Origin: Eledone cirrhosa | Lineage: Eukaryota | DNA length: 64,000 nt | Reading direction: 5' to 3' | Assembly: GCA_964016885.1 (NCBI GenBank) | Contig: OZ024743.1 | Span: forward strand, 161,820,001-161,884,000 | Shown here: one piece after another, positions 1-64,000 of the stretch | How the letters are laid out: the number at the start of each line of letters is the position of its first letter | Position numbering within the stretch: the stretch's first letter is position 1 | Notes under the pieces: generated by a model | Told to the model about the DNA's origin: nothing | Database searches by the model: none | What the model saw: the letters and a program-made list of their open reading frames with translations, nothing else | Made by a program: the position numbers and the translations under genes

Positions 1-1496
1 ACTTTAGTAAATCCCTCTAAATTTTTCAGTAATTAATTCAAATACAGTTTGTTTTATTAGAAGTATGGTAATGAAAAGGTTAATATAATAATTGTTTCTT
101 CTTTTGGCACAAGGTAATATAATAATATAAGCAATAAATATAGAATTAACTATTTTATTGGATGCATTGAAATTTCTTATATTTTTTTAGTTGATGTGGT
201 TAACTCTTCTCATTTGCAGTGCTGTTTTTGTTGAACACCAGGTCATACCTTGTCAAATAGACCTATGATCAAAGACCTTCCAAATATGAGCATCCTATAT
301 TTTAATTAAAAAATACTGTATCTAGGATATATTGTTCAATGAATGTATCCTTTTCTACTTTTAATATGTGATATGGTGGTAATTTGGCTGCTATTTCTGG
401 TAGGCCAATTGACAACATAGATGATTCTTTGCTGGTTTGCAATGTTTCTTCATATTCTAGTAACTGAAAAAATAATTTTATAGTGAGGCTTAAATGAATT
501 TGGGAAGGCTTTGGAAAGAAATTGACAGCCATAATAGCCAAGGATGTGGTACAAGTGAAACCAGAGATCTTGTATTTAGCAAATACTAGTGCTAATGACA
601 ATACAATAATAATAGAATAATTCATATTATAAATGTCAATGTAATCTCACCCCCACCTCAAAAAAACACACAAGCTTTAAGGGCTGGTACTTAGATCTAG
701 TAAAGGTACATGAGAATAGCTGGTGAACTGGCAGAGTTGTTAGAAAGTCAGATAGAATGCAATGCTGTGCTTTTGGAGTTCAAATCCCAATGAGTTCAAC
801 ATGGCCTTTCATCCTTTTAAGGTCAATAAAAAATATACCAGTCTCTCTCTCTGGAAGTAATTGGCTATATTCAAGCCTGGAGTGGGAATGGGGTGTACCA
901 GGTTTAAAGTGCCCATGATGGTACCCCTACAATTACATCAGGAATTACGGGTCCATATATATACATAGTACCAAAATATGGAAAAATTGCAAATGAAAGG
1001 TGTCAACTATCATAAGCAACCAATAATTCAATTTAAAAGATGCAATTATAAAATACTTTCTGAAAACAACAATTAACCTCTTTTTAGCTGCTTCTTTCAC
1101 AACACTCACTATCACCAACACCACCATAACTATTATCAACACCACCACCACTATAGTTAAAACTATCACCATGACTACCATCACTATTACCACTAACAGC
1201 TCTTCAGCCACAATGAGCAAGTTGGTGTTGTAGCAAGGGAGGGGGTGCCATAGTATATAAATGTGTTAAGTAGGTGTTAATTGAAAAGGAAATTAAAATC
1301 TATTTCCAATATTAATAAAGCCTTTTTACAGCTTTCATTCCTCCCCACCCACCCTGAAAATATAAAAAAATAGAATAAAATAAATAAACTAAAAAAAATA
1401 AGTTAAGAATTATAAAAAACTCCAAATACAAATTCGAGAGATCAGCGACAATTCACAAAACTCAGAGTAGCAATAGAGAGTAATCTCAGTATTAAA

Positions 1497-1685
1497 ATAA
1501 ATAATTGTTTCTACTTTTGGCACAAAGCCAGCAATTACCCCAGTGCATTACTGGTACTTTATTTCATTAGCCCCATAAGGATGAAAGGCAAAGTTAATCT
1601 CGGCAGGATTTGAACTCAGACTGTAAAGGGCTGTAACTATGCTGCAATGCATGGCATCTGGCCCTCTACCGATATTGCCAATTCT
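1497..1685 (-). mobile_element. SINE family A copy; others near 718-842 (+), 19930-20045 (-), 32636-32775 (+), 34755-34868 (-)
   Basis: Colinear reverse complement of 46188-46375. Confidence 0.82.
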
Positions 1686-2534
1686 TTACTTTAGCATTCT
1701 TTCCTAGTGTTTGTAAACCCAAATGTATGTATATATTATATATATTTACCCCCCACTGCCTAATATGTTCTCTGTCCTTTCTTGACTCTTCATCTGCCTC
1801 TTCTTGATTTGTTTCTTACTTTCCTATCTAAATAATTTTCACTCACTCTCTCATATTCACTGTACCTCAACTGTACTTCAATGCACATATCAGTGAAGAC
1901 CACTTGGAATCTCTCAGACTCCCACTGCCCTCTGATGCTCTCCCATCCAGCCACTCATATTCACTGAGTTATACTGCCCACATAACGAGGAGTACCTTAG
2001 TCATGTAGATATCCACTAATCTTACCAATCTTCCTTTCATCCCAACTACAATTCCTCCTTTGAGCTGCTTGTCATCATTCCCTCTCCTCAAAGCAACTTA
2101 CATTACCCAACACCTGTTATCCCCTGCCCTCTCTTTTTCAGCAACAACATGAAGCTGCCATTGCTTCCACTACAGTGTCACTTCTGTCATACTCTCATCC
2201 TGCCAGTACTGCCTTTCTGTCTGTTCTGCTGAGTACACACCAAGCACCCTAATGCTGATGCCATGATAAAATGCACCCAATACACTGTGTATGGTAGTGC
2301 TGAAGCCATATCACTAGTTTCCTTTGATTTGATAGTTTAATACTTAGTATGGTCTCGTTTCAAAGACCCACTACACATTATACTATCTACTTTAATATAA
2401 TCTGCACTGTAAGTGCAGAGATAACTTAGCCTTAGATCAGGTTGATCTTACTTTTATGTTTGAAAGAAAACCGGTTTCATCTCTTGATAAATATCTATAA
2501 TTTTCTGAATCTATTGAGATTCAGGTATTTTTAA

Positions 2535-3070
2535 CATCATCATCGTTTTACGTCCGTTCTTCCACGCTAGCATAGGTTAGACGGGTTGTCCTGTTCTGGG
2601 CAGTGTCTGGTTGGCTGACCATGCCTTGCTCATACAGGAACTGATTTGGCTTGATTTCTACAGCTGGATGCCCTTCCTAACACTAACCTCATTTACAGTG
2701 AGTGCTGGGTGCTTTTTCGTGGTGCCTACATGTCCACTTTACAGTGTGGGCTGGGTGCTTTTTTGCCGTGGCACCTCCACGACCTCTTGAATAATAATAA
2801 TAATAATAATCATCCTTTTTACATCCATTTTTCTATACTTGCATGGGTTGAACGAGTCTTTTCCACTCATTGCATTCTGTCATCATCTATGTGCAGTTCA
2901 GCATTTTGAAATCTGCTCTCAATATTCTGCCTAGGTTTTTTTGCTTTCCTCAACTGCAGCTTCCTTCCACTGGGAGTTCCTGGCACTTATTCACCCAAAG
3001 ATCATTCTCCATGCTTATCACATAGCCATACCAGCAAAGTCTTCTCTTGCACACTGCATTTGATTCCTTT
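2535..3070 (-). mobile_element. RTE 3'-tail fragments
   Basis: CTACAGCTGGATGCCCTTCCTAAC motif and (CAT)n tails. Confidence 0.65.
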
Positions 3071-5154
3071 TAATTGTTATGCTTTTAGAGTATGATAAAA
3101 ATAGTTCTGTCTTCATTGGTAGAGAATCCTCAGTAGGTTTCGTCTCTAAGGAATTAACCAGTAGTTGACTATTACTAAACACTGAACTAGATGATAATTA
3201 AACCAAACTTTCACTTCTTATCTCATTACTTTATTTTATGTTTTTAATCTTGTTTTATTTACCTTTTACATTATGCTTTACTTTTCTCAAGTGCCTAATA
3301 GAATGACTTATACATGGGTAATGTGTGTCATGTGTATATGTATATATGTATACAAGTGTGTGTGTTCTGTGCACACAAGGTGTGTGTGTGTGGTGTGTGG
3401 TGTGTGGTGTGTGGTGTGTGTGTGTGTGCACTCAGCATGTGAGTGGTTTGTATGTTCACGTAAGAATCTGATAGAATGTGTGTGTGAGAGAGAGAGTGTG
3501 AATTTCCACATATGTTCTTTGTTCCTGTGCATATTTGTGTATGTCTAGAATTGGCTAAACAGACAGATCGTTGCATAGACAAGTAGAGCCATGTAATGTA
3601 AGTGAATTATTATACTTGCTTGATGAAAGCATTGTGATTGTGATAAAGATTATGATGGATGACGCCTGATGAAGAAGCAGACAGAGAGGATCTAGGAAGA
3701 AGAGGTAGAGGCAGATCTAATGCTTGGAGATATGGTGGGTTGTAAACTTGACCAACCTATGTCAGCAAAAACAGACATTAAAACAATTTTGCTCCTGGTG
3801 GCAGCAACAGCAGTGATAATGGTGGTGTTGTTTGGGGGAAGTGCTGATAGGGATGATACAAATAAACTGCCTCAAAAGGCCAGCCTGTCCCACAGAATGC
3901 TGAATCTCCCTGAGAATTGTATTAAGAATACATATCTCTCTTGAATACTTAGCTATGTAGACATTAATTTAATGAATAGGTTGTTTTATTGATAAAACAA
4001 GTGGATTACATATCAAAACTGACAGAGGTTCATTTACTTCTACTATATCTAGTATTACATTCTCCAATACATCTTTTCATCTCTAAGACTATAGGTTATG
4101 ATTTGAGGGATAAATGACTACTATTTCTAGCATATTGAACAATCACATAGAGTCAACTTTGTTGGCTAAATGCTTGTTTTCATACTATATGATATCTAAA
4201 CAGAAATTAAAAACTTCACTATAATTGAGGATGTCAAATACCTATTACTCTAAACTATTTCATTTCAACATAACTAACTTTCAAACTTTATTCTGGATTA
4301 TTCTTGCCATGATTACCTTTAGGGTTACCATTAATCTTCAGTATTTCATTGTGCAGTTCATATCCCTTGCCTATCTATGTGCCAACAACATGATATACCG
4401 ATATGGTTTCAACCTTACCTGTGTGTAGCATTATGATCTCATCCAAACATAATGTGACCTTCAAAGTTCATCTTCCTCATCAACACTAGCAACATATCAT
4501 CAGCTACATCATCAGCATTATCAATATCGTCATCATCATCACCAGCATCATCAACACCATTGTTGATACTACTAACACTACCACCATCAACATCATCACC
4601 ATCAATACCACCAGCATCAACATCATTAAACCAATGAAGGAAACTTAATATGAGAAATAGCAGTCAAATTTCCTTCAAATCAAAACTGGATAATGTAGTC
4701 ATGAGTCATCATCATCATCATTTTACGTCCATTTTTCCCTGCTTGCAAGGGTGGGACAGGAACTGATTCTGGCTTGATTTCTACAGCTGGATGCCCTTCC
4801 TAACACCAACCTCATTTACAGTGAGTGCTGGGTGGTTTTTGCCGTGGCACCTACACGACCACTTTGCAGTGGAATAATAGCCACACCAGAGTATACTATA
4901 ATAATGATGGAACAATGATGGATGGTCATAGTTGAAAGCCTTTGATCATAAGTCTGCTGAATGAGGGCATCAAGTTAATAACAATCATCACCCTGATCAT
5001 CATGACCATCATTGTCATCATAATGTTCATGCGTGTCATATGAAGGATGAATCTGGACAACATTTCTCCCTATGTCTCAATATCTGGACCAAGGAATGAA
5101 TTTTAATTGCTGAATCATAAGGGCAAAATGGAAGTTAAGTTATTATGGTAGCCA

Positions 5155-5367
5155 TTAACGCTTTAGTATTAAACTGGCTGTACCCGTCCAGAATTCTCTC
5201 ACCTCTTTCTGTTTAAACTGGCTGCTCATACTGATGTTAAGTTATTCTAAAAATAAATAATATCAAAATCTCATAGATTTAATATCTGAGATAATTTATC
5301 ATAGGTAAAGCCTTTACTGTGAAAATACAACAGTATATATAATGTAACGTAAATGCTAAAGGATTAA
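5155..5367. mobile_element. piggyBac-type MITE
   Basis: TTAA-CGCTTTAGTATT ... AATGCTAAAGGA-TTAA. Confidence 0.55.
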
Positions 5368-5539
5368 AGATGGAAATAAAGGGAATGTAGTTATAAAATC
5401 TTTTTGAAGCCCAAAGAAGACCCACTAAAGACGGTCACAAATTTTTTTCAGAATGACAAAGACATTTAATTTAAATAAAATGTATTATATGAAAAAGAAA
5501 ACAATATTTTGAATAAATTTGTAGTTATAGTATATATAT

Positions 5540-6840
5540 TGTCGTCATCATCATTATCATAATTTTACATCCGTTGTTCTATGCTTGTATGGGTTGGACG
5601 GGTCCTTTGCAGTACAACATCTCCCCACTTGTCGCATTCCTTTGTCATCTCCTCAGAGAGCTTCAGTGATTTGTGATCAGCTCTCAGCATAGCCACCCAA
5701 GTCTTCCTCTACTGTGGCTTCCTTCCACTGGGGTTACTTGATATTTCTTCATTCAGCAACCATTATCCATATGCAACATGTCCACACCAATGCAGTCTAC
5801 TCTCCTGCACACTATATTTGGTTCTTATACCCAGTTTCTTTCTCAGTTCATCCAAGGTGAGGCTATTAACCACTGCTATAGATCCTTCCTAGGATTGGCA
5901 AAGGTTCATATTTTATTATTACTGGCACTCTACCAATTGTCCTTGAATATCTACTACATACAAAGTCTTCCTTTCCTGTTAATTTGCCTGTTTTGTGTGT
6001 GTAATCATATGAACTTTTTACATATCTACTTGCTTAGATATTTTCTACATATCAAGCCAGACCACTTCCTGATGAGATTGGTGTCCTATCTTTTTTCCTA
6101 CTTATTAATATTTCAGTGTTTGCTAATTAACTCTAAGCTCTTTTGATTTTAGGTTGTGTTTCCACAGCTGGTATTTATTCTCTAGTTCTTCCACAGATTC
6201 AGCTATGAGGACTAGATCATCAGCATAGAGAGGTTCTCATGGGCAACCAGTCTTAAACTCCTCTGGTATGGCCTGGAGGACTAGGATAAACAGAAGTGAG
6301 CTAAGAACTGAACACTGATGCACTCCTACCTGTACCTTGAATTCCTCACTAAACTCACTTCCTATTCTTACTTTACTTACATGGTCTGCACTGCTCATAC
6401 AAGCCACTCTTCTACACCTAATTTCCGTAAGGACGACCAGATGATTAACCAGGGTACTCAGTCAAAGGCTTTCAATTAGTTGTGTTAGAACTCTTTCTGT
6501 CACTTTCATAACTTGATCCTTTAGTTTTATTCCTCTGTAGCTGCTCCTTTCTAGAGAATCACCTTTTCCCTTGTAATTAATGATTATGCTATTGCACCAG
6601 TCATTGGGTACAGCCCCCTCCTGTATTATCAGATTGACGATGCAGGTGATGAGTTCAACTACTTCCTTTAGCATTTCAGTGACTATCTCAGATGGTTCTG
6701 CAGCTTTACCATTTTTTCATCTCCTTGATACTTCTTCGACCCCATGACTGCCAATTTTGACAGCTGGTCCTTCTGTTGAGTCAGTTGCAAGTAGTCCCCC
6801 TTCCTCACCTTCATTTTCCAGATTCATTAACCTTTCATAT
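5540..6840 (-). mobile_element. Decayed RTE LINE of the same family
   Basis: Minus-strand ORF NYKGKGDSLERSSYRGIKL, a YADDL-encoding segment near 6215-6230 and the family 3' tail near 5545-5600. Confidence 0.8.
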
Positions 6841-7789
6841 ATGTTAAAGATTTAATGTGGGAATAGTACGATGTGATTTACCTAATAGAGTGGATGCTAA
6901 AGATAATTTTGTGGAGTCCAGAAATGAAAATGCAAACACTAGAAAGAGAAAACAAAACTGTAGGGAGAGAGGGAGAGAGATATTTCAAAGAGCATCATTA
7001 CGAGATGTGATAGAGATATTTTATAATGTATGAGATTTCTGTAATGTTCTATTTTTGTCGTCTAAAGAAAATTAATTATCACAGGAATGACACCACTTAA
7101 AATAAAATTTCACCGGAGATAGGTTAGCAAAATTTAATAAGCAGTGGGGTAATAATGGGGATGGTGGAAAGAATCTTAAAAATTAATAAGTGGGGAGAGG
7201 ACGATTACTCGTGACCCAAAAGTAACTGACTAGAAGCAAAACAGCAATGTTTCAAAGTATAATGTTCTGCTTTTCTGATAATGATTTTGTAAGTAATGCA
7301 TGATGGGTATCTACCATGGTTATATTATAGCAATACTAAACTGTTAATGTTGCTTGGTTTGGGGTGTGGCGGGGATTTTTTTTAATGGTTTGCATTTATT
7401 TTCCCATAGTTTATGGGTAGAAATGGTTCACTGATAACAGCAACAGTTTTTACCTCAGACGAAGTCCTTCCTACTAATAACCAGTTAAGTAGGAAAGACA
7501 ACCTGTTTTCTTGTTCCGTCAAGACCCCCTACACACCCACTCCAAACAGAGATAGACATCTTGTTGAGAGACAAAACAATAACTGAGCAGTTGAATAAAC
7601 AAACCAAAAGAAAAATATGCACACACACTGTAACAGATAAACCTGCACATACTAATCACTTAACTCCCTAAAAATTCATACAACATTTATACTGTATGAA
7701 AATCCCCACACCTCTATTAGTATATATCATGCACTGTTCAGATTAAACTCAATCATTTATTTTAGATATATGCTAATTTTCTATGCCAG

Positions 7790-8590
7790 CTATTGTACAA
7801 TTCACATAAAAATTTTGAATGCTTCCATTCTAACAGAATGTTTATGCTTTCTACATCACTTTATATAAAAATTCTGTTTCCTGCGTTTGGGATATTGGAT
7901 TAGAAAAATTGTTTTTCAACGAATATTCTGGGATAGATCTTGATCTCTGTGCTAAATTTTATAATGATTTATTACAAGACAGAAATATAATCTATGAAAA
8001 TTTGCATTTCTTCAGCTTTGTGTACAACCAAGTGGCAATACTCTGCATAAAGAACATGAACAAGAGATTGAAAGACATTTGAATTGGGTGCAAAACACAG
8101 CAAATTGAAGAGATGCCAGGAAGCATGAGTGAGAGGAACAACAAAGAGAGTGGGGGCAAGGATGTGACCATGTTTGACACTCTGCATGTTACCATGCTTC
8201 AATTTCATCATGAAAAGAATTATTTATACAAAGTGATCCGGTAACTGAGTTCGCAGAGTATTTTTTACAAGATTGCCCTAAGCCTTCGTTAGTTGAATGA
8301 AAACCTGGACAAGATACATATTCTGCTCATAGCACTTCTGTTTTGCTGTGAAGATCATATAAATTGTTTCTCTACCAATATGTAAGTCACATAGGTTCAG
8401 GAAGGACATCAATTACAAGGGAATTGTTCAGGCAAGTAAGAAAAATACTTACCAAAATCTTGTCAATAGTTGACGATAAAACAAAACTGCTGTGGTTATC
8501 TGCCATACTTTATTCTGACATCCTTTCCTTTATAAAGAGGGAACATGATTGTATTGTTCAAATCTTTGGGAACAGTACCGCCTCTCCAGG
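7790..8590 (-). mobile_element. Old RTE RT fragment
   Basis: VKHGHILAPTLF (degenerate QGC.LAPTLF) and a PLYKGK-like segment on the minus strand. Confidence 0.55.
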
Positions 8591-10189
8591 CTACAATAAG
8601 TTCTATCTATTGATCTATCTACGAATCCCCCACCCCGCTGTCCATTCATCTGCCCCCACCCCCACCTGCTGTCTAACCATCCATCTATCTATATATCATA
8701 CACTATCTCTATCATTTGTCCATTACCTGTATCCACCAATGTACACAGCCAGCCAACCGTTCATCTGTTAACTCCAGACTTATTACAAATTCTGTCATTT
8801 CTCTCTCCCCACTCTCTCTCTCTCTCTGATTTTACAGTCTAATGTAGTTGGAATGTCAATAGAGACCACACAGCTTATAGTGATAAGGAGAGGAAACATT
8901 AATGGCAGTGTTGGTGGGGGAAACATAGCTGACAGTGGTAGAGGTGGGAGAGACAATGTGACAGGGAAGATACTGGTGACAATAATATGGAGTGAGCAAG
9001 ACTGGTGAAGGATGGTAGGAGCTGGCAGTGACTAATGATTGGTAGTGGTGGAGGAGAGAGAGAGTAACTCTGGCAGGTGCAGTTAAGGGGATAAGACACT
9101 TCTACTTGCAAACAAGAACAGGTAGGTAGGTGTTTAGAGATGAGGGTAGAAACATGGCCCCTTGCAAAAAGAGTCGACAACTTCAATAGCAGAGCTCTGA
9201 GGATCATCAAGAACATCAGATGGTACCACCACATTTCCAAAAAGAGTTGCATACACACACGCATTATCCCACAGCCTCATAACCATCTACCACATGCACT
9301 AGTACGAACATGTCCTCCTCCTGCTGCCAGATCATCCTACCAAGCCCTTACTCTTGTTCAACACAGCAGCTACAAGCTGGAAGAGTCCCCGGTGGACCTA
9401 GTTGGCTCTACACATGATGATTCCCCTGGGATCACTGACCTAGGATGAACCCAGTCTTATCGAGTAACCAGAAGGAGGAGGAAAAAAGAAAAAGAAAAAA
9501 AGGAGGATTGAAAGTTTATCTCAAATGTAAGTAAGCAGGTAATCATCCTAACATCTGGTTTCCCAGCTAACGAGGGTTGGATAGGTTGTCACAGACCAAG
9601 TATTTAATGAGAGCCCTTTACCGCTCAGAGCGACTGAGAATCTGCATTTCACTCACATATGCTCCAATAATCTACAGAGTATGCCAGGTGCATTATATTG
9701 TGGCACCAGCTTTAGAGAAGTTGTGTCAAGGACACAACTAAAGGGTTCTCTTGTTTGACAATTGTTAATTTTAATTTCAGATCAGGATTATTTCTTTATA
9801 CCTGTTTACATTATTTGATGATTTTGATGATCATCAACTGAATGTCTGGACACATTAATAATATATAAGTGGCTGAGTATTCCACATACATGTGTACCCT
9901 TAATATAATTCACAAACTGAAGTTGTGTGATACTATGTGTCATGTGTACACCTTTGAATTACATGTACAATATATCAGGTCAACAATCTACCAAATTCCA
10001 CTCACAAGATCTTAGCCAACCCAAGGTTATAATAAAACACTGGCCCAAAATGCCACAGAATGGGATTAAACCTGGAACCTCATGTCTGCAAAACAAATTT
10101 CTTAGCTACTCGGCCATGCCTGTGTCCAAAAATTGCTAATAACAGCATAATATATCACATGCTAAAACATACAGGTTATGGTGAGTAGT

Positions 10190-11745
10190 TTTTCTTCTTT
10201 GCCCACTTATTCCTGGGAGGGTCATAGGAGCAAAATCCTCAAGCATGCCTTCCAGTGGGTTCAGTCAGAAACAACCATTTCCAACTAAGCCAGCTGGATC
10301 CCCATGCAAGACCAGCCAAGCTCATGTATGTTATCCAACCATCTTGCTCGGTGTCTACCCCTGGGTCTTCTGCCAAATCGGTTTGCCTGTAAAATCTGAC
10401 CACTGATTCTTCCCCGAGACATTCTAATTACATGTTCATAATATAGGTACTGTGATCTCTGGAGCAACTCTCTATTGAGTAACATTACTTCAAAGACCCT
10501 TTCGGTGAACCCCATATTCACAATCGTATTTATTTTTTTTTTGTCACTACCCGAGATACATGACCATAGGTAAGAGTTGGCATGAATACCAAATTGAAGA
10601 TAGTGAGTTTGGCTTTTACACCTACCTCCCTTCTAATAAACGAATGCTGCACCAACTCACTTGCACTTAATTCAGCCTGCTGCCAACCATCACTCATGAA
10701 TACGGCCCTAAGATATTTGAAATTCTCCATCTTCTTCAGTGGAACTCCTCTCACATGTAGAGTGCATTGCGCAGGCTTCCTTGAAAGGACAAGTGTCTCA
10801 GTCATTGCAACACTAATTTTCATTCCAGTCATGCAGCACACATTATCAAACCTACCAAGTGCATGTTAGGGATCACCTGAGAAGTTAAATTGTACCATGT
10901 CATCTGCAAATTCCAGCCAACTGATCCTAGACCTGCCAGTCTCGATACCACTTTCAACCCGGCTGCGTATGTCAATCCTTTCATGAAGATTGTAAACAGG
11001 AGTGGTGACAGTACACACCCTTGGTGGAATCTGATACCCACATTAAATGGTTTTGACTTAGCATCATTTATCCAATCACAAATGTAGCCTCATTTATCCA
11101 AATACAAATACTAGCAGATTCATATTGAGACATTAGAGCAACAAGAATCTATCCATCAAACTATACTCCTGCAAAACCTTCAACAACAGGTTCTGTGGAA
11201 TGAGATAATATGCCTTTTTGAGGTCTATGAAACAAGGATACATCTCTAGGCAATATTCCCATGGTTTTTCACAGACCTGTCGTGTGAATATTTGGTTGGC
11301 TGTGCTGCGTCCAGGGTGAAAACCACACATCAGCTAGCTTGGACTCAACAATATCCCTATATCACTTTGCTAGACACTTAGCATAGACTTTACCAGGGTG
11401 GCTTAACAAGAAGATCCCACTATAATTGGAACAATCTCTCATCTCCCTTTATTGAAAATTAGGATTATCACTCTCGACTGCCATTGCTTCGGTGCCTTTC
11501 AAGAGATCCAGACCATCCAGCACACATGGATCAGCCAGAGAATACTTTCTCTATTTAAGGCTTCTTAACATCTTGGGCTAAATTTCGTCCTCTCCAATAG
11601 CCATAACCATATTTGATTTCTTTAATTTCCCTTGTGACTTCAGCCTCTGAGAGGTTAGTCATTGCTCCCAGGTGCACCTTGTGTACATTAGAAGATGTCG
11701 TGACCTAGTTTAGGAGATTAGCAAAGTATTCTCTCCACATACATT
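10190..11745 (-). mobile_element. Second RTE family, decayed RT; 3' pieces also at 45300-45722 (-) and 46490-47015 (+)
   Basis: GFHPGRSTANQIF, FIDLKKAY, HQGCVLSPLLF, FKYL, PTLTYG and GRRPRGR.R.RW in broken ORFs. Confidence 0.85.
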
Positions 11746-12479
11746 GTGACTGAGATCTGGTTATTGATATGTAATTAAATCAAAACTAACTAGACATTTT
11801 ACTGTGTAATAATAAAATTGGACATGAAGTCAATACTAGCTTGGCTAAGCTTCTTGATCAAAACATAACCATGTTAATGTTTTAAAACATGAAGGTTGTA
11901 AGTAGTATAACTTTATAGAAAATCATACATTATTATCAATATTCTACCATGTGGCTGCCAATAAACCTGTAAAAACTCTTTTCTACATTTAGAAATATTT
12001 TTAAAATAATAGTAATCCATATTATAATGAAAGTAGTAGGTCTATATAAATAACCAAGACACTGCCAGCTCTTACAACACTTATCACACCTTTCCTAAAT
12101 CACACCTCACACTGCCTCTTACACTACCTACTTCTCTGAACTAATGAAAAACAACTTATACCTCAGTTTAACTTTTTTTATACTAATATTTCCAAAACTA
12201 CTCTACTTTTATAATAGAAAACTGCCCATTTAAAAATGTGTACACTTAATATTAAAAATCTTTCATCATAATATTTAAGAAATTTTTAAGGTAATGTTTC
12301 TAACATCAGCTTACAAGTTAAAAAGTTATTTTATGAAATTCCTCAAAATTTGTGATTATTTTCAAAATAAATTAAAACACATAAGCAGTGTATTTCATTT
12401 CATTAGAAATATGGTAACAAAAGTGTTAAAAGAATGAAATATATATATATATATGCAGACAAGATACTCTCATACTGTA

Positions 12480-13820
12480 TCCCTGCCTAATATTTTCCAG
12501 TGTATTAGGTAATGTCAATGTATGTGAACTGCATGATCATTTATTCAACATATACTTAGTAGTTAATGAGGATTTTCTGAGTTTTTCATGCTTGTTGTCA
12601 GATATGAAATAGTTTCAACAATATTTTCACAATACTGCAAAACATATATGCTTTGGGAAAAATCTGGAGAGGCCCATCATTAGGAAAGATTCAACCAAAA
12701 ACTTTAGCAATACATTGTCAGGCACATTTTTTAAGATTCTGTCTGAAAGAAATTACAGTGCAATTTAAAATACTAATTATACAACATGATTGATACTTTT
12801 ATCCACTAAAAAGTGTCTTTTCTTGGTGAATTGAAAAATTATGTAAGCGTCTGAAAGCAAATTGAGGTCTGATGGTATATTAAGTGCAATTAGATAGACA
12901 GTATGGACATCTAACTTTCAAGAAATTCTTCACAATTCTTCAGTTGAATACAAGTGTAAATTCTATTGGATACCGATATTCGGGACCATATAAAAAGATG
13001 CCAGGCTTAAATGGAAACTTAATTTCTTCTTTAGACTAAATCTTGATCAGCTCTTGTACCTGCATACAGATAATTTATCAAAATCACTGCAAACAGCAAA
13101 AACAGAAGCTAATAGATGGACAGATGATGCCAGAAATTACTAAACAAGTTTTGAAAGATATTAAGCATGAGGATTCATTTGATAACCTGTATGATAATAT
13201 TGTTCCAATGGCAGAAACACACTATTTCATCTAAGAAACTGTATTATCATGGACACCAAAGATCTCTAGTAAAATTGGAATGTAAATTGGGGAACGTACA
13301 TTTATGTCAATAGTATGGAACTATTACAGACATTTATTTTGGAAACTGTAGATACAATATTCTTTTCTATCGATTAGCACATTGATCAGGCAAGTTACAA
13401 GGAAATTTCAAAGCAAGAGCCACTGCTTCTTAAAGCAATCAAAACAAGAAAAAAAAAAACATCTCACTAGAAATCAATTGTATCAAGGAAAGAATGCCAA
13501 AATTTATGAAAGAGTTCTGCTTATTACTTCGCTGACATTGTAGATCATCTGAAGGCAAAAACACCTAATGAAAAGCACCTAATATCAGAGATTTATGCCA
13601 ACTTTTACTTGTAAATCCTGTAACATCTGCTAAGCAAGTATTTTCTCTAGCAAAACAACTAAAGACATGTTTTCTGTCAAGAATGACACAAGAAAGATTA
13701 AATTCACTGGCTATATTTTGTATCATAAAAAACAGACAAACAAAATATATCTGATTACAGTTGCTATAGAATTTGACTCATGAAATGAAAATAGGCAAAA
13801 GAATTTCAGCAGATTCTGAT
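12480..13820 (+). mobile_element. Decayed hAT (ZMYM1-like) transposase
   Basis: From 13602 reads LLLVNPVTSAKQVFSLAKQLKTCFLSRMTQERLNSLAI, matching the hAT C-terminal dimerisation domain. Upstream frames are broken. Confidence 0.78.
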
Positions 13821-14839
13821 TTGTTGATGGTAAATTGAGTTGAACAATGAAGTTTCTTCTCTCCCGAAAGAGCATCTTATGATAGGTATTTTATTATATA
13901 TATATATCTTACAAATTTTAATCTATGCCTTCCTAGTAATGAAATAGAAACAACACAGATTACAATTGCAGAGATATCATTTAATTTTCCATGTGTATAA
14001 ATTATGGTTAATATTAGCTTTTAGCATTAATTGACATTTCAACATATAGATTTAAATATAGATGTTAGAGAATATTATTGCATACTAACATTAATTTATA
14101 TTAATCATGTCTTATACCAAAAAACAGCTCTACAGTGCCTGCAGAAATATGTATAAGTAAGAGCATATTTAATAGAAGATATACCATTTGGTTTCTATCC
14201 CTGTGTAGTGTGCAGGTTTGTATTATAAAAATGTGAAAAAAATTTTGTGAGTACATTTTGTGTGCGTGTGCGCGCGCGTGCGTATACACAAACAATCTAC
14301 ATTTATATCTGAATATTTCTCAGAATTGTTCTGTCTGATTGACATACACTTATTTACATGCTAGCATGGTGTATTTACTACTTACTTCATCTACTTGTCT
14401 GTGTATAAGAATTCATCTTTGCCTTTCTGTCCCAGTCATAGTGTTTACATTTATCTCAAACAATGCAGTGAATCATATGAAGTAATATTTTCTGTCTTCC
14501 ATTTCCCTGTACGTCTATTTCCCTACAGATCAATTACTTTCTGGACGTCTAAAGACACTACAACCCACAGTATGATCACAGTAGAAATGTCTTTAATCAT
14601 AGATCCATTGGATTAAGGTTGAATATGAAGTAAATAAATATACTACTGGATATGGTACAACCCTGCAGAAATGATAAATCATTTATCCAAATGTTTTGGT
14701 ATTTAGTTTCATCTCTCATGTCAATCCAAGGTCAAATTCCATTGAGCTCAACTCATTTAGGAGTAATAATATAAGTGCCTCTAATATATTGTTATATTAG
14801 TGGAGTAGACAATTGATTTAGAGATTCAAACATTTAACA

Positions 14840-17070
14840 ATACACAACATTACACCAACACACATTTCACTAACACACAACATTACACCAACACACATTT
14901 CACTAACACACAACATTACACCAACTCCAAAACTTTACACCAACACACAACATTACACCAACACACAACATTACACCAACACACATTTCACTAACACACA
15001 ACATTACACCAACACACATTTCACTAACACACAACTTTACACCAACACACAACTTTACACCAACACACAACTTTACACCAACACACAACATTACACCAAC
15101 ACACAACATTACACCAACTCCAAAACTTTACACCAACACACAACTTTACACCAACACACAACTTTACACCAACACACAACTTTACACCAACACACAACTT
15201 TACACCAACACACAACATTACACCAACACACAACATTACACCAACTCACAACATTACACCAACTCACAACATTACACCAACTCCAAAACTTTACACCAAC
15301 ACACATTACACTCACCAATACACATTACACCAACTCACAACATTACACCAACGCACAACATTACACCAACACACAACATTACACCAACACACAACATTAC
15401 ACCAACACACAACATTACACCAACACACAACATTACACCAACACACAACATTACACTCACCAACTCACAACATTACACTCACCAACTCACAACATTACAC
15501 TCACCAACTCACAACATTACACTCACCAACTCACAACATTACACTCACCAACTCACAACATTACACTCACCAACTCACAACATTACACTCACCAACTCAC
15601 AACATTACACTCACCAACTCACAACATTACACTCACCAACTCACAACATTACACTCACCAACTCACAACATTACACTCACCAACTCACAACATTACACTC
15701 ACCAACTCACAACATTACACTCACCAACTCACAACATTACACTCACCAACTCACAACATTACACTCACCAACTCACAACATTACACTCACCAACTCACAA
15801 CATTACACTCACCAACTCACAACATTACACTCACCAACTCACAACATTACACTCACCAACTCACAACATTACACTCACCAACTCACAACATTACACTCAC
15901 CAACTCACAACATTACACTCACCAACTCACAACATTACACTCACCAACTCACAACATTACACTCACCAACTCACAACATTACACTCACCAACTCACAACA
16001 TTACACTCACCAACTCACAACATTACACTCACCAACTCACAACATTACACTCACCAACTCACAACATTACACTCACCAACTCACAACATTAAACCAACTC
16101 ACAACATTACACCAACTCACAACATTACACCAACTCACAACATTACACCAACTCACAACATTACACCAACTCACAACATTACACCAACTCACAACATTAC
16201 ACTCACCAACACACAACATTACACCAACACACAACATTACACCAACGCACAACATTACACCAACGCGCAACATTACACCAACGCGCAACATTACACCAAC
16301 GCGCAACACTACACCAACGCGCAACACTACACCAACGCGCAACATTACACCAACGCGCAACATTACACCAACTCGCAACATTACACCAACTCGCAACATT
16401 ACACTCGCCAACTCACAACATTACACTCGCCAACTCACAACATTACACTCGCCAACTCACAACATTACACTCGCCAACTCACAACATTACACTCGCCAAC
16501 TCACAACATTACACTCGCCAACTCACAACATTACACTCGCCAACTCACAACATTACACTCGCCAACTCACAACATTACACTCGCCAACTCACAACATTAC
16601 ACTCGCCAACTCACAACATTACACTCGCCAACTCACAACATTACACTCGCCAACTCACAACATTACACTCGCCAACTCACAACATTACACTCGCCAACTC
16701 ACAACATTACACTCGCCAACTCACAACATTACACTCGCCAACACAGCATTACACTCGCCAACACACAGCATTACACTCGCCAACACACAGCATTACACTC
16801 GCCAACACACAGCATTACACTCGCCAACACAATATAACTCTCACCAACACACAATATAACTCACCAACTCACAACAACATTACACTCACCAACACACTCA
16901 CCAACACACAACAACATTACAACAACCAACACACAACATTATACTCACCAACACACAACATTACAACAACCAACACGCAACATTACAACAACCAACACAC
17001 AACAACATTACAACAACCAATACACAACAACATTACAACAACCAACACACAACATTACACTCACCAATAC
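14840..17070. repeat. Compound CA-rich minisatellite (18- and 22-bp units)
   Basis: Blocks of ACACAACATTACACCAAC, ACTCACAACATTACACTCACCA and ACTCACAACATTACACTCGCCA. Confidence 0.97.
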
Positions 17071-19242
17071 AACAACCGCTCAAACATCGATTTTATCAAC
17101 ACACAAGCACATAGACATCGATTTTATCAACCACAAGCACATAGACATCCTGTTTCTACTCTCTATATCATTTATCACTACTATAATGGCAACCTGTATA
17201 TATCTGCCCACCTGATGCATACAAATCTTCTAAAATCATCCTGGCAGTCTCCCCCCCCCCCCCCCCCCCCCCACCTTTAGCATTAAATAATTTTTAGAAT
17301 CCTTCCTTCTCACACCTGCAACCCTCTAACAGAGCCCTTTCTGTCTGTGTTATTTCTGCAAACATTGAACTACAGATCTTCAAACTGAATATTAGTCACA
17401 TCAATCTCAGCAATCTAGGGGGACTTATAATGGTCATGACACTAACTGATTAACTAATAAAAAATATATACTTGTTAATGAGATCTCAAATTATGATTAT
17501 AGGTCAAACTATAATAGCATTGTATAAAATGTCAGGTGGTGACATTTACATCTAGATTGATCAAGTTATTCTCTTACAAAATATCAAAACCACTAACTGA
17601 AAATAGTGAGTGGTCATCCATGAGAGCCATGGATGACCAAGCCATCAGATAATCAGCAGAGACCAGCAGATTGCATACCATCACAGGGATTTCTGCGTCA
17701 CTTTCAGTACAGTTCAAATAGCTGTAGGATAGTTTGTTGTAAGCAGTATCAGTTGTATAAAATTTAACAAGGATTTTTACAGCTTGTTCCTGTAGGCTTT
17801 AGTGACCATGATAGACATACTATCAATGCAAATCTATTTTCCAATACAATCTCAAACATTCCACTCTAAATGAAGTAAAACTGAGATAAACTAAAGGAAA
17901 TAAAGGAAAACTAGACATAAACAGCATACATTCAACATAATACATTGGATAAGTTCAATTCTCTTCCAACTCTATTTCTATCTATGCTTTCTATAAAGAC
18001 ATCAACTGGCAAATATTCAAGCTGGACATCAATCACAACAGTGCCACCTGATCATGGTATAAGAGAAATAGCAATGAAATTTCTCTCAACTACTCTCCAG
18101 TCTTCAATAATCGCACCACCCCCCAACACTTATTTTTCAATTTTCACCACCACCACCACCACAAGTGTACTTATCATCAAGAAGGGTACCAGTTGATGAG
18201 GAGGGCTCCAAATTAAGCCACGCAATCAAATAAAGTATTAGTCATGTATTGAGATTGATTTCATTAACTTTGCTCTTCCCTCAAATTTGCTGGCCTTGTG
18301 CCTAAATTAGAAATCAATATTTAGTTATGACCTTTTAAATTCCAAGTTCAAATCCTATTGGAGTGTCTTTTCTCTTTCCAAGCTTAATATAATAGAATAA
18401 GTAGCGGTCAAGAAAGCAATAGATGTCCCTTAATCTGATCTGCACAACACATGCCAGGACAGACCACCATCTCCATAAATGGGAAATGAAAGACAGCACA
18501 GCATGTGACTAGAGATACTGAGCTGACCTTTTTACATGTTCTTCGGGATTTCCCCCCTCAGACATTTTCCCCGGCAGGAGGCAATCCATAATACTACAAA
18601 TGGTGTCTTAGTCTGGCTCACCAATCACAATCTACCTCTCTAACTATTGTGCATATGCCAAGAGGAAGTGGCAGTCAAGTACTAGGGGCAATCATTCTAA
18701 TCCAATTTTATGGTCTTGTTATAAATTAATAGGATTATAATTTTTAGTGCTATTATCCTTATCTTTAAAGATAATTTTTTTTTTTAAATATATGATATCT
18801 ATGTTATGTTTCAGTTGGTTTGAACTTCAGTTATCACTAGGAGTCCTATTCTAGGATGTGAACATAGGTCTAGTGGATAAGAATGGTACCCTTAATTTAG
18901 AAATAAAGTTTCCTAGTTCAAATTTAGTCTAGGACTATGTACACATCAGGAATATGACAGCTGATGATTAAATGATAGAAAGTCAACCAATGAAAACATA
19001 ACATCACCATTTAAAGTCCATTTTCCATGCTTGCATGGGTTACATATACTATAACGCTATGAGACTAAATAGATCAGGTGACCAAGTTTTGCTCATACAA
19101 TCTGTTTTGTGTTTGGTTTTCTATGACTGGGTACCCTTCCTAACCACAATCACAGTACAGGAAGTACAGAGAGTGGACTGAGTGCTAGGAATAAATATTA
19201 CCATTTTTCATCTCTAAAACATTTCCTACTAAGCAGTAACCT

Positions 19243-19491
19243 ACAAGACTTATCTAAATAGAGTCCCTTGCCTATCTTTTGAATAAGCCATGACCATGTT
19301 ACATACTTCATGACCATGTTACACTAGTGTCTAACACCTTTAAGCAAAATAAGTGCATGTTGAGGACAAGACTTATCTAAATAGAGTCCCTTGCCTATCT
19401 TTTGAATAAGCCATGACCATGTTACATACTTCATGACCATGTTACACTAGTGTCTAACACCTTTAAGCAAAATAAGTGCATCTTGAGGACA
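19243..19491. repeat. 123-bp direct tandem duplication
   Basis: ACAAGACTTATCTAAATAGAGTCCC... starts at both 19243 and 19366. Confidence 0.93.
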
Positions 19492-20871
19492 TCAAAGGAA
19501 GATGGTCACTATTTCATTCAAATTATATATATTTTGTCATTACTCCCAAATTCTTTTTTGTAGACTATATGGAATGCCCCATAATCTTTTAAGTGTTTAG
19601 GGTCTCAAAAAGATTTAATGGGGCCATGGGCATAAGGTCCATGTCATACACTGGTTTCATGTTTTAATGGTACATGCTACACTCCACTGTCCAGAAAGTA
19701 CACTGATAGCCCAATGACATATACATATACCCCAATGACCTTAATAGTTAGACAAAAATGATGGGGCCCTAGGGATATTGTAGTGATATACAGTGTCTTT
19801 ATATTTTATACCTGGTGGAGCCCATCTTCTCTCCAAGTCTGAACATAAACAATTTTTTTCAGAGAAGGAGACAGAGGAAGTAAGAAAGAGATTTGGAGGA
19901 AAGATCAACTGAACTGGTTCTTTTTTTTTTTATTGACCTCAAAAGGATAACAGGCAAAACTGACCCTAGTGGGCTTTGAACTCAGGGCACAGAGAGCTGG
20001 AATGAAAACTACAAAGCATTCTATCTGATGTTCTAATGACTGCTAATCAAAAGATTATGCAAAGCAAAAATAGATACATAATGAAAGAAAGAAAAGAAAA
20101 GTGGAGGGAATAGGCATGGAAAGGAATTAAAAGATGAGAAGATATGAACACAATAAGGCTTGTATCTTTTAAGATTTAATGTCACAACAACAAACCTATG
20201 GATGCTCCGAGTGACATGAAGGTAAAACAATAAATTTTAACCACAACAGAAAATGTTAAAGGAAGTGAAACAGATAAACCAATTGTTGCAATTAAATTTA
20301 CATCAATTACTGGTGCCTTAATAATGTTTTCTTTCAATGCTACACTATATTACAGATTATATCTATAGATTTTTAGCCAACATTATGTTTACAAGGTGTG
20401 TATCTAGGGCCAGCTCCATCATTAGGCCAACTAGGCAGCCACTGAACCTTAAAGACCACAGCTTAATACAAATTTGCATAATTAAATAAAATACCTTACT
20501 TCATGTAATCAATAAATAAATCACTAGATATCTTTGTGGTAAAGACCCCCTGCGATCATGAATAACCACCTAGAAAGTTCCCTTCTGACGCAAAAGTCCA
20601 GGCAAGGTATATTTGCGGAAGACCAACAATTGCCCATACATACCAGTCTCCCCTGTCCACAACAGTGATGATGTCCGAGGGAAAGGCAATGGCAGACAGC
20701 TTGGCACCAGTGACATCCTAACATACAGCTGGGTGAACTGGAGCAACAAGAAATAAAGTGTCTATCTCAAGAACACAACACACAGCTTGGTCTGGGAATC
20801 GAACTCACAACCTCACAATTGTAAGCCCAACACTAACTACTAAACCACACGCCTTCACTATTAGTGTTTAG

Positions 20872-21149
20872 GGTACAGTATGTGACATAGTATGTGGTAC
20901 AGTATGTGACATAGTATGTGGTACAGTGTTATGTGGTACAGTATGTGACATAGTATGTGGTACAGTATGTGACACAGTATGTGGTACAGTATGTGACAGT
21001 ATGCAGTACAGTGTTATGTGGTACAGTATGTGACGTTATGTGGTACAGTATGTGACATAGTATGTGGTACAGTGTTATGTGGTACAGTATGCGACATAGT
21101 ATGTGGTACAGTATGTGACATAGTATGTGGTACAGTGTTATGTGGTACA
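20872..21149. repeat. 12/24-bp minisatellite
   Basis: GGTACAGTATGTGACATAGTATGT units. Confidence 0.93.
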
Positions 21150-21333
21150 AGGTGTGCTCAAAACAAGGTGATTCTCTTTAGTCCATTCCTGAAGGATGCT
21201 TCTATGCCCAGTATTAGGCATGAAATTATGATGTCCTCTTTTTTGTCTTTTCTATATATGGTTTAACATTATATAAACACTTTACTACAGGTATATACTG
21301 AACTCTAATGTTTTTACCAATAAATTACAATAT

Positions 21334-22068
<735 letters not shown>

Positions 22069-22680
22069 ATATTTATAGGAAGGGCATCTAGCCGTAGAAA
22101 ACTTGCCAGACAAAGGTTCGGGTGGACCCACCAGTCATGTCAAAGGCATGACAACCTCCCTAGTGTTGGTGATTTACACGATAAACACACCCAGTACACA
22201 CTGTAAGGTGGTTGGTAATCCAGCTGTAGAAATTTTGCCAAAGAAAAATTAGTATTACTTGGTTTACAATATGAGTGGTTATGGTGTGATACACCATTTC
22301 AGATGTTTTCAGCATCTCGACAACTGTCCCCAATGAACCAGCTGTTTTCCCTGTCTTCATATCCTTAATTGCCTTACTATGCTGCAACTGACTTTTATGG
22401 CTGGCCTCTCAGTTGGGTCCCCTTGGGGTAGACTATCTTCCTCCCAACTTAGACCTGCAATTGCCTTAACTTGAACTTAAACAAATCTGCACTAATCTGA
22501 TGCTTTCTATGAACACAAGCAAAGGCAATCCATAAACCTACATTCAATCCCACTTACCAGTCCCATACCACTATAAACAAGGTAAAAATCAAACAAGTCC
22601 TTCAAAATCATACCCCAACACCACCTGCAAAACAACTACCAACATAGACATTCATATGCATCAATTTTGTGTATCCACAT

Positions 22681-23161
22681 CAAGGCCAGATTCAGACCTT
22701 GGGGGGATCAGGGCACTTCAAGATTGTGGGGCCCCTGATACACAAAAAATTAAAATACACACCAAACCTTCAATTTTACATTAAAGTCAGCTGGCACAAG
22801 TAATTGGAATTGAAAAGTTAAACATACAGGTATTAAATTAAAAAAATCTAACCATCCACATTTTACATCCACTTTCCACACTGGCAGTGTTGGATAGGTT
22901 GTCACAGTCCAAGACCAGACATATCAGAGCAACATCATCTTGTTCATACATTACATATTTGGTATGGCTTCTATAGCTGGATGCCCTTCCTAACATAACC
23001 ACTTTAGAGTGTTTACCGTCTCTAAAGCTGAGAAAATTTGATGAATTTTGCCACATTAAATACTTTTTGTTGAAAATATAGTTCTCGTTGTCAAAGGAGA
23101 AAAACTAAAAAGCCCAGCAGAGGATAATTTCCCCATTTGCCTTTCATTAAATCCAGCCTTG
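22681..23161. mobile_element. hAT-type MITE with 8-bp TSD and a nested RTE tail
   Basis: TIRs CAAGGCCAGATTCA / TAAATCCAGCCTTG, perfect TSD ATCCACAT at 22673-22680 and 23162-23169. Confidence 0.8.
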
Positions 23162-23526
23162 ATCCACATACATGCATACATTTAGTTCCTGAATTGGTTT
23201 AATCCAATTGCTATTCTGAACATGAAATCATGTATGTATGATAACATTCATATGAATATGTGCATCTCGGCCCATGAGTATGTAATTCAGGATTAAGTTT
23301 ATAAATAAAAATCTATACACAAGAATTAATCAGTTCATGCAGGTGAGACTTATAAATACACACACATATAGACATACATGCATAAATACATGCATACATA
23401 TATATATACACATACACACATTTATATAAAGGAAGAGAGAGAGAGATTGCGTAATTGTGATTATGCATATACATATTTTTCTTACATTTACACAGGATGT
23501 ATATATAAAACTAGATGAAATATATA

Positions 23527-23561
<35 letters not shown>

Positions 23562-23953
23562 TCATCACTGTTTAACGTCCATTTTCCATGCTTATATGGG
23601 TCCACGACATGAGACAAGTCTGGCCAGATTGACAGCACCATTCCTTGCTCAGACAGAACTATAAAATTTGGCCGCGATTTTTACAGCTGGTTGCCATTTC
23701 TAACAACACCCACATTTACAGTGTGGAACTGGATGGCACCATTATGAGAAGGGACAGGCCAGTTGGCCTTGCCGTACTCTAATCACAGCAGAACCATTTG
23801 GGAGCCACAACCAGATTTACAATGTGGAGCTGGATGGTGCTGTTATGAGGGGGCGACAGGCCAGATGGCTGCGCTGTACCCTGCTCACAGTGGAGCCATA
23901 GTTTGAGAGCCACACCCACATTTACAGTGTGGAACTGGATGGCACCATTATAT

Positions 23954-23983
<30 letters not shown>

Positions 23984-23990
<7 letters not shown>

Positions 23991-24256
23991 TTCAAAATAT
24001 TAATAAATATAGACATTCATGTGATCAAATATATTTTATTATATATATTTCAGAGGTACTGTGCTGTTTCCTCAGTACGTCCTCATCATTGAGGTAGGTC
24101 AGACATCAATTTATTTTATCTGATGAGGACGTACTGAGGAAACAGCACAGTACCTCTGAAATATATATAATAAAATATATTTGATCACATATTTGATCAC
24201 ATAAAATATATTTGATCACATGAATGTCTATATTTATTAATATTTTGAATTAATAT
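23984..24256. repeat. Fold-back insert between TA tracts
   Basis: Arms 23984-24088 and 24121-24256, 32-nt loop, unique ~90-bp tail on the right. Confidence 0.9.
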
Positions 24257-24346
24257 TAACTCCAGAAAACTTCTTTGTTGAGTGCTTCTAATCTATTGTA
24301 AAACTATATTCATTGATTAATCAATGAACCTTGTTTAACTTTTGGT

Positions 24347-24382
<36 letters not shown>

Positions 24383-24529
24383 AAAACGAGACAATCATTT
24401 TATCACCTATAGATCAGGGGAGCACGTCAGATTATATCCTTACCAGAAGGCGTGATAGTGTCTGTTATAAATACTAAATCCCCCCCCCCCCCGTGAAGAA
24501 TGCACCTCCCAACATAGCCTCATAGTTAG

Positions 24530-26946
24530 CGACCTCATAGTCAGGACTAGACGTACTCAACAACAGAGGAGGACTATATGGAAGTTAAAGGACCCTACAG
24601 CCAGTAACAAATTTAAAAGCATATTACTTGATGCTTTTGACAGTAAGGAAGAGCAATATAGAGGAACAGTGGGAATTCTTGAAGGGTTAACCTGCTGAAG
24701 GCAACAGATGAATTCTGTGGCTGGAGCAGACCTATAGGCAGGGAGAGAGTAACTTGGTGGTGGAATAGTAAGGTGGAGGAGACAATCAAGGCCAAAAAGC
24801 AGGCTTGGAAAGTATGGCGGGATGGGGGAAGTAGAGAAGACTATCAAGTGGCCAGGAGGGAAGCTAGGAGACAAGTGTACTTTGCAAGAAGGGAAGCCGA
24901 GGAAAGAAAGTTTAAGCCTGTTCTACAACGCGAGGACCAAAAACGTGAGGTGTTCAGGATTGCAAGACAATGTGTCAAGGAAAACCGTGATATTGTCGGC
25001 GAGAAGTGTGTTCATAACGATGATGGTATACTTGCCATCACTGATGCTGATAAGAAGGTAGCTTGGAAGTGTCACTACGAGAGACTATTAAATGAGGAGA
25101 ATAAATGGGAAAAAGATAGTCTGTCCCAAATTGATCCAATAGAAGGACCAGCGGTGCAAGTTAAAGGTAGTATAATAAGTAAGGCAATCAAAGATATGAA
25201 GACAGGCAAAGCAGCTGGGCCTTCGGAGATTGTTGCTTAGATGTTGAAAGCATCTGGAATGGTGGGACAAACTATGGTCACCCGGATAGTAAACCAAAGA
25301 ATACAGAATAGGGTCATACCAAATGATTGGCGTAGCAGCATCATCATTAACTGCTACAAGGGTAAAGGAGATACCCTAGATAGGGGAAACTATAGAGGCA
25401 TTAAATTGATTGACCAGGTCATGAAGGTCACAGAAAGAGTTATAGCACAATTAATCAGAGAGCAAATTGATCTAGATGAAATGCAGTTTGGGTTTGTGTC
25501 AGGTAAAAGTACCATGGACGCTCTTTTCCTTGTACGACAACTACAGGAGAAGTACCTAGCTAAAAGTATAGCCCTATACTTAGCTTTTGTTGACTTGGAG
25601 AAAGCCTTTGACAGAGTCCCCTGCTCCATTAGCTGGTGGGCTCTTAGAAAACTAGGTGTTGATGAATGGCTTGTGAGAGCTATACAAGCTATGTATAAAG
25701 AAAGTTAACTTGTCTAACACTAAAGTTCCAGTATGTAGAAAGGAAAACAGGGTACAGGTACCCTCTGGAAAATGGCCATGCTCAGTGTGTAGGAAAGAAG
25801 TAGGCAGAAATTCCATTTTCTGTCTCAAATGCAAATTATGGGGACATAAAAGTTGTAGTGGGATCACAGGTAAACTATCTAAGAACGTAGACTTTATATG
25901 TGGCCAATGCTCAGGTGCAATAAGTAGCAAGTGCCCACAGGATACTAGCTCCTTCTATTGCCCAGATGGTTCTATAGAAAAAGTGGGCACTTTCCGTTAC
26001 CTGGGTGACAAAATCAGCAGTGGTGGAGGGTGCTCTGAAAGTACAGTAGCCAGAGTCAGAACGGGATGGAAAAGTTCAGAGAGCTTATACCACTATTGAC
26101 CACTAAAGGTTTCTCTCTAAAAATGAAAGGCAGATTGTATGATGCTCGTATACGAACAGCAATGTTACATGGCAGTGAGACATGGGCCTTGTGTACAGAG
26201 GATCTGCGCAGACTGGAGAAGAACAAAGCATCCATGCTCTGTTGGATGTGTAATAGTAATATACGCGAACGGCAAAGCATAAATGAACTAAGTGAGAAAT
26301 TAGGAATAAGAGGGATCAGATGCTGTTTACTCGAAAGAAGACTACGTTGGTATGGTCACGTGATGCACATGAAAGACGACAGTTGTATAAAAAAGTGCAG
26401 AGCGATCAAAACTGATGGAACTTACGGAGTAGGTAGACCCAGAAAAACCTGGGACGATTTGATAAATTCCCACCTCACACATTTACACCTCTCTAAGACA
26501 ATGTAACTGGACCGAGAGCTTTGGCGCTACGCAGTAATACTTGCCTATGTACAAAGCGAAACCTACAATCAGTAGGCACCTCTTAACCAAATATATGCCC
26601 CATCCAACTACCCCTACTCACTCCCACCAACACCACCCTTTCTCTGTAAAGTTATGTTGGTACCACAACATCCAGTCCAAAATAAATAAGGTTCTGTAGG
26701 TGTCACGACAAAAAAACACAGTCCACGCTGTAATGTGGCCGTGTAGGTAACACGGTAAAAACCTCCCAGTCCACACTGTAAACGTAGTTGGTGTTAGGAA
26801 GGGCATCCAGCCGTAGAAAACCTGTCAGACAGCCCTATTACGAGCGAGACATGGTCACCCGACCAATCTTGCCTCAAGTGGGACAATTCCCGTCTAAACC
26901 CATGCTAGTGTGGAAGATAGACGTTAAACGTTGATGATGATGATGA
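24530..26946 (+). mobile_element. RTE-clade LINE, 5'-truncated and internally deleted, with PHD-like finger
   Basis: ORFs give KGKGDTLDRGNYRGIKL, MQFGF, LAFVDLEKAFDRVP, FRYLG, MLHGSETW, RLRWYGHV and GRPRKTW. Ends in (GAT)n. The QG and YADD motifs are missing (jump near 25703). Confidence 0.92.
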
Positions 26947-26949
26947 TAC

Positions 26950-27575
26950 ACATATCAATCTGGTGAACACACAAGCCAAATTGATTACTTGTTAGACAAG
27001 ACAATTGGACTGTAATAAATACTAAGGCCTTCCATGGGGAAGAATACACTGCCCAGCATAAGTTAGTTATTAGTGACATCAAAAATAAACTGAAGACAGA
27101 ACAAGACACGCAGGAAAATATGGAGATGGAGGGTTTGAAAACTAAAGGACTTCTCAGTTAAATATAGGTTTAGAAAGGCCCTACAGGATGCACTTGGTGA
27201 GAGGGGTGACGAGCTAGATACATAGAAGATTGAGGGCAACTGGGAATTTTTATACAGCAATCTTTTGAGAACTACTGGCAACATTTGTGGCTGGTGTAAA
27301 GTGCCAGCCAGACTGAGGGTGACATGGCGGTGGAACAGCACAGTAGAGGCAACCATTAAAGCCAAGAGGCAGGCATGGAAAGACTGGAAAAATGAGGGTA
27401 GCAGAGACCGCTAAGAAAGAAGCTAGGTGACAGATATACACAGCTCACAGAGACGCTGAAGAATGTAAATTTGCCAATGTCTTAAGACATGAGGATCAGA
27501 GGCATGAGGTGTTCTGTACTCCAAAGCAGTGTGTTAGTGTGAATCGAGATGGGGAAAAATGTGTTAGAAATGACG
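26950..27575 (+). mobile_element. RTE LINE endonuclease C-terminal/linker fragment
   Basis: Reads TYQSGEHTSQIDYLLVRQ and matches the linker of the copy at 60285. Confidence 0.75.
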
Positions 27576-27844
27576 CACAACTCCTTTTTCTATTTTTTTT
27601 TTTTTTTTGCTTCTCAATTATGCTCCATTCCTTTCCTTCTCTCCCTACCCCTCTTTCTCCTAACTTCCTTTCCTAAACCTCACACACTACCCCTACATCT
27701 ACCTGTTCTTTCCCTATCTGAACTTATTTCATGAAGGACTTCTGTCCAAAATGTTGATACTTCTCCACTTCCTTCCAGCATGAACTTAATATAACTCTAT
27801 TTTTGCATTCCTATGTTTGTTTTGTTTTGTTTCATTTTACATGC

Positions 27845-27877
<33 letters not shown>

Positions 27878-27940
27878 CTCACACGCATACATGCACACGT
27901 GTGTGTGTATATATATATACATACATACATATATACATAC

Positions 27941-28734
27941 ATGATGGCTGCCCCCTCGTTATCGAGTATGGCCATTGCACGATATACCATTATTAATAAT
28001 TATTAATTAATTCTATCGTGCAATGCCTGTGCATGAAGATATTTTTTAAAGTGAGGAAAGACTGTGCACTGAGCCATACCACTCTCTGAGTGACAGTAGC
28101 TATAACCCGAAAGGAAGAAAAGATCAACATCATCGGTAACTACTGAGCCGCAGGTTTTATATCAGAGTTATCCCAGTTTCCTGAGTTGCCTTCTCCTAGA
28201 AGAATGCCCTAACAAAGGCTAGGTGTCCTTCACTCCCAGTGGTTTAACTGCGCGATCGAGTGTCCAGCCCAACTATTTCTATGTCCCGGCGCATATACAC
28301 ACACAAAATCAGCCTCCTCACCAAGAAAAACTTGGTGGGGTTGCCAGTTTCGTCGCGGACGACCCGACCATGTGAGAAGTTGTACTGGGTTACCAGTTAC
28401 CAGTAGCACTCAAGAGTGACCCTACATACATACATACACATCATACATACATAAATACATATATACATATATTTCTATATCCCCGCGCATATACATACAC
28501 ATATACATATACATACATGTACATGTGCATATACATATTTACACACTTTTGGATGGCCGTTGACTCATATGAGTTCTTCCGCCCTTTTCAGGTTTTGTTT
28601 TTTGTCCTGCAGGGTGTCCAAAATCACCCTCCTCATCAAGTAAACTTGGTGGGGTTGCCGGTTTAGTCGCCGATGACCCAACCATGCGACAGGTTGTACT
28701 GGGTTATATGTTACCAGTAGCACAAGAGTGACCC
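27941..28734 (-). mobile_element. Two bipartite RTE derivative copies (27941-28422 and partial 28547-28734)
   Basis: Reverse complement of the 59621 5' block (GGTGGGGTTGCC.GTTT.GTCG...GTAGCAC...GTGACC), each ending in (CATA)n. Confidence 0.7.
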
Positions 28735-28762
28735 GAAATACATACATACATACACACAAACA

Positions 28763-31086
28763 TTATTGGTCCCCAAGAATCAAGACACCCACTTGGCAAA
28801 AAACTACCAAACCATTGCATGCCAGAACCTGATGTATAAGATGTATACAGCCTGCCTGAACCTATTCCTCCAAGATCACTGTGAAAATAATATCATCATC
28901 ACAGATGAACAAGCAGCTGGAAAGAAAGGGGTTTGGGGGTGTGCTGAACAACTCCTAATCAACAAAACTGTGATGTCGGAGGTGCGACAACTTAGGAGGA
29001 ATATGGCTACAGTCTGGCTGGACTACAAGAAAGCTTTCGATTCTGTTCCCCACTCTTGGATGATAGAGGCCTTCCGACTTGCTAAAGTCCCAGACATTAT
29101 TGTCAGAGCCATAGAGAGGCTGTCTTCTTGGACTACTATCCTAAAGTTAAAGACAGAGAAGGAGGACTCTATTTTCACTGATAAAATAAAATATCGCAGG
29201 GGTATATTTCAGGGAGACAGTCTCTCTGTGATATTATTCATCCTGTCATTAAATCCCTTGTCCTTTCTGCTCAAGAAATGTGAAGGATACATCATTGGCT
29301 CACAGGAGGACAGAAATATGAACCTAACCCATAATTTCTTTGTGGATGAACTGAAACTATGCCAAGAACATGGATGGGATGAAGAAAAATCTTGACCTGG
29401 TTACAACATTCTCAAAGGATATAGGAATGGAGTTTGGCCAAGATAAATGCTCATACATGACTGTAAAGCGGGGAAAAACAACAACCCAATCTAGCAACAT
29501 TGTCATCGATGGCCTAACTGTTTCACTGATTCTGATGAGGACTGCTATAGATACCTGGGGATAGATGAGAACATATCCGGTATCTGTAATAAGGAACACA
29601 TAACCAGGGAATACTTCACTCGATTAAGAAAGATATGGTCTTCAGAACTCTCTGCGCAAAACAGAACAGTGGCTCACAATGTGTTTGCTGTGCCTGTCCG
29701 AACACGAATGTTTGGAATACTCAATTGGACGATAGACGAAATCCGAGCAATTGATGTTAGAACACGAAAAATACTAAACAACACCGGAAACTTCCACATC
29801 AACAGTGACATAGACCGCCTTTACTTCAAACGTAAGCAGGGAGGCAAAGGCCTAACATCAGTCCAGACAGCATTTGAATGTCGCATCATATCCCTCCAAC
29901 AACATCTACGAACCTCGAAGCTTAGGAGCCCGTCTCTGTGCATGAAACAGATAAGATCATAAGAGTTGGGAAGGAACTCCTCGAAAGATATCCCCTGTGT
30001 GATAATCAAAAACTCACACCCAGGGAAGTCGCTCAGCAGTATCGCAGTGAATCCATGGATGGAAAACTGCATGCTTATTAGCAAAAAATCATGCATGGAT
30101 ATGTTGCCAGGAAGCTCCAGAGTGAGAGTAATATAGATAAAGAAAGTAGTCTATCTTGGACCAACAACCGCTATATTGGCTCCCACTTTGAAGGATACGC
30201 TTTTGCAATCCAAAAACAGGAAATCAACACGAAATACCCGATTCACAAAAGAGATAGGGATGCAGGCAAAACACCTAGATGTGATAACAAGTGCAGACTC
30301 TGCAGAATTAACATTGACGATGTCACCCATGTCATAAGCACCTGTCCAAAGATGTCATCGTGGTACTATCTACCTATGAGGCATGATGTAGTGGCCAAAA
30401 CACTGTACAACGCAATCCGTAGAAAAGATAGCCTCGATAATAAACGCAATAAAAGCTACAGCAATATGGAAGACATATATACATAATATGAAAGAGTACT
30501 GGTGGAATGTTCCAGTAAAAACCCCAATAAAATGCAGGCATAACAGACCAGATATGATATGGGACAGGGAGAAGAAAACATGCACAATAAGTGGAAGTTA
30601 GCTGCCCAGCAGATGCCAATATAATATCAAAGATTGGCGAAAAGGAGAATATTTATGCAGAACTGATGAGAAATCTGCAGATACTCCACCCTGATTACAC
30701 CTTCAGATTTATGCCTGTGATTATTGGGGCATTGGGATATGTTAGTAACTGCCTCAATACAAATCTTGAGAAGCTAGGCTTCACAGGAACAGAAAGAACA
30801 ACTAGTTAGGAAACTACAAGTACAATCCATTAATGGAACAGTAAAAATATGTAAAACATTCCAAAAATGTTGCATCTAATAACTGCATATACACATGTAC
30901 AGATACAAAGCATATACACATCCACACATACAATAACATCCATACCTACACATGCATGCAGACATGCAGACATATCTACCTAGTTGATGGTGTGTAAATT
31001 CCAATGAGTGAGTCTTGTAACTATGTTAGAAACCAACTCTCTCTCTCTATTGGCAAAAATTTGTGAAATTATAAAACCAGAAGAAC
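28763..31086 (+). mobile_element. R4/Dong-like non-LTR retrotransposon with restriction-like endonuclease, 5'-truncated and frameshifted
   Basis: RT motifs WLDYKKAFDSVPH, GIFQGDSLS, FVDE and RLY..RKQGG.GL. CCHC knuckle CRLC..NIDDVTHVISTC, RHD, HNRPD and EVSCP (RLE). Flanked by (CATA)n. Confidence 0.88.
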
Positions 31087-31098
31087 ATACATACATAC

Positions 31099-31138
<40 letters not shown>

Positions 31139-31140
31139 GG

Positions 31141-31186
<46 letters not shown>

Positions 31187-31191
<5 letters not shown>

Positions 31192-31684
31192 ACCCAGTAC
31201 AACCTGTGCATGTTCAGGTCGTCGACAACTAAACTGACAACCCCACCAAGCTTATTTGGTGAGGAAGGTGATATTTGACACCCTATGGGATGAAAAACAA
31301 AACCCGTCAAAAGGCTGAGAAACTCAGAAGAGCCAACACTCATCCAATAATGTTTTTTTGTGGAGTGAGACTCCTAGTCTTCATTAAGACATTTCTCTAG
31401 GAGAAGGTCACTGATGTAAAGCCTGCAACTTCGTTTGAATCCAATGGTGTAGGCCAGTTCTTTTTGGGTAAAATCATTCGATATTCAGAGAGTGGGATTG
31501 GTCCCATACAAAGCCTTCATTTAAAAAAGCTTCAAGCACAGGCATCACTTGATATGCGACATTTTTTTGCGATGCATGGCATTGCTGGCCATAGGCAAGT
31601 CCCTAGCAGGACTAAAAAGCCACGTCCGTGATGCTCATGCTTAAGTATCAAGCGATAGCATTACTCAAAATCAAGTTGCAGCCA

Positions 31685-31686
<2 letters not shown>
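31187..31686 (+). mobile_element. Bipartite RTE derivative, same family
   Basis: Shared 5' block and KSLAGLKSHVRDAH zinc-finger remnant. Confidence 0.68.
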
Positions 31687-31723
<37 letters not shown>

Positions 31724-32249
31724 ATCATAAGTGCAATCTTATAAGTTAAAATATTTAGTTTTTGTAAAATATTTCATGCATATTATGTAACAGCTCAGGG
31801 ATGTTTAATTACAAAATACTTCCATGGCAGCTTCTTTTATCATCAGTTGACTCTGTAATTCATCGTACCATCACCATGGCCAAAAAACGTAACGATCAAC
31901 AGTCCAATCCACCTAGCTGTGAGCAGGTACCAGGTACCAGAGTGTTATGTAGTTCACCACAGTAAGAATAGCAAGCACTGTCTGAGTTTTAACCTTTCTG
32001 TTAGCTACAGTTTTCAATTTCATCTCTGCCTTTCCAATGTGGACAGAGAATCACTAAATATAGCAACCAAAATCTCCTGCTATCATTAAAATGGCAAGAC
32101 ACAAATAGAATAGTGAATCAATGACTGGCTGCCGTCTGTACTACAGAGGTCTACTCATACAATGCTGATCAACAGACTAGTCTGTACTAAACCACACACA
32201 AAATTGAAAGAAATCTTTCAGTACAATCAATCAAGCAACTATATCTCCT

Positions 32250-32558
32250 TTAACCCTTTTGATACCAAACCACCTGAAACTGCCCCTAGTGCTATGATAC
32301 AAACCCATTTGTTTTAAAGTGTTTATATTTACCTAAAAACTTCTTATCATAATTTAATCTAAGAACATTCAAGTTATGTTCAAAACACCAGCTTACTAAT
32401 GGAACACTTAAATTCGTAGGCATTACTTTTGTTATGTTATAAATAAATACCACTTTAATAATGAAATAATCAATAGCATTTGTAAATCCCTCCAAATTCT
32501 TCAATAACTAATTCAAATATGGAGTATTTAATTAGAAATACAGTAACGAAAGGATTAA
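32250..32558. mobile_element. piggyBac-type MITE
   Basis: TTAA-CCCTTTTGATAC ... GTAACGAAAGGA-TTAA. Confidence 0.6.
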
Positions 32559-34990
32559 TAGAAACCACCATAAAGAAAGGCAAATTGTATTTTTTAGACC
32601 ATGAGATTTTAAGTACAGTTATACAAAAGTCTATAGGTGGCGAATTGGCAGAGTCGTTAGAATGTTAGATAGAATGCTTTGCATAATTCGTTTTGGCTCT
32701 CTGCTGTCTGAGTTCAAATATGAGCAACTTTGCCTTTCATCCATTCAAGATTGATAAAAAAAAGTACCAGTCCAGTACGGGGGCCGATTCTTCCTTTATC
32801 ACTCTTTCTCACTCACTATCTTTCTCTGGAAGAAATCTGCTGCATTCAGACCTGGAGGGGATTGGGCTCTGCCAAGTTTTTAAATGCCCTGGAAATGCCA
32901 TATGTCAATACAGTGCCCCTACAGCTCCCTCAGGAGTTACGGGACCGTGCATGCATACAAAAGCCTCAAATGGAATATAACACAAACAAATCCAAAGTTC
33001 AGTCTTTGTTGATGCAACAATGCAAACCACAATGAAGGCAGAATATTCAGATAAACAACCAATTGCATTACTAATTGACGAACATAGCTCTTTTAACTAA
33101 AGTTGGACTGATGAAGGGAAGCAAGTTTACACAAGATAACAAACCTCACAATAATGACTACCAGCATTAAATAGCAGCAAAAGTAAAAAAATTCATCTCA
33201 AGGTGTATTAGTTAATTAACCAGCAAGAAGATGCTTCCCACCACATCATTTGCTGCATGATACTCATTGTTCCCTCAGATTACTGTCATTGTTTCTCTAC
33301 CTCTACTACCAAGAACTCTGCTCTTCTAAAATTATTGATGCTGTAAGATTGCTGTCACCTAAATCCATTGCAGAATAAACAAGTTAATGAAGGAGTCTAG
33401 CCCCAACATGATCACTCAATCTATTAAAAGTAGCAGCTAAATCTTCAAATCATACTCACCATCTTAAATAAAGGAAAAGATACATTAGATAATGTAATCT
33501 TACCTATCCCTAAAAGGCAGGATGGTCATGGCTGGAAGGCTTTCAATCACAATCTGCTCAATTAGGCTGATCTGGGACGAAACAGCTAGTACTAGCCTCC
33601 ACCTAACTATATTTTCTTCTAGACAAGGGCATCTTTATGAAATTTTGCCATGTTAGTATATTAAATTATCTAATCAGTAAATGTTTTGTCACTTAAAATC
33701 TTTATATTCCATCACTCTAAGACCAAATGAAACATATCTGCATTGTCACCATATTTACTAAGGATCAAACTCCCCACCACATGCCCCCATTCAATTTTTA
33801 AACAATTTGGACTTTGGAGTTATCTCCGATGCCTTCCTTGAAAAGAATTATCATTAATTCTAATATTTCTTCTCTCCTGTGTAATTGATGAAACATTTTA
33901 GGGGCTCACTGCATTGCATGTGTTAACTCCCACCCCTACCAATAATAAATACTTTCCACATACTTCTTTTCCAAAACTTCCTACCCATGCAGATTTTCTT
34001 TCCACCACCACACTTTACCTATAACATTTGAACCTGAAGATCCAGACATAATCCTCACCCAGTTCTCTCAATTTCCGCAGTCATAGGAGTGGGGAATGAG
34101 GGCCCAATCTTTTCAAATTCTACTCTTCATCAGGTGTAGAGGGGAGGGGTATGGAAAATCAGTCCTATACACAAAACTAATATTACCATGAAGTGGGGAT
34201 GGGGCATCATTTCAGGAATCCCAAAGATCTATGAGCTTCAGAGCTTAGCTTGGCTCTCTTTAGTATTACATATCAAACATCATCACACTATGACAACTTT
34301 GTAACAACACCTGGTATCTGCTCATTCCTTGGTTAGGTCAACTGTCCAGAATCACAGCAAAACACTCATGTCATCTATTTCCAAAAGAAAGCCATTTATT
34401 GGATTAGTAAAGATTTTCTCACTAACACATATCTCTGATTTTCTGAACTATCCGATTCAATGACCACTCAACCGGGACCCATCCAAAAAGCCTTCTCAAT
34501 TTTCTCAGTATCTCTATTGTGCCTCACCTTCCAAATCCTAAAGTCCAAACCCTTTCTACCCAGTGCTGTAACCCTCTTGATTTTCCACTTACCCATATTT
34601 TCCATACAGATCCTTAAACTGCACATCGGGGGCATATCAACCTCATCAGATTGGACTCCTAGGAATAGACTTTCCTCTATTTGACTTTTGTTGGTGTCAG
34701 CCATTCAATTATGATCATATTGGAATAAGTAAATATAAAAATAAATAAATATAATAATAATTGTTTCTACTTTTGGCACAAGGCCAGCAATTACCCAGTG
34801 CATTACTGGTACTTTATTTTATCGACCTCGTAAGGATGAAAGGCAAAGTTAACCTCGGCGGGATTTGAGGTTAACTAGACATGTATCCACATTATGTTTG
34901 TAAGAATTATACAGGTGCAATGGTATAAGAAGATCTGAGAGAAAAGATGTTATAAGATCGATTCTTGCCATCCATATACATATACACACG

Positions 34991-35036
<46 letters not shown>

Positions 35037-35071
35037 AATGAAAAATGGCGTGCTGTGTTGTTGCAAATGTG

Positions 35072-35168
35072 ATATACAAATTAAAATGAAGAATTAGAAA
35101 TGGTCTTTAATGCGAAGAAATACCTGATGATGGATAGTCCTGGCTTCTATTTCTAATTCTTCATTTTA

Positions 35169-35178
<10 letters not shown>
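35072..35178. repeat. Small fold-back insert between TA tracts
   Basis: ~30-bp arms AAATTAAAATGAAGAATTAGAAAT. The loop holds CTGATGA-TGGATAGTCC. Confidence 0.8.
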
Positions 35179-35237
<59 letters not shown>

Positions 35238-36616
35238 GATGCATTACCAAGGAATAATCGGATAGCAAGCCAAAGAACCTACATAGATGGTAAAATTGAT
35301 TATTTTCAAATCGGATAGCAAGTAAAAAGACTTACTTAAGAGTGGTAAAATTATAAAATTAGGAAAATTAACAAAAAGAACGAAAACAAAGCAGAACGAA
35401 AAAAATTTTTTTGAAGGGGAAACCTTCAAAACATTTTTTTTTTAAATAAAAAGACAAATGAAAGACAGAACTCCAAGATGGACTTAGGCAGTTTGAACCT
35501 CTTACACAAACCAAAGCACTTTCCGAGGAGTAAAAGAAGACAAAATAATAACATATAGCAATTATGCCATAACAGTGTGTGTATGTGTGTGTCTGTGTGT
35601 GTGTCTGTGTGCGTGCGCGTGTGTGCGTGTGTGTGTGTGTCTCTCTCTCAAGCCCTATCCTTTGGAGAAAGGCTTTAAAGGGTCAGTAGTTAGCACCTGT
35701 TTTATAGTCATAGTCATAGATAAAAAAAATTAACATCCCCAGAAGATTTGATACATTACTGCCAATGGAAGAAGGATGATCAAATGTCCTGTTCAGAATG
35801 GCACACTTGAGAATTTGAACACAAGACCTATTAGCTGTTAATCTTATTCCATATCCACTCAGTCATTTCAACTCTTCTATTATCTAACTACCTTAGCTGG
35901 GTGAGCCATTTTGTCACTGGCTAAAATGGGTAGTAGTAAAAGCTTTAGAAATAGTAGAAAGGAACTGCGATGGTGGTAATGGTTCAGGTTGTAGTATGGG
36001 ATGGCTAGATAATTTTGAGGTTGACAGGTAGCTTGTATTGTAGTGGTGACTAGTGGTGGTAGTGGCTAGTTGGATAGTGGTGGTTCATATAGTAGAGGTG
36101 ACTTGTGGTAGCAATTGTGACATTTGAGATAAGTATGGCTTGTATTGGTAAAAGTTAGGAGTAATTTATGGGGTAGTAGCAGTGATGTAAGTGATATGGA
36201 TGCAAATGAAGTGGACCACTATATACTGGTGATATCAGAAGGAGTGAAATACGTCAAAGACTGATAGCGGTGGTAATGGTCAACCCTGTATATCAGGACA
36301 TTTTCGAATTTTTCATTCTTTATTTACTACAGTATGATGTAATTTGACGGAGATTCGTTCGACTACTGCTTCTAGCAGGTCAAGCAACTACATTGATGCT
36401 CTCTTGTTTGTGTTTATTTTAAGCACAAGATTAGTCTTACTTAAACAGAACTGTGACCAAAGATGTTTCAGTCGTATCCATCCGTTCATTTAAGAGATGT
36501 TTCCTAAAGTGTCCTTTCTTTATTTAAGTGTTTTGAGGGAGATTTGATTGATATTTCTAACAGAGCGGGCAACCATATAGGGGCTCTTCGTTGGTTATTT
36601 TTGTTAATGTTGTAAG

Positions 36617-36769
36617 CAGGGTTGAATTTAGACCTTGGGGCAAGTAATTAGAATTGAACAGTTATACATACAGGTATCAAATTCAAAAATTCTAAGGGCA
36701 CAAATAAATTGCTACGGCCGTCACTGGTGGGGCAATTGCCCCCCCCCCCCCCCATTAAATCAGGCCCTG
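36617..36769. mobile_element. hAT-type MITE, same family
   Basis: CAGGGTTGAATTTAGACCTTGGGG ... CATTAAATCAGGCCCTG, with flanks GTTGTAAG / GTTGTATA (6/8 match). Confidence 0.7.
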
Positions 36770-38300
36770 GTTGTATATGCTGTTTCTAAGAGTGGTCACG
36801 GGGACCGGTATTAAAAATATAGGAAATAAGTGACGAGAGAAGCTCTCCCTAGAAGTTCAATTTACACAACTAAATAGAAGTAATCTCTGCTGAGCCGATT
36901 CAATCAACTGTAGTGATTTCCCACCGGCCGCGATAATGTGTTGTGATGATACGTAACAACTGTAAAAAAAAAAAAAAAACGGCCACTCGACATATGTCAA
37001 ACTTCATAAGCCCTCGTCTATAATATACATTCTATGCAACTCCACCAGATGCAACACAATATTCACTATATCACATTTGTCCCCTTTTCGATGTTGCGTT
37101 AAAAATGTAGTGGATGTGTGCAATTATATATAACCAGCGAGGGGGTTAACGTGCACTTCAGAGAATTTTTTTAAAACAGACGGATTTATTCCACCACTCG
37201 TCAAGAACCAGCAACTACATACCCGAATTAAATAAGATAGAACTTACCTATTGTTGTTAAGAAATCAAATTTTTCTAACTTGTTTCCATTTTTTTCATCT
37301 TCTTTGTCAGGTAAAGGTGCGTCTTTCATGGTAGATCCGTGTTTTCGAAGGCGAGCCACTCTGGCAGATGCCATAGTTATTTCAATATTTCCTTAATTGT
37401 ACGAACTTAGGTAAGTTTTTCCTTTCGCACGGGAAGACACTAGACGGCAATAATAATATGTTTTAAAAAGCGTGTGTGCATATGTGTGTAGGTGTATGGG
37501 GACGAAAACTTAATGTGTGACGAGAACCTTAGAAACGGACTATATAATTACTTGCATTAATTGTTTTAAGCTGGTAGAGTGAACATATCAACATAAATAA
37601 AATGAAGAGCTGAAAACAAGGGGCCTTTTATGTATGTGGTGGTACTTCTAGTAACAGCCTTCTCTCGAAACTATATACTCGTTCACAAACTCAGACACCA
37701 AAACACATACACGCACATGCATATGCAGTCACATATAAGATATATCCAGTCAGCAACACCTGAAGTGTGTTAGAAGACGTTTTCGTTTACCAAAACCGCA
37801 AGGTGTGGAGGCAAGTTTAATTCTAACCATTTTGTTATTCTAGTTGTTGATGTGAAGTCACCATGTGTGGTAATGATTAGAGTGGTGGTGTCGGTAATGT
37901 AAGTGAGAAACGAACCCCAGCCGCTGTCTGGGAAAGAGGGAGGGGGTGTATCTGTGTGAAACTTTTTGTAAACACGAGAGAAAAAACCTGGGAAGTTTTT
38001 TTCAATGCTTGTTTGGTATTTTTCGTTGACAAACAAAAAGGATTCTCGTGGGTTTGGCTTTTTTCTTTTCTTTCTTTTGTAGTTATTGTAGTTAATGGTG
38101 GTGAAGGTGCTGGTTGGGTTGTATTTTAGTTTTCCGTTTGCAGACCAGTTTGCTTAGAGGTAAAAATCAATGTTCGCATGTTTACTGTCGCTTTAAAAGT
38201 CACAAAAACACAAACAGAAGAAAGAAGAAACAAACTAAACTATCCACTAAATAATGTCCAGAACTCACAGCTAGTGTGTCTGTTGAGGAGTAAACTAGTC
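36700..38300. promoter_or_regulatory. CpG-retaining, repeat-poor promoter/first-exon region, possibly bidirectional
   Basis: CG dinucleotides are visibly frequent compared with the TG/CA-decayed flanks. Contains the kinase start exon and several plus-strand donor-like sites (e.g. TAG|GTAAGT at 37410). Confidence 0.45.
37248..37374 (-). CDS. PRKX: Probable first coding exon of a PRKX/PKA-C3-like cAMP-dependent (AGC) kinase catalytic subunit
   Basis: ATG at 37374 reads MASARVARLRKHGSTMKDAPLPDKEDEKNGNKLEKFDFLTTI-G, then a consensus donor G|GTAAGT (phase 1). LEKFDFLTTIG resembles the PRKX stretch LQDFDTLATVG just before the GTGTFGRV glycine loop. Lies in a CpG-retaining region. The next exon was not found in the window. 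Confidence 0.6.
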
Positions 38301-39254
38301 CGGCTCTATCGTGTGTATGTGTCAGTGTTGAAATGTATGATAATGTTTTCGTATATATATATATACACACACACAGCAACAAGAGAAGTGTATTTGCTTC
38401 TTTTTTTTTAATGTATAGAAACAAAGCTGAGATCTATGTATGTGTGTGTCTAACAGGTCATTGTGTTTGTTGATCTAAGTCCATGCAGTAAACAAACTAT
38501 AAAAGGGGGAGAGGGAACAGAAATGAAGAGTGAAAGAGAAAGATAGGGGACGAATAAGAGCAAATGGGGTGGAAGGTAGGGTCGAAAAAAGACAAGTGTG
38601 TGGTTGAGAAAGTGACTGAAGGAAAGAATGAGACAAACAGAGAGAAAAGGGAGAATGGTGAGAGTAGTGACTATATAAAGTGGTGTAGTAAGAAAGACAC
38701 GAATTTACCAAGCTAACATAACAGGCAGTTCAGTAGTAACTGAAGGTAAGAGAAGACGTCCTGGCTGCAAGAGAATTCGGGAGGAGTGGGAAAGTGAGAG
38801 TCAGTGCTCTTATAAAAAAAGAGAAAAGTATAAAAGAAAAGGGGGAAAGCAGTTTAAAATTGTCTTCTCCCTCCATCGCCACCAAAATGTAAATAAAAAA
38901 GTGACAAACAAAATGAGAAGCCGTTTACTTTGTCTGCTCTCAACGTTTTAGTTATGTGCTTACGAGGCGAACCTTTATGTGGTCCATAAATCTGCTAGAA
39001 ATAGTAACCTAAATACACCATACAGTTTAAAAAGAAAATAGATATCGGAGAGTGTAGTCCTAGATATACCCAGTATGAAAAAAGAAGGGATAATGACGGC
39101 TGGTATGCTTTTCATAAGTGTGCTCGATCAAGTAAAAACTTTTTAGTTGCAACGTGAATTGGGTGGGAAAGAAATACATGCACATTTTTTTCTTTTTCTC
39201 TCTTATACGCATGCACACGTATATACATACATATTCTTTTTACCACGTTATATC

Positions 39255-39288
<34 letters not shown>

Positions 39289-39417
39289 GATATGGGTGTA
39301 ATTATATTCATTATCGGTTCACCGGTTGAAGCACTCAAAGTTTTTACGAGGTTCCGTCTGGTGTCGGGTTTATATTTCAATATATTCCAGGGTTACGGCG
39401 GCTGTAACGTGTAGAAT

Positions 39418-39617
39418 GTAAATAGAAGCAGGAGAGAGGTCAAAGTTGCAACATAATTGAATTTTATTACATATGACAATTGTTTCAATATCGTAAATGA
39501 TCGGGGCCCGATTCTGTACCGACATCTTATGATTGAGCACTGGGCTGATCGATATTGAAACAATTGTCATATGCTATAAAATTCATTTATGGTGTAACTT
39601 TGACTTCGTTCCTGTTT

Positions 39618-39619
<2 letters not shown>
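39418..39619. repeat. Imperfect fold-back insert between TA tracts
   Basis: Arms 39418-39493 and 39550-39619. Confidence 0.85.
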
Positions 39620-39658
<39 letters not shown>

Positions 39659-39821
39659 TTTTGAGAATTTGGTTGGTGTAAACTGTACTTAAAATCAAGT
39701 GTCGCGGCACACTGCAGATAGCGGTATTTATACACACCGGACCAATGAAACATTTAATACTTGGAATAAACCCTACTGTATAGCCGATTCCTGTTATTCT
39801 TCACTCCTTTATATAATATAT

Positions 39822-40089
39822 ATATTGTTATGTTTTGGGAGGGTCATGTTGCCAATAAGAAACACACGCACCAATTGCTTTCACTTCAATTTATTATAAA
39901 TTTAAGAATTTATAAATTTCCGGTTGGTTGGTTGGTTCCACAACCAGACGAAAGAACTTTGACAATATATGAACAATCGTCTGGTTGTGGAACCAACCAA
40001 CCAACCGGAAATTTATAATAAATTGAAGTGAAGCAACTGGTGCGTGTGTTTCTTATTGGCAACATGACCCTCCCAAAGTATAACAATAT
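39822..40089. repeat. Fold-back insert between TA tracts
   Basis: Arms 39822-39951 and 39977-40089. Confidence 0.9.
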
Positions 40090-40244
40090 CGGTTTCAACA
40101 CACGTTTTCAGATAAAGAATCTTGCTAAACAAATTCAGAAACGAAATATATATATATATATAATTAATACAATAACAGAGATAGTTTAAAGCTAAACTCT
40201 GACTGGTAACCATCTCACTCAACAAACATTAGGTTATATTATCC

Positions 40245-40336
40245 GCCTGCATAGCTCAGTCGGTAGAGCATCAGACTTTTATAGCATATATTATGAAGGT
40301 ATCTGAGGATCGCGGGTTCAAGTCCCTCTGCGGGCG
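40245..40336 (+). tRNA. tRNA-Lys(UUU) with a 19-nt intron (40282-40300)
   Basis: GCCTGCA TAGCTCAGTCGGTAGAGC A TCAGA CTTTTA [TAGCATATATTATGAAGGT] A TCTGA GGATC GCGGGTTCAAGTCCCTC TGCGGGC G. A and B boxes present, cloverleaf stems pair, intron at canonical 37/38. One C:U mismatch in the T stem. Confidence 0.93.
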
Positions 40337-40337
40337 A

Positions 40338-40373
<36 letters not shown>

Positions 40374-40456
40374 GGAGGTGAGTTTTATTGTAGTACAATA
40401 AAGCAATGCAGATATCGGATAAGAAGCACTCTACAATTTGTGGGACTGGAGTATGC

Positions 40457-40792
40457 ATAATATAAGATCAAAAGATGGTTAAAGGAGTTCCATATATTTT
40501 ATTATGCGCATTTCAAAAACAAACATCATCAAGCAATAATATTTGTGTTTTCATCAGATAAAACAGGAGAACATGATATGAAGGCTAAAAAACACTTGTT
40601 GATAGTGCAGTTTTAAATCAACATATGTTGATTTAAAACTGCACTATCAACAAGTGTTTTTTAGCCTTCATATCATGTTCTCCTGTTTTATCTGATGAAA
40701 ACACAAATATTATTGCTTGATGATGTTTGTTTTTGAAATGCGCATAATAAAATATATGGAACTCCTTTAACCATCTTTTGATCTTATATTAT
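40457..40792. repeat. Perfect 336-bp palindrome
   Basis: 168-bp arms, centre ACAT|ATGT at 40624/40625, no loop. Confidence 0.95.
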
Positions 40793-40845
40793 ATATATAT
40801 ATATATAGTTGTTATATATTAAGGTGCATTATTGGTTGTGTAAAA

Positions 40846-41030
40846 TTAACTTTGCCTTTTATCCTTCCGGGGTCGATAGAATAAAGTACCAGTAATGCAT
40901 TGGGTAATTGCTGGCCTTGTGCCAAAAGTAGAAACAATTTTAACTTTGCCTTTCATCCTTCCGGGGTCGATAGAATAAAGTACCAGTAATGCATTGGGTA
41001 ATTGCTGGCCTTGTGCCAAAAGTAGAAACA
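40846..41030 (+). mobile_element. Tandem dimer of 5'-truncated SINE A within a single TSD
   Basis: Two near-identical ~93-bp units flanked by ATTATTGGTTGTG at 40828-40840 and 41031-41043. Confidence 0.85.
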
Positions 41031-41160
41031 ATTATTGGTTGTGAAAAATGGTCCAATGTTAGCAATATTAAGTTCTCCACGCTTTTGTATATCTCCAATT
41101 CCATTCAAGGGAACAGCTAGATGATGTAAAACGGAGTATAAGTATCAAAATGAAAATCCG

Positions 41161-41343
41161 TATGAGGGAATGAATTCTGTGTGAGAACATCGTTATTTTT
41201 CTCCCATATGAAGGAATGAATTCTGTGTGAGAACATCGTTATTTTTCTCCCATATGAAGGAATGAATTCTGTGAGAGAACATCGTTATTTTTCTCCCATA
41301 TGAAGGAATGAATTCTGTGAGAGAACATCGTTATTTTTCTCCC
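41161..41343. repeat. 46-bp tandem repeat x4
   Basis: TATGAAGGAATGAATTCTGTG(T/A)GAGAACATCGTTATTTTTCTCCCA. Confidence 0.95.
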
Positions 41344-41373
41344 TCATGTCAAGAATTTGAAGACAATTCATTT

Positions 41374-41447
41374 TCACCTGATGAGATCAGTGATAATCGA
41401 TCATCGCTTCACAATCGATCTATCTCTTACTGAAACATGTGCTGTGA
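41374..41447 (+). ncRNA. Degenerate hammerhead-like motif
   Basis: TCAC-CTGATGA-GAT...ATCTCTTACT-GAAAC-ATGT-GCT-GTGA. Confidence 0.45.
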
Positions 41448-43489
41448 TTAAATGATTGGAATTTTACCTTGCCTTCGGATTTTCATTTTGATATATATAT
41501 GTGTGTGTGTAAAAAGATTCAGGACCCCGATCCCTGAATCTTTTCATATTACCCACTCTACTAGCCCAAGTATCGAGTACTCTGGTGGGTTATGGTCCAC
41601 CTGGTACTTCAACACACTCTTTCTGACACACATACACACACACACACAGAGTCCGCCACAAAAGTGTGTACACACTTCAGGAAAAGAAAAACTTGTAAAA
41701 ATATTTAACTCGTTTAAATACCTCTATACACACACACATACAAAAGATGAATTTCCATGTTGAGATATCTTGATGTAAGAAATGTACTGTTGAATAAATG
41801 AATATATATATATATATATATTTTCCTGATGTGTATATACATGGCGGACTCTGTTTGTATGCCTGTACCGCCATCAACACCACTGCAGTTAAGAGGAGAA
41901 AGAAAGAGCAACAGTTTAATGTAGATTGTAGAAAAAGTAAGCGATCGCTATACCGCCACATCAGTGTAGCAAACACCTCTGCTGCCATCATGCCGAAGGA
42001 AATGGAGCTAATACCGTCACCGTCACCATCACTGTAGCCACCATTTCAATATAGTAACAACGTCACCGCCACTGCTTACCTTCACATTAGCATCAGCAGT
42101 ACGTGTGCGTATGAGGAAGTGAAATAAGGGGAAGCCACATCATTATTTCTACCGCCTTCATCATCATTGCTAATTTAGGAGTGGTGAAAGGGCAGAGAGA
42201 AAGCCACCATACTCTTACACAATACCACCATCACTAGTACAACGTTATGACCACCACAAAAAAAATAATAACAAAGTAAAATAAACTAATGCAATTCAAC
42301 ACCTACATCACAAATACGGCTATGGCTACCATCACTATCATTACTGCAACAAAAATATCATTACGATGTCACTGCTCCAGTAACACCATTGTAATCTCAA
42401 CACTACCATCATTTTCATATTCATCTTCATCACAATTAAACGTAAATAACAACAATGAGTTCAAATGCAACAAAAATATGAGAAACAATACTGAATCCGT
42501 TCCACCTCAATTATACAAGTGTGGATAGTGTGGGAGAGTATGCCCTGGCATGCAGAACCCCAGGTGCAAGCTGCCCCGTAGCCCTAGTGGACAGTATGAA
42601 GAAAGCATTGCCCTAATGAATAGTGAGTGAGACGCATTGAAATAGTCATTCCAATTCATAGGGCTCACTCCTGCAGGTGACCAGCTCTACCATGATAGCA
42701 GAGAGTCGGGAGGTGGTACAGGGATCAAGAACACTGCTATACGTTCAACAACGAACCCATTGGAAAGCAGCTGATACTTCAACAGCTTGTGATCTTTGGT
42801 TTGTCAGGCAATACCACCCGAGTCTGTCACCAAATGCATAATGTTGCTGCTGGATAAAGTGTTGTTGCATGTTGTGTCCCAAATGAGGAGCTTACCACCA
42901 CAGAACAGGAAGACTCTAATATAATCTGTCCTACTGACCCTACAGGTTCAAGCTGCAAAGAAAAGAGGGTAGCATCCAAGCCATGCTTAATGAGAGTAGT
43001 ATGGTGTGGGAGGCAACCGGCACTTTCATAGCATGCCAGAGAAAAACAGGGACATGAAAGAAAACTACTTGGTACATCAGTCTCTGTCTCTAGTGCCCCA
43101 CTCCTGTTTTACTGTCAAAAGTAGAGAGTGATACTGAACATCACCTACATTTTTTTTTTATGGTGGTAGTAATGGTTGTGGTGATGATAGCAGAGACATT
43201 TGTTGTGGTGCAGTTGGTGCAATAACAGTGATATATGATCACTTCACTACTAAAATCCCACAACTCTTTAACAGAATATGAACACTTTCACAATACTCCA
43301 TCCAAAAGATTCTCATCAAAGCGTGTGTAGAGGATTTCTCACTTGCATCATTCCACTTGGTTGATCTAATACACTTAACCCACAGCTAGGTGAACTAAGG
43401 AATGTAAACTGAAGCATTCTGACTAAAAACAATGAAATACCAACAACAAATTTCAATTGTTGGTCTATCATTTGACTAGTTGACTTATT

Positions 43490-44745
43490 TACTTACTTAG
43501 AGGGTTCTTCGGTTACTGCCAGAGAGTCAGGCTCAGGCTGGTTTAGTACTTCCTTGAAGTGCTCCACACATCTCACAAGTTTATCTTCACCTTTGGACAG
43601 GAGGGTTACATCCTTTACTTTCATTGGAACTGACCTGCTTTTCGAGGTTTCAGTGATCTTCTTAGCAATCTGATATACAGCATGCATGTCATTTGTTTAG
43701 CACTGATCTCTGTTTGTTCAGCTTGGCTCTCCAACCACAGATGTTTGTCCTTTTGAGCACAGCATTTTACTTCTTATTTTTTCAACATATTTCTGTAACA
43801 CACTGCAGTCCTCATCATTGTTCTGCTTTCATTCATGTAGAGCTTTTCTTTCCTTAATTAGTTGCCAGGTGTTGTCACTAATCCATTTTTCCTTGATGGG
43901 TTTCTTGCAGCTGAGTGTTTCTTCACCAGCTGTTGTCATTGCTTCCTTTAGGTTTTCCCACCATTTTGATGTTCCTGGTGGAATGACTTCTAAGACAGAG
44001 AAACTGTTTTGAAGAACTGCCTCGAACTCACTGACTGTCCTAGAGTCTTTTAGTTTGATGCTGTAAAACCTCTTGTGTAATGATATCATGTTCTTTTACC
44101 TCCTCAGTTTGATCTTAATTTTGGTGATGACTAGGTAGTGGTCGCTGCTGACATTGGTGACTTGATGTATTCTAACATTTTGCAAACAGGGTAGTCTCTA
44201 TTCAGGTTAAGTGTTCTATCTAGGTCCTTGTCTCCTGGTCATTGGAAGTCTATGTAATCTGATGGATGGACTTTCATTCAAAGAAGGATGATTCAATCTT
44301 CATGTTATTCATTGTACAGAAATATTCCCATTGTCAATTTGGTTACCAAATCCATAATGACTTCAACCCTTTTATACTTACTCTAATCTGGGCATTCATA
44401 TCACCCATGATGTTGGCAATATCTGATGTTGACTGCATCCTGAAGTTGGTGGTAGAATACATCTTTGTCAGCACCCTCAGTTTCATTTATAGGGGTTTAG
44501 CACTGTATTATGATGGCTTTAGCCTGTGAGGTAACAAATCTTGACATTAAAAGTTGTTCATTTATGGGTGTCCACTCCTCAAGAGCCCCATTTGCCAACT
44601 TGCCCAAGATAAAGGTCACTCCAGCTTGATGTCCTGAAAACAGAATAGTCTTCTCCTCTAATCGAAATTTTCCTGTATCAGTCCAACAGACCTCACTGAG
44701 GCCTAATATGTTTAGATTGTAGGCCTTCATTTCCTTGATGACTAG
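43490..44745 (-). mobile_element. RTE/BovB-like AP-endonuclease and linker relic
   Basis: YNLNILGLSEVCWTDTG, EWTPINEQL, an SDH-encoding segment near 44135-44150, KWISDNTW and EHFKEVLN. Confidence 0.8.
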
Positions 44746-44844
44746 AGCATTTCAAATTTACACCTACCTGTCTATGAAACAATTATTGGTGTCTGAAAAA
44801 AAACTGAATGGTTACAACATTGTATAGGTGTCAGGGTATTCAAA

Positions 44845-45112
44845 GCCCTAAAATGTGCACCTCCTTTGCCCCCTCAGAATCCTAGGCCAGCCCTAAAATA
44901 TACACCTCCTTTGCTACTTCATCACCCTAACATGTGTATCACCTTTGCCCATAGGCCATCCCTAAAAATGTGCATCTTTTTGGCCCATTCAGCACTCTAA
45001 GTTAACCTTAATATGTACATCTTCTTTGCCCCTTCATCACCCTAGAGCAACTTTAAATTGTGCATCTCCTTTACCTCTTCAACGACCTAGAGCAGACATA
45101 AAATGTTCACCC
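44845..45112. repeat. Degenerate ~40-45-bp tandem repeat
   Basis: Recurring CCCTAAAATGTGCACCTCCTTTGCCC variants. Confidence 0.7.
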
Positions 45113-46187
45113 TTGATAAAATCTGACAAGATGCACTAAGATTAAAAAAGAAAAACTCACCAGCAACACATACATAATCCTGAGCCTGCTCTTAGTTCAA
45201 CAAAATATGTTAAAAAGGAAAACTCAGTCAAGCATTACAGAATATGCATATCATACAAAGAATTCTCCTCCTCCTCCTCCTTCTTCTTAAGAAGAAGAAG
45301 ATGATCAAGACATTCTAGCGGATCCTGTCATAAGCAACCGTCTCCAACTGATTCAGCTGGATCCCCAAATGTGACCGGCTAAGCTGATGAGTGTTATCCA
45401 ACCATCTTGGTCGGGGTCTACTTCTAGGTCCCCTGCTGGTTGGTTATGACCATAAAATCTGTCCAGTGATTCTTTCCTGAGACATTCTAACCACATCTCT
45501 TAATTCGGAGAAGTAGCAGCTCTACCTGGAGCAACTCTCTGATCTCTGAGTTACGTACTCTCGTGAGTAACATTACTCCAAAGACTCTTTGGAAGAACCC
45601 TATTTTGGCTGCTTGTATTCACAATTATATTCTTTCGGTCAATACCCAAGATTCATAACCATAGCTAAGGGTTGGCATGAATACCGAATTGAAGATAGTG
45701 AATTTGGCTTTTACACCTACAATACTTCTGATCACCAAATGCTGAACAAATTCTTGCTTTGTGTTCAAGTATGAAAAATATATTTTATTCTAATATATAT
45801 GCCTCAAAATGAGGTATATATGTGATGAAGAAGCAGAAGATAGAGTACTCAGTACTAAAAGTACAGCAACATCATAGAGGTTTTTGGAAGTTGAAAACCT
45901 CAGGAATTTGAGTTTCTTGTTTCCAATCTTCAGACACACACACACACACAAGTAGAGGTTTGTTTTATAACCACATGGTCTGGATTTTGATCCCACTGTG
46001 TGGTCCCTTGGTCAAGTGTCTTCCACTGTAGTTTCATTTTGTTGATGATGTCTAACATAGACACAGATCCACAGATTTTTGGTGAGAAGGGTGATCACAA
46101 TACATAGCTGGTACTTATTTTAGCAACTCCTAAAAATTGAAAAACAAAGTTAACTCCAAGCAGAATTGATCTCATTATATAAAGTGA

Positions 46188-46375
46188 AGGGCAATGGATT
46201 GGCAGTATCGGTAGAGGGTCGGATGCCATGCTTTGACGCGTAGAGTCACGGCCCTTGCCATTCTGAGTTCAAATCCCGCCGAGGTTAACTTTGCCTTTCA
46301 TCATTACGGGGTCGATAAAATAAAGTACCAGTAATACACTGGGTAATTGCTGGCCTTGTGCCAAAAGTAGAAACA
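46188..46375 (+). mobile_element. tRNA-derived SINE family A, full-length with 14-bp TSD
   Basis: A box TGGCAGTATCGG, B box GAGTTCAAATCC, central GCCTTTCATC..GGGGTCGATA. TSD ATTATATAAAGTGA at 46174-46187 and 46376-46389. Confidence 0.88.
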
Positions 46376-47498
46376 ATTATATAAAGTGACTTTACTAAAT
46401 ACTGCAAGGTAATTAATATGAGGATTTACTGATTCTGTCATGTACCACTCTAAAACTAATATTAATATTGAATTCTAAAATGAGTGATGGGAAGCAAGAG
46501 GCTGAATTAAGTGCAAGATTTGCTGATGCAATAATATGCCAGCATTCAGTCATCAGAAGGGAAGTTGGTGTAAAAGCTAAGCTCAGTTTTCAATTCAGTG
46601 TTTGTAGCTACCCTTAGCTATGATGATGAATCTTGGGGAATAACCGAAAGAATGCGATCACGAATAGTTCCTCCAAAGGGTATTTGGAGTAATGTTACTT
46701 GATAGAGTACGTAACTCGGAGATCAGGGAGTCACTACTTCTCTGCATCAAGAGAGTACAGCTCCAGTACTACAGACATGTGATTAGAATGTTTAAGGAAA
46801 TAATTGCTAGACAGATTTGGCAAGCAAAACTAACCAGCAGGAAACCCAAAGATATACATCAAGCAAAATGGTTGAATAACATTCATGAGGTCAGGTAATC
46901 TTCCTTGAGGATCCAGCCAGATCATTTGGAGATTGTTTCTTCTAATAGGACCCTCTGAAAGGCATGCCTGAGCATTCTGCCTCAACAACCCCTTCAAGAA
47001 TAAGTGGGCAAAGAAGAAAAAGAATTCTAATATCAACACAAGGTCTTAAATTTTGGGGAGTGATTTAGTGGATTTTATTGACTTTATGGTCTCAAATGGA
47101 TAAATTTCAAAGTCGACTTTGGTAGAATTTGTACTCAAGTCACCTTAATAGTGATTTCTAGCATCAGCACAAGGAGGGGGTAGAATTGATAAAGTCAACC
47201 TTAGCTGTTCTATATATTTAACTCTTAACATACGGTAATTAATGATTTTTCAGAACATGTTCAAAAAGATTTTTTTTATTTAGATGTTTAGTATCTTTGT
47301 ACAGATCATTGCAAAAATTTGCAGTATTAGAGAAAAGACTTCAATTTTCATGTGATGCAGTAATAGTACTGATTTGAACTTTTGCAAAATGTCTCTTGTT
47401 AATGTGGTTTCATGTGGTACATGATATTAATAGTTAATGTGTGATAAAAATTGTCATTTTTACAGCCTAACACTTAACATTTCCTTCTTTTTTTTTAG

Positions 47499-47646
47499 TC
47501 AGATGAACTGAAAGAAACAGGGTTGAAGGTATACTGTTGATGGAAACAAAATAACAATTGTGAAATTTGAACTCCTTTGTAGGATACAGTTATTAGTATC
47601 CCATTGTGTCACTTCTCCAGCAGTATTTAGGACTGTTGTACTACAG
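47499..47646 (+). other. Candidate non-coding (5'UTR or lncRNA) exon
   Basis: Branch-like CCTAAC at 47466, polypyrimidine tract and AG ending at 47498, donor CAG|GTAAAC at 47646. Unique-looking sequence with stops in all three frames. Confidence 0.4.
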
Positions 47647-48039
47647 GTAAACACAAATATTCATTTTCAGTTTGAATGTATATATGTGTGTGTGTGTGTG
47701 TGTAGGTGTAACTATTAAATATTTGTGCTGGATATTTGAAATATTTTCTTCTTTCCTTTATCACTTAAAACTTTGTGATAATATTCAGACAGCAATATCT
47801 AAGTGAGAGAAGATATCTTATTCAATAGAAGAGTTTTCTGAAGAAGGATATTAGAAATGAGATATGATTAAAATATATTAACATATCTTTATATTGATTT
47901 ATATCTAAATATCTTCAGAATTCAAGTGTAAGACAAACTTTTCAGATTATTCAGGCAACAGCTTAGGAATTTATGCATTTTATAGAATCAGTTTGAAAAT
48001 AACTTCTTAGATAAGTCAATAGACTTATGTAAGTATGTG

Positions 48040-48205
48040 TTGTTATTTAGCCCCAGGTCAAACCTGATGGAGTAGATCTACGATGATCAAAAGACGACAA
48101 TGTCCAATGTTCCTCCTTTTTAAGATGGTAGTGTATGATTTACAGGAGATTTAGCTGTTCATTCTAGCAGTTTGAGTGATGCTATAGAGATTCCCTCATT
48201 GGCTC
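48040..48205 (+). repeat. Unclassified old dispersed repeat; copies near 225-430, 33390-33585 (-), 36300-36595, 38980-39130 (-)
   Basis: Recurring CCAGGTCA...GACCTATGATCAAA...TT(G/A)GCTGCTATTTCTAGCAG blocks. Confidence 0.55.
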
Positions 48206-48824
48206 ATGTAGCTGTTAGGTGGTAAGATGATATAGAGTTGTAAAGTACTTAGTCCTTCACCAAATAAACATCTCTCCCACATCCTTTTTCATCCTGTTCT
48301 TTTTCTTTCACAAGTAGATGGTAACACAGATATTGTAAATATTAATATTTTGCAGTTTTTTGTAGAAATTTTATATCCTTCCTACATCTAAGTACACTTT
48401 TTGTAAAGCAGAACATTGGTGGAACATGTTATCGGTCAATATGACTGAGGCAAGTAAAATAATAACTGTCTTTTTCATTGTGAGACAGACGGGATTGTTC
48501 TCATCGCCTTTACAGAATCTCCAAGACTAGTAACATTGATATGGTGCCACAATAAAATGCACCCAGTACACTCTGTAAAGCGATTGATGTTTGGAAAGGC
48601 GTCGAGCTGCAAAATCAGGCCAAAACCGGAAAGTATGTAAGTGCGATGTGGCCTCTAGCTCATCTTAAAGGACGCTCTGATAAAATACTGACTTGGTCTG
48701 TGATGACCCATCGAACCCATGCAGGGAAAAACAGGCATTAAATCATATTAATAATTATGAGGATATTAAATTGTGCACTAAGCAGTGAAAGATTACAATA
48801 AATTCATATATGTATACAGTGTGT

Positions 48825-49165
48825 GGAGGCATGTGGCTTAGAGGTTAGAACATTGGATTCACAATTATGAGATGGTACAATTCCTGGACTGGGCAAGGCA
48901 TTATATCCTTAAGTCAGACGCTTTATTTTACTTTGGTTCAGTTCACTCAGTTGTAGAAATGAATTGCTACGTCGCTGGTGCCAAGCTATATCGACCATTG
49001 CCTTTCCCTTGGACAACATCATTGGCATGGAGTGAGGAGACTGGTATGCATGGGTGACTGCTGGTCTTCCACAAAAACACCTTGCCCAGGATTGTACCCT
49101 GGATGGGAACTTTCAAGGTGCAAATCCCATGGTTATTCATGACCATGGGATTTGCACAGGGGGTC
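48825..49165 (+). mobile_element. CORE-type SINE with a different tail; related copies at 20525-20836 (-), 62885-63010 (-), 4706-4880 (-, tail only)
   Basis: Same tRNA head and core. The alternative 3' part (GGTCTTCC..AAA...GGGAACTTTC..GGTG...TTCATGA..GGGGTCTTT) is shared with the 20525 copy. Confidence 0.7.
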
Positions 49166-49199
49166 TTTTACACAAACAGTACAGCATTTAATTGGAGAT

Positions 49200-50200
49200 G
49201 CAAGAAAAAAGGGGCTTGGAAAAGTTATTGAGTTTTACACTTATATGGTTGAAACAGCCATAAATATATGAAGGCAGGGAAAGCAGCCAGCCCATTTGAG
49301 ATAATCGCTGAAATGCTGAAAACATCAAGCTAAGTAGGGTCACATAATCAACCAGGTAATCCAGGAGGGTGACATAACACAATGACTGATGTAATTCTAT
49401 CATCATCAACTACTAAAAAGACAAAGGAAGATACTCTAGAAATAAACAACAATAGAGACAAACTTGATATAACAAGTTATGAAAATAACAGAGAAAGTCT
49501 TGGTGCAACTGATTAAGATGAGAATTAGCTTGTAATGAGATGCAATTTGGACCTGTGTCATGTTGGCAAACTATTGATGCAAACTGAAATAACTACAAGA
49601 GAAGTTCTTAGCTAAGAGTAAGCTCCTATATCTAGCATTCATCTGTTAGATAGAATACCATGCTCTTTAGTCCAGTGGTCGTTAAGGAAACTAGGAGTAG
49701 AGGAATGGCTTTATGAGAGTGATGCAAGCCATATTCAGAGATGCCATCAGTAAAGTGAGAGCTGGTAATGAGTTTAGCTAAGAATTTAATTTGAAAGTAA
49801 ATGGCTTAGCCTTCCTGTTTATTTTAGGTCACCAGATCATTATGGAGGAGTTTAAAACTGGTTCTCCATGTGAATACCTGTTTACTGATGACTTCATTCT
49901 TATAACTGAATCTGTGGAAATTCTAGAAAAGAAATTTCAGTTCAGATGTAGAAACAAAATCTAGTATCAAAAGGTCTCAGGGTAAAGAGCAAAAGTTAAA
50001 TTTTATTTAACAAAAAGAGACAAGAGTCTACTGCCATCAAGGAAATGGTAGTGCTTGATATGTAGAAAAAGAAGAGGTAGAAATTTCCTTTTATGTGCTC
50101 AAGGCAAAATATAGGTACACAAAATGTGTGGTATGGTTGCAGACATGTTAACAAAAAGGTATATTTTGCATGTGTCATAATCAGAGCTCCAATAACATAA
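49200..50200 (+). mobile_element. Heavily decayed RTE RT fragment
   Basis: Colinear with the 60.3-62.7 kb copy (GAAACTAGGAGTAGAGGAATGGC, TTTACTGATGAC). Confidence 0.7.
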
Positions 50201-50375
50201 AATCTTTCCATGAAGAATGCTGTTTTTTGACAAACTAAACCTGGAAAATATTCCTTGCATTTTGGAGGCGAATGGATATGTTAGATGAAAGTTTTGTTTT
50301 TTATGTTAACCCTTTTGTGACCATATTTCCAATGAAGAAAAGTGAGGGGTTTACTAAAACTTTTATTTATCTATA

Positions 50376-50707
50376 GAGGCACATGGCTTAGTGGTTAGAG
50401 CATTGGCCTTGCAATCGAAAGGTTGTGAGTTCAATTCTCAGACCGGGTGATGTGTTGTTTCCTTAAGCAAGACACTTTATTTCACATTGCTCCAGTTTCT
50501 CAGCTGTAGAAATGAGATGATAGGGACTGGGGTCCCTATCATTCTACTGCAAAGTGGTCGTGGAGGTGCAACGGCAAAAAAGTACCCAGCACTCACTGTA
50601 AATGAGGTTGGTGTTAGGAAGGGCATCCAGCTGTAGAAATCAAGCCAGAATCCCACCCTTGCAAGCAAGGAAAAAGCGGACGTAAAATGATGATGATGAT
50701 GATGATG
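50376..50707 (+). mobile_element. tRNA-derived CORE-type SINE (family B) with RTE-derived 3' tail
   Basis: A box TGGCTTAGTGG, B box GAGTTCAATTC, MIR-CORE-like CCTT.AGCAAGACACTT...CCAGTTT.CTCAGCTGTA.AAATG, and the LINE tail GGAAGGGCATCCAGCTGTAGAAA...(GAT)n. Confidence 0.85.
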
Positions 50708-50719
50708 CTTATACAAATT

Positions 50720-51190
50720 ATGTTGGAAGAATTTAATTTAAATAGGAAACATTTAAAAACATTGGCACTTTTATTTCATGAAACCACCAATGTTTGGGGC
50801 TGGTTAATATCAAAATGGTTAAAATGTTTGTATCGCCAGTTTTGTAACCCAGAAAAATCAAAATATCATTGTTCAGAACATCTGTTGAGTCAGTGTTGTT
50901 GTATGGATTAGGTACATCGAACCTGACACAAGATCTTGAGAAGAAACTAGATGGTGCATACACAAAAATGCTTAGGGTTGTACAAACATAATCTGGCATC
51001 AAGGTATTGCAAATGAAAGTTTATATGGAAATTTGGCCCAGGATAACAACTACAATTGCTCAATTTGAAGGACATTGCTGGAGAAGAAAGCATGAAGTTA
51101 TACACAAGCTACTATTGTGGGAACCATCAATCAATTCTCAGATGATACAAACCTCATTAGGAGCAGTTGCCAGGAGCAATGGAAATGTCT
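50720..51190 (+). mobile_element. Old RTE C-terminal fragment; similar piece near 9140-9400
   Basis: Translates SVESVLLYG...LEKKLDGAYTKMLRVVQTIW-like sequence in broken frames. Confidence 0.55.
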
Positions 51191-51199
51191 TTTGACACA

Positions 51200-52430
51200 A
51201 ACTGAAGGGTCATCCTAACCCCTTGTTTGGAAAGCTTTCTATGGCTAGATGCCCTTCCTAACACCAACATGTACTGGGTGCTTTTATTGTGTAGATCACC
51301 AGCACGAGGAAGAGTGTCATGTCCTTGACTCAACTAAACAGACCACCAAATCCTTTGTTTGACAAGCTTTCTACAGCTGGATGTCCTTATCACCAGTCAC
51401 TTTACAGCATGTACTGGGTGCATTTATTATGTAGATCACCAACGCTAGAGAAGTTGTTGTGTCTTTGATACAACTAAAACCCTTTTAGGCATTGTTTCTG
51501 CAGCGGAGTGCCCTTCTTGTTGCCAACCACCCTTATGGACCATACCAGGTGCATTTTCATGACACATTCACTAGAGTGATTGTTGGTCATATAAACTCAA
51601 CTGTAGAGCCTTCTCAGCTCTGGGGAGGGGGCAATAAGAGCCGGATATAGGTATGAAGTTATAGGTGTATGTGGGGATTTGATAGGTAATGTGTAAAGGT
51701 TAGGGGTGGTTGATTAGTGTATGGGGATGTAGTGGTGTGAGAGATGTGGTCAATATGGTGGGTGTAGGGGAGTGATGGAGAGTTAGATAAGGGGTAAAGG
51801 ATGAGTAAGGGTAGTGGTTGCTGATTAGTGTATGGGGAGAGGGGATGTAGTGGTGTGGAGGATGTGGTTAATAGAGGAGGGAGTAGTGAGGAGGTAATGG
51901 GTGGTAGTATGGAGTGAACAAGGGGTAGAGAGAGTAGCTACTAGTGTGCTATGATGAGGATATCTAAGATCTTTTGATGGAGCGGGGTTGTAGTTAAGGA
52001 GTGGTTCTGGAGGGGGCATAGATGTTGAGTGCACTAATTGTGATAATAAATGCTTGGGAGTGCTAGTGTAAGGGAGGGGAAGGGGCTCACGGATGGGTCA
52101 GTTCATATTATATGTTTCTGGGTAGGTCTTCATCATCACAACATAGCACTAACCCTCTCGATCCTTTGTCATCTCAGTTGTGAGGCTTAGTTTCTTAAGG
52201 TCACTCTTCACTACCTCACCCCATGTCTTCCTGGGTTTACCTTTTCCTTGGGTCCCATCTACTGGGATTGCTTTGCTTTTCTTTATGAGGCTGCTATCCT
52301 CCATATGCATTATGTGTCCATACCAGCACAGTCTCCTCTCTTGCACATTACATCCAATTCCTCTTATGCCAAGTTTTCCTTTCAGTTCACTTGTACTATG
52401 TCATTCATTACACACCCATACATCACTTTC
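51200..52430 (-). mobile_element. RTE 3' end with repeated tail fragments
   Basis: ORF QERRLCWYGHIM...GKPRKTW, a purine-rich UTR and about three GATGCCCTTCCTAACACC-type tail pieces. Confidence 0.7.
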
Positions 52431-53003
52431 AAGAGCCAATAACTACAGAGTTCTTGTATCTATTGTGAATTTTGTATTGTTATATCTATGTATCATAGAA
52501 ATTGGGTGTTTAGCTCATGATCATTAGTTTGAGTCTTGGTGATGCAATGTGTCCTTGAGCAATGTATCTTATTTCACATTGCTTCAGCTCACTTAGTTGT
52601 ACCTGTAGTTCAAAGGGCCAGCCTTGTCACACATTATGCCATGCTGAATTTCCCTAAAAACTATGTTAAGGGTACATCTGTCTGTGAAACCACTTGCACA
52701 TTAATTTCACAAGCATGCTGTTCCATTGGTCATATTAATTGAAACACTCATCATTGGAACCAATGGAAGGCCCTCAGATACGTGCACATATACCTCCCCC
52801 CCCCCACACACACATACATATAAGTATACAGTAATTTGTTTCAAATATGAAACAGTAGGTGAAGAAGCTGTAATGCTAAAAATACAGAATTTATTACAAT
52901 AAACTGTACATAAGGCTACATACAATTTTATAAAAAAGTATGAAATCCTAAATCCTAAAATTACATTGAAAATAAAACCAAACACTGGTAATTATATCAT
53001 CTT

Positions 53004-53110
53004 TTAATTAACAAATGTTTCATCCATCTTAGTGATTATAATTAACAATTAATTAATTATTAATTAATTAATTAATTATACAATCCAATAATTGGAATCT
53101 TCAGAATTAA
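53004..53110 (-). ncRNA. Hammerhead-like motif with expanded loop II
   Basis: Minus strand reads TTAATT-CTGAAGA-T-TCCA[long AT-rich loop]TGGA-T-GAAAC-ATTT-GTT-AATTAA. Confidence 0.55.
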
Positions 53111-53142
53111 TAAGACATAAATAACATTTATATATATATATA

Positions 53143-53289
<147 letters not shown>

Positions 53290-53359
53290 GTACATATATA
53301 TATACATATATATATACATATATGTACATATATATATACATATATATATACATATATAA

Positions 53360-53414
<55 letters not shown>

Positions 53415-53443
53415 AAAGAATAGAGGTGTAACACACAAGTTAT

Positions 53444-53846
53444 TATATATTGGTAAACGGAATAGAAAATGCTGACAAATTGTTCACAGTTGAAAAATGG
53501 TTTAATTAGGAATAAAAGAGTATTGGTGATTGTATGGGTTAGTATTCAGTTGTGGTTTTAAGTTTTTAAGTTTTTACCGGTTGCGCATTTCTAAATGCTT
53601 TTCAAAAATAATTTTGAGATAGAGTGTCCGTGCTGTTTGCTCTGATCTCCAGATCAGAGCAAACAGCACGGACACTCTATCTCAAAATTATTTTTGAAAA
53701 GCATTTAGAAATGCGCAACCGGTAAAAACTTAAAAACTTAAAACCACAACTGAATACTAACCCATACAATCACCAATACTCTTTTATTCCTAATTAAACC
53801 ATTTTTCAACTGTGAACAATTTGTCAGCATTTTCTATTCCGTTTAC

Positions 53847-53855
<9 letters not shown>
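53444..53855. repeat. Near-perfect 412-bp palindrome
   Basis: 205-bp arms, 2-nt loop (CC at 53649-53650), TA tracts on both sides. Confidence 0.95.
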
Positions 53856-53907
<52 letters not shown>

Positions 53908-53910
<3 letters not shown>

Positions 53911-54843
53911 TCATCATCATCATCAACGTTTAACGTCCGTGTTCCACGCTTGCATGGGTTTGGACGGGGGTAGTCCCACTTGAGGCAAGAGTGATTGTCT
54001 TGCTCGCATAGGACTGTCTGGCAGGTTTTCTACAGTTGGATGCCCTTCCTAACACCAACCACATTTACAGTGTGGGTCTGGGAGGTTTTTACCGTGTTGC
54101 CTACACGGCCACATTACAGCGTGGACTGTGTGTTTTTTTGTCGTGACACCTACACGATCTCATTTGTTTCGGCCCGGATGGCGCGGCACCAACATAACTT
54201 TACATAGGACGGGGTGGTGTGGATGGGGTGGGGGTGGTGGTGGTGGGACGGGGTGTATTTTGTTAGAGATGCCTACTGGCAAGGCGGGTCTTCTCTGTTA
54301 CTGAGTACCGCCAAAGGTCTCGGTCCAGTGACATTGTCTTGGAGAGGTGTAAGTGTGTGAGGTCGGAGTTTATCAGCTCGTCCCAGGTTTTTCTAGGTCT
54401 GCCTATTCCGTGGCTACCGTCTATCTTTATTGCCCTGCACTTTGTTATACAGCTATCGACTTTCATGCGCATCACGTGTCCATACCAACGTAGCCTTCTC
54501 TCGAGTAAACAACATCTGATCCCTCTTATCTCTAATTTTTTCCTTAGTTCGTTTATGCTTTGCCGTTCACGTATATTACTGTTACACATCCAGCGGAGCA
54601 TGCAAGCTTCGTTCCTCTCTAGTCTGCGTATATCCTCTGCACACAATGCCCAGGTCTCACTGCCATGCAACATTGCTGTTCGTATGCAGGCATCGTACAA
54701 CCTGCCTTTCATTTTTAGGGAGAACCCTTTAGCAGCTAATAGTGGTATAAGCTCTCTGAACTTTTTCCAACCAGTTCTGACTCTAGCTACAGTACTTTCA
54801 GAGCACCCTCCCCCACTGCTGATTTTATCGCCCAGGTAACGGA
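53908..54843 (-). mobile_element. Young RTE LINE 3' portion, head-to-head with the 54864 copy
   Basis: Minus-strand ORF RYLGDKISSGGG...GRPRKTW, with the tail seen as (CAT)n on plus at 53908. Confidence 0.93.
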
Positions 54844-54863
54844 TATATATATATATATATATA

Positions 54864-56246
54864 ACAGTGGAGTTCACGACCGGCTGCCCATGGGAACTCC
54901 TATACGCAGATGATCTAACGCTCATAGCTGAATCAATGGCCGAACTAGAGAAGAAATTTCAAACATGGAAGCATGGCCTAGAATGAAAAGGTCTTAAAAT
55001 TAACCTGTCTAAGACTAAAGTTCTAGTTTGTAGGAAGGAAAATAGGGCGCCGGTCCCCTCCGGGAAATGGCAGTGCTCAGTGTGTAGGAAAGGAGTAGGT
55101 AGAAACTCCATTTTATGTCCCAAATGCAAAGTATGGGTGCATAAAAGATGTAGTGGGATCACAGGTAAGCTAACTAAGAACATAGATTTTATATGTGGCC
55201 GGTGCTCTGGTTCAATAAGTAGCAGCAAGTGCCCACAGAATACTAGCTCTTTCAATTGCACAGATAGTTCTATAGAAATAGTAGACAGCTTCCGTTACCT
55301 GGGTGACAAAATCAGCAGTGGGGGAGGATGCTCTGAGAGTACAGTAGCTAGAGTCAGAACTGGATGGAAAAAGTTCAGAGAGCTTATACCACTATTAGCC
55401 GCTAAAGGGTTCTCCCTAAAAATGAAAGGCAGGTTGTATGATGCCTGCATACGAACAGCAATGTTGCATGGCAGTGAGACCTGGGCATTGTGTGCAGAGG
55501 ATATACGCAGACTAGAGAGGAATGAAGTTTGCATGCTCCGCTGGATGTGTAATAGTAATATACGTGAACGGCAAAGCATAAACGAACTAAGGGAAAAATT
55601 AGAAATAAGAGGGATCAGATGTTGTTTACTCGAGAGAAGGCTACGTTGGTATGGTCACGTGATGCGCATGAAAGACGACAGCTGTATAAAAAAGTGCAGA
55701 GCAATAAAAATAGACAGTAGCCACGGAGTAGGCAGACCCAGAAAAACCTGGGACGACTTGATAAATTCCGACCTCACACACTTACACCTCTCCAAGACAA
55801 TCTCACTAGACCGAGATCTTTGGCGCTACACAGTAATAGAGAAGACCCGCCTTACCTAAATACAAAGTAAACCTACTACAGTCAGTAGGCACCTCTAACA
55901 AAATACACTCCCGTCCCACTACCCCCACCCCATCCACGCGACCCCTTTCAATGTAAAGTTATGTTGGTACCAACATCCAGGCCGAAACAAATGAGGTCGT
56001 GTAGGTGTCACGACAAAAAAACACACAGTCCACGCTGTAATGTGGCCGTGTATGTAACATGGTAAAAACCTCCCAGTTCCACACTGTAAATGTGGTTGGT
56101 GTTAGGAAGGGCATCCAGCTGTAGAAAACCCGCCAGACAGTCCTATGCGAGCAAGACAACCACTCTTGCCTCAAGTGGAAAAACTCCAGTCCAAACCCAT
56201 GCAAGCATGGAATATGGACGTTAAACGATGATGATGATGATGATGA
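54864..56246 (+). mobile_element. Young RTE LINE 3' portion (YADD to tail)
   Basis: CPWELLYADDL, then the 259-aa ORF with PHD-like finger, FRYLG, RLRWYGHV, GRPRKTW, a 3'UTR and (GAT)n. Confidence 0.93.
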
Positions 56247-56328
56247 AATATATATATATATATATAAATATATACATATATATATATAAATATATACATA
56301 TATATATATATGCACATATATATATATG

Positions 56329-56516
56329 CATCATCATCATCATCATCATCATCGTTTAACGTCCGTGTTCCATGCTTGCATGGGTTTGGATGGGAGTTTT
56401 CCCACTTGAGGCAAGAGTGGTTGTCTTGCTCGCATAGGACTGTCTGGCGGGTTTTCTACAGTTGGATGCCCTTCCTAACACCAACCACATTTACAGTGTG
56501 GACCACATTTACAGTG
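56329..56516 (-). mobile_element. Short RTE 3'-tail insertion; another at 57528-57688
   Basis: (CAT)n-CGTTTAACGTCCGTGTTCC...GATGCCCTTCCTAACACC. The 57528-57688 copy appears identical to 53908-54068. Confidence 0.85.
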
Positions 56517-56558
56517 TACATATATGCACATATATATATATATATATACATATATATA

Positions 56559-57437
56559 TCATCATTGCATTTTACATCCCTGCTTGCAAGGGTGGGACAG
56601 GAACTGATTCTGGCTTGATTTCTACAGCTGGATGCCCTTCCTAACACCAATTTCATTTATAGTGAGTGCTGGGTGTTTTTTTGCCATGGCACCTCCACGA
56701 CCACTTTGCAGTGGAATAATATAGACCCCCAGTCCCTATCATCTCATTTCTACAGCTGAGTAAACTGGAGCAATGTCAAATAAAGTGTCTTGCTCAAGGA
56801 AACAACACATCACCCGTCTGAGAATTGAACTGACAACCTTTTGATTGCAAGGCCAATGCTCTAACCACTAAGCCATGTGCCTCCATCATATATATATACA
56901 TACATATATATACATATATATATACACATATATACATATATGGATATACATATATATATATATGGATATACATATATATATATATATATATATATGGATA
57001 TACATATATATATATGCATATGCACATATATATATATGCATATACACATATATATATATATGCATATACATATATATATCTGCATATACATATATATATA
57101 TATATATATGGAGGCACATGGCCTTGCAATCGAAAGATTGTGAGTTCAATTCTCAGACCAGGTGATGTGTTGTTTCCTTGAGCAAGACACTTTATTTGAC
57201 ATTGCTCCAGTTTACTCAGCTGTAGAAATGAGATGATAGGGACTGAGGTCCATATTATTCCACTGCAAAGTGGTCGTGGAGGTCCCACAGTAAAAAAGCA
57301 CCCAGCACTCACTGTAAATGAGGTTGGTGTTAGGAAGGGCATCCAGCTGTAGAAATCAAGCCAGAATCAGTTCCCGTCTCACCCTTGCAAGCAGGGAAAA
57401 AGTGGACGTAAAATGAAATGATGAAAATGATGAAATG
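56559..57437. mobile_element. Head-to-head pair of SINE B copies (56559-56884 minus, 57109-57437 plus)
   Basis: Reverse-complement copies separated by a TA-rich tract. Confidence 0.85.
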
Positions 57438-57771
57438 ATATACATATATATATATATATGCATATACATATATATATATATATGCATATACATATATATA
57501 TATATATATATATGCATATACATATATCATCATCATCATCATCATCAACGTTTAACGTCCGTGTTCCACGCTTGCATGGGTTTGGACGGGGGTAGTCCCA
57601 CTTGAGGCAAGAGTGATTGTCTTGCTCGCATAGGACTGTCTGGCAGGTTTTCTACAGTTGGATGCCCTTCCTAACACCAACCACATTTATACATATATAT
57701 ATATGCATATATATATATATATATATATATGCATATACATATATATATATATACATATATATATATGAATA

Positions 57772-57805
<34 letters not shown>

Positions 57806-57807
57806 CA

Positions 57808-59194
57808 TATATAGAGATTACAATAATCAAAGTTCAATTTAAATCATTTATTTGCTTACAATTGTTTCCTCCAAACCGAGGTTTGGATTCTTCGGAGCAA
57901 CTATTTAGTGATCTATAACATACTTGACCTCCTTTTCAACACAAGAGACATATAAAAACATATGCATATATTGACCCACAGTGGGATGACATCCATCAAA
58001 ATGATAAAGCATGGCAATTTACATATAAAGGTTAAAAGATAAAAATAAAAATAAAAATAAAAATAAAAATAAAAATAAAAATAAAAATAAAAATAAAAAT
58101 GAAACATTGGCAGTTTATGCAGATAAAGCAAGAGGAAAGTTTAGAGTAGTCAGTGTATGAAACAATCTCACGTGTAGCATGCACGCGTGTCTTATTTATA
58201 CAGGATTAGAGTGCGGCAGATTGTTACTTGCAGGGTCAGGCAGTTGAAGCAGGCAATCGATATTATTATGTGGGCTGAATTGTTAAATCATTTTTTCGCA
58301 TACACCTGTATGATATACAATCCCGAATGTAGAGAAACACCAAAATATCAAAAATATCAAACATATTATAAAACATATTATAGCGTAGGCAAAACAATAA
58401 CTTGGTTATATGCTGAACCATCGTGGATTATATGATAGACCCGTGGTCTCTATATATTGCGTCTCATGGATTATGTGAGTGGTGGTGTGCGCGGGGGCAG
58501 TGGTACTGTTTTGCCTACGCTATAATATGTTTGATATTTTGGTGTTTCTCTACATTCGGGATTGTATATCATACAGGTGTATGCGAAAAAATGATTTAAC
58601 AATTCAGTCCACATAATAATATCGATTGCCTGCTTCAACTGCCTGACCCTGCAAGTAACAATCTGCCGCACTCTAATCCTGTATAAATAAGACACGCGTG
58701 CATGCTACACGTGAGATTGTTTCATACACTGACTACTATAAACTTTCCTCTTGCTTTATCTGCATAAACTGCCAATGTTTCAATTTTATTTTTATTTTTA
58801 TTTTTATTTTTATTTTTATTTTTATTTTTATTTTTATTTTTATTTTTATTTTTATTTTTATTTTTATTTTTATTTTTATTTTTATTTTTATTTTTATTTT
58901 TATTTTTATTTTTATTTTTATTTTTATTTTTATTTTTATTTTTATTTTTATTTTTATTTTTATCCTTTAACCTTTATATGTAAATTGCCATGCTATATCA
59001 TTTTGATGGATGTCATCCCACTGTGGGTCAATATATGCATATGTTTTTATATGTCTCTTGTGTTGAAAAGGAGGTCAAGTATGTTATAGATCACTAAATA
59101 GCTGCTCCGAAGAATCCAAACCTCGGTTTGGAGGAAACAATTGTAAGCAAATAAATGATTTAAACTGAACTTTGATTATTGTAATCTCTATATA
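57808..59194. repeat. 1.4-kb inverted repeat with internal (AAAAAT)n and a hammerhead-like motif in each arm
   Basis: Arms 57808-58396 and 58507-59194, 110-nt loop, ~165-bp tail on the right. Confidence 0.95.
59103..59149 (+). ncRNA. Minimal type I hammerhead-ribozyme-like motif; mirror copy at 57852-57900 (-)
   Basis: TGCT-CCGAAGA-A-TCCAAAC(CTCG)GTTTGGA-G-GAAAC-AATT-GTA-AGCA: stem I, core variant, stem II, palindromic stem III and GUA site. Confidence 0.65.
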
Positions 59195-59487
59195 ACTGCT
59201 CTGTAAAACAACCTATGTTATTACATTGAGCTATTTATCTTACTGGTAATAAGATAGTAATTAATGACTATCTTTCACTATTTAGGGTTTGTATAAAAAA
59301 TATATAACCATAAAAGGTTTTATTACATACATAACCATAAATAGTATCCTTAATACTATATACATATATATATATATACATATATATATATACATATATA
59401 TATATACATATATATATACATATATATATACACATATATATATACACAAATATATACACACATATATATAACCATATATATATACAC

Positions 59488-59518
<31 letters not shown>

Positions 59519-59539
59519 TATATTCATATATATATACAC

Positions 59540-59572
<33 letters not shown>

Positions 59573-59620
59573 CACATATATATATATACATATGTATATA
59601 TATATGTATATATATATGTA

Positions 59621-60230
59621 GGTCAGGTCACCAGTTGGTGCTACTGGTAACATGTATCCCAGTACAACCTGTCTCATGGTCGGGTCGTTGGCGACTAAAC
59701 TGGCAACCCCACCAAGGTTTCTTGGTGAGGAGGGTGACTTTGGACATCCTGCAGGACTAAAAACAAAACCTGTCAAAGGGCAAAGGAGCTCTTAAGAGTC
59801 AATGGCCATCCAAAATCACCGGGAGAGATGACCCCTTAGCCTTTGTCAAGGCAGAATTCTAGGAGAAGGAAAACTCTGATATAACACCTGCAACTCTGAT
59901 GGTATCCAATGATATTGACTTGTTCTTCTTTTTGGTAAATATCATCTTGGTTAAGAGAGTGGGACTGGCTTTGTGCAGTGCCTTTGCTCACTATAAAAGC
60001 TTCACGGCACAGGCATTGCTTTGTATCTGGAGATCTCTCTGCACTTGTCGTCACATGGTACCATGGGCCTAGCACTATGTGTCAATAATTGTCACAAGTG
60101 TAGTGTTTGTACCAGAGTTTTCAAGTCGCTGGCTGCACTAAAAAGTCACATTCGTTCAGCGCATCGGTATGAGTTCTCCTACATGGATATAAAGTAGTGG
60201 CCGTACTCGAAAACGAGTTGGCAGCCACCA
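59621..60230 (+). mobile_element. Non-autonomous bipartite RTE derivative (5'UTR fused to 3' end)
   Basis: 5' part TAAACTGGCAACCCCACC...CTAGGAGAAGGAAAACTCTGA. 3' part encodes the C2H2 finger CSVCTRVFKSLAALKSHIRSAH (60099-60164). Lies between TA tracts. Confidence 0.7.
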
Positions 60231-60242
60231 TATATATGTATA

Positions 60243-60284
<42 letters not shown>

Positions 60285-60285
<1 letters not shown>

Positions 60286-62746
60286 TAACTTCCAGAAACC
60301 TGCCAACCACCTAATAACCTACAAATCAGGTGAGCACATAAGCCAGATTGACTTCTTAATAGTTAGGCAGCGAGACAGGCAGATAATATCTAATACCATA
60401 ATACCAAGGCATACCCTGGGTAAAAATGTACCCCACAGCATAGGTATAGGTTAATCGTTAGTGATATCTCAGTAAGCAAGAGATGGAATGAGATATACAG
60501 GAAGGTGTGGAGATGAAAGGTCTGAAAGCTAAAAGACCTTTCACTAAAATACAAATTTAGGAAAGCCCTTCAAGATGTGTATGACGAAAAAGAAGACGAT
60601 TTAGAGATGTATGACATAGATAATAACTGGAATTTCTTATGTGACAACTTACTGCAGCCTACTGATGAAACTTGTGGCTGGAGCAGAGCTCCAACCAGAC
60701 AGAGAGTGACCTGGTCGTCGTGGAACAGCACAGTAGATAAGGCCATTAAAAACAAAAGACTAGCATGGAAGGCTTGGAAAAAGGGTGGGAGTAGGAAACG
60801 TTATACAGCCGCTAAGAGAGAAGCTAGATGTCAGGTGTACTTAGCACGCAGGGAGGCTGAGAGTAGGAGGTTTGCCAATGTTCTGCGACGGGAAGATCAG
60901 AGGCGTGCAGTGTTCCACATTGCAAGGCAGTGTGTCAATGCAAATCAGGATGTTGTTGGAGATAAATGTGTCCAGAATGATGCCGGTGTACTTAGTGTCA
61001 CGAATGATCAGAAAAAGGAGGCCTGTAAATGTCATTATGAGAGACTGATGAATGTGGAGAACGAATGGGAGAGAGAGAAATTACCCTCAGTAGAGCCGAC
61101 AGAGGGACCAGCTATTGAGATTGATGAATATAGGGTCCTAGAGGCGATTAAGGAAATGAAAAATGGTAAGGCTGCTGGACGATCGGGGATAGTTGCTGAG
61201 TTGCTGAAGGCATCAGGGGACGTTGGCACTAAACTGGTTGCACGCATCATCAATCAGGCTATATATGGTGGTGTCATACCCAAAGACTGGTGCAGCAGTA
61301 TTCTCATAAATTGCTACAGATGTAAAGGGGATGCTCTGGAGAGGAGCAATTATAGGGTTATAAAACTGATGGATCAGGTTATGAAAGTGGCAGAAAGGAT
61401 ATTAGCACAACTAATTAGAGAAAGGGTCAAACTAGATGAGATGCAGTTTGGTTTTGTGCCTGTACAACAGATGCCCTCTTCTTGGTGAGACAATTGCAAG
61501 AGAGGTTCTTAGAGAAAATTAAGCCACTATACTTAGCCTTTGTTGACCTAGAGAAGGCCTTTGATAGGGTAAACCAATCTGTCATCTGGTGGTCCCTAAG
61601 AAAACTAGGTGTTGAGGAATGGCTTGTGAGGACAGTGAAAACAGAGGTGCTGTCAGTAAAGTCAGGGTAGGAATGGAGTTTAGTGAGGAATTCCAGACAC
61701 AAGTAGGAGTACATCAAGGTTCGGTCTTCAGCCCACTCTTGTTCATTATAGTCCTCCAGCCATAACAGCGGAGTTTAAGACTGGCTGTCCATGGGAATTT
61801 CTCTATGCTGACGATCTGGTTCTTATAGCAGAATCAGTAGAGTATCTAGAGAATAAATTCTGGCGATGGAAACAGCAGTTGGAAGCAAGAGGCCTGAGAG
61901 TGAACATAGCTAAGACAAAAGTGTTGAGGACAAAACTCTGATTCCATCAGGGAAATGGCCATGTTCGATATGCAGAAAAGGAACTGGCATAAATTCTATA
62001 AAATGCACACAATGCAGATCTTGGGTACCCAAGAGATGTAGTGGGATAGCAGGCAAACTAACAGGTAGGGAGAAATACGTATGCAGTAGATGTACAGGGA
62101 AATTAGACAGTAGAAGTCGCATTGATAGACACATTTTTCAAATGCAAGCGGGTGGTATAGAAGTGGTGGATAGCTTCCGGTACCTAGGAGATCAGATTAG
62201 CATGGGAGGAGGGTGTTCCGAGGCCATAGTATCTTGAATAAGGACGGGTTGGAAGAAATTTAGGGAGCTGCTCCCTCTGCTGAGGAAGAAGGGTTTCTCC
62301 CTGCGTACAAAAGGCCGGTTATATGATGCCTGTGTGAGGAGCGCAATGCTGCATGGTAGTGAGACATGGGCAGTAACTGCAGAGGATATGCGACGGCTGG
62401 AGAGAAATGAGGCAAGCATGCTCCGTTGGATGTGCAATGTCAATGTGCGTGAACGACCCAGCATGAATGTGTTGAGAGAGAAACTGTGTCTGAAGGGATA
62501 GAATGTAGTCTGCGAGAGAGGAGACTGCGGTTGTATGGACATGTGATGCGCATGGTGGATGACCGAAATGTCAGTTGAAGGAAATGCCAGTTGAAAGAAG
62601 ACATGGTAGAGGTAGACCACGAAAAACATGGACGGAGGTGGTGAGAAGAGACCTCAGATCGCTGTAGATCATGATGGAGATGCTGTGCTGAATAAGACCT
62701 GTCCCGCCCTTGAAAGCAGGGAAAAGTGGACATAAAATGATGATGT
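60285..62746 (+). mobile_element. RTE-clade LINE, frameshifted, from endonuclease C-terminus to 3' tail
   Basis: ITYKSGEHISQIDFL, NYRVIKL, DLEKAFDRV, HQGSV, LYADDL, PHD-like Cys cluster, FRYLG, MLHGSETW, and a 3' GGACATAAAATGATGATG tail. Confidence 0.92.
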
Positions 62747-62747
62747 T

Positions 62748-62793
<46 letters not shown>

Positions 62794-63014
62794 GGATCTA
62801 TCGACTTTCGTCAAATCGGACCGAGGAAAAAATGTTTCTGTTGGTCTTTCCAGTTGCTAATACTATCTATCGGTCGCAAGTCCAGGTATAAGGAGCAACG
62901 TGAAATAAAGTGTCTTGCTCAAGGACATAACGCATCTCCTGGTCCAGGAATCAAACTCACAACTCAAGATTGTGAATCCAATTCTCTAACCACTGAGCCA
63001 CACACCTTCACGTG

Positions 63015-63017
63015 TAT

Positions 63018-63055
<38 letters not shown>

Positions 63056-63359
63056 TTACATATATATATACATACATATATATATATGCATACATATATA
63101 TACATATATATATACATATATATATACATATATATATATACATATATATATATACATATATATATATATACATATTCATATATATATATATACATATATA
63201 TATATACACATATATATATATACACATATATATATATACATATATATATATACATATATATATATATACATATATATATACATATATAAATATATATATA
63301 CATATATATATATACATATATATATATGTACATATATATATATATATATAGATATATAA

Positions 63360-63429
<70 letters not shown>

Positions 63430-63434
63430 ATATG

Positions 63435-63480
<46 letters not shown>

Positions 63481-63534
63481 CATATATATATATATATGTA
63501 TATATATATATGTATATATATATGTATATATATC

Positions 63535-63583
<49 letters not shown>

Positions 63584-63690
63584 GTACATATATATATATA
63601 TGTACATATATATATATATGTATATATATATATATGTACATATATATATATATGTACATATATATATATATGTACATATATATATATATG

Positions 63691-63767
<77 letters not shown>

Positions 63768-63783
63768 GTATATATATATGTAC

Positions 63784-63816
<33 letters not shown>

Positions 63817-63818
63817 CG

Positions 63819-63850
<32 letters not shown>

Positions 63851-63852
63851 CG

Positions 63853-63939
<87 letters not shown>

Positions 63940-63943
63940 GTAA

Positions 63944-63995
<52 letters not shown>

Positions 63996-64000
63996 GTACA
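63015..64000. repeat. Long TA-rich compound microsatellite; others at 53127-53410, 56887-57108, 59357-59618
   Basis: (TA)n interrupted by CA/TG. Confidence 0.98.

Follow-up and report, generated by a model that had tools for sequence, protein, structure and literature searches.

A hairpin in the Eledone cirrhosa genome as a probable head-to-head insertion of a Penelope-like element with a C4 hammerhead motif

How does a hairpin come to carry, in both of its arms, a hammerhead motif with C in place of U at core position 4, and could such a motif still work? We followed up this question in a window of 64,000 nucleotides of E. cirrhosa DNA (assembly GCA_964016885.1, contig OZ024743.1, positions 161,820,001 to 161,884,000, forward strand), the window being the whole stretch that was analysed; positions below are those of the window unless a contig or another copy is named. 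An earlier note on this stretch had described an inverted repeat with a hammerhead in both arms and placed it at 57808..59360. The inverted repeat is there in the window sequence (arms 57808-58396 and 58507-59194, loop of 110 nt), with C3 of the motif at 59107 (+) and 57895 (-), but the hairpin stops at 59194 and the rest of that interval, 59195-59358, is an unpaired tail outside it. The features are as follows (end points marked + are distances in nt from the cleavage site):

57688..57813, no strand: (TA)n microsatellite, left half of the target, read from the sequence (copies of the family end in TA or TC tracts)
57808..58396, minus: left arm, an inverted, 5'-truncated 3' end of a Penelope-like element (PLE) that reaches no farther than the near end point (+44 to +49)
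57852..57900, minus: hammerhead motif of the left arm, with C4 core, A10.1.G11.1 and 5-bp stem I, the commonest form in the family
58041..58100, plus: (AAAAAT)10 in the left arm, a microsatellite inside the 3' UTR (tract of 10-362 nt in other copies)
58397..58506, plus: loop, made of element sequence that the right copy, being longer, has and the left one lacks; the inversion junction falls at 58396/58397
58397..59358, plus: right copy, free of any ORF, with the final 0.6 kb of the PLE 3' UTR plus hammerhead and tail
58789..58962, plus: (TTTTTA)29, expanded counterpart of the left-arm microsatellite
59102..59150, plus: hammerhead motif of the right arm, with a predicted distal stem I reaching out to about 59082-59168
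59195..59358, plus: tail of about 165 nt, on one arm only, ending at the far point (+213); in tandem copies, the 5' UTR of the next unit
59198..59231, plus: first GCUC...UGAGC hairpin (predicted), straight after the near end point
59359..59620, no strand: (TA)n microsatellite, right half of the target, read from the sequence

The hairpin and its parent element

The (TA)n tracts flank the hairpin on both sides, and the right copy (58397..59358) corresponds to 5377-6217 of an intact copy, L127; a second GCUC...UGAGC hairpin lies just past the far end point and is thus missing from the window copy. Aligned over 571 columns, the arms differ by seven substitutions, one of which sits at the edge of the junction, and by two gaps, of 21 nt and of 120 nt, the latter falling in the microsatellite, where 10 exact units on the left face 29 on the right, close to the 10 and 30 counted before. 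The difference of 21 nt, which the earlier note had put down to small duplications, is a deletion in the right arm, as 12 of 12 other compared copies retain the stretch. When the six inner substitutions were polarised against other copies, three proved to be derived in each arm; because of this even split and the right arm's own deletion, the arms appear to be ageing separately, so that the description of a real, ageing inverted repeat holds. Among the listed contigs from four runs of one study the element is deeply covered, and no listed piece spans 58396/58397. A tblastn search of the window copy found no ORF remnant of the element protein, and a suspected second, degenerate hammerhead near 58530-58600, hinted at by a 27-nt repeat, was unsupported in the alignment of copies. 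On its own, the window hairpin is an ordinary dead copy.

The parent is very abundant in the rest of the genome. A 321-nt query against the 3.0-Gb genome of the species itself gave 3,147 candidates (the best 40 of the 3,147 being 98-100% identical), and the longer copies extend upstream, on the same strand as the hammerhead, into a frame with motifs of a reverse transcriptase (RT, YRDD) and, at its C terminus, of GIY-YIG. In full copies this single frame has 830 aa with YRDD and YIG, RT preceding GIY-YIG as in EN+ PLEs, and the hairpin sequence is found 1.4-2.0 kb behind it; the frame is unbroken over at least 820 aa in 28 of the 62 scored protein matches. Two direct hammerhead copies, 4.2-4.7 kb apart, bracket the frame in 12/20 loci fetched around such frames, an arrangement of partial tandems (pseudo-LTRs) with hammerhead that is typical of PLEs, as are the inverted, 5'-truncated copies with a one-sided tail. 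The earlier assignment of the hammerhead to the PLE type stands.

The protein carries RWR at 41 (RWK in copy L061), DKT at 126, CxCX5C at 689, CxxC at 787 and CxH at 815. These are the motifs given for the Hydra clade (an RWK-like motif, DKT, a CxCX5C linker, CxxC and CxH, with a (TA)n target and C-terminal GIY-YIG; PMC8557442), and the (TA)n insertion preference is found here as well; the descriptive traits of that clade, a length generally under 3 kb and a canonical core, differ from the 4.2-4.7 kb and C4 seen here. In the atlas, the neighbours of the 830-aa protein (0.96-0.98) come from animals, and 25-99% of their members have GIY-YIG/HTH_animal, while a Pfam scan of the protein returned no RT or GIY-YIG match and a PDB sequence search nothing usable. 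As far as sequence goes, the hairpin represents the 3'-terminal part of a Penelope-like element with Hydra-clade motifs, the clade being assigned by these motifs. Other identities fail: a non-autonomous 1-kb element is ruled out by copies that run on into the ORF, a Non-LTR retrozyme by copies that are single, inverted or in 4.2-4.7-kb tandems instead of short head-to-tail units, and a foldback or MITE DNA element by the unequal ends and RT-coding parent.

One further copy, L313 (contig 1, 56974500-56984400), has the complete 2+2 structure, with two intact 4.17-kb tandems head-to-head whose arms are 99.9% identical over 4,437 nt, and is a very young insertion. Elsewhere in the window, two shorter palindromes (23984-24256 and 40457-40792) contain hammerhead-like motifs with a canonical core, a long A/U stem I and another stem II and loop III; the former type is found again in many loci, where it often occupies both strands, and both are likely 3' fragments of other PLE families. 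Palindromes at 39426-39617, 39822-40089 and 53380-53908 lie beside (TA)n, the first and last with hammerhead-like 3' halves. The window also holds a tRNA gene at 40245-40336 (+; 56.8 bits, UUU anticodon) with an insertion of about 20 nt after the anticodon, as in intron-containing tRNA-Lys; long CA-rich tandem arrays and a (TG)n tract of about 740 nt (14822-17280 and 21324-22070), which give low-complexity open frames; several broken LINE-like RT fragments (24683-30486, 54263-55859 and 60526-62653); and nested SINE-like repeats arranged as inverted pairs (56078-57689).

The hammerhead motif and its C4 core

In the right arm the motif comprises C3 (59107), C4 (59108), A10.1 (59114), stem II (59115-59132), G11.1 (59133), G12 (59134), loop III (59139-59142, C-AATT-G) and GUA (59143-59145), with predicted cleavage after 59145. 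Both arms share the core CCGAAGA, A and G at 10.1/11.1, GAAA, C-AATT-G and GUA, which bears out the change of U4 to C read by the earlier note; its three stems are likewise present, stem I having 5 bp on the left and 4 bp on the right. The residues of a type I three-stem junction (C3, G5, A6, G8, A9, G12, A13, A14, A15.1-U16.1 and H17) are all in place, with C4 where U4 is the rule and A.G where 10.1-11.1 should pair. Among the 140 Rfam matches of the window at E<=1 there is no hammerhead.

The motif is not due to chance, because a tight 19-nt core pattern with C4 has 5,147 exact matches in the genome against 0 for the reversed control; the same pattern with U4 has 66, and its reversed control likewise 0. 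With wider patterns (gap of 8-18 for the first count and 6-18 for the other three), a 4-nt loop III gave 8,370 matches with C4 against 394 with U4, and a 3-nt loop III 108 against 6,738. The listed U4 matches of the 4-nt class are scattered over the same stem II types as C4, as we would expect from CpG decay; a small basal U4 subfamily may yet be among them. Alongside these, a small subfamily (e.g. L209, L213, L218, L219 and L237) combines C4 with a 3-nt loop III and is close to the U4 families; it makes up about 45 of the 100 matches listed for this combination and is possibly a second origin of C4. The related U4 hammerheads, with at least 6,738 matches in several families, have G-C, G.U, U.U or A.A at 10.1-11.1, and further, unrelated hammerhead types occur genome-wide, a large unexplored PLE repertoire.

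Conservation of C4 among genomic copies, which the earlier note had proposed as a check, is seen not only in these counts but also in samples chosen by frame or flank. C4 is present in 72/72 copies of ORF-selected loci (overlapping loci counted twice), 60 of them with a perfect core, and in 23/26 copies of a distant subfamily with 58-69% protein identity (the range for C4 subfamilies overall is 58-98%), taken from 21 of the 30 loci selected by flank; for the TCCAGAC subfamily, a flank-anchored search covered the motif in 5/30 loci. In a midpoint-rooted tree of copies from the E. cirrhosa genome only, with five rows under half filled, seven rows (five with a sure link between ORF and hammerhead) form one clade (97/99) apart from the U4 families, which are 44-52% identical in protein. 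In the youngest subfamily, a comparison over 4,173 nt puts five units with intact frames at 99.6-99.98% identity with a sixth. C4 is therefore a clade trait and not decay, since it dominates across subfamilies 58-98% identical in protein, near-identical intact copies included; for the same reason, near identity with intact frames, C4 with A.G is compatible with recent transposition. Among the texts that our literature search covered, none was found to describe C4 in a PLE or U4C fixed in a retroelement clade; U4C in PLEs may nonetheless be in print already.

Most copies keep other core positions as well. The 3' UTR of the youngest subfamily aligns to that of the window subfamily over only 161 and 54 nt, and their 49-nt motifs differ at three positions. 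G5, A6, G8, A9, G12-A15.1 and U16.1 are kept in 60 of the 72 ORF-selected copies, and at position 17 all 26 flank-selected and all 72 ORF-selected copies have A, C or U, without a single G. Within one subfamily core and flank deviate alike (10/312 vs 36/1,029), as expected for dead copies.

Covariation, the other check proposed, was examined in 24 chosen representatives of 42 flank clusters (15 C4 and 9 U4, the latter over-sampled by the searches), and is found in stem II and loop III. Loop III is self-complementary at both positions in 24/24 (AATT, AGTT, AGCT, GATT and GATC, with A-U, G-U and G-C pairs), one stem II pair is A-U in 16, G-C in 5, G-U in 1 and broken in 2, and pairing in the distal stem I helix holds for 83% of cells. 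The covariation score was 0.132, compared with 0.105 +/- 0.008 in shuffles (0/500) and 0.02-0.10 in slid controls; pairs with a double change numbered 9 against 7.2 in shuffles (75/500), and RNAalifold predicted only five stem II pairs. The signal is modest, as related rows may beat shuffles without any structure, and core invariance in this alignment is partly circular, the rows having been retrieved by core patterns. The A.G mismatch, which the earlier note presented as the loss of the G10.1-C11.1 pair, is indeed present, but its weight was overstated: 10.1-11.1 is paired in only 9/24 representatives (the others including A.G, C.A, C.C, C.U and U.U; U-A occurs), it is also open in several U4 families of the genome, and it is mismatched in 15/25 published Hydra families (PMC8557442). 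Because this position varies freely in the family, the mismatch in the window is unremarkable.

Would such a motif cleave? The covariation of stem II and of the palindromic loop III fits dimer cleavage. The earlier note had suggested that C-AATT-G would suit a dimer, and the palindrome does covary, but the two arms cannot supply that dimer: they lie on opposite strands, so that a transcript has one sense motif, and cleavage as a dimer could occur only between direct tandem copies or with a second RNA. For the left-arm monomer, the hammerhead fold is less stable than the lowest fold by 1.7 kcal/mol, and in the short left-arm fold C3/C4 pair with G11.1/G12. In published work, minimal PLE motifs are inactive as monomers and of low activity as dimers (PMC4209133; repeated in PMC6765202); 10.1-11.1 is normally the most conserved pair, although a U.U mismatch there occurs in an active ribozyme, and a viroid U4C variant has much lowered activity in vitro and is still infectious (PMC3088659). 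The window motif combines two such activity-lowering changes, U4C and the open 10.1-11.1. In the anole element, cleavage by the hammerhead requires protein, and insertion in vitro can do without it (PMC11167929). Given the origin described in the next section, slow dimer- or protein-assisted cleavage in tandem elements is what we would lean towards expecting, while a role without catalysis, on the same premise, is conceivable though doubtful.

Formation of the inverted pair and rival readings

Head-to-head pairs are frequent in the family. The first 100 pattern matches on contig 1 fall into 80 clusters, 14 of which are head-to-head with a spacing of 109-6,221 nt, and inverted, 5'-truncated PLE copies with one-sided tails and (TA)n targets are already in print (PMC8557442), as are Penelope-13_HM, a Hydra-clade element in which an inverted, 5'-truncated copy puts a hammerhead on each strand (PMC8557442), and PLE hammerhead pairs on opposite strands 100-700 bp apart (PMC4209133). 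Published and common, the inverted layout is therefore ordinary, and the hairpin with its two hammerheads, although real, is a standard inverted, 5'-truncated PLE insertion, whose weight the earlier note had overstated.

Inner junctions vary from copy to copy, whereas the outer ends are fixed at two sites: measured from the cleavage site, the arms of 14/14 unselected head-to-head pairs end one at +44 to +49 nt and one at +184 to +216 nt, and the same near/far rule is seen in 5/5 further C4 pairs and in 7/7 pairs of U4 families, where the tails are about 100 nt. Departures from the rule are a near/near pair, one among 7, and, in loci selected by their tail, two pairs that are far/far. A sample of 30 loci retrieved without the tail divides into 17 that end at 59189-59195 and 13 that continue towards 59358. 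Each end point directly precedes a GCUC...UGAGC motif, a predicted hairpin (-3.5 to -11 kcal/mol) that is present twice in the C4 subfamilies and also in a U4 family 45% identical in protein. Both arms of the window copy carry the same rare variant. Our literature search found neither the near/far rule nor the twin hairpins for PLEs; one-sided tails are known.

We consider it probable that the locus is a head-to-head, 5'-truncated PLE insertion bearing a clade-wide U4C hammerhead motif that would likely undergo slow dimer cleavage in tandem elements, though not in the window hairpin. The element endonuclease would cut both strands of the (TA)n target, and each cut 3' end would prime reverse transcription on RNA from one source, the two cDNAs starting some 47 nt and some 212 nt, respectively, beyond the cleavage site, with the GCUC...UGAGC hairpin beside each start site serving to dock the enzyme; both cDNAs would stop early, and the joining of their truncated ends would give the head-to-head pair. 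In tandem elements, dimers would cleave via the self-complementary C-NNNN-G stem III, probably aided by the element protein. At the window locus cleavage would have been lost, because the read-through RNA has one sense motif, paired to the antisense arm: in the predicted fold of the whole region the sense hammerhead pairs with the opposite arm, within a duplex of about 570 bp in which 97% of left-arm bases are paired. This scheme fits the anole enzyme, which has two RT start sites, cuts and extends both strands and assists cleavage with protein, though it showed no strand bias in its start sites (PMC11167929).

The reading that comes nearest to this one, and which we nevertheless think unlikely, accepts the same insertion and supposes that the motif is no longer a catalyst, its fold being kept for protein binding or for positioning the template near the RT start. 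It would account for two changes each known to lower activity (PMC3088659) and for the alternative left-arm fold that buries G12, and there is precedent in the anole hammerhead mutants that left insertion unaffected (PMC11167929) and in the Naiad elements, which thrive without canonical hammerheads (PMC8557442). It sits less well with the retention of the other core positions in 60/72 ORF-selected copies, with a core kept across subfamilies whose 3' UTRs barely align, with a position 17 that is never G (26/26 and 72/72 copies) and with a dimer palindrome that covaries, and the viroid U4C ribozyme still works (PMC3088659).

The remaining alternatives concern the hairpin and not the motif. That it is a host-selected locus, a source of dsRNA or small RNA against an active family, would suit both the predicted 570-bp duplex and the recent activity of the family, but such pairs are common (14/80 clusters) and variable in length, the arms have drifted evenly and the window copy is in no way singled out; we regard this as very improbable. 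Hardly more credible, and if anything slightly less, is an inverted duplication after insertion or a foldback/MITE-type DNA element: the long terminal inverted repeats and want of coding capacity in the window are what one would look for, yet the inner junctions differ per copy while the outer ends are fixed at two sites, and the sequence belongs to the 3' end of an element that codes for RT. As for a fold-back read or assembly artefact, microsatellite-flanked palindromes do assemble poorly, but the arms are set apart by a 21-nt deletion, by 20 microsatellite units and by six inner substitutions, three of them derived in each arm, and the asymmetry of the tail obeys the near/far rule of the family, so that we give this explanation practically no weight.

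Returning to the head-to-head insertion with a clade-wide C4 motif, a bolder extension of it, which we put forward only tentatively, is that the fixed-C4 hammerhead is an attenuated, dimer- and protein-gated catalyst and that the twin leader hairpins give each target strand one start site. If so, an old and still mobile clade of animal retrotransposons has been fixed at C4 against CpG pressure, standard CUGANGA searches miss its hammerheads, and the twin hairpins would account at once for PLE tails and inversions. Should C4 dimers cleave, descriptors that demand U4 would undercount hammerheads by thousands in such a genome. The role of PLE hammerheads and the origin of PLE tails and inversions are open questions in the field (PMC8557442); the family offers a natural series within one genome, with U4 and C4 cores, paired and open 10.1-11.1, covarying palindromes and young intact copies, and the near/far rule together with the twin hairpins predicts the start sites for insertion in vitro.

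Comparison with known systems

The published hammerheads closest in form are those of PLEs (Cervera and De la Pena 2014, PMC4209133), which, as here, are of type I with a long helix II, a short helix I and a small palindromic helix III, and occur as dispersed single copies and opposite-strand pairs; unlike the motif described here, they have a highly conserved G10.1-C11.1 and a U3-A8 core variant, and U4C is absent from the portions of that paper that our search covered. The core change itself is that of a viroid U4C hammerhead (Perreault et al. 2011, PMC3088659, from Ambros and Flores 1998), but there it is a rare sequence variant, whereas here it is fixed in an old clade with about 8,400 matches and is joined by the open 10.1-11.1. 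Non-LTR retrozymes (bioRxiv 10.64898/2026.07.22.740005) are protein-less and PLE-derived with a type I hammerhead, as the window copy is, but they form short tandem units, in contrast to a truncated, inverted copy of an autonomous family.

The Hydra clade (PMC8557442) likewise has its hammerhead close to the 3' end; it is generally under 3 kb, compared with a 4.2-4.7-kb unit and a 1.4-2.0-kb 3' UTR here, published PLE tails are 30-40 bp against about 165 nt, all 26 of the 26 listed Hydra rows have U4 (which the descriptor required) and not C4, and the hammerhead of Hydra-1_Obim is unlike the one described here. In the manner of insertion, the nearest likeness is Poseidon of Anolis (PAc; Frangieh et al. 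2024, PMC11167929), which has two internal RT start sites whose interval equals the tail, an AT-rich target, both strands cut and extended, and a protein-assisted hammerhead. Its hammerhead and start sites, however, lie inside the ORF and its tail is short, whereas in the E. cirrhosa family the hammerhead and the putative start sites lie in the 5' UTR, the sites about 165 nt apart and each before a GCUC...UGAGC hairpin, and the inverted pairs appear to use one start site per arm.
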